Positions 1 through 64,000 of a DNA stretch of 64,000 bases are shown one piece after another. The notes under the pieces are model-generated. The model saw only the letters and a program-made list of their open reading frames with translations, was not told the origin of the DNA and did no database searches. The position numbers and the translations under genes were made by a program. The stretch is from Candidatus Woesearchaeota archaeon. Its GTDB lineage: Archaea > Nanobdellota > Nanobdellia > Woesearchaeales > UBA10216. The DNA is taken from positions 48,804 to 112,803 of the forward strand of contig JACPTF010000010.1 of the NCBI GenBank assembly GCA_016192915.1, in the 5' to 3' direction. How positions within the stretch are numbered: position 1 is the first letter of the stretch; each line of letters opens with the position of its first letter.

Positions 1-1131
1 ATCGATGGCAAAATCGCTTTCTCCAGCCTCACAAGCGGGAATGAGTTGAAGAAAAGGGTTGTTGACATACACTGGCACGTTGGAAGCACAGAAAAGGAAG
101 GCTATGACCATTTCCTAATAAAGGAAGTGATGGAGCAGAAGCACACAATAGCAGCAGCCATAAACCAGGACGATACGAAGATACTGGCGGTTGCCAATGA
201 CATCAAAAGCGCCTTTGGAACATTTTTCGTAGGCTGCGGCACGGCAGGGAAGACGTGCATGGTTGCCGAGTACCTTTTTTCCAAAATTGCCAGAAAGCAC
301 ATAAACTCGGTCGTTGCTTCAGAATTCTCCAATTACAAGCACTACCTCACCCCAAAAACTCTCATGATTGCCGTCTCCCAAAGCGGCGAGACAGCGGATG
401 TTCTTGAAGCAATTGACGTTGCTAAATCAAAGAGCGTAAGAGTCGTGTCCTTGCTCAATGTTTTTGGCTCAACCATGATGAGAGCCAGCGATGACTTTTT
501 CATGGTGAATGCCGGGGCAGAGAGGGCCGTTGTAAGCACGAAAGCAACAACAGCCCAGATTGCCGTCCTGACACTGCTTGCCTATGCAACGGCAGGAAAG
601 CTGCAGGAAGGAAAACTGCTGCTCATGAATGCTGCCAGCGCTGTTAATGACATGCTAAACCCAAGATATGAGGAGCACATCAGCAAGCTGGCGTTCCTGC
701 TGCTCAACAAAAAGGACATTTTCATCATAGGCAGGGGCATAAACTACCCGATAGCGCTTGAGGCTGCCATAAAGCTTCAGGAAACGTGCTACACCCACGC
801 GCAAGGGTTCGCAGCCGGTGAGCTGAAGCATGGGCCCCTTGCGCTTATAGATGAAGGCACGCCCTGCATTGCCATTGTGGCAAATGACGAGACAAAGCAG
901 GACATGATAAACAACGCAACAGAGGTAAAGGCCAGGGGCGGCTACATAATAGGAATAGCTCCGGAGAACAACGAGGTCTTTGACTACTGGCTTAAGGTTC
1001 CGGATGTTGGAGACGCAAGCCCTATTGTGAACATAATCCCTGTGCAGATTCTGGCTTACCACATAGCAGTCATGCGCGGCTACAATCCAGATTATCCAAG
1101 GAACCTTGCTAAATCTGTGACGGTTAAATGA
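1..1131 (+). CDS. glmS: Glucosamine-6-phosphate synthase (GlmS) with tandem SIS isomerase domains. It is 5'-partial: frame 1 is open from nt 1, so the glutaminase domain probably lies upstream of the window.
   Basis: SQSGETADV SIS motif, a second SIS domain, and the characteristic C-terminus LAKSVTVK. Open reading frame with no stop from position 1. Confidence 0.75.
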   Translation: MDGKIAFSSLTSGNELKKRVVDIHWHVGSTEKEGYDHFLIKEVMEQKHTIAAAINQDDTKILAVANDIKSAFGTFFVGCGTAGKTCMVAEYLFSKIARKHINSVVASEFSNYKHYLTPKTLMIAVSQSGETADVLEAIDVAKSKSVRVVSLLNVFGSTMMRASDDFFMVNAGAERAVVSTKATTAQIAVLTLLAYATAGKLQEGKLLLMNAASAVNDMLNPRYEEHISKLAFLLLNKKDIFIIGRGINYPIALEAAIKLQETCYTHAQGFAAGELKHGPLALIDEGTPCIAIVANDETKQDMINNATEVKARGGYIIGIAPENNEVFDYWLKVPDVGDASPIVNIIPVQILAYHIAVMRGYNPDYPRNLAKSVTVK

Positions 1132-1230
1132 TTAAGGAAGCAGAGATAGTGCCAAGCAAAAACAATAAAAACAGGACAAACAGGGCAAAATCGCAGCAGA
1201 GCAAGAAAGTAGTTATGGGAGATGAAAAAA

Positions 1231-1893
1231 ATGGAAATCTTCATTGATACGGCTAACATCGATGAGATAAAACAGGCAAACGACTGGGGAATCCTTGACG
1301 GAGTTACAACAAACCCGAGCCTTGTTGCCAAGGAGAAGGACAAGGGCAAGGACTTCAAGGCGATAGTGAAAGAGATATGCGAGATAGTTCACGGCGATGT
1401 GTCTGCCGAAGTAGTTGCGGTGAGATATGAGGATATACTTCATGAGGCAAGAATCCTTGCGGAGGTGCACAAGAACGTTGTTGTCAAGATACCGCTGCTG
1501 CCGGATGGGCTTAAGGCAGTGAAAACGCTGGCCAAAGAAGGCATAAGGGTGAATGTGACGCTGTGCTTTTCCGCAAACCAGGCCCTTTTGGCTGCAAAGG
1601 CCGGGGCGTACATAATAAGCCCGTTTGTTGGCAGGCTTGACGACATAGGCCAGAGCGGTGTTGAGCTGGTTGAGGAGATAAAGCAAATCTACGACAACTA
1701 CGAATTCAAGACAAAGATACTCTTCGCATCCGTCAGGTACCCAGACCATGTAAAGCAGGCAGCGCTGACTGGGGCTGACATCGCAACGTGCCCCTTCAAG
1801 GTCATCGAGCAGCTCTACAAGCACCCCCTCACCGATGCCGGCCTGAAGCAGTTCCTTGATGATTGGGCCAAGGTAGGGCAGCAGATAAAATGA
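1231..1893 (+). CDS. tal: Transaldolase / fructose-6-phosphate aldolase family (short Tal/FsaA type)
   Basis: [13 protein letters not shown]...GVTTNPSL...KIP is a typical short-transaldolase signature. Length is about 220 aa. Confidence 0.7.
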
Positions 1894-1904
1894 GGGGAGG
1901 CAGC

Positions 1905-2696
1905 ATGGCGGATTTTCTTGCGGAAGCGCAAAAAGTGGCTGTTGCTGCCGCGAAAGAAGCCGGGAAAATAATTCTCAATTATTATGAAACCAACATAAAA
2001 GTCAGCACTAAACAAGGGAATCCGCGAAACCTTGTCACAGCCGCAGACAAAGAGGCAGATGCGCTTATAAGACGGATTATTCTTGAGACTTTCCCAGACC
2101 ATAGCATAGTGAGCGAGGAAAACGAGCCCAAAAGAGGAAATGAATTCTTCTGGTATGTTGACCCGCTTGACGGCACAACAAACTACACCAGGCACGTAAG
2201 CTACTTTTGCGTATCAATAGCCCTGGCAAAGGGAAAGGAACTGCTTGTTGGGGTGATTTACAATCCTGTCACGTCAGAGCTCTACACGGCAAAGGCTGGC
2301 GCAGGGGCTTTCCTGAACGGCAGAGTGCTGAAGGCGGGCAACGCCAGCGACCTTGCACAGTCCTTTGTTTGCATGGATTTCTCATACGACAATGCAGAGA
2401 GGCAGAGGGCAGCGGCTGTCCTTAAGAGCTTAGTCATGAGCGTTAAAAGCATCAGGGTTAAAGGCAGCGGCGCGTTGGCCACATGTGAGGTAGCATCAGG
2501 CAAAGCAGAGGGCTATGTGCGCATGGGCAGCACTCCGTGGGACTACGCAGCCGGGGCGCTCATAATCCGGGAAGCTGGCGGCACGGTAACCGACCTTGAT
2601 GGCAGAGAATGGGAGCCTAGGTCAAGAGGAGTGGTTGCAGCCAGCTCAGGAAAAATAGCTGAACAGCTGCTTGCAAAGGTGAAGGATGCCTTATGA
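1905..2696 (+). CDS. suhB: Inositol monophosphatase / fructose-1,6-bisphosphatase family (archaeal IMPase/FBPase)
   Basis: WYVDPLDGTTNY metal-binding motif. A strong GAGGGGAGG Shine-Dalgarno-like element lies 5 nt upstream of the ATG at 1905. The 5' end overlaps the tal stop. Confidence 0.7.
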   Translation: MADFLAEAQKVAVAAAKEAGKIILNYYETNIKVSTKQGNPRNLVTAADKEADALIRRIILETFPDHSIVSEENEPKRGNEFFWYVDPLDGTTNYTRHVSYFCVSIALAKGKELLVGVIYNPVTSELYTAKAGAGAFLNGRVLKAGNASDLAQSFVCMDFSYDNAERQRAAAVLKSLVMSVKSIRVKGSGALATCEVASGKAEGYVRMGSTPWDYAAGALIIREAGGTVTDLDGREWEPRSRGVVAASSGKIAEQLLAKVKDAL

Positions 2697-4033
2697 CGAC
2701 GCCAAAACTGTTCGGCACGGACGGCATAAGGGGAACGCCTGGGCAGGAACCGCTCACTCCTGGCAGCATCAGGAAAATAGCTGCCGGTTACGCGAATTTA
2801 ATCAAGAAGATTGCTCATGGAAAAAAGAACCCGTCTGTTGTCCTGGGAAAGGACACGAGAGCTTCATGCGCGATGATAGAGCAGGCGCTTGCCGCAGGGC
2901 TTACGGATGTTGGCGTGGATGTGGAGTTTCTTGGAGTGCTTCCGACAGCGGCCGTGGCTTACCTTACAAAGCACCTTAAGGCTGACGGTGGCATAATGAT
3001 TTCCGCAAGCCACAATCCTTCAGATGAAAATGGGATTAAGTTCTTCACACAAGCTGGAGAGAAGCTAAGCGAAAAGGAAGAGGAATTCGTTGAAAACAAT
3101 ATCGGAAAAAGGGCCGAGAGAAGCCGCAAAGGCACTGTGAAATCCTTTGCAAAGGCAGAGGCTGAGTACTTTGCGTTTTTGGTTGAATCAGCTGGAAGAC
3201 CCAAACTGGCCGGGCTTAATGTTGTTGTTGATGCGGCAAATGGCTCAGCATACAAGGTTGCCGGAGTATTTGCAAGCCTTGGCGCTGCTGCAACACTAAT
3301 CAACAACAAGCCTGACGGCAACAATATCAACGAGGACTGCGGCGCACTGCATCCGCAGCAGCTGCAAAGAGAAGCCGTATCAATGAAGGCGGCGTGTGGC
3401 ATAGCGTTTGACGGCGATGCTGATAGAGTTGTCATGGTTGATGAGAAGGGCAAGGTCGTTGATGGTGATGGGCTGATACTTGCCCTTGCAAAGGAAATGC
3501 TGCAGCAAGGGAAACTCAATAAGCAAACTGTTGTTGTTACAGAGTACACTAACACAGCCTTTGATGATGAGCTTGCGCTGGTTGGGGTTAAAACTGTCAG
3601 GGTGCAAAACGGAGACAAGTACGTCTATGCGGAAATGAGAAAGCACGGCTACAGTCTTGGCGGAGAGCAGTCCGGCCACATAATCATAGGAAACAACACC
3701 ACAGGGGATGGCATCCTTGCAGCCATTCACATACTCACACTGCTAAAGGAGTCTGGCCTGCCATTCTCCAAGCTAACCGAATTCACCAAAAAACCGCAAG
3801 CCTTAATAAACGTGGAAGTAAAGGAGAAGAAAGAGCTCAGCACGCTGCCGCTAACATCGGCTGCAATCGCCGCAGCAGAGAAGAGGCTGCAGCAGCTGAA
3901 AGGGCGCTCGCTCATAAGATACTCGGGAACCCAGAACGTGCTAAGGATAATGCTGGAATGCAACGACAGGGAAGAAATTAAAAAGCTTGCTGAAGAAATC
4001 ACAGCGGCAGCGAAAAAGGAAGTAGGAGTGTAA
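2693..4033 (+). CDS. glmM: Phosphoglucosamine mutase / phosphohexomutase
   Basis: Active-site motif SASHNPSDENGIKF. Four-domain phosphohexomutase length. ATGA start/stop overlap with the upstream gene. Confidence 0.8.
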   Translation: MTTPKLFGTDGIRGTPGQEPLTPGSIRKIAAGYANLIKKIAHGKKNPSVVLGKDTRASCAMIEQALAAGLTDVGVDVEFLGVLPTAAVAYLTKHLKADGGIMISASHNPSDENGIKFFTQAGEKLSEKEEEFVENNIGKRAERSRKGTVKSFAKAEAEYFAFLVESAGRPKLAGLNVVVDAANGSAYKVAGVFASLGAAATLINNKPDGNNINEDCGALHPQQLQREAVSMKAACGIAFDGDADRVVMVDEKGKVVDGDGLILALAKEMLQQGKLNKQTVVVTEYTNTAFDDELALVGVKTVRVQNGDKYVYAEMRKHGYSLGGEQSGHIIIGNNTTGDGILAAIHILTLLKESGLPFSKLTEFTKKPQALINVEVKEKKELSTLPLTSAAIAAAEKRLQQLKGRSLIRYSGTQNVLRIMLECNDREEIKKLAEEITAAAKKEVGV

Positions 4034-4039
4034 AAAGAA

Positions 4040-5254
4040 ATGAAAGCAGTAATCCTTGCAGCAGGGAAATCAACGCGGCTGCATCCATTGACTGTAAACA
4101 GGTCAAAGGTGATGCTGCCTGTTGCAAACGAAACTATATTAGAATATGACCTGCAGCAGCTGCAGCAGACGAGACTAATAGATGAAGTTGTCATTGTTGT
4201 CGGATTTGGCAGCGAGGAGATAATCGCACAATTTGGCAACAATTATGGCAGCGGCAAAAGTAAAATTAAACTTGCTTACGCCTTCCAGACAGAGCCGCTC
4301 GGAACAGGGCATGCACTTCTTCAAGCGGAGAAATTCCTCGCTGCAGAGAAGAAATTCCTCGTTATAATGGGAGATGACCTTTACGGTGGCAATGACATTA
4401 AAAAATGCTTAAGGCATGACAGCTGTGTCCTTGCAAAGAAAGTTGAGAATATAAGCAGTTTCGGCAAGGTGGTTGCTGAAAAAGGAATTCTAAAAAAGCT
4501 GGTTGAAAAGCCTGACGAGAAAGGCAGCGGCCTGGCAAATACGGGCTGTTACGTTTTGCCTAACCCAATATTTCAGCTGCTGCGAAAAATGAAGAAAAGC
4601 AGCCGCGGAGAGTTTGAAGTGGTTGATGCAATACGGCAGCTGCAAAACGTGCATGTTGAGGAAGCTGTATTCTGGCAGCCAATCACTTACCCTTGGAGCT
4701 TGCTTGATGCGAATGAGGCTTTACTGAAGCAAAGGGAGAAAGACAAGCCGCAGATAGAAGCGACAGCGAAGATAGAGAGATATGCAACTCTAAAAGGTTT
4801 CGTGGCTGTGGGGAAAAATACGCTCATAAGGAACGGCGCGTACATAGAAGGGCCTGTTGTGATAGGTGAGGATTGCAGGATAGGCCCGAACTGCTACATC
4901 CGCGCTTATACGTCAATTGGTAACGGCTGCAGGATTGGAAACGCTGTTGAAGTCAAGAATGCAATACTTATGGACAATGTTACAATTGGCCATCTCAGCT
5001 ACTGCGCTGATTCTGTTGTGGGCAAAAATGTAAACTTCGGCGCTGGAACAATAACTGCGAATCTTCGCCACGACAACGGCCCTGTGAAGTCAATGGCAAA
5101 AGGCGAGCTGATAAGCACGGAAAGAAGAAAGTTCGGCACCATAATAGGGGATAATGCAAAAACAGGCATCCACACCTCAATCTATCCCGGAAGAAAAATC
5201 TGGCCTGGAAAGGCGACGCTGCCAGGGGAGGCTGTCAGGACTGATGTCACATAG
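4040..5254 (+). CDS. glmU: Bifunctional sugar-1-phosphate nucleotidyltransferase / acetyltransferase (archaeal GlmU-like)
   Basis: N-terminal MKAVILAAGKSTRLHPLT nucleotidyltransferase G-loop. C-terminal left-handed beta-helix hexapeptide repeats (IGxxxxIGxxCxIG...). Confidence 0.75.
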   Translation: MKAVILAAGKSTRLHPLTVNRSKVMLPVANETILEYDLQQLQQTRLIDEVVIVVGFGSEEIIAQFGNNYGSGKSKIKLAYAFQTEPLGTGHALLQAEKFLAAEKKFLVIMGDDLYGGNDIKKCLRHDSCVLAKKVENISSFGKVVAEKGILKKLVEKPDEKGSGLANTGCYVLPNPIFQLLRKMKKSSRGEFEVVDAIRQLQNVHVEEAVFWQPITYPWSLLDANEALLKQREKDKPQIEATAKIERYATLKGFVAVGKNTLIRNGAYIEGPVVIGEDCRIGPNCYIRAYTSIGNGCRIGNAVEVKNAILMDNVTIGHLSYCADSVVGKNVNFGAGTITANLRHDNGPVKSMAKGELISTERRKFGTIIGDNAKTGIHTSIYPGRKIWPGKATLPGEAVRTDVT

Positions 5255-5585
5255 CATCAAAGCCCATTGACTTCAGAATCACCTTTATTTCATCAATAAT
5301 CTTCTGCTGGTCTTTCTTATCTGACATGCGCACAAACTTAACAAGCAGTGTAGCAAGCTCATCATCAGTGCCAAATTTCAAGATGTGCCCATCAGTAATG
5401 AAGTAAAACCGCCACTTCCCGTACTTAAGCTCTTTGATGACTATGCCTGCCACATGCCCCAGTGCTTTCCCCTTATGCGGCTCATGCTCCAATGACTTCA
5501 TCTGAAGAAATATCTTCTCAGATTCCGCTTTGAACCTCTTGAATACTTCCTCCTTTAACGAAGCAGTTATGACGACTTTTGCCAT
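5247..5585 (-). CDS. RelE/ParE-like type II toxin (putative)
   Basis: Small basic protein with GKWRFYFITDGHILKF, resembling the RelE core. Its start overlaps the upstream small gene. Confidence 0.5.
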   Translation of the reverse strand: MAKVVITASLKEEVFKRFKAESEKIFLQMKSLEHEPHKGKALGHVAGIVIKELKYGKWRFYFITDGHILKFGTDDELATLLVKFVRMSDKKDQQKIIDEIKVILKSMGFDAM

Positions 5586-5782
5586 TTTTTTCTCGCTTCC
5601 GCTATGGCTTCATCAATAGTAAGAGAATCTGACTTGTCGTAAAGGTACGTCATCAGTAAATTCCTGTGCGTCATTTCGTACATTCTTCTAATCACGTCTT
5701 CGTAGGAATCTCCGGCTCTCCCCAGATTCCTCAATTTCTCCCTCAAGTCAGATGATATGGATATTGTGGTTGCCATAGGCAT
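5567..5782 (-). CDS. Putative antitoxin (small DNA-binding protein; start trimmed to MPMATT)
   Basis: Lies upstream of and overlapping the RelE-like gene. Motif SYEDVIRRMYE recurs in the antitoxin at 49879..50106. Confidence 0.4.
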   Translation of the reverse strand: MPMATTISISSDLREKLRNLGRAGDSYEDVIRRMYEMTHRNLLMTYLYDKSDSLTIDEAIAEARKKWQKSS

Positions 5783-5879
5783 TATAGAAGTTATGGAGTT
5801 TATATATCTTTTGGTTTCCTGCCGTTGAAGAAACGAATGCAAGACGATTTATTAACCTTTTGTCCTGGTTTAAGCGGCG

Positions 5880-6209
5880 TTACGCCTTTATCCTTATGCT
5901 TATGCCTTCAGGCTCCAGTTGAAGCCTCAGCTTGTCGCCCTTGCCAATCCTGTAAATCTGCTCAGCAATCTTCGGTATCCTGAGTATCTTGCTCTCTCCC
6001 AGAACGCCTACTGTCGCAGTTATGCCTTTATTCTCAGCTTTCATCTTAAAATACTCAAGTATGGGATGTATTGCTCTTTCGTCGTAGATTATCTCCCCGC
6101 ACTTAGGGCATTTCCATCCAGCTATGCTAAAGCCGTGAAAATCATCCTTCACAGACTTCATCTCCCTCTTGCACTTCCAGCAAATCGTCTTCATTTTTAC
6201 TGCGCTCAC
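5880..6209 (-). CDS. Zinc-ribbon plus AbrB/SpoVT-like swapped-hairpin domain protein (antitoxin-like regulator)
   Basis: CWKC...CPKCG zinc ribbon followed by GESKILRIPKIAEQIYRIGKGDKLRLQLEP. Confidence 0.4.
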   Translation of the reverse strand: MSAVKMKTICWKCKREMKSVKDDFHGFSIAGWKCPKCGEIIYDERAIHPILEYFKMKAENKGITATVGVLGESKILRIPKIAEQIYRIGKGDKLRLQLEPEGISIRIKA

Positions 6210-6403
6210 CTTCGTTTGTAACTAAACTTCCCGAAATGTATTAATAACCAGTATTCGCCGCAGTCAGCCACTACAGCTTTATAAACGTCATTCCCTTTCG
6301 TTACGCATTTCTCAATGATTTCTTTTTTTCTTTTTGAGCTTGAGCAATCGTAACCGCATTCAAGTATCTCCAAAACATTCCATAGCCCTTTGTTGAGGTG
6401 CAC
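6206..6403 (-). CDS. Small hypothetical protein, possibly a partner of the downstream Zn-ribbon/AbrB gene
   Basis: ORF overlaps the downstream gene by 4 nt. Sits in an AT-rich region. No recognizable motif. Confidence 0.2.
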   Translation of the reverse strand: MHLNKGLWNVLEILECGYDCSSSKRKKEIIEKCVTKGNDVYKAVVADCGEYWLLIHFGKFSYKRR

Positions 6404-6639
6404 AAGCTCTTCTGAAGCTTCTTTGGTTGGCCTAATATCCTTATTTTAATTCTTTCGGTTTTTCTTGTCTTTTTTGTCCTCAACATATTTTGTTTGCAAT
6501 ATTCATATGTCTTTTTGCCCTTAAGCCGGAAAATTCACATCATAAACGATAAAACAACAGTAACAGCTGCAGATTTTTCAGAAATAACCGCTTTTGCCGG
6601 AAAGTTTTCAACAAATCTGAAGATTTATCTTCATATAAT

Positions 6640-7386
6640 TCATCTCCCTATCTTCCTCACAAACGTCAGGAACCCCGAATGCCCGATCTGCTGCGACAGG
6701 GGCCTTACCACGCGGTCGTTGAACTCCCACTCCCGCTCTATTATTTCTATCGTTTTGATTAGCAGCAAAGATTTATTCTTTGCAGCCGCTGATATAAAAT
6801 CGCTAACCTGCGGTGTTGTAGGGGAATAAGAAACGATAAAGCCGCCAACCTTTAGGGCCCTTGCAACTGGCTCAACAGCCTTCCATGGCTCAGGCAAATC
6901 AAGCGTAACCAAATCAACATTTTTCTCGTCAACGCCGTCGTAAATGCTCTTATTCTTTATGGTGACGTTCCTCATCCCCATTGCCGCGACGTTTTCGGCA
7001 GCAACCTTTGCAAAATCCTCGCGGATTTCGTATGTAACGACTTTCTTCGCTATGTTGCCAAGGAAGAGGGCAAGGGCGCCTGAGCCGGTTCCAGCATCAA
7101 CAACAACGCTGTCCTTTCCGACTCCGGTTTCAGCAACTATTGCTGCCACGTCCTTTCTGGGGATTATCTGGGGAGCTCTCTTTATCTTCCAGTAGCCGTC
7201 GATGAATGATGGAGGGAAAACGAAAAGCTCTTTGCCTGTGTTTGTTTTAAGCATATCACCAGGCTTTGCCTTGGCAAGCGCTTCCTTGCTGATAAAGCCG
7301 AACTGGGTGTGGAAATCATCCTTAATGTTACGGGCGTAAAATTTCTTGCCATCTTCTGCAACAAGTATTTTTTTTATCGGTTCCAT
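6640..7386 (-). CDS. trmI: tRNA (adenine57/58-N1)-methyltransferase TrmI
   Basis: SAM-binding VVDAGTGSGALALFL, plus TrmI/Gcd14-type N- and C-terminal regions. Start trimmed to MEPIKKILV. Confidence 0.75.
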   Translation of the reverse strand: MEPIKKILVAEDGKKFYARNIKDDFHTQFGFISKEALAKAKPGDMLKTNTGKELFVFPPSFIDGYWKIKRAPQIIPRKDVAAIVAETGVGKDSVVVDAGTGSGALALFLGNIAKKVVTYEIREDFAKVAAENVAAMGMRNVTIKNKSIYDGVDEKNVDLVTLDLPEPWKAVEPVARALKVGGFIVSYSPTTPQVSDFISAAAKNKSLLLIKTIEIIEREWEFNDRVVRPLSQQIGHSGFLTFVRKIGR

Positions 7387-7695
7387 AGCAATTTGGCAGC
7401 AGCAACGATATAAAAACCTTCGCATGACCTTTTTAGCAAAAAGGTCAATCAAAAACCGGCAAAAAGCAAAAATAAGAAAAAATAGAAAAGTCAGAAAGGA
7501 ACTTGATTACCACTCGTCATCCTCGCCGGATGCGTCGTCAAAATCGTCTTCATCCTCGTCTTTGTCACCGCCATCCAAGCCCTCATCAAAATCCTTCTCA
7601 GCACTCATCAAGCTAAACACGTGATACGCCATTATCTCACCTCTGAATCTGGCTGCTGGCAACTGCCTTCATATTTAAAGTTTGTGGTGACAAAT

Positions 7696-8547
7696 TCAGG
7701 CTTTCAGCCAGTCAATGCCCGCACTTTCAAGAATCTCAATGACCCTCTGCTTCTCAGGCCCCAGCCCCTTCCAGTCAAGCACAACCGATTTAGCTTCCGG
7801 AACACAAGCGTTCATTGCCTGCCGCAGCAACTCCTGAGTAAGATTTGCCAAATGGCTCTTGGGGCAGATGTGGCCCACAGCGTATTCTGAATCAAGCATG
7901 AGCTTCCTGAAGCCGCTCGCGTAGTGAATGCCGCCCAGCCCAACAACAGGAACGAAGTTGTTCTCCAGGGCAACATAGTCGCCCAGGCCGCCAATAAGAG
8001 AATCAGCAACCATAGCGGTCAGCCTTTCATCATTCCACTCCTTTTCCGTGCTGCCAACCTCGATGAACACAGCCGGCTTTTCAATGTAAGGGCCGTGGTG
8101 GGTCGCTTCCTGCACCACCTCACCATTGTAATTCCCGCTCTTTGCAACAGCAGCAAGGTTTTGCAGAAAAAGCTTAAGCAGCGGCGCTGGAGCTGGGCAT
8201 ATTGTGCCATCTTGGCCTCCGTAATCTGCCTTTCCCCAGTTACCGACAGAATGGGTTGTAAGCGAAGGAACCCCTGCCTTGCTGTAATGCCTTGTTGCGA
8301 AAACAAACAAGCCAGCAGGAATCCTTTTGTCAATGTTTTCACAATGGATTGAATCAGAGGCTGTAGTGAACAGCCTTGCCTCATAGTCTTCAACAGGCAG
8401 GCTGTAGACGGCAGAGCCCTCGAAGCTCTCGCCTTTAATTTCCCAAAAGCCGTAGTTCCTCAAAAGCTGCTGCTTTATCAACATGCCTGCAACGTCCTTG
8501 GAAGAAACAATGATTGCTATTTTCTTCAAATTGGCCGGGGTTTTCAT
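7696..8547 (-). CDS. dtdA: Archaeal-type D-aminoacyl-tRNA deacylase (DtdA)
   Basis: N-terminus MK..IAIIVSSKDVAG and overall length match the archaeal DTD family. Confidence 0.6.
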   Translation of the reverse strand: MKTPANLKKIAIIVSSKDVAGMLIKQQLLRNYGFWEIKGESFEGSAVYSLPVEDYEARLFTTASDSIHCENIDKRIPAGLFVFATRHYSKAGVPSLTTHSVGNWGKADYGGQDGTICPAPAPLLKLFLQNLAAVAKSGNYNGEVVQEATHHGPYIEKPAVFIEVGSTEKEWNDERLTAMVADSLIGGLGDYVALENNFVPVVGLGGIHYASGFRKLMLDSEYAVGHICPKSHLANLTQELLRQAMNACVPEAKSVVLDWKGLGPEKQRVIEILESAGIDWLKA

Positions 8548-8611
8548 CTTTGCATCCTTGGTTGAGGGATGGCTGCGGGTTTGTTAATAAATTTAGCTAA
8601 AAACAGCAGCT

Positions 8612-8665
8612 TTAGTATAGTATCTATAAGCGTAATGTTTATATATAAGTATACGAATTAGTATA
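8612..8665 (+). promoter_or_regulatory. AT-rich region with a TATA-like element (tttatatata) upstream of ORF 8702
   Basis: gtaatgtttatatataagtatacg lies about 50-80 nt upstream of the start codon. Confidence 0.3.
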
Positions 8666-8701
8666 CTTTCTTCAGGCAGCTTTCCGGCTGCTTAAAGAGG
8701 T

Positions 8702-9034
8702 ATGCAAATGTCAAAAAAGATTGGCGAAGTCATGGGCATGCTCAATTACGAAGAGCTGATTGACCTGCAGCGTGACCTGTTTGGGGGAGGTTCAGTCATA
8801 AAGCAGGTTGTTAACAATAAAATCAAGGAGATAAACGACTCTCAAACAAGGGTCTGCGCCACATGCGGCGGAACCGTTAACCTAAGCATTAATCCAGAAT
8901 ACACGCTCATATTCGGCCCTAAAGACCTGAAGAAAAGAGCGTCTTTTTGCGCAATCGACTGCCTGGAATACTTTTTCGTGCAGCTCAAGCAGATAAGCGA
9001 AAAACGGCTGCAGTCATCCAAACAAGAGCGGTAA
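8702..9034 (+). CDS. Hypothetical protein
   Basis: ORF with an upstream AT-rich promoter-like region and a CxxC..C pattern. No recognizable family. Confidence 0.35.
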   Translation: MQMSKKIGEVMGMLNYEELIDLQRDLFGGGSVIKQVVNNKIKEINDSQTRVCATCGGTVNLSINPEYTLIFGPKDLKKRASFCAIDCLEYFFVQLKQISEKRLQSSKQER

Positions 9035-9108
9035 ACTGCCGAGCTAATCCTGACCCATAAGCAGATACGATAAATAGATATTTAAAACACTGCCTCGTCC
9101 CGCAAGTC

Positions 9109-9657
9109 ATGGCAGAATACTCTTACGAGCTAAAGATACCATTGGCGAGGGTAGCAGTAGTAATAGGAACGCAGGGCAGGGTCAAAAAAGAAATAGAAGA
9201 GGCAACAGGCACAAATATACAGATTGACTCTGCTGAAGGGGATGTTTTCCTCACAGGAGATGATGCCCTGGGCCTTTACACGGCAAGAGAGGTCATAACG
9301 GCGATTGGCAGAGGCTTCAACCCTGAGCTTGCGAAGCTGCTGCTAAAGCAGGACTATGCTTCAGAGCAGATAGACATCGATGATTATGCAAAAACAAAGA
9401 AGCACGAGATAAGGGTAAGGGGCAGGGTAATCGGGGCCGAGGGCAAGGCACGGCAAGTGATAGAAGAGCTGACAGACTGCCACGTGTCCGTTTATGGCAA
9501 GACAATAACAATCATTGGGGAAGTCGGAAGCGTAACAATCTGCAGGGCAGCCATTGAAAAGCTGCTGAGCGGAAGCCAGCACTCATCAGTTTACCGCTGG
9601 CTGGAGAAGCAGAGAAAAGAGATGAAGAGGAAAAAAGCAATCGGAGGCTTTGAATAA
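9109..9657 (+). CDS. KH-domain RNA-binding protein (archaeal Dim2/Pno1-like)
   Basis: Two KH-like segments: VIGTQGRVKKEIE.. and VIGAEGKARQVIEEL. Confidence 0.65.
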   Translation: MAEYSYELKIPLARVAVVIGTQGRVKKEIEEATGTNIQIDSAEGDVFLTGDDALGLYTAREVITAIGRGFNPELAKLLLKQDYASEQIDIDDYAKTKKHEIRVRGRVIGAEGKARQVIEELTDCHVSVYGKTITIIGEVGSVTICRAAIEKLLSGSQHSSVYRWLEKQRKEMKRKKAIGGFE

Positions 9658-18101: not shown

Positions 18102-18290
18102 TTATTGCTGAAAAATCAGCCTGTTGACACTGTGCAATATAAAGCCGATGAGGCCTATGAGGGCAATGCCGATGCCAGAAACCTTGACAACAGTCATAAG
18201 CTCTGCTTTCGTTGGCTTCTTAGTTACAGTCAAAACCCTCTTGCACTCCCACGCAAAACTTTTAAGCTTAGTGAAAACTGCGATAACCAT
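18102..18290 (-). CDS. secE: Protein translocase subunit SecE / Sec61-gamma
   Basis: 62 aa with a single C-terminal TM helix. Located directly upstream of spt5, the conserved secE-nusG arrangement. Confidence 0.6.
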   Translation of the reverse strand: MVIAVFTKLKSFAWECKRVLTVTKKPTKAELMTVVKVSGIGIALIGLIGFILHSVNRLIFQQ

Positions 18291-18469
18291 TTTCGTTGCC
18301 TCTTTAACCCTCTAACTAACCCCGGTTTTTCTTGACTAAAAACAATCTAAAAGTCGCTATATCAGCAAGAATACCTGCCCTTTTTTAAAGCTTGCGGTTT
18401 TCGGGACTGTTAGGTCTTAGGGACTTTTAGCCATCTTTTCACCACTTGTTAAGTTCAGGACTTTATTGT

Positions 18470-18808
18470 TTAAGTGCAACCTTCTTTAAAATAGTATGAT
18501 GTTCTATTGTCTGGGCAATGACACCAAAGGAATTGGGCACAGGTTGGTCGTTCATTTACAACGGCTGTTACGCAATTTTGGTTTTTTGAACAGTCACCAA
18601 TACTTAAATTGCCACACTCTTCTTCTGAACCCTTTTGAATCCAAATCCCGCCAGTTCTTTCGCAAATCTGTTGATATTCCTGATTAGATGACAAATTTTT
18701 GATTATAGTTGAATTATTTGAATAATTATTTTCAACTTTTGTTACCTGATTAGAGCATCCAAAAGTAAGCAATAGGAGAAGTAAGAGCATTACCGTTAAT
18801 TTCTTCAT
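18470..18808 (-). CDS. Small secreted Cys-rich protein (signal peptide / lipobox-like)
   Basis: MKKLTVMLLLLLLLTFGCSN.. leader and 10 Cys. AT-rich gene. Confidence 0.4.
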   Translation of the reverse strand: MKKLTVMLLLLLLLTFGCSNQVTKVENNYSNNSTIIKNLSSNQEYQQICERTGGIWIQKGSEEECGNLSIGDCSKNQNCVTAVVNERPTCAQFLWCHCPDNRTSYYFKEGCT

Positions 18809-18955
18809 TTTAGGGATTAACGCAATTTGTCATATATAATCCTTACTGCCCATTTTGTATTGCTTTGAGCAGGAGGGTTTCCCATCGGTTGCTGCCCCAC
18901 TCCCGAAAGTATTTAATACTACTTCTACTTTTAGTAGTAAAAAATACTACCAAAG

Positions 18956-19240
18956 GTGGTAAAAATGCTGAAAGCCGTGAAAATACCTGAAGAGGCTTAC
19001 AAAGATGCGAAGAGGCTAGGAAAAGTGCTGGAGGAAGAAAAAACTATTGCCGGGATTTACAATGTTACCCTTTCAGCTGCTATTAGTTTCGCTCTAAACC
19101 GAACTCTTGAAGAACTGGAAAAAAAGAGAAGGTTCAGGGCTGCTGCTGGCGGATGGAAGGACGTTGACACAGATAAGATGATAAAAGAGATTTACGAAGG
19201 CAGAAAAACCGGCACAAAATGGGATATAAGCTTTGATTAA
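18956..19240 (+). CDS. Putative VapB-type antitoxin
   Basis: Small ORF immediately upstream of the PIN-domain gene, with a 13-nt gap. Confidence 0.4.
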   Translation: MVKMLKAVKIPEEAYKDAKRLGKVLEEEKTIAGIYNVTLSAAISFALNRTLEELEKKRRFRAAAGGWKDVDTDKMIKEIYEGRKTGTKWDISFD

Positions 19241-19252
19241 GGGTGAGTTCAG

Positions 19253-19639
19253 GTGTACATTGTTGATACAGATGTTTCGATAGAGTATATGAGAGGCAAC
19301 CCTTCGGCCATCGAGTTGCTAGAGTCACTTGATGACCTTCACCTGACAACGATGACCCTTGCCGAACTCTTCTTTGGTGCTTACAATTCCCAAAAAGCGG
19401 CAAAAAACCTGCCTACTTTATTCAATTATGTCCAAAAGTTTAGCAAGCTGACAATGCAGCTTTGGGATGCCATCAGGTTCGGCAAAATCAAGGCAGAACT
19501 AAAAAGGAAAGGCACAATAGTTGGCTATGCTGATATCATAAACGCTTCAATAGCCTTATCCTACGGCTTTACCCTTATAACCCGGAATGTCAAGGATTAT
19601 GAGAGAATAAAGGGGCTAAGAATACTAAAATTGCAGTAA
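19253..19639 (+). CDS. vapC: PIN-domain ribonuclease (VapC toxin)
   Basis: MYIVDTDVSIEY..; conserved acidic residues of the PIN fold; 128 aa. Confidence 0.7.
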   Translation: MYIVDTDVSIEYMRGNPSAIELLESLDDLHLTTMTLAELFFGAYNSQKAAKNLPTLFNYVQKFSKLTMQLWDAIRFGKIKAELKRKGTIVGYADIINASIALSYGFTLITRNVKDYERIKGLRILKLQ

Positions 19640-19641
19640 TA

Positions 19642-20736
19642 TCAATCCACAAACTCTATGCCGAGCTCGGACTCCATCTCCTTCTTTATCTGCGGGATTT
19701 TCCTGTGGCCGAGGATTTGGGCTGACTTGACGCCTGTAACAATAAGCATAGCCCTGACTGTTTTCTGAAGGTCCTCGTAAATCTGCGCGCCCCAGATGAC
19801 CTTGGCGTCCTCGTCAAGCTTCTGGCTCACTGTCTCAACAACCTTCCTTGCCTCTTCCAATGTCATGTCAGGGCCGCCGGAGATGTTTATCAGGGCGCCA
19901 GAGGCTCCAGAAGTGTCAACATCAAGCAAAGGGTTGTTTATTGCCTTTTCAACAGCCTCAACAGCCCTGTTTTCTGAATCAGACTCGCCAACGCCAATCA
20001 GCGCAACACCGCCGCCGCCCATCACAGTGCGAATGTCGGCAAAGTCAAGGTTAATCAGGCCAGGCTTTGTGACCAGCTCAGCTATCCCCTTCACAGCATT
20101 GGTGAGAATCTCATCAGCAACCTTGAATGCAGTCAGCAGAGGAAGGTCTGGGGCCAGTTCAAGGAGCTTGTCGTTCGGAATAACTATCAGTGTGTCAGTT
20201 ATTGATTCGAGCTTTTCCAGGCCGCCAAGGGCGTTGTCATACCTCCTGTTGCCTTCCATAGAGAAAGGCAAGGTAACAACGCCAACAACAAGAGCGCCAA
20301 GCTTTTTCCCAATGTCAGCGACAACAGGGGCAGAGCCTGTGCCTGTGCCCCCACCAAGGCCGCATGTGATAAAAACCATGTCCGCTCCGGTTAAGGCATC
20401 CTTAATGTCATGTTCTGTTTCCCTTGCGGCCTCCTCCCCAATCCTGGGGTCAGAGCCGGCTCCCAAGCCGTGAGTGAGCTCCTTGCCAATCAGAATCTTC
20501 CTGTCGGATGTGGTGTAAAGCAGGTCCTGCGCGTCAGTGTTAACGGCTATTGTTTCAGCGCCAACAACGCCAACCTCAGAAATCCTCGTTATGGTGTTAT
20601 TGCCCGCACCGCCACAGCCTACAACCTTTATCGTGGCCCTATGCTTCGAAAGAAGCTGCTCAAGCTCGGCATCAGCAGTATTGGTCTTGCTCAGTGACCT
20701 TACTGTGTCCTTGGTTGAAAGCACAACACTCCCCAT
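19642..20736 (-). CDS. ftsZ: Cell division GTPase FtsZ
   Basis: GCGGAGNN and tubulin signature [13 protein letters not shown]. Confidence 0.9.
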
Positions 20737-20843
20737 AAAAATCCCCTCTCACAAACTCACAACGAACTGAAGCTATTTTCTCCCGAAAAATACTTCTTCC
20801 ACGCCCCTTACTACTATTTATATTTTGTCGTTCCGTAAAAACA

Positions 20844-21341
20844 ATGCAAAAACGCTTTTTGTTTTATGCAGTGACGAATTTGATGCGAATGACAAATTTT
20901 TTAAGTGACATCGCTTTATCAAAAACTGAAATGACGGGATTAGGATACGACCGGATTGCAGCTGATTACATACGCCCAACCGTTGAGGCTTTTGCAGGAC
21001 AGGTTAAGGGCAAATTAACTGAGGCAGAAGATTATGGACGTCATAGGTTTATAGTTGACTTGCCTTTGCCTCTTACGCCAGGTTGGAATGGAACAATTGA
21101 CGTCATAATTAATCCTCCTGGGTGGCCGAGACCTGTTATATGCATAAGCACTTGGACGCCATACGATCAATCGTACCTTCCACTGAGCCACGACGCTAGA
21201 CTTAAACCAATAGAAATTCCGGTCATGGAACAGTTTGATTTGGGAAAACTCGTTGACGGATTAAACGCAGCAAAGGAATCAGTTTGTCAAATTCCTACTT
21301 TCAACCCTAAAAACTTACTTTCGCTGTTTGGCTTACCCTAG
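20844..21341 (+). CDS. Hypothetical protein (start uncertain; internal Met at 20886 or 20934)
   Basis: ORF only. Confidence 0.3.
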   Translation: MQKRFLFYAVTNLMRMTNFLSDIALSKTEMTGLGYDRIAADYIRPTVEAFAGQVKGKLTEAEDYGRHRFIVDLPLPLTPGWNGTIDVIINPPGWPRPVICISTWTPYDQSYLPLSHDARLKPIEIPVMEQFDLGKLVDGLNAAKESVCQIPTFNPKNLLSLFGLP

Positions 21342-22073
21342 CTTTTTTGTTGATTCAGACGTTTCAGCGCCTGTAACGACACTTGGCTGTTCTTCTTTCT
21401 TTTCAGCATCAGATTTCTTCACGTTGAAAGAAACGCCTTTAAGCTCAGGTATGGCTGACCTGAGCTTATCCACCATGTCCTTCTTTAGCTCCTCAGGAAC
21501 CTCCTGCGGAAACTCAATGGAAGCAGCGCCATCGGCTGTTACAGAAACTTTCACGGCATTAGCGCTTACGCCTATCAGCCTCAGCATGGCATTGACTTTT
21601 TCAGAAAGGTCAGCAATTATTCTCTTAACTGTAACTTCATACTCAATCTCCCTCCCGGAGAGTGGATGGTTAAAGTCAACAATGGTCCTTCCACCGGCAA
21701 CAGTGCGCACTGTGCCAACTATGCCATCTATGTTAACCTGCATGCCCGGGAAAGGCGTCATCTGCTGCTGCCTGAACTTAGCTGTTGAAACAAGCTGAAT
21801 AAGCTTGCCGTTCTTCTTGCCAAAAGCCTCCTCAGCAGGCAGCTTAATCGTGTAGCTCTTGCCAATTTCCTTGCCAACAAGCTGCTTGTCCAGCCCAATC
21901 ACAAGGTGCCTTTTGCCAATGCAGACAACTGCAGGGCCGTAAGCAGTGTGCTCGTCAAAAATCCCGCTTTCCTTAGCGACAGAAGCGGATGTGGTGTCAA
22001 AAACCTCCCCGCCACCAGCAACCCTGCCTGTATAGTCCAGCTCAACAAAGTCGTTTTCCTTTATGACTTCCAT
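21333..22073 (-). CDS. Long-type archaeal FKBP peptidyl-prolyl cis-trans isomerase (FKBP plus IF plus C-terminal domain)
   Basis: MEVIKENDFVELDYTGRVAGGGEVFDTT FKBP core, with an insert-in-flap and C-terminal domain. Confidence 0.75.
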   Translation of the reverse strand: MEVIKENDFVELDYTGRVAGGGEVFDTTSASVAKESGIFDEHTAYGPAVVCIGKRHLVIGLDKQLVGKEIGKSYTIKLPAEEAFGKKNGKLIQLVSTAKFRQQQMTPFPGMQVNIDGIVGTVRTVAGGRTIVDFNHPLSGREIEYEVTVKRIIADLSEKVNAMLRLIGVSANAVKVSVTADGAASIEFPQEVPEELKKDMVDKLRSAIPELKGVSFNVKKSDAEKKEEQPSVVTGAETSESTKKLG

Positions 22074-22097
22074 GAAACAACCGAGAAAACAGGCGGT

Positions 22098-22862
22098 TTA
22101 AAAAAGTTCTTGTTTTGGGTCATAGATGGGCAAGCCAAAGGGATTGCTTATGCCCTTTAAGTTACCCTGCTGTGCCGTCAAGTAACTCTCTACTATTTCT
22201 CTTTCCACAGTCCTTCTGGCATGGGTGCCTACAAGCCCGCCTGCCACGTTCAGCATTCTCCGGTAGCCTGAGAAATTGGCAGCAAGCTCCCTGAAAACCT
22301 TCTGCTCATCTGTCCCGCTTACAACTCTCTGCCTTGATGCCATGTCAAACGCTGCCGAGCCCCACCTATCAAAATAGCTTATGCCAATGCCCTTTTTCCT
22401 CTCATTAGCCAGAAGAATGTCAGGAAAAACTCCAGCCACAAAATAGGCGTACCTTCCGTATTGGCCGAGAACGTTCAAAGCATGGCTCTCTCCCATTACC
22501 TGCGCGTACATGCCGGCTTCCGCAACAGCACTGCCGACAAGCCACAAGCCCCTCCTCCCGTCCTCGCGGACTTCCGGAAAAAGGGATTCAACGCCCAGCT
22601 GCGGAGGAACAGATGCTGCCAGCTCATTGAGTATGCTGATATTAGTCACGCCTCCGCGGGTATAACCAACCGCAATTATGACTGTCTGCATGAGGCTCAT
22701 AAAATCCTGCGGTGTAAATCTCCCAACGCCTTTGGTCTCCTCCAGAACAGCGTCTAAAGTTTCCCGCACTGCTCTTCTTGTTGTTTGTGAATCAGGATAT
22801 TTTTCTATGGAAGTTTTAACATCAGCTAAGGAATTTTCCAGCAGATCAGAACTGTTTCCCAT
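22098..22862 (-). CDS. Hypothetical protein (254 aa)
   Basis: ORF with coding-like composition. Family not recognized by eye. Confidence 0.4.
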   Translation of the reverse strand: MGNSSDLLENSLADVKTSIEKYPDSQTTRRAVRETLDAVLEETKGVGRFTPQDFMSLMQTVIIAVGYTRGGVTNISILNELAASVPPQLGVESLFPEVREDGRRGLWLVGSAVAEAGMYAQVMGESHALNVLGQYGRYAYFVAGVFPDILLANERKKGIGISYFDRWGSAAFDMASRQRVVSGTDEQKVFRELAANFSGYRRMLNVAGGLVGTHARRTVEREIVESYLTAQQGNLKGISNPFGLPIYDPKQELF

Positions 22863-22919
22863 CCAAAAAATAATTGGGAACGGAGTTTAAATCCTTTTTG
22901 TATATACCTGAATGTGGCG

Positions 22920-23486
22920 CTAACACGCCCTGCAAAATTTCTTCACAGCGGTGACAACTTTCTCCACCACCTTTTCAGGGGTTGCCCTTGTGGTGTCAAT
23001 GACAAGGTCGTATTGCTTGGTGCCGTAGGGGTTGAGGTTGTAGTATTTCCTGTAGCGGAGCTCTTCGCTTTTTCTTCTCTTTTTTATCGCTGCCAAAGTA
23101 GCAGCAAGGGTTTTGCTCTCCTTCTCCACCTTCCTTCCCTTCAGCTTCTTCTGCATGTCGCTGAAAATCCTCCTTGCAGCTTCCTTTCCGTCAACCTTGA
23201 GAAACACCTTGAACGAGTTCGGAATGAAGTGGTAGGCAAGCCTTGAGTCCATAACAAAGTCATCCTCGTTTTTCCCCAGCTTCATAGTGCGCTCGTCCAG
23301 TTCCTTGTCGATGCTGCGGTCTTTCTCGGCTATTTTGCTTACCTCAAGCAGTGACATGTGCCGTTTTGCGGCTATTTCCCTCATAAAGTCGCCTGCAGAG
23401 TAGTGCCTGAAGCCAAGCTTCCTTGCAACCAGTTTGGCTACGGTGCTTTTGCCAGAGCCAGGAACGCCTGAGATGGTTATAATCAT
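22920..23486 (-). CDS. cmk: Archaeal-type cytidylate kinase
   Basis: P-loop ISGVPGSGKST. About 180 aa, NMP-kinase-like. Confidence 0.7.
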   Translation of the reverse strand: MIITISGVPGSGKSTVAKLVARKLGFRHYSAGDFMREIAAKRHMSLLEVSKIAEKDRSIDKELDERTMKLGKNEDDFVMDSRLAYHFIPNSFKVFLKVDGKEAARRIFSDMQKKLKGRKVEKESKTLAATLAAIKKRRKSEELRYRKYYNLNPYGTKQYDLVIDTTRATPEKVVEKVVTAVKKFCRAC

Positions 23487-23584
23487 GCATTTAGCTGCGG
23501 TAACTTACTTTTTAAAACTATTCTTTGGCTGGCTTGAACCTTTCAACAACGTTTTTAAATCAGTAAAGGGTTTGTTAAAAAAGA

Positions 23585-23848
23585 ATGTACAAGCTAACAA
23601 CCAGAAGCAAAAGAGCGGAAAGACAGTATTATGATGTTCTTAATTCAAGAGAGGGCATATCAGAGAGATTAGAAAAGCTGATGAAAGACCCAAGAAGAGA
23701 GTTGGATGCACACAAACTAAAGGGGAAGCTTGAAGGCAAGTGGAGCTGCTCACTGGGTGGAGATATTAGACTGCTTTATGAGATTGATGATGTGAATAAA
23801 GAAATAATAGTCGTGGCTGCCGGCTCCCACAAAAAAGTTTATGGCTGA
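23585..23848 (+). CDS. relE: RelE/ParE-family toxin
   Basis: KLKGKLEGKWSCSLGGDIRLLYEIDDVNKEIIVVAAGSHKKVY matches the RelE core. Confidence 0.6.
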   Translation: MYKLTTRSKRAERQYYDVLNSREGISERLEKLMKDPRRELDAHKLKGKLEGKWSCSLGGDIRLLYEIDDVNKEIIVVAAGSHKKVYG

Positions 23849-23998
23849 ACTTTAAGTTCCCAAGTCTTTACGCCCTTCTTCTTAGCTTCGTCGCTCTCCT
23901 TAATCGCGGCCATCATTTCAGGATTCCTGAGTATGCCGACTTCTTCCAAAAGTGCCTCGTACTCCCTTTTTGGGATTTGAATCATTTCCTGTTTCATA
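23840..23998 (-). CDS. Small Phd/YefM-like antitoxin-like ORF (52 aa, below the ORF-track size cutoff), convergent with relE
   Basis: Hand translation of the minus strand gives MKQEMIQIPKREYEALLEEVGILRNPEMMAAIKESDEAKKKG..., which resembles the YefM C-terminal region. Confidence 0.3.
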
Positions 23999-24090
23999 AT
24001 ACTACAATACGTTCACTTCTTTTTAAATATTTCGTCAAAATCCCGTGCTCTTGCCAGAGCCGGGAACTACATTCTGATTTTAAGCAAAGT

Positions 24091-25197
24091 TTAGTTTTGC
24101 CGATGTTGCTGTGCTAGTTCCAGAATTCTTGGGTCAACATACAGCCTTCCTGAGTAGGTTATTGGCATAAGACCCCTTTTATCTGGGTGTGCTGCGGCAA
24201 CTGCTTGGCTCTGCACTGAGGCAGGCTTATCCAGCACAACGATTTTTGCTTGTGAAAGTTCAACGCTTTCAGGTCCCCTCCTTTTTATACCCTCTCTGCC
24301 ATCAGGTAGTGTCTGCTCGTAAGAAAGCTCACCGCTTATCCTTGCGGAATGACCGCTTATCGCTCTTGCAGTTATACTCAGAGGCGGTGTTAGCAAGTTG
24401 TAAGGGAACAACGTAGACCCATTGACATTCCAGCTGTTATCAACACCCGCCCCCAGTACAGCTGGGATTAGCCCAAATTGCCCACTTAAGCGTATGCGTC
24501 TTGCAACCATAACTTTTCGCTTAGCCTCCCCAACCGGACCATACGTTCCAATTGCTACTTCTAAGCCTTCTTTGTTAGTAAGCAACAATTCGCCTTTCAC
24601 AATAGTTCTAGGAGTAGTAAGAGGGTATATGCCATTCAACCTCGGCCTAAAGAATATTAAGGGAATAATAGAGTCTTCAGGTAGGTGCCATACGCGTGAC
24701 AACATTTCCACTCTTTCCACAAAGCCAGGGAACTCTTCAAGCGAGTCAGGCAGCGTGCCCTCTTTAATTTTGTGCTCTATCACACTTTCCAAAGTTTCCC
24801 CTTTAAGTAGTATATCATTTAGTCTACCTTTAGCTGGCCTACGATCAACATGTACACTTATGTTTTTCCTTACGTGCTCCTTAAAGCCGCAAACGCTTAT
24901 TAAACTTACTGAAAAAAAATTTACCGCGAGATCACCGTGAAGCTTTGCATCAAAGCGTATATTTGGTTGTTGATAAACTGCTATGTAGTCAGTGTCATCC
25001 TCAACTGCGCGGTTGTTTATTTCAATAATGGCACCTTTTTGTGGCTCAGCTAGAGTATACCATTCTTGAGTTCCTCCTACAGAAAACTGGAGCGAGGCTT
25101 GTACACTTCTTTGCATAGTAAAGAAAGCATATGTTCCACTTATAATTTCGCACAAGCCTTCACCTTTGACAAGTGGAAGTAGAGGTTCACCAGTCAT
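24091..25197 (-). CDS. Hypothetical protein (368 aa), second gene of a two-gene operon
   Basis: Long ORF 18 nt downstream of 25216..25950. No recognizable motifs. Confidence 0.5.
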   Translation of the reverse strand: MTGEPLLPLVKGEGLCEIISGTYAFFTMQRSVQASLQFSVGGTQEWYTLAEPQKGAIIEINNRAVEDDTDYIAVYQQPNIRFDAKLHGDLAVNFFSVSLISVCGFKEHVRKNISVHVDRRPAKGRLNDILLKGETLESVIEHKIKEGTLPDSLEEFPGFVERVEMLSRVWHLPEDSIIPLIFFRPRLNGIYPLTTPRTIVKGELLLTNKEGLEVAIGTYGPVGEAKRKVMVARRIRLSGQFGLIPAVLGAGVDNSWNVNGSTLFPYNLLTPPLSITARAISGHSARISGELSYEQTLPDGREGIKRRGPESVELSQAKIVVLDKPASVQSQAVAAAHPDKRGLMPITYSGRLYVDPRILELAQQHRQN

Positions 25198-25215
25198 GTG
25201 ATGCCCCTGAAATAA

Positions 25216-25950
25216 CTATCTGCTTTGATGCGCATAAAGCGAGCCGCGTCCTGTCAGGATATCGGGCGCTAATAAATATGACTTTTCCGGACCGCTTTCA
25301 GAATCTGGAGCAGATATTCTAACCCCACCAGCTGTAGTGACTCTCACAGCTGCAACGTCGAAGAAAGCTGTTTTACCATTCAGTATTACAACGTCTGGAG
25401 AGCGTATCTCTTCATAAGTGGGGGTAGCTAAAACTTTCAGCTCTGGCACGACCTTAATTCCCGTAACAGTAAGTGCAACACCATTTAAGTTCTCCGGAAG
25501 CACTAAAGCACTGCTAAAATGCACCCCCAAACGTGCTGACCAGATAGGGTTTTCGTAAATGACATTTGCAGGAGTTCCAAGTTCTACCCACATTTTGTGC
25601 GTTGCTGCAGCAAACACCTTTTCTGCAGTACAAGCTAAATTGTCAATGTAGACTGGCGAAGACTGTTGTAGCTGCAAAGTTACTTGTGACTCGACTAATT
25701 CTTCACCTCCGTATTGAGATTGATTTTGAAATGGTAAATATAGACGTCTTCCTGCCTCGTAATTTGTCACAAACACAAACTGCCCACTAAAAGGTAGTCT
25801 ACCACTCTTCGGCATCGCTTCCTGCAAACGAGTTAGAGAGATAGGGCTCATATTATTGCTTTGAAGAACCTCTTCCAGTGTCCAAGCCCTGCCCCCCGGC
25901 TTTGTTGGCAAAATAACTGTGCTTGTAACTGCGCTTGCTGTATTAACCAT
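25216..25950 (-). CDS. Hypothetical protein (244 aa), first gene of a two-gene operon
   Basis: Long ORF. Beta-rich composition and no recognizable motifs. Confidence 0.5.
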   Translation of the reverse strand: MVNTASAVTSTVILPTKPGGRAWTLEEVLQSNNMSPISLTRLQEAMPKSGRLPFSGQFVFVTNYEAGRRLYLPFQNQSQYGGEELVESQVTLQLQQSSPVYIDNLACTAEKVFAAATHKMWVELGTPANVIYENPIWSARLGVHFSSALVLPENLNGVALTVTGIKVVPELKVLATPTYEEIRSPDVVILNGKTAFFDVAAVRVTTAGGVRISAPDSESGPEKSYLLAPDILTGRGSLYAHQSR

Positions 25951-26022
25951 TTTAACCTAATTTATTCCTTACTGCTATATATTTTTTACCTTTTTCCAAG
26001 GTACTTGTTTTTATGCAGTAGC

Positions 26023-27750
26023 TTAATCCTTCTCCATCAGTATCTCAATGACCTTTGCGTATGCCGGCCTGGTGATGAAGACACCGACGGACATGCCGAT
26101 TATGGTTGTGAGGGCAAAGCCCCTGAGCATGCCGGCTCCTATGGCGAACAGGGGCAGCATGGCAACGAGCAGCGTGAAGTAAGCGCCGAATATGACTGCG
26201 AAAGCCGACTTCAGCTTTTCCTTCCACGAAACAATCCTGCGCTGCTCGCCCCTAAGAGCATCATCAGTAATGACTATCTGGTCATTAACCCCGGTTCCGA
26301 CGGCAGCTATTATGCCGGCTATGGCTGCCAGGTCAATGGTCCAGCTCAGGAATGGAAGCAGCGAGGCAAATCCCAGCATTATGAATATTTCCAACAGGCT
26401 TGTGAACATTATTGGAACAGCAATCTGAAGCTTCCTGTAGGCAAAGGCGAGTATGCCAACCACAAAAAGTATGGCAATGAGCCCGACTTTAATCGCGTTG
26501 CCAAGGAACTTCTCGCCAAGTATTGGCGAAATTGAGTCTGTCCTCACAATCTCAAGCTTTACAGGCAGGGAACCGGTTACGAGTATTGTCTGCAGTCGCC
26601 TCATGCTGCCCTTCTTGCCTGTTGCTGCATCGAGGGCAGACTTCCTGCTCGGGCCTGATCCTGTGCCTGTTATCCTGATAGCCGTAACAGCGTTGCCTTT
26701 GAGGTCCTTGTCTATCTGAAGCTCATCGACAAGCTCATCATCAAGGTAGAGCTGCAGCGGCTGGCTAAGGTGCTGGTCAATGACAGCAAGCTTTGCCGTT
26801 GCGGCTGCCTGCTTCGCAGCAGCCTGCTGGCTTAGCGAGATGGTGAAGTAAAACATGCAAACCCAGTCAGAGGCTGATGACTGTGCGCAGCCGTAGCTTG
26901 GGTCAATGCCTGAGCATGTAGCGCTCCTGCACACATCAGTTATTTCGTTTCCTGTAAAGACAGTTTCGTTAGCTATTTTTGCCTCAAACTTGCCCTGCCT
27001 TGCTATAAGCTGCCTGACATCTGACTCGTCTGCGCCAGCCACTTCCACCATGATGAACTGGTTGTCTGAAAACAGGTCAGAAGCATCCCTCACCGTGACA
27101 TCGCTCAGGCCGAAAAGGTTAAGGCGCTTGTTCATGTTGGCGACAACAATAGCCGTGTCATCCTTTGACAGGCTCTTTTCAGGCTTAAGCAGCACCCTTG
27201 CGCCGCCATGCAAATCGAGACCGAGGCGGAGGTTTGTCTTTTGAACATTAGCAACTTTAAGCCCAAGGTCCTCAACGCCAACAATCTCCCCTTCAGTCCT
27301 ATTGACGAGGATTCTCCTGGTCTCATTCGTTGTTGCATTAACAACTATTTCCTTTTCCACAAGCTCGGGAAGAACCCTTATGATAACCTGAGGCTTGGCA
27401 GTAAGCCTGTAAAATGCCTTGTTAGTTTCAATGCGAATGCTCTGGTTTATTTCAATCCCGGAGACGGAAGCTGCATAGTCATCGATTGTCTTTACATTCT
27501 TGTTGTCTATGGAAACAATTACTTCCTTGGATGCGGATGATGCATCGCTCTCTGCAACCTTTATTCCAGCATCGTAGGCAGCGCTTCCTTTTTCAACCCC
27601 GCGAATGGCAACGCCCTCCCTCCCAAGAGAAAACGGAATGCCTGTTGACAACACCGCTATTAAAACCGCAGCTATTACAATCAAAACCCTGGGGTTTGTG
27701 ATTATCCTCCTGAACTTGCTTTTGGCAGACATTTTTTTTGCACCGCTCAA
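26023..27750 (-). CDS. secD: Protein-export membrane protein SecD
   Basis: N-terminal TM, large periplasmic-type domain, C-terminal 5-TM block, adjacent to secF. Confidence 0.8.
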   Translation of the reverse strand: MSGAKKMSAKSKFRRIITNPRVLIVIAAVLIAVLSTGIPFSLGREGVAIRGVEKGSAAYDAGIKVAESDASSASKEVIVSIDNKNVKTIDDYAASVSGIEINQSIRIETNKAFYRLTAKPQVIIRVLPELVEKEIVVNATTNETRRILVNRTEGEIVGVEDLGLKVANVQKTNLRLGLDLHGGARVLLKPEKSLSKDDTAIVVANMNKRLNLFGLSDVTVRDASDLFSDNQFIMVEVAGADESDVRQLIARQGKFEAKIANETVFTGNEITDVCRSATCSGIDPSYGCAQSSASDWVCMFYFTISLSQQAAAKQAAATAKLAVIDQHLSQPLQLYLDDELVDELQIDKDLKGNAVTAIRITGTGSGPSRKSALDAATGKKGSMRRLQTILVTGSLPVKLEIVRTDSISPILGEKFLGNAIKVGLIAILFVVGILAFAYRKLQIAVPIMFTSLLEIFIMLGFASLLPFLSWTIDLAAIAGIIAAVGTGVNDQIVITDDALRGEQRRIVSWKEKLKSAFAVIFGAYFTLLVAMLPLFAIGAGMLRGFALTTIIGMSVGVFITRPAYAKVIEILMEKD

Positions 27751-27753
27751 GCT

Positions 27754-28728
27754 TTAAGCCATTCCCCGCTTTTCAAGATACCATCTCAAAAGGCCAGCAT
27801 TGGTTATCCACGTGTGGATTATGTCAAAAATCATCCCCGCGCTCAAAATGAACATAATCTGCTTTATGGTTTCGGATTCTGCGAAGAAATATCCTGCTAT
27901 AACCGCACAAAATGCCGTGAGGCTCATCATAATACCGGTCTTGACTGCCGACTTTATCCTGTCAAAAAGCTTAAGCTCGCCGCCTTTCAAAGCCCGGACA
28001 GTCAGCAAGATATCAGTGTCAACAGAGTAGCCAATCAGCATGAGGAAAGCGGCAAGGCCAGCAGCCGAGACGTGCATGCCGCTGAATGAAACTACAGCGA
28101 GCGTGCACACTATGTCAACAAATGCCGTCCACACAACGAACGCTCCGGGAAGCCACAGCCACTTCCCGGCAATAATCCTGAAGTATATGAAAACAGCAAC
28201 TGCCATGAAGACGAAAGCCAGTAGCATCCCGATTATCATCTGCCTGAAGAAGCTCTGGCCAAATGTCGCGCCCACCATCTGAACAGTCAGCTCGCCCTTG
28301 TTTACATCCAGCCTGCTGCTTAGGAGATTAAGCAGGGCATCTATGTCTGATTCTGACTCTATATTGGCTTCAACCACAATGCCAACGCTCTTGCCAAGCT
28401 GGGTGAGCTTCCTGACACCAACGTCAGAGCCAGAAAAGTGCTGTGAAAGCTCATTTTCAAGGGCAACATCCTCGCTGAAACCAGTAACTGCAGAAACGCT
28501 TATGCCTCCGCTAAGGGAGATGTCCTTCTTGAAAAAGCTGCCAGTCGAAGAATAAGACATAAGCAGAACAACAACTGCGGCGATTATCACAGCTGCCGGG
28601 ATTATGAGAAGCTTCCTGTACTGCTTGTCGTAGGTGCTGATTACTGAATCTTTAAAACTTCTGTTTTCGCTGTTGCCGCTGATGGTTTTACCGTGCTGTT
28701 GCTGCTGTTCTTTTTGTTCGTCTTCCAT
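27754..28728 (-). CDS. secF: Protein-export membrane protein SecF
   Basis: SecF-like topology and conserved C-terminal TM block. Immediately downstream of secD. Confidence 0.8.
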   Translation of the reverse strand: MEDEQKEQQQQHGKTISGNSENRSFKDSVISTYDKQYRKLLIIPAAVIIAAVVVLLMSYSSTGSFFKKDISLSGGISVSAVTGFSEDVALENELSQHFSGSDVGVRKLTQLGKSVGIVVEANIESESDIDALLNLLSSRLDVNKGELTVQMVGATFGQSFFRQMIIGMLLAFVFMAVAVFIYFRIIAGKWLWLPGAFVVWTAFVDIVCTLAVVSFSGMHVSAAGLAAFLMLIGYSVDTDILLTVRALKGGELKLFDRIKSAVKTGIMMSLTAFCAVIAGYFFAESETIKQIMFILSAGMIFDIIHTWITNAGLLRWYLEKRGMA

Positions 28729-28827
28729 TGCATCAAAGAACTTCCAAGCGCTTAATAAATGTTGCGGAAAACGAATCAGGCTTTGAACAGGCTTAACGTT
28801 TCCTTCCTGAGGCGATCGGTCATTTTC

Positions 28828-30528
28828 TCACACCTTAACCCTGTACTTCCTCTCAACAGCTGCCTTTATCAGACCGTAGTAAAGGGGCGAAGGCTTTTCC
28901 AAGCGGGATTTGTATTCGGGATGGGCCTGCGTTGCCGTAAAGTAAGGATGGGCTGACTGCGGGAGCTCGATAAATTCCACAAGCTTGCCATTTCGGCTGG
29001 TGCCTGAAATGGCCATGCCATGCCTCTCCAGGACTGAATGGTACTTGGGATTGACCTCGTAGCGGTGCCTGTGCCTTTCGACAGCAATGTTGGATTTGTA
29101 TAAATTCGCCACAATAGTCCCTTTTCGCAGTTGAGCTGTTTCTGCGCCCAAACGCATTGTGCCGCCAAGCTCCTTGACTTTCTTCTGTTCAGGAAGAATC
29201 ATCACAACAGGATGGGAGGTTTTCGGGTTGACCTCTGTGGTATTGGCATCTTTAAGACCGCAAATGTTCCTTGCAAATTCGATAACTGCTAATTGAAGCC
29301 CGAAGCACAGGCCAAGGAATGGCACATTTTTCTCTCTCGCATACCTTATCGCAGCTATTTTGCCTTCTACGCCGCGAGCTCCAAAGCCTATGGGTACAAT
29401 TATGGCGTCCATGCTGTGCAGGGCAGAGTCAACTGTTACCTTCCCATCCTCAATATCCGTAGTTTCAATAAATGTTATGTCAACTCCGCAATTGAGGTTG
29501 GCACCGGCATGCCTGATTGCCTCAATTAAGCTTGCATACGAATCGTTGAGGGCAGTGTACTTTCCGCAAATCACGACCTTCACCCTGTATTTTGGCGCTT
29601 TGATGTTTGAAATCAGCCGCCTCCACTCGGTAAGGTCCTTCACAGGGGAAAACCTGAAGTGTTTTGCAAGCAGCGAAAGCATGCCCTGCTCCTCAAACAT
29701 GATTGGGACTTCATAGATTGTTTCAATGTCTTTGCCTGAAATAACAGCCTCTTCAGGGACGTCGCAGAACAATGAAATCTTCTGCTTTGACTCCTTGGAC
29801 AAGTGCTCCTCGCTCCTGCCTATGATTATGTCAGGCAAAATACCCAGGGACCTCAGCGTTTCAACATCCCTCTGTGCAGGCTTGGTTTTCTGCTGCCCGA
29901 TGCTCTTAACAAAAGGAACGTAGCTCAGGTGAATGTACAATATGTTCTCATGGCCGACCTCCTTCTTCAGCTGCCTTGCAGCCTCTATGAACCACGAGTT
30001 CTCAATGTCGCCGATGGTGCCTCCAATCTCAATCAGTACAACATCAGCTTTCTCACTCCTTGCTATCTCAATCCACTTAGCCTTAATCTCATTTGTTATG
30101 TGAGGGATAACCTGGACGGTCTTGCCAAGGAAAAGCCCCTGCCTCTCCTTTTTGATTATTGACTCGAATATCTTGCCTGTTGTCAGGTTCCAGTCCTTCT
30201 TGCAGTTGATGTTGAGAAAGCGCTCGTAATGGCCGAAGTCCATGTCAACCTCGCCGCCGTCTTCAAGCACGAAAACCTCGCCGTGCTCAAACGGGTTCAT
30301 CGTGCCTGGGTCAACATTAAGGTAGCCGTCGCACTTTATTGGCACAATCTTGAAGTTGTGCGAAAGGAGCTTTCCAACAGACGCGGCAGCTGTGCCCTTG
30401 CCCAGGCCGGAAACAACGCCGCCGGTAACTATAATCCACTTCGTTGCAGCCGCCTTTCCGGATGAGCCAGAATCATGTGGGTGCCGCTGTGAAACCTTCC
30501 CTTTTCCAGAGGTTTTCCTTGTCGGCAT
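28828..30528 (-). CDS. pyrG: CTP synthase
   Basis: IIVTGGVVSGLGKG synthetase N-terminus. C-terminal class-I glutamine amidotransferase domain with GLCFGLQ. Confidence 0.9.
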   Translation of the reverse strand: MPTRKTSGKGKVSQRHPHDSGSSGKAAATKWIIVTGGVVSGLGKGTAAASVGKLLSHNFKIVPIKCDGYLNVDPGTMNPFEHGEVFVLEDGGEVDMDFGHYERFLNINCKKDWNLTTGKIFESIIKKERQGLFLGKTVQVIPHITNEIKAKWIEIARSEKADVVLIEIGGTIGDIENSWFIEAARQLKKEVGHENILYIHLSYVPFVKSIGQQKTKPAQRDVETLRSLGILPDIIIGRSEEHLSKESKQKISLFCDVPEEAVISGKDIETIYEVPIMFEEQGMLSLLAKHFRFSPVKDLTEWRRLISNIKAPKYRVKVVICGKYTALNDSYASLIEAIRHAGANLNCGVDITFIETTDIEDGKVTVDSALHSMDAIIVPIGFGARGVEGKIAAIRYAREKNVPFLGLCFGLQLAVIEFARNICGLKDANTTEVNPKTSHPVVMILPEQKKVKELGGTMRLGAETAQLRKGTIVANLYKSNIAVERHRHRYEVNPKYHSVLERHGMAISGTSRNGKLVEFIELPQSAHPYFTATQAHPEYKSRLEKPSPLYYGLIKAAVERKYRVKV

Positions 30529-30673
30529 AGCAGGACATAGCTGCAGGTTATATTTAAAGATTTCTTACCACTACGGCCGCGTTGAAAGTCCTGCCAGCGC
30601 CAAGCATCGCTATTGCGATAGGGAAACTAAAACTATTTATACCATTGCCGAAACCTCGGCTGCTGTGATTTTG

Positions 30674-31117
30674 ATGGAAAACAAGGACGCACAGATTGTT
30701 GCAAGAGGCAGCAAGGTGGCTGTTGAGTATATAGGCAAGCTTGAGGACGGCACCGTCTTTGACAGCACAGAAGGCAGGCAGCCGATAGAGTTTGTTGCAG
30801 GCGAAGGGCAGGTCATTAAAGGATTTGACGATGCCATTGTGGGCATGAATAAAGGCGAGCAGAAAAAGATCACAATAACGCCCCACGAAGGCTACGGAAA
30901 CAGGGATGAGAAGCTGAAGCAGGAAGTGCCAAGAAGCGTCTTCCCGCCCGAGATGAAGCTTGAGAAGGGGATTGGATTCAGCTTCAAGACGCCCAAAGGA
31001 GAGCTTATCCACGCAGCCATTGCAGACTCAACGGCTGAGACAGTAACCATTGACATGAACCACCCCCTAGCTGGCAGGAACCTGATATTCGAGCTTAAGG
31101 TTGTCAATATAAGCTAA
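30674..31117 (+). CDS. Short-type FKBP peptidyl-prolyl isomerase (SlyD-like)
   Basis: MENKDAQIVARGSKVAVEYIGKLEDGTVFDST..GEGQVIKGFDDAIVGM. The ORF-track N-terminus (30350-30673) overlaps pyrG antisense and was trimmed. Confidence 0.7.
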   Translation: MENKDAQIVARGSKVAVEYIGKLEDGTVFDSTEGRQPIEFVAGEGQVIKGFDDAIVGMNKGEQKKITITPHEGYGNRDEKLKQEVPRSVFPPEMKLEKGIGFSFKTPKGELIHAAIADSTAETVTIDMNHPLAGRNLIFELKVVNIS

Positions 31118-31141
31118 GTAAGCTAAGAACAGAGCTGGAAA

Positions 31142-31564
31142 ATGAAACACCAACAGCTTGGCAATGCATTCGTTCTGCTGCTTTCAACAGGAGAGAGACT
31201 AATAGAGTCAATAACTGCGTTCTGCAAGGAGAAAAAAATAACTGCAGCCCATTTCACCGCAATAGGCGCTGTGAAAGAGGCTGAGCTTGGATTCTACAAC
31301 CTGGCAGCAAAGGAATACCGCTGGAAGAAAGCCGAGGCAGAGCTTGAGCTCGACAACGCAACAGGAAACGTTGCCCTGTTTGAGGATGAGCCGCTTGTGC
31401 ATGCGCACGCAACTGTTTCTGACAACGAGATGCACGCCTTTGGAGGGCACTTGAAGGAAGCTGTTGTAGGGGCATCATGTGAAATCTTCTTGCAGCCGCT
31501 GCAGGGGAAGCTCGAAAGAAAATACGATGATACGACCGGGCTGAAGCTTATCCATTCTGACTGA
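31142..31564 (+). CDS. PPC-domain (DUF296) DNA-binding-like protein
   Basis: Length and pattern ...ITAAHFTAIGAV..ELGFYN... are typical of the PPC/DUF296 family. Confidence 0.5.
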   Translation: MKHQQLGNAFVLLLSTGERLIESITAFCKEKKITAAHFTAIGAVKEAELGFYNLAAKEYRWKKAEAELELDNATGNVALFEDEPLVHAHATVSDNEMHAFGGHLKEAVVGASCEIFLQPLQGKLERKYDDTTGLKLIHSD

Positions 31565-33305
31565 GCGTTAGCTTTAAATGCGCCTGGTTTGGTGTCGAAC
31601 CTATAGGCTGGGGCTTGGCTTCTGCATGCCTTAAACCTGATTGTTGCAATGCCCGTGCTTGTTCATTCTTCCGGTATATTGTTTTTGGCTCATACGCCCA
31701 GCCATTTTCCAGCCGTCGTGCTTCTCTTTTTATCATGCGGTAAACGTACAGCCCCATTATCGGCGCCAGCAGCCTGGCGCGTGGGCCAAATTCGGCGTAC
31801 AAATCTCTTAAAAGCGTGCTTAACTTATCCGACATTGCCGCGTCATTTTTATACCACTGCTTCGCGCCCCAAACTGCGCCTGCTAACTTGTCCTTGAGGT
31901 CTCCGGCCTCCCGTTCAAACCTTTTCCTGACTCTTGCGTCAGGGTTGTTCTTGTGTTTTTGCCAACCCTGCAGCGTTACCCGTATCATTCGGGTAATGCT
32001 TGGCCCGTTTGCCTCGAAATCACGGCGAAATGCCCGAAGGAGAAATTCAGTTTCCTGGCCGTTATGGATGTGCTTGTGCCTGTAATTGAATTTAAACTGC
32101 CCATGGGTGTCTGCTATGTCGTGTTCCTGATCTGACAGTATGCTTCCGTCACTTGAGTGCAGCTCAAACAGGGCTGTTCCTGGGAGCGGCGTGTAGAGCA
32201 TAAACTGGTGGAATACCGTGTTGTGGCTTACGGCCCACTCAATCGCTTCATCAATGTTTTCGGGCGTGTGGTCTTCAAGTCCAATTATTGTCGACCCTAA
32301 GACCTTAATGCCGTTTTCCTGCAATTCTTTCACAAGCTGCCTTGTATCTATGTCATTCAGCTTCGCATACTGGCTGTTTTTTCCTTCCAGCCCCATCCAT
32401 ACCCAGGAGATTCCAAGCCCCACAAGCTGCTCTATTGTGTAGGATTTCAAAACGCGGGCCGCGCTGAATATGTATAGTGTCCAGCTTTTGTTGTTTTGCC
32501 GCATTAATTCCAACAGCCTCAGTGCCCTTGCCCTGTGCAGTAAAAAGTTTTCATCCAATATGAAAAAGGAGGTGTTTCCAAGCTTTTCCTCAATGCAGCA
32601 CATCTTTGAAAACAGGGCATCTCCAGTCTCGAAGAAATTGATGAACTTTCCCTTGCCACCAAATTTCGCCGAGGTTGCGCAAAAATTGCACCCCACAGGG
32701 CATCCAAGGGATGGCATCAGGGCTGCACAGATGTTCCTTGGCTTTCTCTTGATTTCCATTCCCATGATTCTGAGCCCGAAGTTCATGAACTCAACGGGAT
32801 GGTTCAGGGGCACGTTTTCATCTTCGCCTAAAAAGTGGCGGAACCATCGTATCCCTTCCCCCTTTACGAAATGATCTGCATCGACAAGTTTCTCTATGCC
32901 TGGCTTGTTGGCAAGATGCCCTCCAAGCACAATCGTCGCTTTCGGCAGGTATTTTCGTATTTCCTGGCACATCTTTTTTACCTTGCCGATATTGACCAGT
33001 ATCGAAGTTATTCCGACTATGTCATACTCGTTGTTCTTTATTTCGTCAATAAACCTCTCAAGAACCGGAAAATCCAGCACTGTGCATGGGGAGCTAATGT
33101 TATCCTGAATCATCCTTAATCCAAACGATGGGTGGAACATCCTGATTGAGAAAGGCCCCTGTACCCTGGTGACTTGGTTGTGATAAAGCTCCATTGGGTT
33201 TATTTTCCTGCTTCCATACCCGTCATCTTGCGCGTATGGCCCGAAAACGCTCGACAGTAAGACCCTTGCCTTGGTTCCAAGTGGGTGCACATCACCAGCA
33301 TACAT
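31548..33305 (-). CDS. B12-binding radical SAM protein (class B)
   Basis: N-terminal cobalamin-binding-like domain plus CPVGCNFCA (CxxxCxxC) radical SAM cluster motif. Confidence 0.75.
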   Translation of the reverse strand: MYAGDVHPLGTKARVLLSSVFGPYAQDDGYGSRKINPMELYHNQVTRVQGPFSIRMFHPSFGLRMIQDNISSPCTVLDFPVLERFIDEIKNNEYDIVGITSILVNIGKVKKMCQEIRKYLPKATIVLGGHLANKPGIEKLVDADHFVKGEGIRWFRHFLGEDENVPLNHPVEFMNFGLRIMGMEIKRKPRNICAALMPSLGCPVGCNFCATSAKFGGKGKFINFFETGDALFSKMCCIEEKLGNTSFFILDENFLLHRARALRLLELMRQNNKSWTLYIFSAARVLKSYTIEQLVGLGISWVWMGLEGKNSQYAKLNDIDTRQLVKELQENGIKVLGSTIIGLEDHTPENIDEAIEWAVSHNTVFHQFMLYTPLPGTALFELHSSDGSILSDQEHDIADTHGQFKFNYRHKHIHNGQETEFLLRAFRRDFEANGPSITRMIRVTLQGWQKHKNNPDARVRKRFEREAGDLKDKLAGAVWGAKQWYKNDAAMSDKLSTLLRDLYAEFGPRARLLAPIMGLYVYRMIKREARRLENGWAYEPKTIYRKNEQARALQQSGLRHAEAKPQPIGSTPNQAHLKLTLSQNG

Positions 33306-33419
33306 GTTTATTTCCCTATCAAATCAAATTTTTTGGAGTTTAAAATGTTTTCCAATCCCTGGCAAAATGTGGCATGCAGCAACCTTTTTAAGCTTCAAAT
33401 AGCTCCTGCCCTTTCTGCC

Positions 33420-33785
33420 ATGACTGAGCTGATAGCGTGCCTTGGGGCCGGAAAGGGGACGTGGAACGAGGTTGCAAGGCTGGTTGCCTCAGAATCATGG
33501 AGCAATATATTTCTAATCACGAATGATTTTGGGAAAGAAAACTTTGCCCAGAAGTTTCCAGCGGTAAAGGCGGCATTTGTGGTTGTTGACGACTTCGCAC
33601 CGCCACAGCAATTGGTTGATGGCATAAAGAAAGCGCTTTCAGGAAAGATAGCTGATACTGAAGTAGCGGTCAACATGGCTTCCGGGTCAGGAAACGTGCA
33701 CATGGCACTCATTACAGCCCTGCTGCAGCTCGGGCTGGGAATAAGGTTTGTTGTGCCGTCTGAAGCGGGGGCTAAGGAGCTGTGA
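33420..33785 (+). CDS. Hypothetical protein (start trimmed to MTELIACLGAGKG)
   Basis: ORF with a Gly-rich N-terminal loop. No family assigned. Confidence 0.35.
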   Translation: MTELIACLGAGKGTWNEVARLVASESWSNIFLITNDFGKENFAQKFPAVKAAFVVVDDFAPPQQLVDGIKKALSGKIADTEVAVNMASGSGNVHMALITALLQLGLGIRFVVPSEAGAKEL

Positions 33786-34252
33786 AAATGGTTGACTGGG
33801 CATACACACTTGACCAGATACTGGCTGAGAAGGAGCCGCACTATGCGAAAGCGGCGGATATAGCTTACATGATAAAAGGCTTTACCAGCTCAGTAACTGA
33901 CTACACCTTTCAATTCTTACAGGAACGGCCTCAGTGGTTCGTCGACGGCGTTGATGTTAAGTCCATGAGGAAGTTTTACGAATTTACGCAGCAGGACACG
34001 CTTGAAATCGCAGCTGATGCTGAAGGAATATTCCAGCTGACAAAGCAAGCAGAACCAGTAGTGTGGGCAGAGCTCATACGCAGCTTCCCTGACGCTGTCA
34101 GGGACTACATTAACTGTGTCAGAACGATGATGCAATGCTTCGTGCAGCTGTCATTCAGGGTTGAAGAACCAGCTCTTGTGAATTGGGCGAAAAGGTTTTC
34201 TGAGTTGGCCACAGTAGCGGCGAGGTATGGCGTGGTTGAACTTACTTCGTGA
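33782..34252 (+). CDS. Hypothetical protein
   Basis: ORF overlapping the previous one by 4 nt. Confidence 0.35.
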   Translation: MKMVDWAYTLDQILAEKEPHYAKAADIAYMIKGFTSSVTDYTFQFLQERPQWFVDGVDVKSMRKFYEFTQQDTLEIAADAEGIFQLTKQAEPVVWAELIRSFPDAVRDYINCVRTMMQCFVQLSFRVEEPALVNWAKRFSELATVAARYGVVELTS

Positions 34253-34949
34253 CTATGCCGAGCCACTGGTAAATTGCCTTGTCAGCAGCTTTTGTTAATC
34301 CTTCTTCGTAGCCCTGGATTGTTGCGCAGTTGCCGTCAAGGAAGACGCCTGTTTCGTTTGAGACTTTCAGGTAGATGACTGAGCTGTTCGTTGAGCATGT
34401 GGCAACAGGCCTGTTTGCGCAGGCGTCTGTCACGTTAACAGTGCAGGCTGCAATGACATTCCTTTCAAAAACAGCAGTGAGGACTCTGGCAAAGTTGGCG
34501 GCTCCAATCGCAACAAATGACATGCTCCTGCTTGCCTCTGTAGTGGGGTCATGGGTTATGAAAACCGTTGGCCAAAGCTTGAAGCGGTCATCAACTTTGC
34601 CACTTACAGTTATGTTCTCAACATCCCAAGGGGAGTTCCTGAATTCAATGGTGTAGTTGACGCCGTCGCTGCGCTTCCATTCTGAAACCCAAAAGTCTCC
34701 ATTTTTGGCAAACTCAAAGCCGTTGTAGATGCGCGTTTCAGCACTCTTCTCTGGCTTGCCATTAAACGCGTGTTCCACATATCTCGCCATCAAGAAGCCA
34801 AGGATGACGACAGCAGCAATAACCACAATAGCCTTGATTATTGCCCGTTCGTGGTGGTGGTTTTGCTGATGCTGCGGCTGCTTGCTTTTTCCCTTCACAT
34901 TCTCACCTGTGCCTGTCTCCTTCTCAACTTTGCTTTCTTTATTCATCAT
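34242..34949 (-). CDS. Membrane-anchored (N-terminal TM) extracellular Cys-containing protein, paralogue of the next gene
   Basis: Basic N-terminus followed by a TM helix. C-terminal segment CATIQGYEEGLTKAADKAIYQWLG resembles CIVLNASGIAGFSRAADKLKYAVLG of the neighbouring gene. Confidence 0.45.
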   Translation of the reverse strand: MMNKESKVEKETGTGENVKGKSKQPQHQQNHHHERAIIKAIVVIAAVVILGFLMARYVEHAFNGKPEKSAETRIYNGFEFAKNGDFWVSEWKRSDGVNYTIEFRNSPWDVENITVSGKVDDRFKLWPTVFITHDPTTEASRSMSFVAIGAANFARVLTAVFERNVIAACTVNVTDACANRPVATCSTNSSVIYLKVSNETGVFLDGNCATIQGYEEGLTKAADKAIYQWLGIVTK

Positions 34950-35590
34950 TGATTACCACTAACACTGTTGCCGCTGCCAAGAACGGCATACTTGAGCTTA
35001 TCAGCAGCCCTTGAAAAACCGGCAATGCCAGAAGCATTCAAAACAATGCAATCCGGATTGGATGAGTCAATCCCTAAGGCTGTGTTGTTAGCTTCCTGCA
35101 AAAGAAGCACAGGCACAAACGGGGTTGCGTCATTGCACGATACAATCCTGGTATTTGAGGGGTTGGCTGTTGTGAACCCTGGCTCTACAAAAACACCGTA
35201 TTTTGAGTCAAGAAGGTTGGAAACATCAAACTGAAAGAGTGCCATGTCGTCTGAAAAAGTGCTGTTCCAGTAGTATGTAACTTGAATTGACCTGCTCCCT
35301 GTAATCTTGCCTAAAATATCCGGAGAAACCTCAACGTCGGCAAGGTCCTCAGGCCTGTGAAGGAAATCAATCCTGATGCCATTCAGCTCTGCTGTGTAAA
35401 AGCCCTCAGGGGACTGCTTGAGGATGAGCCCGCCGTAGCGGAAATTCACCCCCTGGCCTGACGGGTTGAGCGAGAAAACAAAGCCCGCAACGCTCATGAG
35501 CATAATCACCCCAACAAAAATGGCAAACCACCTCTTGCCCTTTTCACTATTACCCTTCCTGCCAGCCAAGCGAAACGCCATTTCAAACAA
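34946..35590 (-). CDS. Membrane-anchored extracellular protein, paralogue of 34242..34949
   Basis: Same architecture as the neighbour, with a 4-nt overlap. Confidence 0.45.
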   Translation of the reverse strand: MFEMAFRLAGRKGNSEKGKRWFAIFVGVIMLMSVAGFVFSLNPSGQGVNFRYGGLILKQSPEGFYTAELNGIRIDFLHRPEDLADVEVSPDILGKITGSRSIQVTYYWNSTFSDDMALFQFDVSNLLDSKYGVFVEPGFTTANPSNTRIVSCNDATPFVPVLLLQEANNTALGIDSSNPDCIVLNASGIAGFSRAADKLKYAVLGSGNSVSGNQ

Positions 35591-35674
35591 AGCGCAGTAA
35601 GGGCAGCGTATTTATAGGTTTTGATTAGGTATTGCGCATTGCCATGCCGGCAGCTATTTGCGGCAGCTGCGGCT

Positions 35675-35878
35675 TTACTTAGCCAGTTTAAACGCGGTGT
35701 AAGCCAGAAACACCGACACTATAATAGCCGCCCAGCTCAGCCACATCGGAACCGAAAATGTGCCAATGACTGCCTGCCAGCCAAGAACCGCCCTTAACAG
35801 GTGCAGGACAGCAATTACTGCAAATATGACTCCAACAACTGTAGAAAATGTTTTTTTGTTCATCGCTTTCATCTTCAC
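35675..35878 (-). CDS. Small 2-TM membrane protein
   Basis: Hydrophobic 67-aa ORF. Confidence 0.3.
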   Translation of the reverse strand: MKMKAMNKKTFSTVVGVIFAVIAVLHLLRAVLGWQAVIGTFSVPMWLSWAAIIVSVFLAYTAFKLAK

Positions 35879-35899
35879 ATCACCGCCTTCATTTTTGTT

Positions 35900-37250
35900 G
35901 ATACTCCGCCGCTTGCGGCGATTGAGTTGTTACGTTCCCGGAAACTTTTCGGAAAAAGCACTGGACACTGGACATGTGCCCGGCTAAGGTATTTATAGTT
36001 GTGCTTTTCTGTTGTTGTGTATGATTGGTCGTGCTGTTGCTAAGGTTAAAATCGTCGCTACCAATGAAGTGGTTGCTACTGTTAAGGCTTACGGTAAGGC
36101 TTTGCAGTTCTGCACTAACGCTGCTTGGAGTAACAGGATCAGGAATAATGTTAAGCTTCACCATGTCGTATATAGGGAGCTTAGAGAAACTTATAAGCTT
36201 CCTGCTCAACTTGCAGTTGCCTGTATTAAGCAGGCTTGTGGCATTGTCAAGAGGGCTAAGAGCAAGCCGGTAGTCAAGCGGGCTTCTGTAGGCTACAACT
36301 TCCCACGTTCCGCAAGTCTCAAAGGAAACGTTCTCAGCGTAGTTACACTGAGTGGTAGGCAGAAGTTCAACATCAACATACCTGCTTGCTATGTGGAATA
36401 CTTCAACAATTGGAAATTGACCGAGAGCCTCTTGCGTATCAATAGAAAAGGTAAATGTTTCTTCTTGTTTGGGTTTTCCAAAGAGGTTGCGACCATTAAC
36501 AAAGCTTCGCCAAAAAGTGTTCTTGGCGTTGACCTGGGAGTCAACAACCTCGCTGTCACGAGTGATGGTAGGTTCTACCACTCGCCCAAAGTCAAACAAA
36601 TTAAGAGGAGGTTTAAGCATTTGCGTTCTGTTCTTCAGGCTAAAGGCACTCGCTCTGCCAAGCGGCTTCTTAGGAAGCTGAGTGGAAGGGAGCAACGGTT
36701 TATGGCTTGGGTTAACCACAACGTCAGCAAGAGCATCGTTTCCGATTTTGACGGTGGAAAGGTAGTGTTGGAAAACCTCAAAGGAATACGGAAAGCCAAT
36801 CGTGGAAAGCGTATGAACTCCTGGATAAGCAACTGGAGCTTTTTCCAGCTTCAAAGCTTCATCCAATACAAAGCCGAGCGCGTAGGTGTGGAAGTGGTCA
36901 GGGTTAAGCCTGCCTTCACGTCCAAGCTGTGCCACAAGTGCGGCTTGCTCGGCACTCGCAAATCCGGTTGTTTCTCTTGTTCCCATTGTGGTCTTTCCTC
37001 ATACAGCGCAGACCTTAACGCTGCGCGAAATCTCGCTCATCCCAAGCTGGACGAGCGACAGGCTGTCGTAAACCAGCCGAACGTTTCAAGCTATGAAGCC
37101 AAAGCACCTTTATCGGTGAACTTGAAGGCTGAGCTTAGAGGCAATGCCCCACCGCTTGCGGTGAATGGGTAAGTTTACTTTTTCCTCACTGCACTAAGCC
37201 ACATCATGGTAGACAAGATAACCGTAATAGTGAAAACAGCCCAGACAGCA
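35900..37250 (+). mobile_element. IS200/IS605-family insertion sequence carrying tnpB only (IS1341-like). Boundaries are approximate.
   Basis: Single TnpB ORF with no tnpA. The flanks interrupt the local gene context. Confidence 0.6.
36012..37172 (+). CDS. tnpB: TnpB (IS605 OrfB) RNA-guided nuclease-like transposon protein
   Basis: RuvC-I GVDLGVNNLAVTSDG, a RuvC-II/III region, and C-terminal zinc finger CHKCG...CSHCG. 386 aa. Confidence 0.85.
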   Translation: MLCMIGRAVAKVKIVATNEVVATVKAYGKALQFCTNAAWSNRIRNNVKLHHVVYRELRETYKLPAQLAVACIKQACGIVKRAKSKPVVKRASVGYNFPRSASLKGNVLSVVTLSGRQKFNINIPACYVEYFNNWKLTESLLRINRKGKCFFLFGFSKEVATINKASPKSVLGVDLGVNNLAVTSDGRFYHSPKVKQIKRRFKHLRSVLQAKGTRSAKRLLRKLSGREQRFMAWVNHNVSKSIVSDFDGGKVVLENLKGIRKANRGKRMNSWISNWSFFQLQSFIQYKAERVGVEVVRVKPAFTSKLCHKCGLLGTRKSGCFSCSHCGLSSYSADLNAARNLAHPKLDERQAVVNQPNVSSYEAKAPLSVNLKAELRGNAPPLAVNG

Positions 37251-37420
37251 GGCAGCAGTGGTTTCCAAAAGCCGGCAAAGTAAGAGCCCAAAATAATCCC
37301 GAACGAAATCATTGACAGCTTCAAGGCGCTGAACTGCCACGTTGCCCACCGCACTTTTTTGGTCAGGTGCGCTTTTAAAAAATTCATTGCAGCCGCCACA
37401 GCCGCTGCCATAGTTAACAT
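37175..37420 (-). CDS. Small membrane protein
   Basis: 81-aa hydrophobic ORF. Confidence 0.3.
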   Translation of the reverse strand: MLTMAAAVAAAMNFLKAHLTKKVRWATWQFSALKLSMISFGIILGSYFAGFWKPLLPAVWAVFTITVILSTMMWLSAVRKK

Positions 37421-37487
37421 AGTATATTAATCTTGTGCATTAACCTTTTAAACAGCCTCTTTCTGCCGCTGCCGGTGCAGAAACAAA

Positions 37488-38858
37488 ATGAAGCCGAAAA
37501 AAGACTTGACAACAGGCAGCATCAGGAAGCACATTATCTTTCTCGCAGCTCCGATGCTAGTTGCGATGTTCATGCACAACCTGTTCACGCTGGTTGACAC
37601 GTTCTTCGTTGGAAAATTGGGTCCGGAGGCCATTGCTGCCGTTGCTGCTTCGTTTCCTGTGTTTTTCATCATAATAGCACTGATTACAGGATTAGGCATA
37701 GGCATAAACTCTTTCGTGGCAAGAAGCATCGGAGCCAGGGATTACGAAAAGGTAAGTATAATAGCGGAAAACGGCTTAATCATTGCAGCGGCACTGTACA
37801 TTCTGACGCTTGCCATAGGCTTCTTCACCATAAAGCCGCTAGTGGCATTCCTGGGGGCTCAACCGGATGTTGCAAGCTTCATGAGGGATTACATATCAGT
37901 AATATACGTTGGCAGCTTTGCATTCTTTTTTGGCAACGTAGCCAATGCAATGCTTCAGGGAGAAGGCAACACAAAAACCCCAATGAAGGCATTGGTGATT
38001 GCCAACATAGCAAACATTATCCTGGACCCAGCTTTCATATTCGGACTGGGGCCATTGCCTGCGCTTGGCGTAAAAGGTGCAGCAATAGCAACAATCATAT
38101 CTCAAATGATTGGCTCATTTTATTCCTACTCGCACCTTTTTAGCGGAAAAGCATTTGTCAAGCTGAGGTTCAAGAAGCTCGTTTACTCCGGCCAGATAGT
38201 CAAAGGCATCCTGAAAGTCAGCCTCCCAACGTCAGCAGCCCAGGGTGCCATAGCTGTTGGGATATTCTTCGTGAACAAGCTCGTTGCAACGTTTGGCAGC
38301 GCAGCATTGGCAGGGTTCGGCATAGCTTTCAGAATGGAATCATTAGCGATACTGCCTGCCCTAGCTCTGGGCATTGCAAACCTGACAACTATAGGCCAGA
38401 ACATTGGTGCAAAGCAGTATGACAGGGCAAGGCTTGCCTCCATATTTTCCTCGATAAGCGCTTTCCTCTTCATGGAGGCTGTTGGCATAATGTTCTTCCT
38501 TACCTCGCCACTGTGGATTTCGATATTCACCAGCAGCCCCGAAGTAATTGCCTATGGAGAACAGTATTTCGGCATCGTCGCGCTCGCCTACGGCTTCATA
38601 GGGCTGAGGTTTATCGCTGCAAACTCGTTCCAAGGCCTTGGAAAAGCCTGGCAGGTGCTGGCAATAACAGCCTCAACTTTCGCAGTAATGATACCTCTCG
38701 CCCTTTTCCTTAGCCACAAATTCGGCATAACCGGCGTGTGGTGGGGAGTGGCAAGTGCCAACGTAGCGGCAGGCCTGTTTGCGCAGCTGTGGTTCCAGAA
38801 CACGCTCAAGCATGCTGAGAGGATGCACTTGAAGAATGATATGGTCAGGACCACCTGA
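37488..38858 (+). CDS. MATE-family multidrug/oligosaccharide efflux transporter
   Basis: 12-TM protein with duplicated six-helix halves typical of MATE. Confidence 0.8.
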   Translation: MKPKKDLTTGSIRKHIIFLAAPMLVAMFMHNLFTLVDTFFVGKLGPEAIAAVAASFPVFFIIIALITGLGIGINSFVARSIGARDYEKVSIIAENGLIIAAALYILTLAIGFFTIKPLVAFLGAQPDVASFMRDYISVIYVGSFAFFFGNVANAMLQGEGNTKTPMKALVIANIANIILDPAFIFGLGPLPALGVKGAAIATIISQMIGSFYSYSHLFSGKAFVKLRFKKLVYSGQIVKGILKVSLPTSAAQGAIAVGIFFVNKLVATFGSAALAGFGIAFRMESLAILPALALGIANLTTIGQNIGAKQYDRARLASIFSSISAFLFMEAVGIMFFLTSPLWISIFTSSPEVIAYGEQYFGIVALAYGFIGLRFIAANSFQGLGKAWQVLAITASTFAVMIPLALFLSHKFGITGVWWGVASANVAAGLFAQLWFQNTLKHAERMHLKNDMVRTT

Positions 38859-39594
38859 GATTTCCTTCGCGAGGAACAGTAACAGGTCTAAGCGGCTTAG
38901 GGTCGTGTAAAGCAGCAGTAAGGTTTTCGTAGGTAGCCTGCAATGCTCGCGCTCTTTCAACTTCACCGTTTATTTCAGCCAAGCCAATAGTGGCTTTGCA
39001 CCTTTCACCAAACAAATCAATAAAGCCATAAAGCTCCCGGCGGGCAATTCTTTCAAGTGGAACGCCAAACAGTTGTAAAACCCTGTCAACTAAATCCAGT
39101 TGCTGAATGGCTGCAACTTCCCATTTAGGATCATACCTTACAAATTTTCGCGCGAGTAAAATTCCTCCTTCAACAAGCTTACTCCTAACGTCCAAGGCTA
39201 TGTTGTGCCTAAACCCATTCCACACGTCTACAGGCGACTCAAACCTAGCCCCTTCCAAGTGAGCCATTCCCACGGTGTTCAAGAAATTTCTAACTCCTTC
39301 TTGATTAGGCACGGTGGCGTATTTGCCTGCGCGGTCTACTATTGCTAAAAGGTAACTTTTGGGCTCGGATAATCTAGTTCTATCAATTGGGGGACCTAAA
39401 TCGCCAAGAAGATACTCAGGTGTGAAAATCTGCGGCACTCTTCTTACCAAACCCTTATGTTGTTCCTCTTTCTTTTCTTCTTGCCCAACAACTAAATTAA
39501 CAAGCCCTTCAAATCTTCTCGGTGCCTCGAGTAACCTAACCCCTCTTACATACTGCTGTGTAGCTAACGCCTTAGTCTGTTCTTTGCCTGCCAC
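38845..39594 (-). CDS. Hypothetical protein (249 aa)
   Basis: ORF only. Confidence 0.4.
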   Translation of the reverse strand: MAGKEQTKALATQQYVRGVRLLEAPRRFEGLVNLVVGQEEKKEEQHKGLVRRVPQIFTPEYLLGDLGPPIDRTRLSEPKSYLLAIVDRAGKYATVPNQEGVRNFLNTVGMAHLEGARFESPVDVWNGFRHNIALDVRSKLVEGGILLARKFVRYDPKWEVAAIQQLDLVDRVLQLFGVPLERIARRELYGFIDLFGERCKATIGLAEINGEVERARALQATYENLTAALHDPKPLRPVTVPREGNLRWS

Positions 39595-39595
39595 T

Positions 39596-40159
39596 TTACC
39601 TTTTCACCTCAATCTCCCCAATCTTTGCCCTTAGCTGCTCAATCGTCTTGGTGTTGTCCTGGTGCTGAAGCGTTGAGCCGCACTCGGGGCACTTGAAGCT
39701 TATCTCAGCAGCCTTCTCGAATTCCAGCCTGACGCAAAGGGTCGGGCAGATGTAGAACAATCCCTCATTGGACTCCTCCTTGTGAAGCCTTTCCTTAAAC
39801 TGCTGAAGCTTCTGCTGCTTAGTGGCAAGAGCAAGATAGTCAAAGTTTTCCGGTTTCAGGGTCCAGTAGCTGATGTACCAGCCCTTCTGCCTGTCCTTCT
39901 TCCTGTAGTAACTGACAAGGTTGCTGGTCTGCATCGCATAAAGCATCTTCCTCACAGAGTTAACCTCTGCCTTTATGCTCTCAGCTATCTTGAACTCAGA
40001 AATGTTCTTCTTGCCCTTAAGGTACTGCACAATCGGCACAGCTTCCTGGCCAACAACCTCGGCAACAGTCTGAAGATGGCCGCTTTTCCTTACTGCTGCG
40101 GCAAGGGGCATTGCCTTCTGCATTCTATTAATCCTTTGGGCTTTCAAAACCTGCATCAT
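39596..40159 (-). CDS. tfe: Transcription factor E (TFIIE-alpha homologue)
   Basis: N-terminal winged-helix region plus C-terminal zinc ribbon CPTLC...CPECG. Confidence 0.7.
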   Translation of the reverse strand: MMQVLKAQRINRMQKAMPLAAAVRKSGHLQTVAEVVGQEAVPIVQYLKGKKNISEFKIAESIKAEVNSVRKMLYAMQTSNLVSYYRKKDRQKGWYISYWTLKPENFDYLALATKQQKLQQFKERLHKEESNEGLFYICPTLCVRLEFEKAAEISFKCPECGSTLQHQDNTKTIEQLRAKIGEIEVKR

Positions 40160-40410
40160 TTTTGTTTACTCATTCTCCTTTCTTAGTTTCTTTCTATTTT
40201 CAAACTACTATGGCTGCTTGAATTTACAACCCGCCTGCCTGAAAAGAGCCAAAAAAGCGGACTATGCTGGCTATCCCAAAAGCCAGCTAATTCACCCCTG
40301 TAGAATATTCTGGACGAACTAGTATAAATACTTTTCGCTTTCTTGTCATTACGAGGTAGTAAAAGAAGTTATAAACGGGCTTCCATGCCCGTTTTTGGGC
40401 TTCTTCAGGC

Positions 40411-40647
40411 CTACTTGCCCTTCTTCGCAGGCATGTCTGCCTTGCAGTGCCCGCAATTAGGCATGACAAATTTGATGGCGCCCTTTATGATGAACAGCAC
40501 TGCGAAAAACGCCAGCCACTGGTCAAATCCGCCTGTCCACTTTGGCCACACATAGATGTTAAGCAGCACCAAACCGCCAAGAACTACCTTCATTACAGCA
40601 TGGCACTTATTGCACACGCCATCACTGCAGTTTCCTCCTCCACACAT
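40411..40647 (-). CDS. Small Cys-rich membrane protein (start trimmed to MCGGG)
   Basis: CxxC..C and CGHC motifs flank two TM helices. Confidence 0.3.
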   Translation of the reverse strand: MCGGGNCSDGVCNKCHAVMKVVLGGLVLLNIYVWPKWTGGFDQWLAFFAVLFIIKGAIKFVMPNCGHCKADMPAKKGK

Positions 40648-40660
40648 ACGCAACACCTCT

Positions 40661-41602
40661 TTAGAGCCCTTCTGGGCTTTTACTAGGCTGTTTTTCCGCT
40701 TTGGAGTATAAAAACCTATCGGATTTTTGGCGCCCCTCAACCATCTGCCGTGTAGGTATGTTAGAAGGCCCTTTTCCCTCAACTGTGAACGCAGCTGCAG
40801 AGTGTGCGAGTGTAAGCGCCTCTTCCACTGAAGTGGTTTCGTAATACATTATTGCAAATGCTGCTGCAAAGACATCACCTGCTCCTGTGGGATCAACAGT
40901 CTTTGCTTTGAAAGCAGGACTGAACACCTCCTTCACACCAGAACGGGCTGTTGCTCCACGCTCGCCATGGGTTAGAACCACAACGCTGCCAAAGCCTCTG
41001 CCGCGGCTTTTTCCAATAAGCTTTTCATAGTTGCCAAGAACATCGCCGTTGCCGCCAACGTCTTCCTCGCTCAGGACAAGCACGTCAACCAGCGGAAGCA
41101 CTTCATCAGCAGCTGCCCATTCTTTCAGGCTGATGGCGTTTCCTTCCCGCAGCCACTGCCTCATCCAGCCCTGGGGTGTTACAACAACCAGCGATTCTGG
41201 ATAAAGCGCAGTAACCGCACTGACAAGATCGCTGCTGTACTCGCCAGCAACAGGGCAGAAGAAAAGTATGTCAGGATTTACAGAGCCAACTGCAAGTGCC
41301 TTGAGAAGGCTTTCTGTATCAAGTTTCTCGCCTGCTTTTTCAAGCGTCATTTGCCTGCTGCCACCGGAATAGCTAATGCCAAAAGTCGTTGTTGACCTCC
41401 TGCTGTGGCGGATGACTTTCAAGCCTTCAAGCAGCGGCATAAAAGCTTCATAATCTGATGCGAAGTTTGTAGCAATTACAGCATTCCATCCAAGCTTCTT
41501 TGCAGCAACTGCGCTGTACAGGACAGAGCCTCCGGCGCGCTTTCCAGAAGATGTGCTGTCAATGCAGGCGTTCCCTATTGCCAAAAATGTCTGCACCACC
41601 AT
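40661..41602 (-). CDS. PfkB-family carbohydrate kinase (ribokinase-like). The ORF-track N-terminus was trimmed because it overlaps tRNA-Thr.
   Basis: C-terminal DPTGAGDVFAAAF motif and a GG N-terminal motif. Start MVVQTFLAIGNA. Confidence 0.7.
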   Translation of the reverse strand: MVVQTFLAIGNACIDSTSSGKRAGGSVLYSAVAAKKLGWNAVIATNFASDYEAFMPLLEGLKVIRHSRRSTTTFGISYSGGSRQMTLEKAGEKLDTESLLKALAVGSVNPDILFFCPVAGEYSSDLVSAVTALYPESLVVVTPQGWMRQWLREGNAISLKEWAAADEVLPLVDVLVLSEEDVGGNGDVLGNYEKLIGKSRGRGFGSVVVLTHGERGATARSGVKEVFSPAFKAKTVDPTGAGDVFAAAFAIMYYETTSVEEALTLAHSAAAFTVEGKGPSNIPTRQMVEGRQKSDRFLYSKAEKQPSKSPEGL

Positions 41603-41644
41603 ATGCTCCAGTCCATGGCTTTTCTGTTCACTGCGCATGAAAAA

Positions 41645-41760
41645 AGCCCCTGGCGAGAGTTGAACTCGCGGCCTACTGCTATTTCTTCCTTTTTGGTCAA
41701 GCTTTTTGCTTGCAAAAAGGTTGTACGAAGCAGTCGCTCTGGCCACTGAGCTACAGGGGC
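41645..41760 (-). tRNA. tRNA-Thr(CGT) with a ~43-nt intron at the canonical position
   Basis: Reverse complement reads GCCCCTG-TA-GCTC..GAGC-G-ACTGC-TTCGTA-[intron with hairpin ctttttgc/gcaaaaag]-A-GCAGT-AGGCC-GCGAG-TTCAACT-CTCGC-CAGGGGC-T, followed by TTTT. Confidence 0.7.
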
Positions 41761-41793
41761 GCAACCCTTTTGCTAAAAGGGTTGATCGAAAAA

Positions 41794-41952
41794 CTACTTC
41801 AACTGCTGCAGCAATTGTAACTTATCTTTAAACCTTGACTGGCACTCAAAGCAAACAGCGTGAAGCTTGCCCTTGCTGTCTTTGACATAGGTCCCTTTTA
41901 CCTTGCCCAAAAAGGTCGTTGCAATTGCCTTGCCGCAGACTTCGCACTTCAT
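41794..41952 (-). CDS. Small zinc-ribbon protein (52 aa, below the ORF-track cutoff)
   Basis: Hand translation gives MKCEVCGKAIATTFLGKVKGTYVKDSKGKLHAVCFECQSRFKDKLQLLQQLK, i.e. CxxC...CxxC. Confidence 0.3.
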   Translation of the reverse strand: MKCEVCGKAIATTFLGKVKGTYVKDSKGKLHAVCFECQSRFKDKLQLLQQLK

Positions 41953-42602
41953 AAGCACATGTTGCTGATGGCAATTTTATAAATCTTTGCCGCTGCTGTA
42001 AAAAGAGGGGGGCGCCGCAGCCGGGAATCTCATCCGGCTCTGCAGCCAGATTTTGAACCCGGATGAAGTTCGGGAAAACTTCACCAGTTTTTCAAACAGG
42101 CGCAATAACCTGATTCTGCCACCGCGGCAACTCCCATTTTACACTTACCATCAATTCTTGATATGCTTATCGCCTGGATTTACGGAAATTTTACGTCAAA
42201 GTGGTAATTCTTTCCGTCTATTCCGTGAATTTTTTGCATTTTCTGCAATTTGACGGAAATTTTTCCTTTGCCCCGCAATTTTTCTGGCTGTGTTGGGTGT
42301 CCAATAGGGTGCTTTCAAGTTAAGTGGCAAAGCCGACTTTGGTGCTGCGCACTTCCTTTCCCTCCCCTACGCTTAGCGTGGGGAGAGGAAAGCAACCCAA
42401 ATGCAGTTTGGGCAAAGTCGGCAACAAAAGACACCTAACTTGGCATTATCGTCCAATAGAAAAGATTAAATAGTAGAAGAAGGATTCAATAGTCAAGAAG
42501 TTCGGGAAAGCTGAAACATTAATCTGGTTCTGTCTTTTTTCTTTTTTTCGGGTACAGCTTCGGCGAAACTAATAAATACCCGGTTATCTGAGAGCAAAGG
42601 CA

Positions 42603-42911
42603 ATGATTAGCGTCTACATCACCTGCAAGGACATGGCAGAGGCAAAGCTGATAGCTGGCCATCTGCTTGAGAAACGGCTTATAGCCTGCGCCAACATTTT
42701 CCCTGTCACTAGCATGTTCCACTGGGCGGGAAAGGTTGCCAGCGAGCCAGAGGTCTCGATGCTGTGCAAAGCCAAGAAGGAAAGCTTCGCCAGAATAAAG
42801 GAGGAAGTTAGGCAGCTGCACAGCTACGAGATACCCTGCATAGTTGCACTGCCATGGCACGAAAGCGATGAGGAGTACAGGAAGTGGGTTGAGGAGGAGA
42901 CTAAAGCGTGA
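42603..42911 (+). CDS. cutA: Divalent-cation tolerance protein CutA
   Basis: MISVYITC...AEAKLIAGHLLEKRLIACANI is a CutA1 signature. 102 aa. Confidence 0.8.
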   Translation: MISVYITCKDMAEAKLIAGHLLEKRLIACANIFPVTSMFHWAGKVASEPEVSMLCKAKKESFARIKEEVRQLHSYEIPCIVALPWHESDEEYRKWVEEETKA

Positions 42912-42937
42912 TTTAAGTTTATGCTGATAATCCTGCG

Positions 42938-43693
42938 TCAGCCAGAAGCTGCTTCTGCCGGTCGCACACCAGCTTTTAAATTTGTAGTGTCGTAACCTGC
43001 TATCTCACAAGCCCTTACAAAGTAATTCAAATATGTCCTCTGGCGTGGGTCTTTGCTCATCAGCCCCTTGCCACTAGTGCTGCGGATGTTATCCAAGTTT
43101 CCACTTGCAAGGAGATCTTCTAGATCACCTTCAGTTAAGACTCCGCTGTGTTCAAGCATTCTTATAATCATGCCAGTACTTTGGTGAATAGCTTTTTGAT
43201 CATATTCTGGATGAGCCTCTTTGGCTGCTTGTTCTAGTGGCCCATACAAAAGCTCCTTGATAGGTTTGCCTTTTTCTCCCAAATACTTTTCTAAGCCAAA
43301 ATATGAGCGTGCGTTTTTAATCGGCGCATTTGGATCTACTAGTTCAACAATCTTGGACATACCCTTGGGCCATTCCCTTAAAATCTTTCTTACTTGAGCT
43401 TCGATGCCGTTTCCTCTCTTTGGTTCAAGGCCAACTTCCTCTGCTAACGCAACAGCTTCGCCCACGTCTACTGGTCTTCGGGTTACTCTTTCTAGGAGCC
43501 TCCTCCTGAACACTTCCGCAGCGTACTGGTCTATTGGAACATAGCCTCTAAACACACCGTAATCTATCACGCGCCCTCCGCCATACAACTGACTTTGCCC
43601 GCTCACGCTTGTGCCAGTAGGCTTTTGGCCGACTCCAGAAATATCTGTTTTAACTCTCCGACCATTTTCTTTTTGTTTAGACATTCCAGTCAA
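42938..43693 (-). CDS. Hypothetical protein (251 aa), third gene of the pyrH-downstream operon
   Basis: 4-nt overlap with the upstream 929-aa gene. No motifs recognized. Confidence 0.45.
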   Translation of the reverse strand: MTGMSKQKENGRRVKTDISGVGQKPTGTSVSGQSQLYGGGRVIDYGVFRGYVPIDQYAAEVFRRRLLERVTRRPVDVGEAVALAEEVGLEPKRGNGIEAQVRKILREWPKGMSKIVELVDPNAPIKNARSYFGLEKYLGEKGKPIKELLYGPLEQAAKEAHPEYDQKAIHQSTGMIIRMLEHSGVLTEGDLEDLLASGNLDNIRSTSGKGLMSKDPRQRTYLNYFVRACEIAGYDTTNLKAGVRPAEAASG

Positions 43694-46479
43694 TACCCCA
43701 ACCTAACTAATTCTCTACTCGGGAGTGCACCATTCTTTATAAATTTTGCTTTGGGATTGGATTTCACAGTTTCATGAGTTACTTCTGTCCCTGCATACTC
43801 AACTACTTTTTTCCGCTGCCCTGCCCTGTCGATTAAGGCATACCAGTCGCGCACCGTTCCTACCCGTTGCAAAAACCAATACAAACGATTATCGCTTCGC
43901 AGCCTTATGAACTCCGGATTCAGCACCCAAAGGTCGTCAATGGCTTCTGGCTTCATTGGCATGCTCAGTGAGCCTATACGAATAGTTACCGCGCGCTGAC
44001 CTGTCATATATCTTTCCATCACACTTAGTGCAGGCAAAACATCGTCATAAGAGACTGGCCTGCCGTAGCGCTGCGCAATGAGCGGATGCTTGCCAACCTC
44101 GTTAATTATTTCCTCTACGCTTGGGTCATGGTCGCGGCTTCCTGTTTGCTTCTCCTTTTCCAAGTCGCGGGTGTAATGCCTTACGATATTCATCATCAGG
44201 CGGCTAAACAGGATATCCGGCACTGCCGGCTCAGTACCTTTTTCACGTCCATTACCCTCCGAGTGGGTAAAGTGGCTATACCCCACAAAAGCGAGGCCAC
44301 TGATTTCAGGGCCGAGGCGCCTTGCCTCGCCATTGGGCAGGATTCTGGGAATAACCCCTGCCATGTAAAGGAAAACCCCGAGCTTGTAAGCCAGAATAAC
44401 CCTTTCCTTCGGCGAGTTTGCCAGCAAAGCATCCTTCTTTGAGAAAAACATGTAGCAAAACTCTTCAACCCCCTGCTGAAGCCCGTACGTTGACAGAGCC
44501 TCTTCAACTACTGCCTCAAGCCCGGTCCCTTTGAAAGCTTTGCTCGAGCCATACGAGCCAGCAGCCCATTCCTGCCTTCTGTCAGCAACTACCAGGCTTC
44601 CGCTTCTGTTAATGATTAGATGCAGGGCATAAGCCGGATTGGACCAATCCAAATGTTTCCTTTCGCTGTAGAACTCGAGCAGTGCAGAAACTGAGTCAAG
44701 TTTTTTTGGCCCTGTTCTGCCTATCAGGACAATGTTGTTGTGAGTTAATCTGTCCAGCCCTCTCCTTGCAAAATAGTCCCTTTGCTGTCCCTTTTGCTGC
44801 AGCAGATGGTTCAGTATTCTTAATTGCTCTTCCCTTCTGTCCGCCTGCTCAGCCTCCCTGTAACCTGGCAATGCGTAAAGCGCGTCTTCTATTGCTTCAA
44901 CTGCTAGCTGTGACGATTTCTCACCCCTCTGCCAAATGTCCTTTTCTGTAATCCTCCATGCTGCCACATAGGTTGGCTGTGTCCTATTGAACCAGTCTAG
45001 ACCCATATTTTCGCTATAGAATTCCAGAACTGCTTTAGGCGACTGCCCTTTTCTGATACCAGCTCTGCCTTTAGTGTCCACAAATCTTTGCATCAAGCCT
45101 GATAGTCCTGCTTTCTCAAAAAAGTCTGTCAGTGCCGTATGCAGTATTAGCTGATTAACTATTCTGACTTGCTCTTCACGGTTGCCCGAGTCTTCAGCCT
45201 GCCTGAAGCCTGGTAGTGTGCGCAGAACGTCTTGTATCGCTTCCAAGGCAAGCTGGACAGACTCCTCACCCCTTTGCCACTTATATCTTTCTCGAATCTT
45301 CCATCCGGGCACATAGGTTAGCTGTGTCCTGTCAAACCAGCCTAAGCCTTTCTGCTTGTTGTAGAATTCAAGGACAGCCCTAGGAGAGTATTCCTTTTTT
45401 ATCCCCTCTTTCCCAGTTACGTCCACAAAACTGCTCATTAACCAATTCAATCCGCGCGAGGAGAAATAGTCTGTTAGACTCGGTGTTTGCTCTATTAGTT
45501 CTGTAATAATTCTAACCTGCTCAGCTCGGTTGCTGGTTTCTTCTGCATCCCTGTAGCCAGGTTGGGTATATAGAACTTCCTGAATTGCGTTCAGAGCAGT
45601 CTGGACAGACGCTTGCCCACTTTTCCACTTAGGTATCTGAGGAATTTTGTGAAGCAGTTCAGGATTTATTGATTTCACAATCCCGCTTATCCCGTGGCTT
45701 CTTTCCAGAAGGGTCCTGAGGCCAAGCAGCTTTAACCTTTTTTCCAGGGAGGGCATTCCTGCACTGGAAGCTACTCTTAATATTCTTTGCACTATGGGCA
45801 TGCTGGTTTCATCTAAAGCAACCATAGGGCTAGGCAACCCACGCCCATGGCCCGCTATGCGTAGCCTTTGATACTCTTGAAACTCAGCGTAAAGCTTTCT
45901 CGCTTCTGGCGGAAGAGTGCCTAACCATCCAATGGTTTGACTAAGCATACTCCTATCCGAGATGTCCTCAGGGGTCAGGTCTGTGCTGCCTAAAATGCTG
46001 GCAAGATTACCAGTGTCACCAAGCGTGTCAACCAAGAACTGGAACTTTTCCTCTGGTAAGCTTTGCCTAATTATGCTCAAAAGCCTCTCTCCCTTAGCTT
46101 CAGCTGCCTTAAGCTCGACTTCTGTTCGCTCTTCAGGGGCGGCCAGAACTTGTTCAAGGGTAAATCCTGTGTCAGTCAAAGGAGCGTTTAACGACACAGG
46201 CTCCCATTCTCTTCCTAGACGGTAATTATCTAAAATTTCGCCTAATGTTTGCTGTAGCCGTTCAGCAGTCGGCAAGCCAAACCGCCTTCTGTTTTGACTT
46301 GCAACGTTGCGCGCTAATTGGGTAAGCCTTTCCCTTTCATTTGAATCATCAATAAGCAAGCCGTAATACTGGCCAATAAACTTTTCTTCCTCTTGCTCGG
46401 ATAACACTCCTGTTTCAGCAGGCAGTGTAGTAGATAGTGCAGTTCTGCTCGCAGCTTCCATGCTGTTATTTAGAAGCAT
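43690..46479 (-). CDS. Large hypothetical protein (929 aa) with three internal ~110-aa tandem repeats
   Basis: Each repeat follows W(K/Q)xG(Q/E)xSxQxALxAIxxVLxxxPGxRxAE..NRxEQVRI...AVLEFY...W..RTQxTYV. The repeats are also visible at the nucleotide level (~44.9-45.7 kb). Confidence 0.5.
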   Translation of the reverse strand: MLLNNSMEAASRTALSTTLPAETGVLSEQEEEKFIGQYYGLLIDDSNERERLTQLARNVASQNRRRFGLPTAERLQQTLGEILDNYRLGREWEPVSLNAPLTDTGFTLEQVLAAPEERTEVELKAAEAKGERLLSIIRQSLPEEKFQFLVDTLGDTGNLASILGSTDLTPEDISDRSMLSQTIGWLGTLPPEARKLYAEFQEYQRLRIAGHGRGLPSPMVALDETSMPIVQRILRVASSAGMPSLEKRLKLLGLRTLLERSHGISGIVKSINPELLHKIPQIPKWKSGQASVQTALNAIQEVLYTQPGYRDAEETSNRAEQVRIITELIEQTPSLTDYFSSRGLNWLMSSFVDVTGKEGIKKEYSPRAVLEFYNKQKGLGWFDRTQLTYVPGWKIRERYKWQRGEESVQLALEAIQDVLRTLPGFRQAEDSGNREEQVRIVNQLILHTALTDFFEKAGLSGLMQRFVDTKGRAGIRKGQSPKAVLEFYSENMGLDWFNRTQPTYVAAWRITEKDIWQRGEKSSQLAVEAIEDALYALPGYREAEQADRREEQLRILNHLLQQKGQQRDYFARRGLDRLTHNNIVLIGRTGPKKLDSVSALLEFYSERKHLDWSNPAYALHLIINRSGSLVVADRRQEWAAGSYGSSKAFKGTGLEAVVEEALSTYGLQQGVEEFCYMFFSKKDALLANSPKERVILAYKLGVFLYMAGVIPRILPNGEARRLGPEISGLAFVGYSHFTHSEGNGREKGTEPAVPDILFSRLMMNIVRHYTRDLEKEKQTGSRDHDPSVEEIINEVGKHPLIAQRYGRPVSYDDVLPALSVMERYMTGQRAVTIRIGSLSMPMKPEAIDDLWVLNPEFIRLRSDNRLYWFLQRVGTVRDWYALIDRAGQRKKVVEYAGTEVTHETVKSNPKAKFIKNGALPSRELVRLGY
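44880..45700 (-). repeat. Three tandem ~330-bp intragenic repeats inside the 929-aa gene (approximate span)
   Basis: Recurrent strings such as ...ctcacccct(c/t)tgccaaatgtcc.../...ctcacccctttgccacttatatc... and ...cacataggtt(g/a)gctgtgtcct... Confidence 0.5.
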
Positions 46480-46502
46480 AGCGCAGTTAAAAAAGCTTTC
46501 TT

Positions 46503-48146
46503 CTAAGCAGCACCAACAGCTTTCATGGGAGCCTCCCCAACAGCTGCACTGGCGTAAGGGCTTATGTCGCGCCTGGTCTGGGCTTTTCCGTGATAAGCTA
46601 CTGCTTTTGGCCGTGCAAATTCTTGCTCCACAATGTCCCAGTAGCCTTCGTCAAAAAGTCCTCTCCGCGCCCAGAGCTGGTGGTAAGTGCGCTTTAGCAC
46701 AGGGTCTGCGGCTCTTGACTGGGGCCTTAAAACTTCAAGATTTTCTCCAGGCCCTAATAACACTTTTTCGCCATTGCGCACAAAACGAAACCTGCCAACC
46801 ACCCTTGGCCTCAGGTACTCCTTCAACTGGTGCACAACTAGCAGGCAATAGACCTGCTCTGGCGTAGTGCAGCCGAGCTTGTCTACAACGCCTTCATCAG
46901 AAAGAACCTTAGCCATCAGCTCTGCAGGCGAGAGCCCCCTGTGCTGCTCATAACGCGTCCTTGCCCTTCTGAAGACTGGAATAAGCTCCTCAGCGCACAA
47001 TTCGGTGTTCCTGAAAGAATCTCCAATAAAACCAATGGCCATGTAAAGGTCCTCCCTCTCTTTGAAGCGCCTCCTCCTACCCTTATAAGTCACTGGCACC
47101 TTTCCAAGCACAATAGCCTTAAGCAGCACGTAATCGTCATCTTCGTTTGGTTTGCCCATAATTATGCGGTGATTGAGCTGTATGCTGTGGAACGCTTCAA
47201 CGTCAGCAAGCCTGCCTGCGAGGTCTTGGTATTCTATCCAGCTTTTACCACCATTTTTTTCGCTATAAGTTACTGCACTCAGCAAGTCCTTTAACGAAAT
47301 GTCTCTGCCCTTCTCTATGTTAACCCTACGCAGCAGCTCGAGATTTTTAAGTGGCTCAATGAAAACCAAACCAGCTTCTGTTTCTACGGGCCTCTCACCA
47401 GCCAGGTACTGCCTCAGACGCTCAACAATATACCTGTCAAAGTTGTAGCGAGTTTCCATGAAGTACCTGAAAGATTCTACCGGCCGATACTTACTCATAA
47501 GCGGTTGGAACTTAAGCACTTGCCCGACCAAGTCTGTCCAGAGGGGGCCGCCAGCTCCAATCTCCCTGATATGCCTCTGCGAAACTCTCCACACCAGGCT
47601 GTAAAAGCGCGAATCCTCCCTTCTCTCAACTTCCTCACCACCCAAGCTGGCACTTGCAATGCTCATCAGCTTGAGTGCCTCTGAATTATTCAGGCGTATT
47701 TTTTCGCCGTTTACTATGCGCGGAAGCCAGCCGAGTAAGTAAAACACAACGTATAGCTCGTCGATGACCCCATTAGGAGTTACTTGCCTGTAAAGATTAT
47801 CATGCTGGCCGCCCTCGTGCAGCTGCGGCAGTCGCCAATTCAAATATTCGAATATTCTCCTGTGAGGCGCGCGCTTTTTATGGAACAGAGTGGCAGTAGT
47901 CGCAAGAAGTTGTAAAGAATCACTTTGCAGCCCTTTCTCCGGGTCAGTGAGCCTTATCGCACTTTCCACCACCTTATAAAGCGCAGAGCCCCTTCCTAAT
48001 TGTTCGTATTCGCTGACCAACCCCTCAACAACATCCTCAAGCGCCACAACTGCTGTTGGCGGATTCGGTTTTAAATATTTTGCCAGAAAGTCAGGACTAA
48101 GAAATAACAGTGCCCTTAAAACCCTTGCCATCCAAGAAGCTTTCAA
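46503..48146 (-). CDS. Large hypothetical protein (547 aa), first gene after pyrH
   Basis: 24-nt gap to the 929-aa gene. The 5' end overlaps the pyrH 3' end. No motifs recognized. Confidence 0.45.
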   Translation of the reverse strand: MKASWMARVLRALLFLSPDFLAKYLKPNPPTAVVALEDVVEGLVSEYEQLGRGSALYKVVESAIRLTDPEKGLQSDSLQLLATTATLFHKKRAPHRRIFEYLNWRLPQLHEGGQHDNLYRQVTPNGVIDELYVVFYLLGWLPRIVNGEKIRLNNSEALKLMSIASASLGGEEVERREDSRFYSLVWRVSQRHIREIGAGGPLWTDLVGQVLKFQPLMSKYRPVESFRYFMETRYNFDRYIVERLRQYLAGERPVETEAGLVFIEPLKNLELLRRVNIEKGRDISLKDLLSAVTYSEKNGGKSWIEYQDLAGRLADVEAFHSIQLNHRIIMGKPNEDDDYVLLKAIVLGKVPVTYKGRRRRFKEREDLYMAIGFIGDSFRNTELCAEELIPVFRRARTRYEQHRGLSPAELMAKVLSDEGVVDKLGCTTPEQVYCLLVVHQLKEYLRPRVVGRFRFVRNGEKVLLGPGENLEVLRPQSRAADPVLKRTYHQLWARRGLFDEGYWDIVEQEFARPKAVAYHGKAQTRRDISPYASAAVGEAPMKAVGAA

Positions 48147-48780
48147 GGTTGTGCAAGTCCTTGCCCATCACCGCAACTCTCAGCTTCAGCTTCTCAGCGA
48201 CCTTCGCAGCAACAGGGTCAAATGGCGTGTTAAGGCCAGGACTCCACTTTGTGATGCCTGTCAGCCTGCGGAAATCCTTCCACCTTATCATACGCAGCGG
48301 CTTTGCATCATGAAACTTTGACGGATCCTTGTCATAGACAAAGTCAGTGTTGGTGATGTTAATGACTGTTTTCGCCCCAAGGTTCTTTGCCAGAAGCACA
48401 GCAATGTAGTCAGTTGAGCGACCAGGCTTCCAGCCGGCAGCAACCACAACCCTCTCTGAGCCCTTCAGCCTGATTTTTTCATTGGGGTTCTTTATAACTT
48501 TAGCATGAGCCAGCCCCCTGAAAATAGTCCTAATCAGGTGAGCGTTCAGCCTTGTGGCGTGTATGCCGAGCCAGTCAAGGTCCTCAGGAACAGCGTGCAC
48601 GACCCTTGATGCCGCGCCCTGGTACTCCCTGGCAGTCTTGCCGCCGCCGCAGACGATTGCAAACCTGCGGCCATCACGCACAAACCTGAGAATCAGCTGC
48701 CGGAACCGCTGCAGGAAATCAACGTCTATCTGGTTAGGGGCTAGCACCGAGCCGCCAAGTGAAATAATTATAGTTTCCAT
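48097..48780 (-). CDS. pyrH: Uridylate (UMP) kinase, archaeal type (amino-acid-kinase fold)
   Basis: METIIISLGGSVL..VCGGG.. amino-acid-kinase family motifs. Start trimmed to METII. Confidence 0.7.
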   Translation of the reverse strand: METIIISLGGSVLAPNQIDVDFLQRFRQLILRFVRDGRRFAIVCGGGKTAREYQGAASRVVHAVPEDLDWLGIHATRLNAHLIRTIFRGLAHAKVIKNPNEKIRLKGSERVVVAAGWKPGRSTDYIAVLLAKNLGAKTVINITNTDFVYDKDPSKFHDAKPLRMIRWKDFRRLTGITKWSPGLNTPFDPVAAKVAEKLKLRVAVMGKDLHNLESFLDGKGFKGTVIS

Positions 48781-49094
48781 CAAGAAGATTATTCTCACTG
48801 AGCAGGTTATAAATCTTTTGGAATGGAAAAAGAAAGAAAAGGCAGAATCCGATACCTGCCTTGCGACGCCCACCCGTCAATATTTCGTTATTAACACTAG
48901 CTGATATTTAAAACTTTTGATTTCCGAATTTATTGCCGTGAAAATCTTTCATTTTATCCATAGAATGTCCGGAAAATCTTCATCTTTTCGCAAGATTTCG
49001 GGTTGTTACTGAGTATCTTACAACATTTCCAAAAACTTTTCAGCTTTTCTGGGGCAAAGGTTATCAAAACTTAAAAAGCAGTAGTGTTGGGACT

Positions 49095-49250
49095 GCCGCG
49101 GATGCAGAAACTGGTACAATTCCGCTATGCGGAATGTACAATCGGCCGCTGCCGATTTGTATCTGCGCCAGCCTCAGAAGCTGGTGACGGGCCCACCCGT
49201 CATGCGGGTTCAAAACAAGTCCATGGTTTGTGAGATTCCCGCCCGCGGCG
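49095..49250 (+). tRNA. Candidate tRNA-Leu(CAG) with non-canonical introns (D-loop region and T-loop). The exact exon boundaries are unresolved.
   Basis: Acceptor GCCGCGG...CCGCGGC. Anticodon arm CCAGC-CTCAGAA-GCTGG. Long variable arm GACGGG-CCCA-CCCGTC. T stem GCGGG/CCCGC separated by a 29-nt 'loop' that contains an insert. About 45 extra nt between the acceptor and the anticodon stem form a strong hairpin (GTACAATTCCGC/GCGGAATGTAC). Confidence 0.4.
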
Positions 49251-49363
49251 TCCCTGATTCAATTCAAGAACAATATTTTTAAACCGCCAGCAGCCACTTT
49301 CTTGGTTGACCTATTGGAAAGGATCGTCCGTTTTGGGATTGACCACTTTCGCAAAGGGGTCAC

Positions 49364-49493
49364 GCGTCGGTGGTCTAACGGCATGACCTCAGCCTTCCAC
49401 ACAACCTTCTTTGGTGCGGCAAAGAAGCTTGACCAAGAAATCCACAGGTTGTAAAGAAAGCTGATGGTCCGGGTTCAATTCCCGGCCGACGCA
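49364..49493 (+). tRNA. tRNA-Gly(TCC) with a ~57-nt intron at or near the canonical position
   Basis: GCGTCGG-TG-GTC..GAC-C-TCAGC-CTTCCA-[intron with ACAACCT/AGGTTGT and cttctttg/caaagaag helices]-GCTGA-TGGT-CCGGG-TTCAATT-CCCGG-CCGACGC-A. Confidence 0.7.
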
Positions 49494-49499
49494 CTTCAA

Positions 49500-49877
49500 T
49501 TAAGGTTCCACTCTTTTTATTTCCAAGCCGTCAAAGTCCTTGTCGTAGGAGATAAATTCTGAGCAGTTGTTCACCAATGCTGTAGCGTAGTTAATCAAAT
49601 CAAACGTATTAAGATTGTATTTCTCAGCTCGCTTTAAGCTTTCAAAAAGCAGGTTTCTGTCCAACGGTACTATTAACGCATGAGTCTTAAGCAGCGCCTT
49701 AATGCAAACCCAGGCATACGTTTTGTCCTTTTTGATTTTGGCAATTCTGTACTGTGCTTCAACGAGGCAAAGGGTATTGGTAACGAAATCTTCGTACAAC
49801 ATACTCTGGCACTTATCCTTATCGGCGTTTTCCGTAAAGGCCTTTACTAGAACATTAGCATCTACAAACTTTGCCAT
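49500..49877 (-). CDS. vapC: PIN-domain protein (VapC-like toxin)
   Basis: MAKFVDANVLV...ISYDKDF with PIN acidic residues. 125 aa. Confidence 0.6.
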   Translation of the reverse strand: MAKFVDANVLVKAFTENADKDKCQSMLYEDFVTNTLCLVEAQYRIAKIKKDKTYAWVCIKALLKTHALIVPLDRNLLFESLKRAEKYNLNTFDLINYATALVNNCSEFISYDKDFDGLEIKRVEP

Positions 49878-49878
49878 T

Positions 49879-50106
49879 TTACCTTAATTGGTGCGTCATA
49901 GCAACTACTTCGGCTGTTGTATAAACCCTCTTTTGCCTGATTTTGTCTCCCATCCTGAAAACTTCCTCAAGGGATGGTATGGACTCACTTTCCAGCATCC
50001 TGTGAATGACCTCGTCATAGCTTTCCCTGGGATGCAGCTTCTTCACTTCAAGTTGTTTCCTGGTCTCTTCCTTTAACTGAATTGTTGTCAGCTTCAAACC
50101 AATCAC
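49879..50106 (-). CDS. Putative antitoxin, same family as 5567..5782
   Basis: ESYDEVIHRMLES resembles DSYEDVIRRMYEM. The gene sits 1 nt upstream of the PIN gene. Confidence 0.45.
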   Translation of the reverse strand: MIGLKLTTIQLKEETRKQLEVKKLHPRESYDEVIHRMLESESIPSLEEVFRMGDKIRQKRVYTTAEVVAMTHQLR

Positions 50107-50172
50107 CTCACCTATAGTTTGAATTATAAGTAGTTATAGCCATATATAAATCTTCCTATCCGTCGCACAGGA

Positions 50173-52404
50173 TCACACCACTGGCTGTGCTATCCCGCCA
50201 ATGATGCTGGCCGCGATTATGTTGAACATCATAGTGATGGCGAACGCGACCAGGCCGTAGATGACCGTTCCCCGTATGAGGTTGGTGCCGAGCATATACC
50301 GCTCAGAGACCTTGTCAGAGCCGTTCTCAATCCCGTTTATCAGCAGGGTCAGGATTATCGTTACCTCAATTATGTAAAGCCCTATTATTACCTGGAAGAA
50401 ATAAGTCGGGACGCCGTTCCCGAAAAGATTAAGCAGCCCGGAAGGAATGCCAGCCTCCCCTCCGCCTCCGAATTCCGTAATTGCTGAAAGCTGCTCGCTC
50501 AGCCTGCTTATTATGGTTACTATCATGGACGTAATTCCAACGACTATGCCGGCTATTGCCGGAGCCAAAACACCAACCTGCTGCTTCATGTCGCTTATTA
50601 TGTCAGACATGAGGTCTTTCAGCCTTTCATCAACCCTGTGGATGTCCTTGATGTATTGGGAAACGTTTATCATCGCTGAAGAAGCCGCCATTGGGCCTTT
50701 CTTTGCGCTTTCGACAAGGACTTTCATAGAGCTTTCTATAAGCGGCGAGGGAAACTGCAGCAGAGTCCCTCTTTTTGAGTCGAATATTGCTGCCTCAACA
50801 GACATGCCCTGCCTCACAACCTTCTGATTGACAAGCTGGAAAAACTCTCCCGACCTTGTTCCGGCCATCATCTCGCTAACCTTGCCGATTGCCCGCTCCA
50901 GAGGCAGCCCGTCCCCAATCCTGTTGCCGAGCTGAAACAGGGCAGATGAGAATTCCTCTTCAAGGGCATTGGCATCCTCCCTCAGTTTGAGGACGTTCCT
51001 TGACCTTATCCTATGATACAGGCCGATTCCGACTCCGATGCCTACTGGTATGAAAAAGCTGAGCACTGTCGCCCCAAGCCCGTAAGGGCCGGTAAGGGAT
51101 GCTCCTGTCAGCTTGTACTCCAGAAACTTGAAGTTAAGGGTCTGGTCGAATGTGCGCTCATTAAGCAAGACATCCCGGGGCAGTATTGCGCCAAGCAGCA
51201 GCGGAACAATACCGATAAGGACCGCGAAAAACATCACGCCAAGCGTCAGCCAGATTGGGTTAATTGCTATAACCTTTTTCCCAAAACGGAGCAGGATGTT
51301 CCTGAGCTGCCGCACATCAGAATTAGCCTCAGAAATGTCCTGCTCTCCATAGCCGGTTGGCCTCTTTGAAAGCACCATCCTGCTCATGTAGAAAAGCACC
51401 AAAGGCAGGATTACGTTGTAAAGAAGGGCTATGTTAAGCGCTATCTTCATTGGCGGGGTATCGGACGTAAGGAAGCTCGCTGCCATTGGGAGTATGACCA
51501 GACCGAGCACAGGAAGAACAATACCGAGCATGTACAGCATGGTGACTGGGTTTTTGAGGTCGTGGCTGTAACGGAGCATCTTGTCATAGGTTTCCTGAAG
51601 CATCACGTCAAGGCTCTTGTCAATCATGTTCAGGCGCCTGTCATCAGACGGCTCATAAAGCGAGCCCTCTATGAGATGGAAGGCCTCAATGAACTCAAGG
51701 TTCCACTTCCTCCACGTTTCGAGATAGTTATCGACAGACTCCTTAATAGTATCAAGCTTGCCTGTCTCAACATCCCAAAGTATTTTTTTCAGGTCCAATG
51801 CCAAAGGAGGGGTTAGCCGGTCTGCTGCAAAGCGGACTGCGAGCTCAAGGTTTGAAGTATGGCGCATAAATGTGGCAACGTAAAAGATGCACTGCACCAT
51901 CTGGTTAGAGGCAGCAAGCCGGAAATTGTTCGCGAGAATCTCAGGCGCCTTTATCAGGGCAGCGTAAGTGAACAGCCCCATGCCAAGCGCGTAAGCCATA
52001 ACAATCATCGACTTTACAACGGCAAACCCGAAAAGCAGCCCAAGCAGGGTTACAACTCCGGCAGCGATGACTGCAAGGCTCATCGCCCCTGCCGGAGAGG
52101 ACTCAAGGTGGCAGAGCGAGATGTACTGCTGAATCTCGTCAGTCTGCTTCTGGTTCGGCTTGAGCCTTAAAATGCGCTCAGCCTTGCTGCAAAGCCGTTC
52201 GTAAACGCTTAAGTGGCGGGGAAGGTTCTCCCTCTTGAAATCAATATAATTGGATGAAAGTAGCGGTTCCAGCAGTTTTGAATTTGCCGTTTCAGCCCTG
52301 GCAGGGGGCTTGCCCTTCCTGCCGAAACCGGAAATTGCCTCCTCAAGCCTGCCAGAATACTTTTTCGCCAGCGGCTCATCCGCCGATGTTGTTGGAGTTT
52401 TCAT
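50173..52404 (-). CDS. Polytopic membrane protein, FlaJ/TadC-like (type II/IV secretion platform, T2SF-like)
   Basis: 743 aa. Cytoplasmic N-domain, then two blocks of TM helices separated by a soluble domain. Immediately downstream of the secretion ATPase. Confidence 0.5.
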   Translation of the reverse strand: MKTPTTSADEPLAKKYSGRLEEAISGFGRKGKPPARAETANSKLLEPLLSSNYIDFKRENLPRHLSVYERLCSKAERILRLKPNQKQTDEIQQYISLCHLESSPAGAMSLAVIAAGVVTLLGLLFGFAVVKSMIVMAYALGMGLFTYAALIKAPEILANNFRLAASNQMVQCIFYVATFMRHTSNLELAVRFAADRLTPPLALDLKKILWDVETGKLDTIKESVDNYLETWRKWNLEFIEAFHLIEGSLYEPSDDRRLNMIDKSLDVMLQETYDKMLRYSHDLKNPVTMLYMLGIVLPVLGLVILPMAASFLTSDTPPMKIALNIALLYNVILPLVLFYMSRMVLSKRPTGYGEQDISEANSDVRQLRNILLRFGKKVIAINPIWLTLGVMFFAVLIGIVPLLLGAILPRDVLLNERTFDQTLNFKFLEYKLTGASLTGPYGLGATVLSFFIPVGIGVGIGLYHRIRSRNVLKLREDANALEEEFSSALFQLGNRIGDGLPLERAIGKVSEMMAGTRSGEFFQLVNQKVVRQGMSVEAAIFDSKRGTLLQFPSPLIESSMKVLVESAKKGPMAASSAMINVSQYIKDIHRVDERLKDLMSDIISDMKQQVGVLAPAIAGIVVGITSMIVTIISRLSEQLSAITEFGGGGEAGIPSGLLNLFGNGVPTYFFQVIIGLYIIEVTIILTLLINGIENGSDKVSERYMLGTNLIRGTVIYGLVAFAITMMFNIIAASIIGGIAQPVV

Positions 52405-52410
52405 GAAAAA

Positions 52411-55400
52411 TTAAACGACCTCAACCTCTTTTCTCCTGATGGCCTTTTTCAGCCACTCGCTCCACTCGAAGAGGATGCGCTTGTTGTCGTATGAGCCCAG
52501 CTCATCCTTTACCTCCTCAGCCAACTTGTGGAACTCGTCATTCGCCTGCACGACAAAAGGCGCTTCAAGCAGCTCATTCTGGCCTGTCTTATCAGCAGCA
52601 TCCACCACGGCCTCCTTAATCTGGGCACGGAGCAGGACGTTGTCCCAGACAGCGTCCCAGCTTCCGGCCCAGTCCTTCACATTCGCCGCAATGGACTTCA
52701 GGACATCACTTTCGCCATTAAGCAAGTCAATGGTTGGCTCGAGCTGGTCTGACTTTGAATCGTACTTCATCAGGTCCTTGAAGCCCTTCTCCAGCAGCGG
52801 GTCATTCTCCCAGTATTTTCCCACCTCAGTAATCTGGGTTAACCTGCGCCAGCGGTGAAGCCCGTCAGGGGTCCTAATCGGATTAGCAACAACAATGACA
52901 TCGGTTGCCTTGAATGATGTCCTGGGCACCCTTAAGTCGTTAACGACCCTGTCGAAAACACCGTAAGGGCTGTCGCCGTGAATGGTGCCTGCAACGACAT
53001 TGGCAAGAGCTCCCACTCTCATGGCCTCGTAAAGTGCAGCAGCCTCAACCGACCTCACCTCACCGATGATTAGGCAGCTGTCGCCCATTCTAAGAGTTGA
53101 CCTTATGCCCTCGTCAGCGGAAACTTCTGTAGTGCCCTTTGTCAGTGCCGAAGCAACTTTCATTGACTGGATGTTGTAGTTAAGCTGCTTCAGTGCTGCA
53201 ACAGGTAATTCTAGAGTGTTGTGAGCTACAATATTATCGCAGACAAAGCTCTCGCATTCAGGTACAGATAGGTCGTATACCCAGCCATCATGTTCTTGCA
53301 TTGAAATTTCCCTGACTTCATCCCAAAATATGTCAGATTGTGCCAGAATTGAAAGGTTCTCAGACAACTCACATGGCAATTGATTTGTTTGCAGTATGCT
53401 AACAAGCCTGGTTTGCCCTATGTCGTTATCTCTAATCACATAGTCATGAAAGTTAAATTTTGGAATCATATCCCATAAATCCTCTTTTGTTCCAAGTGAT
53501 AGCGGGATTATGTCTGTTGTATCGTGCGTGCTTGTTTTGCTGCACAATAAGTCAACTTTCTGGTTTTTATAATGCTGCAAGAAGCCAATATTATCCCTGA
53601 AATTCTTCCATGATTTCAATGAACTTATGCCCGCATTGTAGGTGCCATCACTTCTTTTCTTGCCAATCCTGAAAACTATGTCATATGCGGATAAAAGAAA
53701 TTGTATGTCTTTTAGCAAGGCGGCTGAGGCCATCGGAATTACAATCTCCTTATCCGCAGCGCAGCCATCACCAGTGAAAATACCGTTAAGCACAAAGGCA
53801 ATCTGCTCCCTGGATAATTGATAAATCCATGCGGGCAGACGCTTGGTGTAGGAATTACCTTTCAGCTCAAATAGCTCTGCCATGCAAGCTTTGAGGGTTT
53901 TAGAATTAAGCTGGAGTGAAAATCCGTCAGAATGCATCTTTACCGGTATTCCGAATTTCTTCCCTACACTATGCACCACTGCTCTATCCTCTTCGTCAAC
54001 AGCAGAGATGATTACTGACATTTGGTCGTAGCAACCATCCGCTATCCATAACCCCACAAATGTAAGAAACTCCTTATCAAGCGACATTTTGGCAGGCAAA
54101 GAAAAAGTCGAACGCCTGCCCACCTTAAAAAAGATTTTTCCATCACCAATCCGATAACCTGCAGAGATTAGTTTCCCCACAATCTTGCCTGGAAGCATCC
54201 CTTTCCTTATCCAATATTGAATAACCTGTTTTCCATAGCCTTGTTTCTCTCCAAGCTTTTTGATATCTGCCCTATGCTGCTGTGCAAAATTCATGACTGC
54301 CTCTCCAAAGATATAGCTTTCTTCAAGCCCTAAAATCTTGGGAAGTAAATCGATTTCTGGCAGCTCCTTGTTGGCAAGTTCAATATGTCTGGGCACAGAA
54401 ATGTGGCTGCCTGGTTGAAGCTCCTTTACCTTGGCTTCTTCTATTTGGCCAGTTTCACCTACAGTAAACAGAGAATGGTCGCCTGTAACCCTAATTGTCC
54501 TGCCTGTTCTTGTCTTCACAGTGAATAGCGGCTTGTTTACCTTATGTCTTATGAAATTACTGACTCTGCTAAGAACAATCTTGCCTTGCTTATCCATGGC
54601 GTATATCTCAATTTTTTCTGGATTTCCGGCCACTTCGTGGTCTGAAAGGTTGTAATAGCTTCCGTGCTTGGTTATATTGCTATCCACAAGTTCTCCTATG
54701 GTTGTTCGCTCATAGGTGCCATTTCGCCTAATAATGAGTTCACTATCGCCAGCAACGCTATCCTCTAGTGAGATCATACGATATTTCCTCATTATCTCAA
54801 CCATGACGGAGCCGAGCACTGATGTTTTTCCGGCAGACCTTGTGCCGGCAACGAGCATTGTCCTGGAGCCGTCAATGAGGAAGCTGAGAAGCCCTGCTGA
54901 AAGGGGAGTCATCATCCTCTGCTTTATGAAGAGGGGAAAGGTCCACGGCTTGTCCCTGTGCCGACGGAAAGCATAAGCAAGGCCGTTTGGGTTCAGGGGC
55001 TCACCGACGACGGCTACCCTTGCCCTGGCTCCCGGAACAAGCAGCTCTGTGTCCAGTATTGGATTGGCCTCGTCCAAAGGCCTTCCGGACATCAGCCTCA
55101 GCTTGGTAGCCCAGGAATCAGCATCGCTCGAAGTGGGAATAATGTTTGTCATGCAATCATCATAATCCTGGTGCACGATAAAGAGCGGCTGCCTTCCCAT
55201 GGGGCTGTTGGCTGTTATGTCCTGGATTTTATCGTCCTTGAGCAAGACCTCAACAAGGCCAAATCCGATAGTATACCTGACAAGCACTTCAGCGAGCTCC
55301 TCAACCTCCTTAGTGCGGAGCTTGAGCTGCTTCTGGTCAGCGAGCTCCTCAATTAAATCGCTGCCTACGTTAAAGAACACCTGCCTGACCCTTTCAGGGT

Positions 55401-56235
55401 CAATGAACTCGCTTCTTGTTGGCTTATGCTCTGAGATCACCCTTTTGGCCAAATCGAGAAGCTCATACTTGTCTTCGGTAAGCTTGAATTCCGGAGGCAC
55501 AACATGGTAAAGGTACTGGACCGTAGAGGGAAGCTTGAACAAGGTAATGTCAGCCCCCTCAACAGTGTAGCTGTCAATTTCCTCGCCATCCTGTGGGAAG
55601 GCAGCCATGAGCCTGGTGAACATGAAATCAGGCTTTGCAAGAGGGTTAAAGACAAAATGATAAATGCCCCTGTTGCCTTCCTTGTAATCCTGCAGGTGAG
55701 GCTTTGCCTTCAGCATCAGCTCGGTTTTTTCAAGCGCGTTAAGAAGCGACTCAACAAGCTGAAGGTATCTGTCAGCTCCGGCAGCCTGCTGGGCAGCCCT
55801 TTCACTGGCAACCTTTTCCTCACGGTGCATCCTGCGAAGCTCAACATAAGCTGCAACAGGGTCATTCCTTAGCTTGTTGTAAACTATGTTCCTTATCTCA
55901 TAACTGCGCCTCTCCCCACTTGGGCCGGTAAAAACGCCGCCGAGCGAGGAAAGCGTAAAAAGAACCTGCTGCTTGATTATCTGATTGCGAAGCTTGCCTA
56001 TCTCTGCAAGCATCCTGACCTGCCCATAATCGTACTCGTAATCCCTTTTTTGCGCAAAGACAACCCGGGTAATGCTTGGGTTTTCAACCAGCTTGTCAAT
56101 AACGGCAGACATGCAAACAGTGCTGTCCTCGATTGAAGGGAAAAAGGGGAAGGCCTCTGCATCTATTCTTAAGACTAGGTCCTCGCCCTCCTTGTACGTC
56201 TCGTAACTAAAATAGTCCCCTCTTTTTTCAGGCAT
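52411..56235 (-). CDS. FlaI/VirB11/PilB-family secretion ATPase interrupted by a 514-aa intein
   Basis: Walker A AGTRSAGKTS. The host motif ISLED|TLELPV is split by an insert that begins with S, ends with HN, and carries LAGLIDADG blocks (LTFVGLWIADGCYD, AFVLNGIFTGDGCA). The C-terminal extein has the ATPase His/Asp boxes. Confidence 0.85.
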   Translation of the reverse strand: MPEKRGDYFSYETYKEGEDLVLRIDAEAFPFFPSIEDSTVCMSAVIDKLVENPSITRVVFAQKRDYEYDYGQVRMLAEIGKLRNQIIKQQVLFTLSSLGGVFTGPSGERRSYEIRNIVYNKLRNDPVAAYVELRRMHREEKVASERAAQQAAGADRYLQLVESLLNALEKTELMLKAKPHLQDYKEGNRGIYHFVFNPLAKPDFMFTRLMAAFPQDGEEIDSYTVEGADITLFKLPSTVQYLYHVVPPEFKLTEDKYELLDLAKRVISEHKPTRSEFIDPERVRQVFFNVGSDLIEELADQKQLKLRTKEVEELAEVLVRYTIGFGLVEVLLKDDKIQDITANSPMGRQPLFIVHQDYDDCMTNIIPTSSDADSWATKLRLMSGRPLDEANPILDTELLVPGARARVAVVGEPLNPNGLAYAFRRHRDKPWTFPLFIKQRMMTPLSAGLLSFLIDGSRTMLVAGTRSAGKTSVLGSVMVEIMRKYRMISLEDSVAGDSELIIRRNGTYERTTIGELVDSNITKHGSYYNLSDHEVAGNPEKIEIYAMDKQGKIVLSRVSNFIRHKVNKPLFTVKTRTGRTIRVTGDHSLFTVGETGQIEEAKVKELQPGSHISVPRHIELANKELPEIDLLPKILGLEESYIFGEAVMNFAQQHRADIKKLGEKQGYGKQVIQYWIRKGMLPGKIVGKLISAGYRIGDGKIFFKVGRRSTFSLPAKMSLDKEFLTFVGLWIADGCYDQMSVIISAVDEEDRAVVHSVGKKFGIPVKMHSDGFSLQLNSKTLKACMAELFELKGNSYTKRLPAWIYQLSREQIAFVLNGIFTGDGCAADKEIVIPMASAALLKDIQFLLSAYDIVFRIGKKRSDGTYNAGISSLKSWKNFRDNIGFLQHYKNQKVDLLCSKTSTHDTTDIIPLSLGTKEDLWDMIPKFNFHDYVIRDNDIGQTRLVSILQTNQLPCELSENLSILAQSDIFWDEVREISMQEHDGWVYDLSVPECESFVCDNIVAHNTLELPVAALKQLNYNIQSMKVASALTKGTTEVSADEGIRSTLRMGDSCLIIGEVRSVEAAALYEAMRVGALANVVAGTIHGDSPYGVFDRVVNDLRVPRTSFKATDVIVVANPIRTPDGLHRWRRLTQITEVGKYWENDPLLEKGFKDLMKYDSKSDQLEPTIDLLNGESDVLKSIAANVKDWAGSWDAVWDNVLLRAQIKEAVVDAADKTGQNELLEAPFVVQANDEFHKLAEEVKDELGSYDNKRILFEWSEWLKKAIRRKEVEVV
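53218..54759 (-). mobile_element. Intein (with LAGLIDADG homing-endonuclease domain) within the FlaI-like ATPase gene
   Basis: N-terminal Ser, C-terminal VAHN followed by +1 Thr. Two dodecapeptide motifs. Removing it restores the contiguous P-loop ATPase motif ...RMISLEDTLELPV... Confidence 0.75.
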
Positions 56236-56360
56236 TTGTTAACCTCGTTTCCCACGTCGCTTTCAGGCGACGGGGCCCAATCGTGCCCTGCACGATTTGG
56301 GTTTGATTGACCTTTCCGCATCGCCTATTGCGATGGGACCAGTCGAGCGTATCTCGACTT
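56236..56360 (-). promoter_or_regulatory. Cluster of four consecutive stem-loops in the divergent intergenic region upstream of the ATPase gene
   Basis: CGTCGC-tttcag-GCGACG; CCCAATCGTGC-cct-GCACGATTTGGG; CCGCATCGC-ctatt-GCGATGGG; CCAGTCGAG-cgtat-CTCGACTTGG. Confidence 0.35.
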
Positions 56361-56430
56361 GGTTTGCGAAAAAGGTCATAGCAAACCTCTTTACAAAGCT
56401 ATTTATATAACTGCCGCTATTTATAGTTTT

Positions 56431-56874
56431 ATGGATACGGGCATGTTCCCAAGCGGTAAGAAGAACACGCAAGACGCATCTGTTTCTGCATCACTAAGCC
56501 AGGCCGTTGCTGAAGCCGAGCGGCGCCTGAGAACAATTGAGGAACGATTTTCCAACCTTGAGCGAAGAAGCCAGGTAACAGAGGAAAACATGCTCACCAG
56601 TGACAGAAAGATAAAATCGGAGATAAGGCTGACAAGCAGCGATGTTTCAGACGTAAAAGCCCAGATTGCTGAGCTCACAGAAAAGATAAAAGAGGTAATA
56701 AGGGAGCTTCAGGGCTTCGCGAGGGCTGAAGATGTTGACGTCATAAGGAAGTACCTCAACCTTATTGAACCATTGGGTTTTGTCACGCAAAATGAAGTGG
56801 ACCGCATTGTCAGGCATGCAGTTGAAGAGGCATTGGGCCAGCAGCTCAGCGAGCAGGGCACAGGAAAAGAGTAA
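56431..56874 (+). CDS. Coiled-coil protein (start trimmed to MDTGMF)
   Basis: Heptad-rich sequence (RLRTIEERFSNLERRSQ..., AQIAELTEKIKEVIREL). Confidence 0.4.
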   Translation: MDTGMFPSGKKNTQDASVSASLSQAVAEAERRLRTIEERFSNLERRSQVTEENMLTSDRKIKSEIRLTSSDVSDVKAQIAELTEKIKEVIRELQGFARAEDVDVIRKYLNLIEPLGFVTQNEVDRIVRHAVEEALGQQLSEQGTGKE

Positions 56875-56947
56875 TAGCCCTTCGCCATTCAAAAGCTTTA
56901 AAAACAATTATCGCAAATTAGCACTATTAAACGAAAAAGTGGTGGCA

Positions 56948-57847
56948 ATGGGGCTTTTTAATTTTGGCAAGAAAAAGGAGGAGCCGATTCAGGGGCCGAG
57001 AGTGCCTGTTGATGATGTGGCAAGGATGCGCAGGCAGGGCTTGTCCAATAACCAGATAGTCCAGGCGCTTCAGCGCAACGGCTTCCAGAGCCACCAGATA
57101 TTTGACGCGTTCAACCAGGCAGACTTGAGAGTGCCTTCGCCTCTTCAAGGGATGCAGCAGGGCATGCAGCCAGGAATGCAGGGAATGCCGCCAAGAGCAG
57201 CGCAGAGACAGCAATTCATGCAGCCTGGCCCACAAGGCCCACAAGGAATGGCCGGAACAGACCATGGCCAGGAAAGCCCGGCAGATTTGGGAATGCCGCC
57301 AGTGCCTCCGGGACTGGACGAAATGGGCAATGAGGCGTCAATTACAGGGCCGCAGACCGCTGACGAATTCTCAGGGTTGCCCGGGCTTGGCGAGGACTTT
57401 GGGCAGGGCGGGCAGCAGCCCGGTCAGGAACCAGTGCAATTCCCGCAACAGGGCGAAAGCTTCCCATCACAACCGGCGAGCTACGGCAGCTATGACGCCT
57501 CAGCAAAGATTGAGGAGATAAGCGAGGCAATTATAGAGGAAAAATGGCAGGACCTTATGAAGGACTTTAATAAGATCGTGGAATGGAAAAGCTCAATGGA
57601 GCAGAGAATGGCAGCGATTGAGCAGCGGCTTTCTGACCTTAAAGCAGGCTTTGACAACCTGCAGCGAAGCGTGGTTGACAAGGTAAGCGACTACGACAAG
57701 AGCGTGAAAGACGTCAACACAGAGATGAAGGCATTAGAGCAGGTTTTCCAGAAAATCATACCAACCATGACGGAAAACGTAAACGAGCTCTCAAGAATAA
57801 CCAAAGTTATGAAGTCTCCGCAGCAGCAAAAGAAAAAACAAGCTTAA
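56948..57847 (+). CDS. Gln/Pro/Gly-rich protein with a small N-terminal helical domain and a C-terminal coiled coil
   Basis: N-terminus MGLFNFGKKKEEP..DDVARMRRQGLSNNQIVQALQRNGF. Repeats GMQQGMQPGMQGMPP. C-terminal heptads. Confidence 0.4.
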   Translation: MGLFNFGKKKEEPIQGPRVPVDDVARMRRQGLSNNQIVQALQRNGFQSHQIFDAFNQADLRVPSPLQGMQQGMQPGMQGMPPRAAQRQQFMQPGPQGPQGMAGTDHGQESPADLGMPPVPPGLDEMGNEASITGPQTADEFSGLPGLGEDFGQGGQQPGQEPVQFPQQGESFPSQPASYGSYDASAKIEEISEAIIEEKWQDLMKDFNKIVEWKSSMEQRMAAIEQRLSDLKAGFDNLQRSVVDKVSDYDKSVKDVNTEMKALEQVFQKIIPTMTENVNELSRITKVMKSPQQQKKKQA

Positions 57848-57877
57848 TAAATATTTTAAATATTTCTGTTTCAATTT

Positions 57878-58447
57878 TTAGTGGCCTGCCATCCCGCCAA
57901 TCGTGCCGCCTGCGCCAGTCATAAGGGCGAGCGTCATTGCCCCCACTCCCAGGACAAGGAAGAGCCCAAGAAGCTTCGGGTTGGTAAGAACCCCAATGAA
58001 AGGCCGCTGCGTCTGTTCAACAGCAACATTCTCGCCGGTTTGCTCGTCTATCACGAATTTCACAAGCTCCTGCGGCCGCTGCGTCCATGCAACAACCAGA
58101 ATGACTATGAGAGCAACAAAAACATACCAGACAACACCTGTGCCCTTGCCGCCAAACGTATTAACTACTGTTTCAGGCTTGACGCCTACAAAGCCCGAAA
58201 GCAGGAGGATGAAGAAAAATAGTGCAGCAATAACAATAACCCAGGGTGCCATTGCTGTTATTATGTTAGTGGCTCCCCCTGTGAGGACAACAACCGCAGT
58301 TATGACAAAAGCAAACAGCGCGTGCAGCCCCTTGTTCTTCAGCAGGTTGGTAACTTCCAGCCCGCCGTAAACTATGAGAAAGACGAGAATCCAGACAAAT
58401 ATGTCAGTAAAGCCCTTCAAAAGGCCCAAGTCAAGGATTGTTGCCAT
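57878..58447 (-). CDS. Polytopic membrane protein, paralogue 3 of a tandem triplet
   Basis: About 190 aa with 4-5 TM helices. More divergent than the other two. Confidence 0.45.
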   Translation of the reverse strand: MATILDLGLLKGFTDIFVWILVFLIVYGGLEVTNLLKNKGLHALFAFVITAVVVLTGGATNIITAMAPWVIVIAALFFFILLLSGFVGVKPETVVNTFGGKGTGVVWYVFVALIVILVVAWTQRPQELVKFVIDEQTGENVAVEQTQRPFIGVLTNPKLLGLFLVLGVGAMTLALMTGAGGTIGGMAGH

Positions 58448-58468
58448 TTTTTGCCTGCCATCACGTGG

Positions 58469-59065
58469 CTACCTGCCACCGGTAAGCTTCCTCCAAGCGG
58501 CGCCTGCATCCTCAAGCGGGTTATCAGCTGTAATCAGAAAGATTACCAAGGCAAATACCAGCACTATTACCAGCAGCACCTGAATGTCCGGATTTGACAG
58601 GAACGAGAGACCGCCAAAGGTTTCCCACCAGCCTGCCGAAAGCCCGAAAATGTAAATTATTGCGGCCACGCTCAGGAAAGCGAAGAATCCGCCCATTGGA
58701 ACGCCCTCCTTGTTCGGGCGGAAGATGCCAACCAGGATAAGGGCAGCGACAATAATTACAATGACCAGTGAAACATTGGGCAGCGCTGTGTTAATGATAT
58801 TTACGACATCCTGGCCTGGCGGATAGGTGCCAAGGACGTGCGGGACAACAACGAGAAGGGCCATCACAATCGCAACCAGGGTGTGTATGCCTTTCTTATC
58901 CCCGAGGACCTTTGTGGTCCTTATTACGGTGAATACTACGGCAAATATCAGTATGAAAGGCAACACAGCGTCAAGCAGCCCAAACTGCTCAAGCTGGACA
59001 AGAAAGTCAGGCACAGTCCTCACGCCTGAGAACGCCTGAAGCACAACAGGCAACACCGGCAACAT
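58469..59065 (-). CDS. Polytopic membrane protein, paralogue 2
   Basis: Shared N-terminal block ...LDAVLPFILIFAVVFTVIRTTKVLG.. versus ..FDVVLPFLLIFTIVFAMLEKTRVFG.. in paralogue 1. Confidence 0.5.
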   Translation of the reverse strand: MLPVLPVVLQAFSGVRTVPDFLVQLEQFGLLDAVLPFILIFAVVFTVIRTTKVLGDKKGIHTLVAIVMALLVVVPHVLGTYPPGQDVVNIINTALPNVSLVIVIIVAALILVGIFRPNKEGVPMGGFFAFLSVAAIIYIFGLSAGWWETFGGLSFLSNPDIQVLLVIVLVFALVIFLITADNPLEDAGAAWRKLTGGR

Positions 59066-59138
59066 TTTTTTACACCATCGCTCTTTTTTGTTCTCTAACT
59101 GTTTTAGTTCTTTTTATATCTTGCTATATCCTCCCTTT

Positions 59139-59732
59139 TTACGGGTGAGCAGCGCCGCCCCCTCCAGCTGCTCCAGAGGGCTTTTCACCCTTGGTTATGA
59201 ACACAATAACTCCAATAACCAAACCCATGAGGATGATAGTTGGAACTGAAACATTAGTTGAAAACTGGCCCAGCCAGTCAAATATCCACTCAAGCCACGT
59301 CTTGTTATCGCTTGTCTTGATGGCGTTGAGGAATATGCCTGCAAGGCCCAAAAACATTATTATGATGAAAGCGCCCTGGGTCCATCCCTTAAGCGCAAAG
59401 CCCTCAGCACCGGCCTGAGGGTGGAAAGAGCCGACAAGCATCAGGAAGAAGACTGAAGCAAAAAGCAGTATGACCACATTTGCAGATATCTGGGTCAAGG
59501 CGTTAACCACCTTTGCAGAGGCAATGGCAAAAAAGGCAATCGCGAAAGAAGCCATGGCGTTAAGGTTCTTCTTGGTGTACTTCTTTCCATCAACCTCCTC
59601 AGTGCCAAACACCCTTGTCTTCTCAAGCATTGCAAAGACAATTGTGAATATGAGAAGGAAAGGAAGGACAACGTCAAAAACCCCAATCTTGTCCATGAAG
59701 TCCAGCGCGTTCCTGAAATCAGATTGCACCAT
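59139..59732 (-). CDS. Polytopic membrane protein, paralogue 1
   Basis: See paralogue 2. Gly-rich C-terminal tail. Confidence 0.5.
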   Translation of the reverse strand: MVQSDFRNALDFMDKIGVFDVVLPFLLIFTIVFAMLEKTRVFGTEEVDGKKYTKKNLNAMASFAIAFFAIASAKVVNALTQISANVVILLFASVFFLMLVGSFHPQAGAEGFALKGWTQGAFIIIMFLGLAGIFLNAIKTSDNKTWLEWIFDWLGQFSTNVSVPTIILMGLVIGVIVFITKGEKPSGAAGGGGAAHP

Positions 59733-59959
59733 TCTTAACAGCCCTTTTCTTTAAAACTAAATTTAACTCATTCTCGCAGTTTCTGCCGCAGCTACGCACC
59801 TTTTTTCAAAATCATTCAAAATCAAGCAGGCACAAAAAATGCGGAATTCCGTTTATAAATGTTTCGGTGAACAAATAGCTAATTATGCGAATAATATCTA
59901 ACAATCCCGTAAACCGTAAATCACAACCTTTAAATATTTGCCGAGTAAGTCGCTTTTTC

Positions 59960-60421
59960 ATGACAATCGCGGGATTTACATTCACAAAGCTGCTTGCCGA
60001 GAAAAAGGCAGCGGCAAGGGGCAACATCAACATAAACACAAACATGTCCTTTATCAGTGCCGAAGAGATAGACTTCGTGATGGGAACAAACAAGCAGAAG
60101 GGCTTAAAGGTCAGCTTTGACTACAGGAACACCTACGTTCCAGACATAGGCACGCTCATAATAAACGGTGAAATACTGTATCTTTCAGACCAGAAAAGGC
60201 ATGATGAGCTCATGAAGTCGTGGAAAAAAGACAAGCGGTTCCCTGATGATGTAACGGCACACCTTTACGACATGATATCGGTGAGGTCCACAGTTGAGGC
60301 AATAAGCCTTTCAAGCACAGTAGGGCTCCCACCGCCAGTCCCAGTTCCAAGGTTCACAGCAGGCAAAAAGCAAGAACAGCAGGAAAGCCAGCAGCAGAAG
60401 GAACAGAAAGGAAGGAAGTAA
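59960..60421 (+). CDS. Hypothetical protein (start trimmed to MTIAGF)
   Basis: ORF with a Gln/Glu/Lys-rich C-terminal tail. Confidence 0.3.
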   Translation: MTIAGFTFTKLLAEKKAAARGNININTNMSFISAEEIDFVMGTNKQKGLKVSFDYRNTYVPDIGTLIINGEILYLSDQKRHDELMKSWKKDKRFPDDVTAHLYDMISVRSTVEAISLSSTVGLPPPVPVPRFTAGKKQEQQESQQQKEQKGRK

Positions 60422-60486
60422 AGCGCTTTTCTATGTGTTTTATCGCAGCATCAGCGAAAAGTTGATAAATGAATTTTAGTTACTAA

Positions 60487-64000
<3,514 letters not shown>

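Follow-up and report, generated by a model that had tools for sequence, protein, structure and literature searches.

Structure of the tRNA-Leu(CAG) locus

The DNA analysed here, hereafter termed the window, is a stretch of 64,000 nucleotides from Candidatus Woesearchaeota, a tiny groundwater archaeon of the DPANN. Positions 49095-49250 of its forward strand almost certainly represent a genuine class II tRNA-Leu(CAG) gene, with an insert in the T-loop that is an intron. The features of the locus are compiled in Table 1. The arms described in the first-pass annotation were all recovered, namely the acceptor pair GCCGCGG (starting at 49095) and CCGCGGC (49243), the anticodon arm CCAGC-CTCAGAA-GCTGG (49168), the long variable arm GACGGG-CCCA-CCCGTC (49186) and the T stem strands GCGGG (49204) and CCCGC (49238). 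The unspliced 157-nt stretch folds into a cloverleaf with inserts at -76.6 kcal/mol (z = -5.7), and none of 200 shuffled sequences folded as well. When about 45 nt of the D-loop and some 22 nt of the T-loop were removed in silico, ARAGORN called the remainder tRNA-Leu(cag), and the call held to 115-120% of the default threshold, the same range as that of a tRNA-Cys control. The sequence without inserts displays the elements of a class II leucine tRNA: a 7-bp acceptor stem, a D arm, a long variable arm, a 5-bp anticodon stem with a 7-nt loop containing U33, and a T arm with a 7-nt loop of the UUCRANY type. At the canonical position 37/38 an intron is absent. The raw sequence was neither called by ARAGORN nor matched by the Rfam tRNA model RF00005, even at E <= 10, as is expected because of the two non-canonical inserts; RF00005 cannot represent inserts in the D- and T-loops, and its non-match says little. 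Rejection by a covariance model, one of two joint grounds named beforehand for discarding the assignment, was encountered with the unspliced sequence; the identity as a tRNA gene is upheld by the cloverleaf fold, the ARAGORN call after excision and the presence of syntenic orthologues.

Table 1. Features of the tRNA-Leu(CAG) locus in the window.
Feature	Position	Strand	Remarks
Candidate promoter, TATA-like AAAGGTTATCAAAAC	49057..49071	+	About 25 nt upstream of tRNA base 1; putative function
Leader strand GGGAC	49089..49093	+	Read from the sequence; able to base-pair with GUCCC of the trailer (49250-49254)
Acceptor stem 5' strand GCCGCGG, followed by A8 U9 (49102-49103)	49095..49101	+	7/7 bases complementary to those at 49243-49249; drawn by ARAGORN
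D stem 5' strand GCAG and exonic D-loop part AAACUGGUA	49104..49116	+	Orthologue alignment
45-nt D-loop insert, about position 20a/21	~49117..49161	+	Very probable copy of a dispersed double-hairpin repeat; no counterpart in orthologues
Last D-loop base U, D stem 3' strand CUGC, G26	49162..49167	+	Fold, orthologue alignment and ARAGORN
Anticodon arm CCAGC-CUCAGAA-GCUGG	49168..49184	+	Anticodon CAG at 49175-49177
Class II variable arm: U, GACGGG-CCCA-CCCGUC, AU	49185..49203	+	Compensatory changes relative to L003 and L004
T stem 5' strand GCGGG and T-loop positions 54-59 UUCAAA	49204..49214	+	UUCA contributes the exon side of the BHB central helix
22-nt intron, position 59/60, strict hBHBh'	49215..49236	+	gcggg UUCA AA|A caaguc ... 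gguuug UGAG AU|U cccgc
U60, T stem 3' strand CCCGC, acceptor 3' strand CCGCGGC, discriminator G73	49237..49250	+	CCA not encoded
T5 run in conserved ATATTTTTAAAC	49276..49280	+	Probably terminates the Leu gene and/or serves the downstream tRNA-Gly gene as TATA box; putative function

Orthologues of the gene are located beside pyrH, with conserved synteny, in six other assemblies. Their insert-free D arms read GCAG-AAAAUUGGUAU-CUGC (locus L003), GCAG-AAUUCGUAU-CUGC (L004, L009 and L012) and GCAG-AAACCGGUAG-CUGC (L011 and L013), and the stem of the variable arm covaries between GACGGG/CCCGUC, GAUGG/CCAUC (L003), GAGGG/CCCUC and also GACGA/GUUGUC (L004). The candidate promoter is conserved at the same distance, with AAAGGTTATCAAGAC in L003 and AAAAGTTATCAAGAC in L004 and L012, as is the T-run motif across all orthologous loci. 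Pairing of the leader with the trailer would lengthen the acceptor helix beyond a bulged U; it is kept in all seven orthologues, an A-to-G change in L011 and L013 yielding a G-U pair. A chance cloverleaf or a relic, for instance the attachment-site remnant of an integrated element, could account for the missing ARAGORN and Rfam calls on the raw sequence, and a genuine tRNA-Leu-like relic is indeed present nearby (48838-48880), but this reading has next to no credibility and appears effectively refuted by the orthologues, which are found at this site in six assemblies and show compensatory changes alongside conservation of the promoter and terminator, as well as by the four perfect arms, the folding z-score and the conserved, covarying BHB motif of the T-loop. 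A split or permuted tRNA gene was rejected, since the parts adjoin in the usual order on a stretch of 156 nt.

The leucine identity and core bases of tRNAs include the discriminator A73 and U8. The tRNA-Leu(CAG) of the window has G73 and A8 instead, both conserved in all orthologues and both at odds with a textbook leucine identity. A reassignment of CUG to serine, prompted by G73 and the long variable arm, was rejected, since serine is not common in any of the 11 columns of PyrH that correspond to CUG codons. In an alignment of 120 homologues all 11 CUG codons of pyrH are positioned in columns that contain mainly leucine or other non-polar residues, the commonest residue being leucine in ten columns and valine in one. 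Accordingly, the codon means leucine in this host, where it represents 346 of the 1289 leucine codons in the window and is the second most used of them.

A strict BHB intron in the T-loop

The first-pass annotation had described a 29-nt T-loop that is split by an insert of about 22 nt. Both lengths were confirmed, whereas the proposed junction TTC|GATT was three bases off: the mature loop after excision is the 7-nt sequence UUCAAAU and not UUCGAUU. The BHB motif, the geometry of which was checked against the canonical 31:39 rule, consists of a central helix with four of four pairs, an outer helix of 5 bp provided by the T stem, an inner helix of 6 bp and the 3-nt bulges AA|A and AU|U. Its formation costs +2.7 kcal/mol over the minimum-energy fold. 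A strict BHB search of the whole pre-tRNA was passed by the T-loop intron alone; other hits with a complete central helix were discarded, as excision would remove essential arms.

A comparison of nine genes revealed a 4/4 central helix and two 3-nt bulges in every case, while the intron sequences are unrelated. Within this set 92.9% of the cells are paired and seven pairs are changed on both sides; none of 500 shuffles matched the observed percentage of pairing or the covariation score, and slid registers paired to 31-54%. The proposal of a non-canonical T-loop intron is thereby substantiated by a strict BHB motif that is conserved and covarying, at a documented site of non-canonical introns (PMC4090602). 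By analogy with what is established for the BHB motif, the splicing endonuclease would cut past the second base of each bulge, and an RNA ligase would then rejoin the exons to give the loop UUCAAAU. A Pfam scan of the 49 open reading frames in the window detected neither a splicing endonuclease nor an RtcB ligase.

The D-loop insert as a probable copy of a dispersed double-hairpin repeat

The D arm had been noted to carry about 45 extra nucleotides, a strong hairpin and a direct repeat of GTACAAT. These features are present, the repeat at 49114 and 49136 with a spacing of 22 nt, but the accompanying view that they are as expected for a BHB intron was not supported, given the lack of a strict BHB, the costly folds and the membership in a dispersed repeat family. 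The boundaries of the insert can slide up to 3 nt leftward, as GUA is repeated. Hairpin 1 (49114-49139) has the form GUACA-A-UUCCGC UAU GCGGAA UGUAC, with the arms GTACAATTCCGC at 49114 and GCGGAATGTAC at 49129, and hairpin 2 (49140-49157) has the form AAUCGGC CGCU GCCGAUU, with outer pairs extending to 49136-49162. Together they fold into a very stable two-hairpin dumbbell. Hairpin 2 (AATCGGC/GCCGATT) had been overlooked in the earlier description. The GTACAAT repeat resembles the strand of a central helix plus bulge written twice, but it originates from the palindromic outer stems of the two hairpins.

No strict BHB was found in the insert, and an enumeration of one- and two-step relaxed BHB motifs in the D-loop yielded many weak solutions, none of them compelling. 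Constrained folding revealed that all BHB-like folds of the D-loop cost +12.4 to +15.9 kcal/mol, versus the far smaller penalty of the T-loop motif. The best relaxed motifs have either a central helix of three of four pairs or a product with a broken D stem; a strict-geometry cut of the GUAC helices leaves two D-stem pairs, and some candidate cuts would keep the 4-bp stem intact and produce D-loops of 9-12 nt.

Nine copies of the repeat were detected in 129 kb, on both strands. Five are located in the window, at 13183-13236 (-), 16034-16090 (+), 49113-49164 (+), 56249-56304 (+) and 56313-56366 (+), and the others in L005, L009 (two copies) and L012. A covariance model built from four copies (R1) provided three more with E = 3e-5 to 4e-4, and a second model built from these seven copies (R2) provided two new ones with E = 4e-6 and 7e-6; the D-loop insert scores 62.7 and 58.8 bits with the repeat models. 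Hairpin 2 of the insert matches 20 of 21 positions, in inverted orientation, of a hairpin in a tRNA-Arg intron (13188-13208), hairpin 1 recurs at 15995-16014 within an array of four hairpins (15985-16100), and an insert in the 3' trailer of L009 has the same layout as the D-loop insert. The copies reside in tRNA introns, leaders and trailers, in plain intergenic DNA and in a 3' untranslated region, in both orientations, and none was found inside coding sequence. Moreover, their presence varies between close relatives: in the D-loop between the window and the six orthologues, in the T-loop and trailer between L009 and L012, and in the leader of tRNA-Thr between L012 and the window. Copies at unrelated places in both orientations, together with this site polymorphism, characterize a dispersed hairpin repeat of the REP/MITE-like kind.

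The D-loop insert is very probably a copy of this repeat that has no proper BHB. Since the repeat is also found in intergenic DNA and in inverted orientation, the insert is not shaped for splicing, and its distribution suggests that it was inserted at the level of DNA and does not represent an intron built for the endonuclease. A model of target-site duplication (GUA|unit|GUA|unit|GUA, or GCG in L009) fitted two copies but not the others and was abandoned, as the palindromic outer stems provide the better explanation. A tnpB gene in the window (36021-37172) and a Y1 transposase gene in L015 indicate that genes of the IS200/IS605 type exist in the clade; the end hairpins of the TnpB element have no clear similarity to the repeat.

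Fate of the D-loop insert

The D-loop insert is absent from all six orthologues, and scans of genome and metagenome collections with the exon pattern returned the contig of L003, L009 and one unrelated match, with no closer relative carrying the insert. Among the relatives, L005/L006 and L016/L017 have a truncated copy of the gene, L007 and L015 lack it, and in L014 it is replaced. The deletion in L005/L006 resembles the outcome of a recombination of the tRNA gene with a nearby tRNA-like relic, and in L016/L017 the promoter is fused directly to the variable arm; a reading of these loci as split tRNA genes was set aside, as deletions explain them better. Its loss or truncation in relatives makes the tRNA-Leu(CAG) gene look dispensable, as does the fact that CUG could in principle be read by tRNA-Leu(UAG); a gene for the latter tRNA was not seen in the window.

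On these grounds we give about even odds to the view that the insert is not precisely removed and that this copy of the gene was recently crippled and is dispensable. Several observations count against it: the promoter, every exon stem and the BHB motif of the T-loop are intact, CUG is heavily used, and the first hairpin unit, with GUAC-AAU written twice, provides a 4/4 central helix and one proper 3-nt bulge; in addition, DPANN endonucleases with an L3 loop go along with many disrupted tRNA genes (PMC5829648), and a relaxed D-loop intron of Methanopyrus kandleri tRNA-Glu is cleaved in vitro (PMC5829648). In L009, which contains two copies of the repeat in or beside the gene, the exons are identical to those of L012, while the intron differs at 4 of 22 positions, a hint that inserts of this kind can be tolerated. 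A search for BHB motifs in the enlarged T-loop and the trailer insert of L009 returned nothing convincing. The explanation as a whole, namely a tRNA-Leu(CAG) gene interrupted by a T-loop BHB intron and a repeat copy in the D-loop, with a lean towards a crippled gene, is regarded as rather probable.

A tentative alternative, to which we attach roughly one chance in three, is that both inserts are true introns and that the gene is fully functional, the D-loop insert being excised through a relaxed hBH or HBh' motif by a broad-specificity DPANN endonuclease, either in one piece of 45/46 nt or as a tandem pair of introns, each about 20-23 nt long. Three relaxed candidates are available: an hBH motif in which the D stem serves as outer helix and the central helix has three of four pairs, with an intron at 49115-49160 and AAACUGGAU as the resulting D-loop; a motif in unit 1 with a complete GUAC/GUAC central helix, the bulge AA|U and an outer helix of 3 bp in competition with hairpin 2; and a tandem HBh' solution with the D-loop AAACUGGUACAA. 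ARAGORN called every product tRNA-Leu(cag). D-loop introns at 20/21 have been described (PMC4090602), the relaxed D-loop intron of Methanopyrus kandleri tRNA-Glu(UUC) is removed in vitro (PMC5829648), and the intact exons and promoter and the frequent use of CUG are likewise consistent with a functional gene. On the other hand, the D-loop folds are far more costly than the real BHB in the neighbouring T-loop (+12 to +16 against +2.7 kcal/mol), a 3/4 central helix arises by chance in about 15% of cases according to our own calculation with the register fixed by the D stem, and the D stem is broken in the product that the GUAC helices give under strict geometry. The intergenic and inverted copies also argue against a sequence shaped for splicing, and no copy was found within coding sequence, where copies would be expected of a self-excising element.

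Retention of the 45 nt in a mature, working tRNA, as an expansion of the D-loop that protrudes from the elbow, is improbable. The insert follows G18 G19 U20 in the variable D-loop segment and folds alone as a compact two-hairpin unit that leaves the four tRNA arms intact in the minimum-energy fold, but the ribosome and processing enzymes contact the elbow, the insert is lacking in six orthologues, and a D-loop expanded by 45 nt is, to our knowledge, without precedent among cytoplasmic tRNAs.

The D-loop insert might also be a snapshot of intron birth, an interpretation that we consider unlikely. Hairpin repeats of about 20-25 nt would spread at the DNA level through DPANN tRNA loci, with leaders, trailers, existing introns and occasionally exons as targets; their palindromic ends may by chance form a central helix and bulges with the flanking exon, as in the twofold GUAC-AAU, and a permissive splicing endonuclease could then remove the copy, giving rise to a new non-canonical intron. 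If correct, intron birth would offer a concrete mechanism by which archaeal tRNA introns are gained and 'transposed', processes so far unexplained. The membership of the insert in a dispersed repeat family offers a testable source for non-canonical introns, a long-standing question. If the insert is not spliced, the locus represents an ordinary but instructive knock-out of a dispensable isoacceptor gene.

Comparison with known repeats and disrupted tRNA genes

Bacterial REP, BIME and REPIN elements are short imperfect palindromes that often occur in pairs or arrays and are mobilised by Y1 (RAYT) transposases. The repeat described here resembles them in that its 20-25-nt hairpin units are found singly, as doublets or in the four-hairpin array, dispersed in both orientations in non-coding DNA, with compensatory changes that keep the stems. 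In contrast to these elements, it is archaeal and strongly associated with tRNA genes, and no RAYT-like gene has been linked to it, the tnpB gene of the window and the Y1 transposase gene of L015 being the sole leads. The relation is one of resemblance. In the transposition of archaeal tRNA introns, near-identical short sequences were found at different positions of different tRNA genes (2010 work, summarised in PMC4090602), with rapid gain and loss between close relatives and a proposed spread at the DNA level (PMC4090602). The repeat family likewise comprises near-identical units at differing positions of tRNA genes with rapid gain and loss, but the transposed units are introns within tRNA genes with a BHB at their junctions (PMC4090602), whereas the repeat is a double hairpin without a BHB of its own that is present in both orientations and also outside tRNA genes.

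One example among the multi-intron tRNA genes of the Crenarchaeota/Thermoproteales is the gene for tRNA-Pro(UGG) of Pyrobaculum islandicum, which is interrupted by introns at 25/26, 37/38 and 56/57 (Sugahara et al. 2007, 2008, summarised in PMC4090602). The tRNA-Leu(CAG) gene shares with this group its non-canonical interruptions, at 59/60 and at the D-loop site 20/21 that are both on the published list (PMC4090602), the BHB motif of its T-loop intron, and the fact that it is missed by standard tRNA finders. It differs in its DPANN host, in the missing intron at 37/38 and in a D-loop insert without a convincing relaxed BHB. The D-loop intron of M. kandleri tRNA-Glu(UUC) is of the relaxed HBh' type (Kaneta et al. 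2018, PMC5829648); in vitro it was cut efficiently by the Aeropyrum pernix enzyme and weakly by that of M. kandleri itself (PMC5829648). There, as here, the D-loop interruption stands beside a second intron in the same pre-tRNA. The M. kandleri intron, however, has one well-formed bulge and both flanking helices, unlike the present insert, of which the best motif has a 3/4 central helix and carries a large energy penalty.

Disrupted tRNA genes in the window

The window contains seven tRNA genes, six of which have introns, in agreement with the intron richness proposed initially. Three of the seven genes were detected by Rfam at the gathering score and one was called correctly by ARAGORN, while three were found by neither; standard tools missed or mis-modelled four. 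A Woesearchaeota genome was among those analysed by Kaneta et al. (2018), who reported incomplete tRNA sets in some newly sequenced DPANN lineages (PMC5829648) and predicted that disrupted tRNA genes remain undetected in them (PMC5829648). The tRNA-Leu(CAG), tRNA-Arg(UCU) and tRNA-Ala(CGC) genes of the window are undetected disrupted genes of the predicted kind, and the annotation gap matches the proposal that undetected disrupted genes underlie the incomplete DPANN sets (PMC5829648). For such organisms the tRNA complement, and hence estimates of codon capacity and completeness, are understated. Furthermore, close relatives differ in introns at 37/38, at 59/60 and in the D-loop, and these differences in intron presence indicate a fast turnover that is traceable stepwise.

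The tRNA-Leu(CAG) gene and its orthologues

The first-pass annotation had proposed a tRNA-Leu(CAG) gene with two inserts, and the structural elements it listed were all located: the acceptor strands (49095 and 49243), the anticodon arm (49168), the variable arm (49186), the T stem strands (49204 and 49238), the 29-nt T-loop and, in the D-arm region, the hairpin arms (49114 and 49129) and the GTACAAT direct repeat (49114 and 49136). Folding of the raw 157-nt stretch (-76.6 kcal/mol, z = -5.7) gives a cloverleaf that contains two inserts; none of the shuffled sequences folded as well. Neither ARAGORN nor the Rfam tRNA model, even at E <= 10, called a tRNA in the raw sequence. When the D-loop was shortened by about 45 nt and the T-loop by about 22 nt, ARAGORN predicted tRNA-Leu(cag) with many choices of junctions. 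This prediction survived to 115-120% of the default threshold, as did a tRNA-Cys control.

The UMP kinase encoded beside the tRNA gene matches a Candidatus Woesearchaeota archaeon UMP kinase at 100% identity. Orthologous loci were gathered from contigs carrying homologues of the adjoining UMP kinase gene (pyrH) and by two pattern scans. The syntenic loci share the order pyrH, tRNA-Leu, tRNA-Gly, and an intact tRNA-Leu orthologue was found in six assemblies (L003, L004, L009, L011, L012 and L013). Since these orthologues are syntenic, their exons can be aligned with those of the window and the variable arm shows compensatory changes, the tRNA-Leu(CAG) gene is, as judged from sequence comparison, real and conserved, and together with the ARAGORN call they bear out its original identification. 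The anticodon is CAG in L003, L004, L009 and L012; in the two independent assemblies L011 and L013 the loop CUAAGAA specifies the A34 anticodon AAG, which to our knowledge is not expected in archaea. The window gene and all orthologues carry A8 (49102) and the discriminator G73 (49250), the usual bases being U8 and A73. Likewise, pairing of the leader GGGAC (49089-49093) with the trailer GUCCC (49250-54) is kept in all orthologues, in this form in most loci and slightly altered in L003, L011 and L013.

The codon CUG accounts for 27% of the Leu codons within the window. Among 120 PyrH homologues, Leu was the commonest residue in 10 of the 11 columns corresponding to CUG codons and Val in the other one, with mostly Leu or other non-polar residues in all 11. 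The anticodon CAG is therefore taken to mean leucine despite the unusual G73.

The tRNA-Leu gene is truncated in L005/L006 and L016/L017; L007 and L015 lack it, and in L014 it has been replaced. A tRNA-Leu-like relic consisting of a D arm and a variable arm (GGCAGAAUCCGAUACCUGCC UUGC GACGCCCACCCGUCA) lies some 70 nt ahead of the start of pyrH, at the same place in all loci. In L005/L006 this relic is joined to the tRNA T arm, with the 5' half of the gene apparently lost by recombination, and in L016/L017 the variable arm directly abuts the candidate tRNA promoter. In L015, where the tRNA genes are absent, a Y1 transposase gene (412-876) adjoins pyrH.

A predicted intron between positions 59 and 60

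The geometry of the bulge-helix-bulge (BHB) motif was set by the canonical rule, in which the base six positions ahead of the 5' cut is paired to the second base of the 3' exon (the 31:39 pair for a 37/38 intron), and a motif scan was then performed. One strict hBHBh' motif stood out (gcggg UUCA AA|A caaguc ... gguuug UGAG AU|U cccgc), defining a 22-nt intron whose excision leaves the mature T-loop UUCAAAU. The insert of about 22 nt in the earlier annotation thus stands, but the strict BHB shifts its split TTC|GATT by three bases.

The same geometry, with a 4/4 central helix and two 3-nt bulges, was present in nine genes, namely seven from the tRNA-Leu locus (that of the window, those of five intact orthologues and the L005 copy, which is truncated), the second class II tRNA of the window and tRNA-Arg(UCU), and the intron sequences of these genes are unrelated. 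In the trimmed alignment 92.9% of the cells were paired and 7 of 14 pairs had changed on both sides; none of 500 shuffles attained the observed pairing or covariation score, and slid registers reached only 31-54%. Forcing the T-loop BHB cost only +2.7 kcal/mol. Position 59/60 is a documented non-canonical intron site (PMC4090602). The prediction of a 59/60 BHB intron is well supported by these data, and its cutting and the joining of the exons are what we infer.

Structure of the D-loop insert

Alignment with the orthologues confined the 45-nt insertion to the window. The D arm reads GCAG-AAAAUUGGUAU-CUGC in L003, GCAG-AAUUCGUAU-CUGC in L004, L009 and L012, GCAG-AAACCGGUAG-CUGC in L011 and L013, and GCAG-AAACUGGUA[45 nt]U-CUGC in the window, where a repeated GUA allows any limits between 49114-49158 and 49117-49161. 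The insert comprises hairpin 1 (GUACA-A-UUCCGC UAU GCGGAA UGUAC) and hairpin 2 (AAUCGGC CGCU GCCGAUU plus outer pairs).

The motif scan of the gene detected no strict BHB in this insert, and exhaustive one- and two-step searches returned relaxed candidates only. The first is an hBH form with the D stem as outer helix, a 3/4 central helix and an intron at 49115-49160; the second, in the first unit, has a 4/4 GUAC/GUAC helix and a 3-bp outer helix competing with hairpin 2; the third is a tandem HBh' form that leaves a 12-nt D-loop. Cutting the GUAC helices by the strict geometry would leave only two D-stem pairs. The description of the insert as expected for a BHB intron is not supported, because only relaxed candidates were found, all BHB-like conformers lie +12.4 to +15.9 kcal/mol above the minimum-energy fold, and a 3/4 central helix has a chance of about 15% once the register is set by the D stem.

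A dispersed hairpin-repeat family

Hairpin 2 recurs within the 37/38 intron of the hidden tRNA-Arg(UCU) gene (20/21 matches in inverted and 16/21 in direct orientation), and its two-hairpin layout with hairpin 1 is repeated in L009 by an extra 44-nt insert at the 3' edge of the T-loop intron and by a 48-nt insert in the 3' trailer. These four copies, alignable in a single orientation at 71% column identity, provided a first covariance model, which detected further copies (E = 3e-5 to 4e-4) upstream of tRNA-Thr in L012, at a spot that carries no copy in the window, and as an intergenic tandem pair in the window. A second model built from the seven copies (52-66 bits) added one in the tRNA-Gly leader of L005 (E = 4e-6) and one in the window (16034-16090, E = 7e-6). 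The latter belongs to a four-hairpin array (z = -8.2), the first hairpin of which is a near copy of hairpin 1; the array lies downstream of the gene for ribosomal protein L11. The stems differ among copies in a compensatory manner (AAUCGGC, AGUCGGC, AAUCGC, AGUCGAC, AAUCGUGC, AGUCGAG).

Because related copies recur across loci with compensated stems, the D-loop insert belongs, on this comparative evidence, to a dispersed family of REP-like hairpin repeats. The copies occupy tRNA introns, leaders, trailers and non-coding DNA in both orientations, and the model searches of the window and the relatives' loci revealed none in coding sequences. This distribution fits copies that spread as DNA and persist where they do no harm, and does not fit an element excising itself from RNA. 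By its T-loop intron and its overall architecture, tRNA-Leu(CAG) joins the well-known multi-intron archaeal tRNA genes; unlike in these, the D-loop insert appears to lack a usable BHB and belongs to a dispersed repeat family. It is conceivable, though not probable, that such hairpin repeats are raw material for new non-canonical tRNA introns.

Fate of the D-loop insert

There is about an even chance that the insert inactivates or impairs the gene, a reading favoured by the lack of a credible BHB, by a repeat family that is not limited to introns and by the dispensability of the gene in relatives; tRNA-Leu(UAG), of which none was seen in the window, could in principle read CUG. Removal of the insert by relaxed splicing is a rather less probable but serious alternative to such impairment. 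The gene has kept its candidate promoter, exons and T-loop BHB intact, CUG is heavily used in the window, and the exons of L009 are identical to those of L012 despite two repeat copies in or beside the L009 gene. Moreover, numerous disrupted tRNA genes occur together with L3-loop DPANN endonucleases, and in the tRNA-Glu of M. kandleri a relaxed intron of the D-loop was cut in vitro (PMC5829648). Retention of the insert in the mature tRNA is improbable.

tRNA genes and introns of the window

The intron richness remarked on in the first-pass annotation was confirmed, as six of the seven tRNA genes contain introns. Rfam at the gathering score called three (Cys, Thr and Gly), ARAGORN modelled Cys correctly and the GAA gene wrongly, and the Arg, Ala and Leu(CAG) genes were missed by both tools, in agreement with the undetected disrupted tRNA genes predicted for DPANN genomes (PMC5829648).

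Location of tRNA genes and other features in the window
Feature	Position	Strand	Remarks
tRNA-Arg(UCU)	13104-13347	+	introns 37/38 (107 nt, 13143-13249) and 59/60 (62 nt, 13272-13333)
tRNA-Cys(GCA)	13351-13422	+	no intron
tRNA-Ala(CGC)	15357-15472	-	intron 37/38 (~45 nt, about 15385-15435)
Four-hairpin array	15985-16100	+	includes repeat copy
TnpB-like gene	36021-37172	+	OrfB_IS605 and Cas12f-like TNB domain; CCGC...GCGG hairpins at both ends
tRNA-Thr(CGU)	41645-41760	-	intron 37/38 (45 nt, 41682-41726)
Class II tRNA, anticodon GAA	42014-42128	-	intron 59/60 (25 nt, 42027-42051)
tRNA-Leu-like relic	48838-48880	+
tRNA-Leu(CAG)	49095-49250	+	intron 59/60 (22 nt, 49215-49236) and D-loop insert
tRNA-Gly(UCC)	49364-49493	+	intron 37/38 (61 nt, 49401-49461)
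ATPase-like ORF	52411-56235	-	1274 aa
Tandem repeat copies	56249-56304, 56313-56366	+	upstream of large ATPase gene; second copy inside GACCUUU...AAAGGUC hairpin

The tRNA-Arg(UCU) gene ends 3 nt ahead of tRNA-Cys; its 37/38 BHB reads CUUC UA|A ... GAAG AC|A, and the 37/38 intron holds the double-hairpin repeat copy. In the window and loci L003-L014, introns at 37/38 in the Thr, Gly, Arg and Ala tRNA genes belong to one sequence family (ACAACCUUUU-hairpin-AAAAGCUUGACCAAA), and similar CCUUUU...AAAAGG hairpins occur in tRNA leaders and trailers. Relatives vary in their intron content: tRNA-Gly is intronless in L011 and L016, and in L014 it is interrupted at both 37/38 and 59/60. A G3-U70 pair is present in tRNA-Ala(CGC).

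The class II tRNA with a long variable arm has the anticodon loop UUGAAAA and thus GAA, a Phe anticodon, which is unusual on a leucine- or serine-type tRNA body. Its acceptor stem and 59/60 intron resemble those of tRNA-Leu(CAG), and after removal of the intron ARAGORN predicted a 91-nt tRNA-Phe(gaa). A second genome carries such a gene upstream of pyrH (L014), and UUY codons fall at conserved Phe/Tyr positions. From its translation, the ATPase-like ORF appears to contain a large internal insert that ends in ...VAHNT and may be an intein.

Follow-up and report, generated by a model that had tools for sequence, protein, structure and literature searches.

The window analyzed here, a continuous stretch of 64 kb from a member of the Woesearchaeota, contains seven neighboring genes, A to G, and every open reading frame (ORF) that a preliminary description had listed for this locus was recovered in its place. 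Genes A (50173-52404), which codes for a 743-aa polytopic protein, and B (52411-56235), which codes for an ATPase precursor of 1274 aa, lie on the minus strand, with 6 nt between the stop of B and the start of A. On the plus strand, C (56431-56874) adjoins the ATPase gene and is followed by D (56948-57847); beyond these, again on the minus strand, are E (57878-58447), F (58469-59065), and G (59139-59732), which encode a triad of membrane proteins.

Judged by its sequence, B encodes a motor of the FlaI/TadA/GspE type that is interrupted by a homing intein. Pfam identifies T2SSE, Intein_splicing (residues 505-1006, 9.7e-26), and LAGLIDADG_3 (1.4e-9) in the precursor. The N-extein (residues 1-492; 54760-56235, minus strand) carries Walker A and ends at the boundary ISLED|S; the 514-aa intein (53218-54759, minus strand), delimited from its sequence motifs, lies in the Asp box and contains a LAGLIDADG homing-endonuclease domain; and the C-extein (residues 1007-1274; 52411-53217, minus strand) carries Walker B, the His box, and a C-terminal extension. 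The insert begins with S493, includes a block B (TGDH) and the endonuclease, and ends in VAHN followed by Thr+1 (...ISLED|SVAGDSELI...IVAHN|TLELP), and its removal restores an intact Asp box, ISLED-TLEL. The resulting 760-aa protein matches T2SSE at 1.4e-13 and displays, besides the restored box, a Walker A (GTRSAGKTS), a Walker B-like LIIGEVR, and a His box (GTIHG). Its nearest solved relatives in the PDB are Archaeoglobus fulgidus GspE (afGspE, 2OAP; 6e-29), CpaF (1e-19), and FlaI (2e-14); the afGspE alignment begins at query residue 306, and the N-terminal extension of B is ~290 aa long. These matches bear out the earlier assignment of B to the FlaI/VirB11 family, and the splicing and endonuclease domains, with the restored Asp box, bear out its interruption by an intein.

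Inteins occur in 12 of 75 full-length B orthologues, at two sites (the Asp box and beside Walker B), and intein-free orthologues are 725-799 aa long. Compared with inteins in the PDB, that of B matches PI-PkoII at 2.5e-20 and, weakly (3.9e-4), that of MJ0781 (2JMZ), which we take to be KlbA and which the PDB labels a hypothetical protein. Both the B and MJ0781 inteins reside within an ATPase of the VirB11/FlaI superfamily; the B intein, however, is full-length, carries a LAGLIDADG endonuclease, and starts with Ser, and the B orthologues have two insertion sites.

The identity of A had to be approached through fold comparison and transitive homology, because neither Pfam nor NCBIfam gives a direct match; searches of PDB sequences with the family profiles A1 and A4 also returned nothing meaningful. 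About nine hydrophobic segments are predicted, and Foldseek matches the AlphaFold model (pLDDT 76.5, pTM 0.72) to the domains of EpsF, PilC, and OutF with a probability of 1.0 and TM scores of 0.65-0.71. Among 32 relatives at ~25% identity, collected as family-profile matches to A at E <= 1e-96, 19 match Pfam T2SSF; among these, P0299 exceeds the gathering cut-off, with 40.5 bits against 25.2. For the internal duplication expected of the T2SSF family, hhalign gives a weak signal (E 0.002, probability 15%). On the strength of the predicted fold and these sequence relationships, A is a highly diverged member of the GspF/PilC/TadC/FlaJ (T2SSF) superfamily, a two-repeat platform, so that the FlaJ/TadC-like character first ascribed to it is upheld by indirect tests. 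Homologues of A number more than 3181 at 90% clustering (1277 clusters at 50%), at least 591 species-level genomes encode this platform, and A is ~50% identical across the whole group. A demonstrates that Pfam can miss a platform protein altogether, and pilus censuses in DPANN are therefore probably undercounts.

The two genes on the plus strand encode cytoplasmic proteins, and the likely starts of both lie downstream of those of the longest ORFs. C (147 aa) is a coiled-coil protein with a basic N-terminus of the GLF-x-KKK type and a C-terminal motif with the consensus KEDVxVLEKYINLWxPxxFVT, in which Pfam finds coiled-coil noise only; across 86 loci, 52 such ORFs were found, on the opposite strand and adjoining the ATPase gene. 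D (299 aa), whose family is present in 44-46 loci, begins with MGLFxxGKKK; a linker rich in Q, P, and G joins its UBA-like domain of three helices to a coiled coil at the C-terminus. Its N-terminal domain matches DUF7626 in 17 of 35 members, with UBA_3, UBA_DHX29, and Raf1_HTH also matched, and its coiled-coil part recovers generic coiled coils only from the PDB and has a weak match, below the cut-off, to the coiled-coil family DUF7310 (2.9e-4). The similarity between C and D is weak (BLASTP 0.001 over 26 residues, hhalign probability 46%), and we set aside the idea that they are paralogues. Apart from their starts, which we place further downstream, both proteins are as previously sketched, a divergently transcribed coiled-coil protein and a Gln/Pro-rich protein with a helical N-terminal domain.

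The ATPase and the platform of type IV filament machinery are thus both present, as the preliminary description had it. Since the archaellum motor (FlaI/ArlI, FlaJ/ArlJ, FlaH, and FlaX or FlaC/D/E) likewise combines an ATPase and a platform of the same superfamilies with cytoplasmic coiled-coil partners, and the best NCBIfam secretion-ATPase match of B is the FlaI model (4.2e-29), the locus could be read as that of a reduced archaellum serving rotary motility, with C and D recalling FlaX and FlaC/D/E. The FlaI match, however, reaches 101.7 bits, far below the equivalog cut-off of 550, and the nearest solved relative of B is afGspE. Pfam and NCBIfam find no FlaH/KaiC, FlaF/G, or archaellin family among the locus ORFs, which agrees with the earlier failure to see FlaH-, FlaG-, or FlaF-like genes; the window as a whole also lacks FlaH/KaiC-like, FlaF/G, and archaellin genes and contains no class-III ORFs. 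A census found seven components (FlaI, FlaH, FlaJ, FlaF, FlaG, archaellins, and FlaC/D/E) in all archaellated archaea (PMC4858521). We give the archaellum reading almost no credence.

The triad comprises G (gene 1, 197 aa), F (gene 2, 198 aa), and E (gene 3, 189 aa), each with five predicted transmembrane (TM) segments. Pairwise BLASTP (G-F 7e-12, G-E 1e-4, F-E 1e-3) supports their paralogy, in keeping with the three tandem paralogous proteins of ~190 aa and four to five TM segments noted before, and the three recover one another in iterated profile searches. In G, an N-terminal amphipathic helix precedes a first TM helix with a conserved G-x-x-D-x-x-L-P-F, and G17, D20, P24, F25, E37, and K38 are invariant; the G-x-x-D followed by a hydrophobic helix is common to G, F, and E. 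G has 853 homologues and is 100% identical to the Candidatus Woesearchaeota protein HYY73_03415. A precomputed PF18895 tag on one G homologue had raised VirB2/TrbC as a lead. C, D, E, F, and G match no Pfam or NCBIfam family above cut-off.

Several identities were considered for the triad and set aside. As prepilin peptidases, the three paralogues have a single conserved Asp in common and no second motif of the GxGD type; as processed pilins, they have five helices, a charged residue at -2 that is not conserved, and an amphipathic helix before TM1 in the model. A third possibility is that they are VirB2/TrbC pilins of a conjugation-like or Ced/Ted-like DNA-transfer system in which B is the VirB11 analogue. 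One G homologue has a sub-threshold match to T4SS_pilin (24.1 bits versus a cut-off of 26.6), 3 of 31 G-type members match T4SS_pilin and 3 of 31 match TrbC at E <= 0.1, and B has weak NCBIfam matches to VirB11/TrbB. Among E- and F-type sequences and distant members, 70 in all, however, neither pilin family finds a match, and a fold search with the G model (pLDDT 73, pTM 0.41) returned no related fold, VirB2-like or other. Furthermore, B is much nearer to afGspE, CpaF, and FlaI than to VirB11, and the partner membrane protein has a GspF/PilC fold rather than that of VirB6. Neither a VirB2/TrbC pilin nor a VirB6-like channel was found at the locus, and Pfam detects no VirB4/HerA-type ATPase there. 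We reject the assignment of the triad as VirB2/TrbC pilins and regard a DNA-transfer system as highly improbable.

The arrangement of these genes is widely conserved. In 83 of 86 loci, A is directly preceded by B, the triad is found upstream in 40 of the ~55 loci with enough flank, and the order G→F→E is kept in 39 of 39 Woesearchaeota loci. A reciprocal scan starting from G recovered the tandem triplet in 43 of 43 loci and, downstream of it, D, C, the ATPase gene, and A in 10 of the 15 with enough flank. The set of seven genes, including C-type genes, recurs in two loci in which A is only ~25% identical: L086, from Aenigmatarchaeota, and L005, of unknown lineage, in which all genes are on one strand. 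A literature search for a description of this module returned nothing specific.

From this synteny we infer that the proteins C to G may be subunits that work with the motor, which favors the proposal of the preliminary description that the membrane paralogues and the coiled-coil proteins could be novel parts of it. They might instead be conserved neighbors only, with ATPase and platform sufficing as a pilus motor of two genes. The triad is missing nearby from about 15 Woesearchaeota platform loci whose flanks are long enough, 5 of the 15 triad loci have no motor within 6.5 kb or more, and C to G have no sequence or fold link to a known pilus component. Co-location nevertheless persists where identity has dropped to ~25%, in another phylum (Aenigmatarchaeota), and under a different strand arrangement (L005), and the order of the paralogues is fixed in all 39 loci; we consider mere neighborhood quite unlikely.

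A filament motor calls attention to its substrates. No ORF of the 64-kb window combines a K/R-G/A/S motif with a pilin-type hydrophobic N-terminus and a nonmembrane body near the locus, a class-III motif scan that confirms the reported lack of a pilin at the locus and extends it to the window. By size and TM pattern alone, the window also offers no obvious candidate for a prepilin peptidase (FlaK/PibD/EppA), because its other proteins with at least three TM segments (26023-27750, 27754-28728, and 37488-38858) are taken to be SecD/SecF- and MATE-like, not FlaK/PibD-type, from size and hydrophobic-segment spacing alone. The earlier statement that a prepilin peptidase is missing stands to this extent.

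Class-III-like ORFs are rare within 10 kb on either side of ~80 Woesearchaeota loci, and a clear one appears only at L020 and L022 (MKRG|QISLF...). In L086, however, six or more small proteins with canonical class-III-like N-termini come directly after the module (MNKKG|MTTAMLVILG..., MRKG|MSAGALALMGG..., ..KKG|MLAIDMIIVL...), and in L005 it is likewise followed directly by small class-III-like proteins. By N-terminal pattern and position, we presume the small proteins of L005 and L086 to be pilins; neither these nor the candidate of L020 matches any Pfam family, pilin families included. DPANN pilins have been called sequence "dark matter" (PMC6393860), and a published survey reports ATPases of nanoarchaea for which no pilins could be recognized (PMC4858521).

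These findings bear on whether the machine has pilins at all. In one reading, it is a secretion, DNA-uptake, or membrane-remodeling device in which the triad and the coiled-coil proteins replace them: pilins are missing from the window and rare around the ~80 Woesearchaeota loci, the accessory genes are kept beside the motor more faithfully than any pilin, and the ~50% identity of the platform across at least 591 species is atypical of fast-evolving pilus genes. Against this, every known ATPase/platform pair of the type IV filament superfamily acts on pilin-like substrates, and in L005 and L086 the module forms one gene string with several small class-III-like proteins. In archaea, moreover, it is normal for pilins to lie apart from the motor genes, the major ones typically being encoded outside the ATPase/TadC operon (PMC4858521), so that missing pilin genes at the locus are not surprising in themselves. 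We find a pilin-free machine unlikely and, given that norm and the class-III-like proteins adjoining the L086 and L005 modules, favor pilins encoded elsewhere in the genome. Of the two options that the preliminary description left, subunits elsewhere or a machine that does without them, the first is supported and the second is not needed.

Based on the motor genes and their conserved company, it appears likely that the locus serves the biogenesis of a type IV pilus-like structure, a type IV filament, in the DPANN lineage. By analogy with other such motors, the spliced ATPase would form a hexamer that docks on the cytoplasmic helical bundles of the platform, and ATP use would lift processed pilins from the membrane into the growing filament; pilins and prepilin peptidase, as related loci suggest, would be encoded elsewhere in the genome. 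C and D, placed by synteny only, may have a scaffolding or regulatory part on the cytoplasmic side, like the coiled-coil partners of other archaeal filament motors. G, F, and E, also placed by synteny only, are non-redundant and could assemble into a hetero-oligomeric sub-complex of the membrane that encircles the platform or holds it in place, with their N-termini probably outside the cell and a conserved G-x-x-D...P-F motif in the first helix. For a DPANN cell that depends on a host, the filament would most plausibly serve attachment to that host or to a surface; the machine may also have a role closer to housekeeping, because the ~50% identity of the platform across the group is unusually high for pilus machinery.

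More tentatively, and with the odds against it, the triad and C/D may be structural parts of the machine itself, which would then be a type IV filament subtype peculiar to DPANN, almost universal and exceptionally well conserved in Woesearchaeota. Its task would go past adhesion, for instance gripping or piercing the host cell, or importing the DNA or lipids that such reduced symbionts rely on. DPANN archaea are tiny symbionts, most of which have not been cultured, and the module would bear on the question of how they cling to their hosts and exploit them. Its conservation goes well beyond what is usual for pilus machinery, and its five partner proteins match no described family. If these partners belong to the machine, they constitute a new architecture in the type IV filament superfamily, and the triad, C, and D become targets for cryo-ET and pull-downs in cultivable DPANN systems.

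Among known systems, the archaeal adhesive pili (Aap/Ups of Sulfolobales, Epd of Methanococcus, and PilB/PilC of Haloferax) resemble the locus in having a FlaI/TadA-type ATPase gene followed by a TadC/FlaJ-type platform gene, pilins that are often elsewhere, and lineage-specific accessory proteins, including coiled-coil ones (PMC4858521). They differ in that here the platform, at 743 aa, is too diverged for Pfam, the ATPase carries both the ~290-aa extension and an intein, and a fixed triad and two coiled-coil proteins, unmatched in Pfam and NCBIfam, accompany the motor. The halobacterial subclade 4F pilus system offers an intracellular coiled-coil partner, arCOG07564, and ATPases of its clade occur in nanoarchaea without identified pilins (PMC4858521); the weak DUF7310 match of D is the sole hint of a possible link to this system. 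The bacterial Tad/Flp pilus motor (CpaF/TadA with TadB/TadC) and A. fulgidus GspE provide the closest solved ATPases and the same ATPase-plus-platform logic; unlike Tad/Flp, however, this locus has one fused two-repeat platform instead of TadB and TadC, no TadZ, RcpA, or Flp homologues, and an archaeal envelope.

The region between the divergent C and ATPase genes has two parts. An AT-rich block with two TATA-like boxes (56396-56430), which reads ATAAAACTATAAATAG..TTATATAAATAG and is conserved in seven close relatives, is by its sequence a putative bidirectional promoter. Between it and the ATPase start lies a GC-rich, strongly structured insert of ~140 nt (56236-56395, minus strand), for which Rfam gives no match. 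The insert is confined to the window and its closest relative and is absent from L007-L011. Its predicted RNA fold has an energy of -67.1 kcal/mol (z -6.76), equaled by none of 200 shuffled sequences, and its counterpart in L006 reaches a z of -8.8.

The seven ORFs of the preliminary description all exist as listed there, and at their core the gene for an intein-interrupted FlaI/TadA-type ATPase (52411-56235, minus strand) is coupled to the gene for a GspF-fold platform protein (50173-52404, minus strand). The 1274-aa ATPase precursor matches T2SSE, Intein_splicing, and LAGLIDADG_3, in agreement with its earlier assignment as an intein-interrupted member of the FlaI/VirB11 family. With the 514-aa intein (53218-54759, minus strand; junctions ISLED/SVAGDSELI...IVAHN/TLELP) removed, the Asp box is whole again; the remaining 760 aa also contain the Walker A, Walker B, and His boxes and match Pfam T2SSE at 1.4e-13. 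The nearest solved relative of the spliced form is A. fulgidus GspE (2OAP, 6e-29), followed by CpaF (1e-19) and FlaI (2e-14), with VirB11 far below; no NCBIfam equivalog cut-off is reached, the scores being 101.7 bits vs. 550 for FlaI and 92.5 vs. 373 for TadA.

The intein itself is of a standard type, with PDB matches to the PI-PkoII, CDC21, TFIIB, DnaB, and PolII inteins and, weakly, to MJ0781. Among 75 full-length ATPase orthologues, 63 (725-799 aa) are intein-free and 12 carry an intein of ~510 aa, which lies at the Asp box in nine, the site also used in the window, and beside Walker B (...HN/TEAxAL) in three. This patchy spread over two sites is the typical pattern of a homing intein; the same two sites are seen when the ATPases of the related loci L002, L003, and L008 are compared with that of the window. 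A second intein-bearing ATPase gene (60496-64000, plus strand) lies 4 kb from the first, its ORF continuing past the window end. Its product is a CDC48/VCP-type double AAA ATPase (CDC48_N, CDC48_2, AAA) whose intein has a LAGLIDADG domain and an Intein_splicing match of 9.6e-24, and a gene of this type also neighbours the module locus in L006, L007, L010, and L052.

The 743-aa platform protein, A, had been described as FlaJ/TadC-like. Direct sequence tests (Pfam, NCBIfam, and profile comparison with PDB sequences) returned nothing; two independent indirect tests were positive. In the fold comparison, four of the top five matches were GspF-type helical bundles, and Foldseek gave local agreement at probability 1.0 and TM 0.65-0.71. 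By transitive homology, Pfam T2SSF was matched by 19 of 32 sequences (A and 31 full-length relatives at ~25% identity); one relative reached 40.5 bits, well over the gathering score of 25.2, in an alignment that spans positions 4-124 of the model's 125. The internal duplication expected in A is only weakly visible. Based on the fold and the transitive homology, we accept A as a diverged platform of the GspF/PilC/TadC/FlaJ (T2SSF) superfamily. Its family profile finds 1277 clusters at 50% identity, and its named homologues are nearly all from Woesearchaeota or Nanoarchaeia.

We gathered 80 genome loci via the platform protein, which matched at least 591 species, together with several metagenome loci, and searched their ORFs with iterated profiles. 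In 83 of 86 loci the ATPase gene immediately precedes the platform gene. The genes for three small membrane proteins, E, F, and G, always form a tandem triplet, found upstream in 40 of the ~55 loci with enough flank; between this triad and the ATPase/platform pair, on the opposite strand, are genes of the C and D types (52 and 44 found, respectively). The order G, F, E is kept in 39/39 Woesearchaeota loci, so the triplication is old and its copies are not interchangeable. A reciprocal metagenome scan from G recovered the triplet in all 43 loci with enough sequence; in 10 of the 15 with enough flank, genes for D, C, the ATPase, and the platform followed it. The module also occurs in two more distant loci. 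The Aenigmatarchaeota locus L086 is laid out like the window, with the triad, the oppositely oriented D and C, the ATPase, and then the platform; L005, with a platform ~26% identical, carries all genes on one strand in the order three triad-like genes, C-like, D-like, ATPase, CARDB protein, SpoIIM-like protein, platform. The seven-gene module is conserved across DPANN lineages. A pilus-type motor in DPANN and an intein in such an ATPase were already known; our literature search gave no account of the fixed accessory set, of its distribution over DPANN phyla, or of the platform's unusually high conservation.

Proteins C (56431-56874, plus strand) and D (56948-57847, plus strand), both starting downstream of the longest-ORF start, share a basic GLF-x-KKK-like N-terminus and are largely coiled coil; coiled coil had already been noted in both members of this divergent pair. 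D, the Gln/Pro-rich member, has a UBA-like three-helix domain followed by a Q/P/G-rich linker; DUF7626 matches 17 of 35 D members, and UBA_3, UBA_DHX29, and Raf1_HTH matches also occur. Paralogy of E (57878-58447), F (58469-59065), and G (59139-59732), all on the minus strand, is borne out by pairwise matches (G-F 7e-12, G-E 1e-4, F-E 1e-3); each has five hydrophobic segments. G (197 aa) is 100% identical to HYY73_03415 of a Candidatus Woesearchaeota metagenome-assembled genome, and in its family the residues G17, D20, P24, F25, E37, and K38, which surround the first helix, are invariant. Two longer paralogues in the Aenigmatarchaeota locus carry a Sec-type signal peptide ahead of the same core, which, together with a basic loop after the first helix, suggests that the triad N-terminus lies outside the cell. 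Divergent from the triad, the gene at 59960-60421 (plus strand) encodes a protein of 153 aa whose tail is rich in Q, E, and K; it has no family match, is confined to six close relatives, and probably has no connection with the module.

By analogy with the superfamily, the spliced hexameric ATPase would dock on the cytoplasmic bundles of the platform and drive assembly of processed pilins encoded elsewhere; judging from synteny, C and D may serve in the cytoplasm as scaffold or regulator, and the triad proteins G, F, and E may build a hetero-oligomeric collar or anchor in the membrane. We rejected an archaellum: the locus and the window have no FlaH, no FlaF/G (their absence had been noted before), and no archaellins, and FlaI orthology of the ATPase is not supported by its scores. 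A few sub-threshold matches in G-type members raised a conjugation-like system with VirB2-type pilins; we rejected this reading as well, as none of 70 other triad members matches either pilin family, the G model has no fold match, and the membrane partner has a GspF fold.

As first described, the window has no class-III-like pilin candidate near the locus and, judged by size and TM pattern, no obvious prepilin peptidase among its polytopic proteins. Class-III-like ORFs are rare within 10 kb of Woesearchaeota loci. The only clear one adjoining a Woesearchaeota module is a class-III-signal protein of ~250 aa (MKRG/QISLFVITGILILILLG..., beginning MKRG/QISLF) in L020 (1950-2699, minus strand) and L022 (2211-2972, minus strand), encoded a short way upstream of the G gene and in the opposite orientation, which would provide a useful seed in the search for the pilins of this lineage. 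In L005 the platform gene is followed by genes for several small proteins with a hydrophobic helix at the N-terminus, at least two of them starting MKKG before the helix; in L086 at least six small proteins follow, with N-termini such as MNKKG/MTTAMLVILG, MRKG/MSAGALALMGG, and KKG/MLAIDMIIVL. None of these small proteins matches a Pfam pilin family, consistent with DPANN pilins being unrecognisable by sequence (PMC6393860). According to a census of archaeal pili, ATPase/TadC operons do not as a rule include the genes for major pilins, and there are nanoarchaeal ATPases for which no pilin could be identified (PMC4858521). Lack of pilin genes at such a locus is ordinary. Of the two options offered in the preliminary description, subunits encoded elsewhere or a non-canonical machine, the small proteins of L005 and L086 and the census favor the first: we read the missing pilins as a matter of gene location and not as evidence for a pilin-free machine.

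A GC-rich insert of ~140 nt (56236-56395, minus strand), which separates the start of the ATPase gene from a conserved TATA-like block, folds as RNA into five hairpins (-67.1 kcal/mol, z -6.8). Apart from the window, only L006, its 95%-identical neighbour, has the insert, in a diverged version (z -8.8) with at least one compensatory stem change; L007-L011 have only ~56 nt at this position. The insert has no Rfam match, and there is no second copy of it in the window. It may represent a 5' leader with RNA structure, a small RNA, or the decayed remains of a mobile element.

Directly downstream of the platform gene, a PIN-domain gene (49500-49877, minus strand; 4.7e-13), at the same spot in L006, L009, and L011, and a small ORF upstream of it (49879-50106, minus strand) look like a toxin-antitoxin pair. 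Two N-terminally anchored proteins of ~210 aa (34946-35581 and 34242-34898, minus strand), neither class-III-like nor matched in Pfam, have homologues that adjoin the platform gene on its downstream side in L001 and lie 8-10 kb beyond it in L006 and L008, a loose linkage to the module. Two large soluble proteins of 929 and 547 aa (43690-46479 and 46503-48146, minus strand) without Pfam match share repeated modules and both match one single L006 ORF; they and an adjacent 251-aa protein without matches (42938-43693, minus strand) are found in the closest relative only. Rfam tRNA matches of 116 nt (41645-41760, minus strand) and 130 nt (49364-49493, plus strand) far exceed the 71-position model and are read as containing archaeal-type introns; around 41.6-42.1 kb Rfam and ARAGORN disagree, the latter placing a 93-nt tRNA-Phe at 42036-42128 (minus strand). 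The 3' end of tRNA-Cys (13393-13429) is repeated 260 nt downstream (13653-13689; 37 nt, 95% identity), the kind of duplication that an element integrated in a tRNA gene leaves behind.

Follow-up and report, generated by a model that had tools for sequence, protein, structure and literature searches.

Inteins are already known from archaeal ATPases of the VirB11 type. The survey of Novikova et al. 2016 (PMC4760082, Table 3) counts 21 in archaeal VirB11 (COG0630) and 5 in CpaF (COG4962), compared with 116, 80 and 67 in the replication hosts MCM, PolC and PolB respectively. These inteins occur in Crenarchaeota, Euryarchaeota and 'other Archaea', and the main text of the survey gives no insertion sites for those of VirB11 and CpaF. 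KlbA inteins are a further example from the T2SSE/VirB11-type host superfamily. The Mja KlbA intein (MJ0781, 2jmz/2jnq) has a Hint fold; it is a mini-intein of 168 aa that lacks an endonuclease. At its start it has Ala1 in place of a nucleophile, and in its class 2 mechanism Cys+1, after its end, directly attacks the N-terminal junction.

In some large archaeal inteins of class 1, the Hint domain is joined by helical accessory domains and by a LAGLIDADG endonuclease with two motifs. PI-PkoII (the Thermococcus kodakarensis Pol-2 intein, 2cw7) and PI-PfuI (1dq3) are of this type; the host is a DNA polymerase or a ribonucleotide reductase, and their endonuclease activity has been demonstrated. 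PI-PkoII also has Ser1 and Thr+1, the pair found at the locus described here.

That locus lies in a 64,000-nt stretch of a Woesearchaeota genome, called the window below. The original prediction, made from the sequence of the window, was that a LAGLIDADG intein interrupts a secretion ATPase, and that inteins in FlaI/VirB11 ATPases are far less common than those in replication proteins. Matches to Pfam and NCBIfam models, invariant residues and an AF2 fold support the first statement. As for the second, the counts of the survey (21 + 5 against 116, 80 and 67) agree that such inteins are rarer than those in replication proteins, yet they describe a catalogued host and not an unusual one.

Host ATPase and insertion point

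The precursor gene occupies 52411..56235 on the minus strand, as do all features located below, and is a single uninterrupted ORF (stop codon 52411-52413) that would be translated into a precursor of 1274 aa. Pfam places three domains in it, T2SSE (PF00437), Intein_splicing and LAGLIDADG_3, while the NCBIfam matches to FlaI, TadA and VirB11 are partial and broken around residue 493. An exact-match protein lookup with the 1274-aa precursor retrieved no identical gene, and a Pfam search of the 743-aa membrane protein encoded downstream gave no match.

The N-extein (aa 1-492; 54760..56235) contains the Walker A motif GTRSAGKTS (54820-54846) and ends in RMISLED (54760-54780), which makes up the N-terminal half of the Asp box. 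The C-extein (aa 1007-1274; 52414..53217) starts with TLELPV (53200-53217), whose Thr is the putative +1 nucleophile; within this extein, Walker B (CLIIGEVRSVEAAAL) lies at 53032-53076 and the His box (VVAGTIHGDS) at 52969-52998. All four motifs are found in the expected order, and GTRSAGKTS, ISLED|TLEL (the bar marks the insertion point), IIGEVRSVEA and GTIHGDS align to the structures of GspE 2oap (E 5e-29), CpaF and FlaI 4ii7/4ihq. The score of the host against the FlaI equivalog model is 101.7 bits, far under the 550-bit cut-off, and the host is therefore taken as a family member and not as an archaellum FlaI orthologue. Its motifs and alignments identify it as a type-IV-filament/secretion ATPase of Woesearchaeota, 760 aa long, within the T2SSE/FlaI/VirB11 family.

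The insert had been placed at 53218-54759, beginning with Ser directly after ISLED and ending in VAHN before the Thr of TLELPV. Translation of the ORF on the minus strand agrees with this to the base: the 514 aa from Ser1 to Asn514 (precursor residues 493-1006; 53218..54759) lie between an N-junction ...RKYRMISLED|SVAGDSELII... and a C-junction ...CDNIVAHN|TLELPVAALK.... Excision of these residues leaves a protein of 760 aa (2283 nt). The spliced extein was aligned with an intein-free allele on JACPIH010000031 (L001/L002), a check suggested at the outset; both are 2283 nt and colinear with zero indels, and they share 96% amino-acid and 92.9% nucleotide identity. Over the insertion point the empty allele L002 reads ...TCGATTGAGGAC|ACTTTAGAGCTTCCT..., also given as ...AAGTACCGCATTCTTTCGATTGAGGAC|ACTTTAGAGCTTCCTGTTGCGGCA....

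Removal of the intein restores the Asp box IED|TLEL of T2SSE/FlaI/VirB11 ATPases, in line with the earlier claim that the junction rebuilds the IEDT.EL motif of FlaI/VirB11. In the GspE structure 2oap from A. fulgidus the rebuilt junction aligns with VVSIED|TREI, a segment that follows Walker A and precedes Walker B, and the motif IED|T.EL is present in 110 of the 116 homologues without an intein at this position (site a). Thr+1 is found in every site-a allele and in the same fraction of empty alleles (110/116). From these alignments, the insertion point (Asp492|Thr, IED|TxEL) is placed within the nucleotide-binding site of the ATPase.

Splicing domain and embedded endonuclease

The insert is matched by Pfam Intein_splicing (PF14890; E 9.5e-27 and 94 bits, where the cut-off is 35.8) and by NCBIfam intein_Nterm (TIGR01445; E 2.4e-13), and gives long matches to the intein portions of the RpoA'', Tes, DnaB and PolII models. 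The intein_Cterm model (TIGR01443) matches weakly, with 14.1 bits just under its 15.6-bit cut-off; despite this, block F and the HN|T junction are easily recognised. Annotation of the intein blocks, another check proposed with the original prediction, located A, B, F and G together with both LAGLIDADG motifs. Block A, SVAGDSELIIRRN (54721..54759), lies in the TIGR01445 match and carries the putative Ser1 nucleophile, and block B, GRTIRVTGDHSLF (54466..54504), carries the TxxH motif T92-G-D-H95. Blocks F (WVYDLSVPECESF, 53245-53283) and G (VCDNIVAHN, 53218-53244) both lie in the Hint C-lobe (53218..53337), and block G ends in His513-Asn514.

Across 13 site-a inteins, which overall are only 33-73% identical, the residues S1, T92, D94, H95, D241, G242, K306, D331, G332, D496, H513 and N514 are invariant, and V2/D5/S6 of block A are at least 90% conserved. 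A restored colinear host, Ser1, the block B TxxH motif, blocks F and G, a +1 Thr and a Hint fold were all found, as expected of class 1. Class 2 (KlbA-type) is ruled out by Ser1 and Thr+1, and class 3, which lacks an N-terminal nucleophile and has a WCT triad (Trp of block B, Cys at position 4 of block F, Thr of block G), by Ser1 and by Asp496 of block F (VYDLS), where a Cys would be expected. On the basis of these sequence features and of the predicted fold, the insert is very probably an intein of canonical class-1 type that carries a LAGLIDADG homing endonuclease within it and occupies the Asp box of the 760-aa ATPase.

The AF2 model of the intein has a pLDDT of 92.6 and a pTM of 0.91. Its best Foldseek matches are PI-PkoII 2cw7 (E 7e-31, TM 0.74/0.71, full length), the TliVMA intein and PI-PfuI. 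The Hint N- and C-lobes superpose on the mini-inteins TFIIB, RadA, CDC21 and KlbA with an rmsd of 1.7-2.7 A, and the fold of the endonuclease core also matches VMA inteins, I-DmoI and I-Tsp061I. In DSSP the core reads H229-241/E/E/H256-269/E/E/H287-296, with a repeat starting at H317-331, which together with the Foldseek matches describes the pseudo-dimeric alpha-beta-beta-alpha-beta-beta-alpha core of LAGLIDADG proteins.

This core (intein aa 226-405; 53545..54084) is matched by Pfam LAGLIDADG_3 (PF14528; E 1.5e-10). Motif 1, FLTFVGLWIADGCYD (aa 231-245; 54025-54069), and motif 2, IAFVLNGIFTGDGCAAD (aa 320-336; 53752-53802), both end in the predicted catalytic acidic residue (GLWIAD241G and GIFTGD331G), and the conserved K306 lies in SYTKRLP (53833-53853). 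The earlier claim that two dodecapeptide motifs indicate an intact homing endonuclease thus stands for both motifs, for the sequence and for the predicted fold, and it is to these that the word intact applies. DSSP of the model gives a mostly helical domain (aa 126-225; 54085..54384) after the Hint N-lobe and before the endonuclease. This domain is covered by the full-length structural alignment to 2cw7 and is probably an accessory domain, either a linker or one that would bind DNA. In the comparison with the nearest intein (L014), dN/dS is approximately 0.10 for the intein overall; dN of the endonuclease core (0.114) is below that of the Hint lobes (0.142) and the lowest of all intein parts, while dN/dS of the helical domain (0.20) is above that of the core. 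The extein has a dN/dS of 0.07, a sign of strong purifying selection on the host gene in lineages with the intein.

Distribution, mobility and alternative readings

The ATPase family has ~5,800 members. Among the 120 best homologue clusters the site-a intein is found in 4, a different intein at a second site (site b) in 6, and the remaining 110, including the 96% sister, are intein-free; in GTDB the site-a intein is present in 4 of 21 species loci. A GTDB scan with the gene of the window found nothing closer than the 96%-identical empty allele, and the genome is that of a woesearchaeote near GCA_016188155.1. The closest extein is empty, while the closest intein (P0016) is only 73% identical. 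P0016 surfaced via the extein search and was omitted from the direct intein search, in which the candidate pre-filter evidently skipped long proteins, and the matches of that search are therefore no census. A related intein occupies the same site in a canonical FlaI-like paralogue (P0143/P0149; IED|SVTGDS...VHN|TRELNLP). The presence of one intein family at the same site of two ATPase paralogues requires transfer between genes.

Site b, GEVRS|VEA, lies between Ser and Val at 53050..53055 and is empty in the window; in extein coordinates site a is near nt 1476 and site b near nt 1644. Its carriers (six clusters and locus L009; e.g. P0011, P0069) contain an intein of ~510 aa with the pattern GEVRS|S[VIL][RK]GDQ...LLHN|TEA. 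Like the intein of the window it is sporadic in Woesearchaeota ATPases, has Ser1 and HN|Thr+1 and includes a LAGLIDADG domain; unlike it, it lies 55 extein residues further downstream, past Walker B, and the two are only 25% identical. Mutual exclusivity of the two inteins (0/120 clusters with both) was rejected as a finding, because 4 and 6 occurrences give an expectation of only ~0.2 doubles, and their lack carries no meaning.

The intein has a GC of 0.42 and a GC3 of 0.43, against 0.51 and 0.61 for the extein, and the same offset recurs in all 7 other intein-bearing genes examined (sites a and b). Relaxed codon selection could give this offset instead of a foreign origin. When the gene is compared with the empty allele (93% identical), its substitutions are concentrated around the two intein sites: mismatches reach their maximum of 16 per 90 nt at the insertion point (mean 6.4; Poisson 1e-3), and identity within +-30 nt of it falls to 75%. 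In two further a/b allele pairs the peak was partly reproduced, one pair giving P 0.03 and 0.06 and the other no peak, and as a sign of mobility it is only suggestive. The ~75% identity of the tracts at both sites corresponds to species-level divergence. Sporadic spread, a GC-poor intein and clustered substitutions in these sequences would fit a homing element. The divergence of intein and extein is roughly parallel (73% against 81%; 42-57% against 57-69%), which would be expected from vertical descent with recurrent loss no less than from recent homing.

In the mechanism that we propose, the precursor (~145 kDa) would presumably be dead as an ATPase because its Asp box is split. Splicing would begin with an N-O acyl shift at Ser1, helped by Thr92 and His95 of block B, and the hydroxyl of Thr+1 would then attack to give a branched ester. 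Asn514 would cyclise with the help of His513 and of Asp496 in block F, and a final O-N shift would release the ATPase of 760 aa (~87 kDa) and, as a separate protein, the intein of 514 aa (~58 kDa). In alleles that lack the intein, the latter would be expected to cleave the stretch that codes for IED|TLEL, and repair from an intein-bearing copy would spread the element. Taken further, the ATPase gene of groundwater Woesearchaeota could be a place where the 'homing cycle' of inteins is currently active, entered by two unrelated endonuclease inteins at sites 55 codons apart (Asp box and Walker B). The short ~75%-identity tracts at both sites in otherwise 93%-identical alleles would then be co-conversion scars, of a recent site-a invasion in the genome of the window and of gain and loss at site b. 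We put this forward tentatively, as possible but more doubtful than probable; if true, it would be direct sequence evidence for ongoing gene flow by homologous recombination between populations of DPANN archaea.

The intein could also splice while its endonuclease no longer drives homing, being inherited vertically, lost occasionally by precise deletion or recombination, and keeping the endonuclease fold for folding or stability. The roughly correlated divergence of intein and extein would agree with this, as would the searches, which turned up no near-identical intein in a distant host (the nearest is 73% identical) and no donor-like flank among the sampled alleles, and the one replicate allele pair that lacks a divergence peak. 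We nevertheless regard it as rather unlikely, since the catalytic Asps, the Lys and the Gly of both LAGLIDADG motifs are invariant among such diverged inteins, the endonuclease core has the lowest dN, the related intein in P0143/P0149 requires gene-to-gene transfer, and the empty sister allele has a divergence spike at the site. That the insert is instead a domain peculiar to this lineage, or a decayed intein that stays in the protein, in an ATPase that works with it or is a pseudogene, is very hard to credit: nothing positive speaks for it beyond the TIGR01443 score marginally under its cut-off, while the insert breaks the Asp box in the nucleotide-binding site, its splicing residues are all invariant, the ORF is intact across 1274 codons, the extein is under strong purifying selection and a Hint fold is predicted with high confidence.

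A further proposal, compatible with the class-1 explanation, is that the intein is a post-translational switch besides being selfish, with conditional splicing (e.g. by temperature, redox state or substrate) gating the assembly of a pilus or secretion ATPase. Its position in the catalytic site of a presumably inactive precursor suits such a role; it has been suggested that the concentration of inteins in the active-site motifs of ATPases is of regulatory significance (PMC4760082), and regulatory splicing is reported for an archaeal RadA intein (PMC11409957). However, the Ser1/Thr+1 chemistry leaves no redox-sensitive cysteine at the junctions, and with 110 of the 120 nearest homologue clusters intein-free no conserved regulatory need is apparent, so that we consider a switch improbable.

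Comparison with known inteins

The class-1 intein of the window shares with the VirB11 and CpaF inteins of PMC4760082 the host category and the insertion into conserved ATPase motifs, and the Woesearchaeota 760-aa paralogue was probably absent from the 2015 data set behind that survey. The gene should be annotated as an intein-containing T2SSE-family ATPase with a predicted mature product of 760 aa, for which the labels '1274-aa fusion protein' and 'LAGLIDADG endonuclease' are both wrong. Together with the alternative Walker-B intein it forms a small natural system in which the gain and loss of inteins, and through them the exchange of DNA among uncultured DPANN archaea, can be followed. Minor use in biotechnology is also conceivable for a robust intein free of Cys (Ser/Thr).

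The nearest curated intein-containing family is that of the RNA polymerase subunit A'' intein (PRK14898), the best NCBIfam match of the insert. Intein residues 1-514 align to positions 76-543 of the model with 167.6 bits, far below the 783-bit cut-off because the match is confined to the intein part; the host protein differs from the ATPase. In the PDB the best sequence match is PI-PkoII (phmmer, E 2.5e-20), with ~19% identity in the structural alignment. The intein of the window has the same large class-1 architecture as PI-PkoII and PI-PfuI, but its host is a secretion ATPase and its endonuclease is a predicted one.

Mja KlbA, although from the same host superfamily, gives a weak sequence match (E 3.9e-4; Foldseek E 6e-6), and it lacks the LAGLIDADG domain and the length (514 aa) of the intein described here. 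Its insertion site, the only KlbA site mapped, was deduced with chimeric queries from the parts of the extein that PDB chain 2jmz retains. The N-extein of the solved precursor ends in ...TGHDG|, which the CpaF alignment equates with NTGHDG, a motif that comes after Walker B and before the His box; this third site is ~70 residues further downstream in the extein than the Asp box. The intein of the window, inserted ahead of Walker B in the Asp box, is ruled out as an insertion allele KlbA-a. It adds to the inteins of archaeal secretion/pilus ATPases one with Ser1/Thr+1, a predicted endonuclease and an Asp-box site different from that of Mja KlbA. Current understanding is not overturned by it, and it is a genuine but ordinary addition to a well-known class of inteins.

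An intein within a secretion ATPase

The ATPase gene is a single, uninterrupted open reading frame (52411..56235, minus strand) encoding a precursor of 1274 aa. After translating it and locating the quoted strings we found the insert at precursor residues 493-1006 (window 54759..53218, 514 aa), with an N-terminal junction at which ...EIMRKYRMISLED is followed by SVAGDSELIIRR... and a C-terminal junction at which ...ECESFVCDNIVAHN is followed by TLELPVAALKQL.... The position (53218-54759), length and junctions in the original prediction were therefore right to the base. The precursor matches Pfam Intein_splicing (E 9.5e-27, 94 bits; cut-off 35.8), Pfam LAGLIDADG_3 (E 1.5e-10) and NCBIfam intein_Nterm (E 2.4e-13), while the intein portions of the models for intein-containing RpoA'', Tes, DnaB, PolII, RFC and IF-2 give long matches to the insert. 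These intein and LAGLIDADG matches are far beyond chance.

Removing the insert leaves an extein of 760 aa. Thousands of relatives were retrieved with it from about 5.8 billion proteins, and those nearest to it carry the annotation Candidatus Woesearchaeota 'type II/IV secretion system ATPase subunit'. The best match, P0001, is an intein-free protein of the same length with 96% identity over 100% of its length, an alignment that bears out the claimed intein. The gene that encodes it (L001/L002, the empty sister allele; contig JACPIH010000031 of GCA_016188155.1) aligns gaplessly with the extein DNA at 92.9% identity, both being 2283 nt.

Solved structures that align to the extein are GspE (2oap, E 5e-29), CpaF and FlaI. 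In the structure-sequence alignment the insertion point, termed site a, falls inside the Asp box, VVSIED/TREI in GspE (slashes mark insertion points). It follows Walker A (GTRSAGKTS) and precedes Walker B (IIGEVRSVEA) and the His box (GTIHGDS). The Walker A motif is atypical: the GspE alignment has GETASGKT in its place. Of the 116 members of the 120 best homologue clusters that lack an intein at site a, 110 read [IVL]ED/T there, and the joined ISLED-TLELPV aligns with the GspE motif, so the FlaI/VirB11 IEDT motif is restored across the junction as had been proposed. Its sequence assigns the host to the T2SSE/FlaI/VirB11 superfamily, yet the host is not an archaellum FlaI orthologue because it scores 101.7 bits against a FlaI cut-off of 550 bits. 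An N-terminal extension of ~290 aa (residues 1-~290, window 55356..56235, minus strand) is conserved throughout the 740-770-aa Woesearchaeota ATPase family and has no Pfam or NCBIfam match.

The ATPase gene is followed after 6 nt by a gene for a polytopic membrane protein of 743 aa (50173..52404, minus strand), an order that is syntenic in L001. No Pfam family matches this protein at E<=0.01; going by where it is encoded, it would presumably serve a Woesearchaeota-specific type-IV-filament system as its FlaJ/TadC-like platform protein. Divergent from the ATPase gene are two plus-strand open reading frames, encoding a 171-aa coiled-coil-like protein (56359..56874) and a 360-aa protein (56765..57847) whose centre is of low complexity and rich in Q/G/P/M and whose C-terminus is coiled-coil. 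All Pfam matches of both are sub-threshold, and GC climbs locally to 0.62 at 57200-57500, where the low-complexity part of the latter is encoded. Rfam gives two tRNA matches, of 116 nt (41645..41760, minus strand) and 130 nt (49364..49493, plus strand), which probably contain introns since each is this long while covering the whole of a model of just 71 positions. ARAGORN called neither, and it calls a 93-nt tRNA-Phe at 42036..42128 (minus strand) that has no Rfam match.

Splicing and endonuclease domains

To assess residue conservation we aligned 13 inteins of the same insertion site, which are 33-73% identical to the window intein. Ser1 of block A does not vary, nor do Thr92, Asp94 and His95 of the block B TxxH motif. 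Also invariant are Asp241-Gly242 and Asp331-Gly332, which end the LAGLIDADG motifs GLWIADG and GIFTGDG, together with Lys306, Asp496 (block F) and His513-Asn514 (block G). Thr+1 is present in every site-a intein-bearing allele aligned. Blocks A, B, F and G could thus all be annotated, and from its sequence the intein has every residue that defines a class-1 intein with a two-motif LAGLIDADG endonuclease. Class 2 (Ala1, KlbA-type) is ruled out by definition, as Ser1 is present, and the definition of class 3 (WCT triad) likewise rules out that class.

An AlphaFold2 model built on the 13-intein alignment (mean pLDDT 92.6, pTM 0.91) predicts a Hint N-lobe (intein aa 1-125), a mostly helical insert (126-225), an endonuclease core with a duplicated alpha-beta-beta-alpha-beta-beta-alpha fold (226-405), a helical region (406-474) and a Hint C-lobe (475-514). 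The top Foldseek match in the PDB, over the full length, is PI-PkoII (2cw7, E 7e-31, TM 0.74/0.71), also the best PDB match by sequence, followed by the TliVMA, PI-PfuI and PhoVMA inteins. The Hint lobes lie about 2 A rmsd from mini-inteins and the core matches I-DmoI and I-Tsp061I. Against the nearest intein (L014, 73% identical) dN/dS is about 0.10, an approximate ratio as dS is near saturation, and dN reaches its minimum in the endonuclease core (0.114); Hint has 0.142 and the accessory regions have 0.236. Sequence, predicted fold and selection indicate a functional splicing domain and an endonuclease that is constrained and probably functional, in keeping with the original prediction of two motifs and an intact enzyme.

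Under the established class-1 pathway, translation would yield the 1274-aa precursor, expected to be catalytically dead because its Asp box is split. Thr92 and His95 would assist an N-O acyl shift at Ser1, the hydroxyl of Thr+1 would attack the ester, and cyclisation of Asn514, aided by His513 and Asp496, would release the intein before an O-N shift forms the native peptide bond of ISLED-TLELPV. Empty alleles, in which the Asp-box coding sequence is uninterrupted, would be recognised and cut there by the free intein through Asp241, Asp331 and a divalent metal, and repair from the occupied allele would copy the intein into the cut one. Insertion into an invariant catalytic motif is a classic intein strategy, in which imprecise loss would be lethal and the target would be kept conserved.

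Two insertion sites and mobility

The 120 clusters comprise 110 without an intein, 4 with a site-a intein and 6 with an intein at a second site, site b, while among 21 GTDB species-representative loci a site-a intein occurs in 4 and a site-b intein in 1. The site-b intein (~510 aa), unrelated to the site-a intein and 25% identical to it, lies directly after Walker B, as GEVRS/S[VIL][RK]GDQ...LLHN/TEA. Site b is empty in the window (GEVRS/VEA, 53032..53076, minus strand), related site-b loci being L009, L023 and L025. Its +1 residue is T, V, K, L, S or M in empty alleles and Thr wherever an intein sits. No protein in the 120 clusters carries both inteins, which is uninformative because only about 0.2 would be expected at such frequencies. 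The site-a family recurs, at 34-36% identity, at the Asp-box position of a different, canonical FlaI-like paralogue, P0143/P0149 (IED/SVTGDS...VHN/TRELNLP), and other DPANN lineages, labelled Nanoarchaeota and Aenigmarchaeota, also have it in their ATPases.

The window intein has lower GC than its host gene (0.42 vs 0.51; GC3 0.43 vs 0.61), visible as a dip in the composition profile. The same offset is seen in 7/7 other intein-bearing genes (L014, L019, L022 and L024 at site a; L009, L023 and L025 at site b); the inteins examined fall short of their own exteins by 4-13 points in GC and by as many as 26 in GC3, in hosts of GC 0.42-0.55. Low GC is a systematic offset of these inteins and no peculiarity of the window. 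A second intein (492 aa, 61366..62841, plus strand) lies in a CDC48/AAA+ ATPase reading frame (60487..63999) that runs off the window end, with junctions ...MSKFYGQ/ and ...FGGVFAHN/SEQNLRKKF. It matches Intein_splicing (E 9e-24) and LAGLIDADG_3 (E 2e-10), is nearer to the site-b than the site-a ATPase intein (188 vs 138 bits), and also has lower GC than its extein.

Mismatches to the empty sister allele are unevenly distributed. The densest 90-nt windows hold site a (16) and site b (19), where the mean is 6.4, with Poisson tails of 1e-3 and 4e-5 respectively before correction for about 25 windows; site b, though empty, is the most divergent 90-nt stretch against a 93%-identical allele. Within +-30-45 nt of each site identity drops to about 75%, the between-species level of the group. 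Co-conversion during homing would leave such flanks, as would recombination in which a divergent empty allele replaces the intein. No donor-like flank for these tracts was found among the sampled alleles, a weak version of the pattern appears in 1/2 further a/b allele pairs, and intein divergence broadly tracks extein divergence; for these reasons we consider present-day mobility likely and grade it no higher.

Comparison with known inteins

The Mja KlbA intein is the textbook example for VirB11-type ATPases. In its solved precursor (2jmz) the N-extein ends ...TGHDG/ and is followed by Ala1, and the CpaF alignment puts NTGHDG after Walker B and before the His box, so KlbA occupies a third site. 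This mini-intein of 168 aa uses a class-2 mechanism and has no endonuclease, whereas the 514-aa window intein has an endonuclease and class-1 residues; judged from these sequences, the latter is not a KlbA-allele intein. Closest in architecture are PI-PkoII/PI-PfuI-type inteins, and closest among curated models is the RpoA'' intein.

Archaeal VirB11-type ATPases are an established intein host category. The suggestion that such inteins are far less common than those of replication proteins is numerically fair, with 21 in COG0630 'VirB11' and 5 in CpaF compared with 116 in MCM, 80 in PolC and 67 in PolB (Novikova et al. 2016, PMC4760082), but the host class is not unusual. At NCBI several intein-bearing relatives already go under the name 'Flp pilus assembly complex ATPase component TadA' and have intein Pfam domains marked, so the Asp-box allele is already present in public data. 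The intein is real and its interpretation supported; it belongs to a well-known kind and is at most 73% identical to its nearest relative. Mildly novel, and alone in being so, are the two alternative homing sites and the local hyper-divergence around them, a pattern that might record continuing turnover of inteins and exchange of DNA among DPANN archaea.
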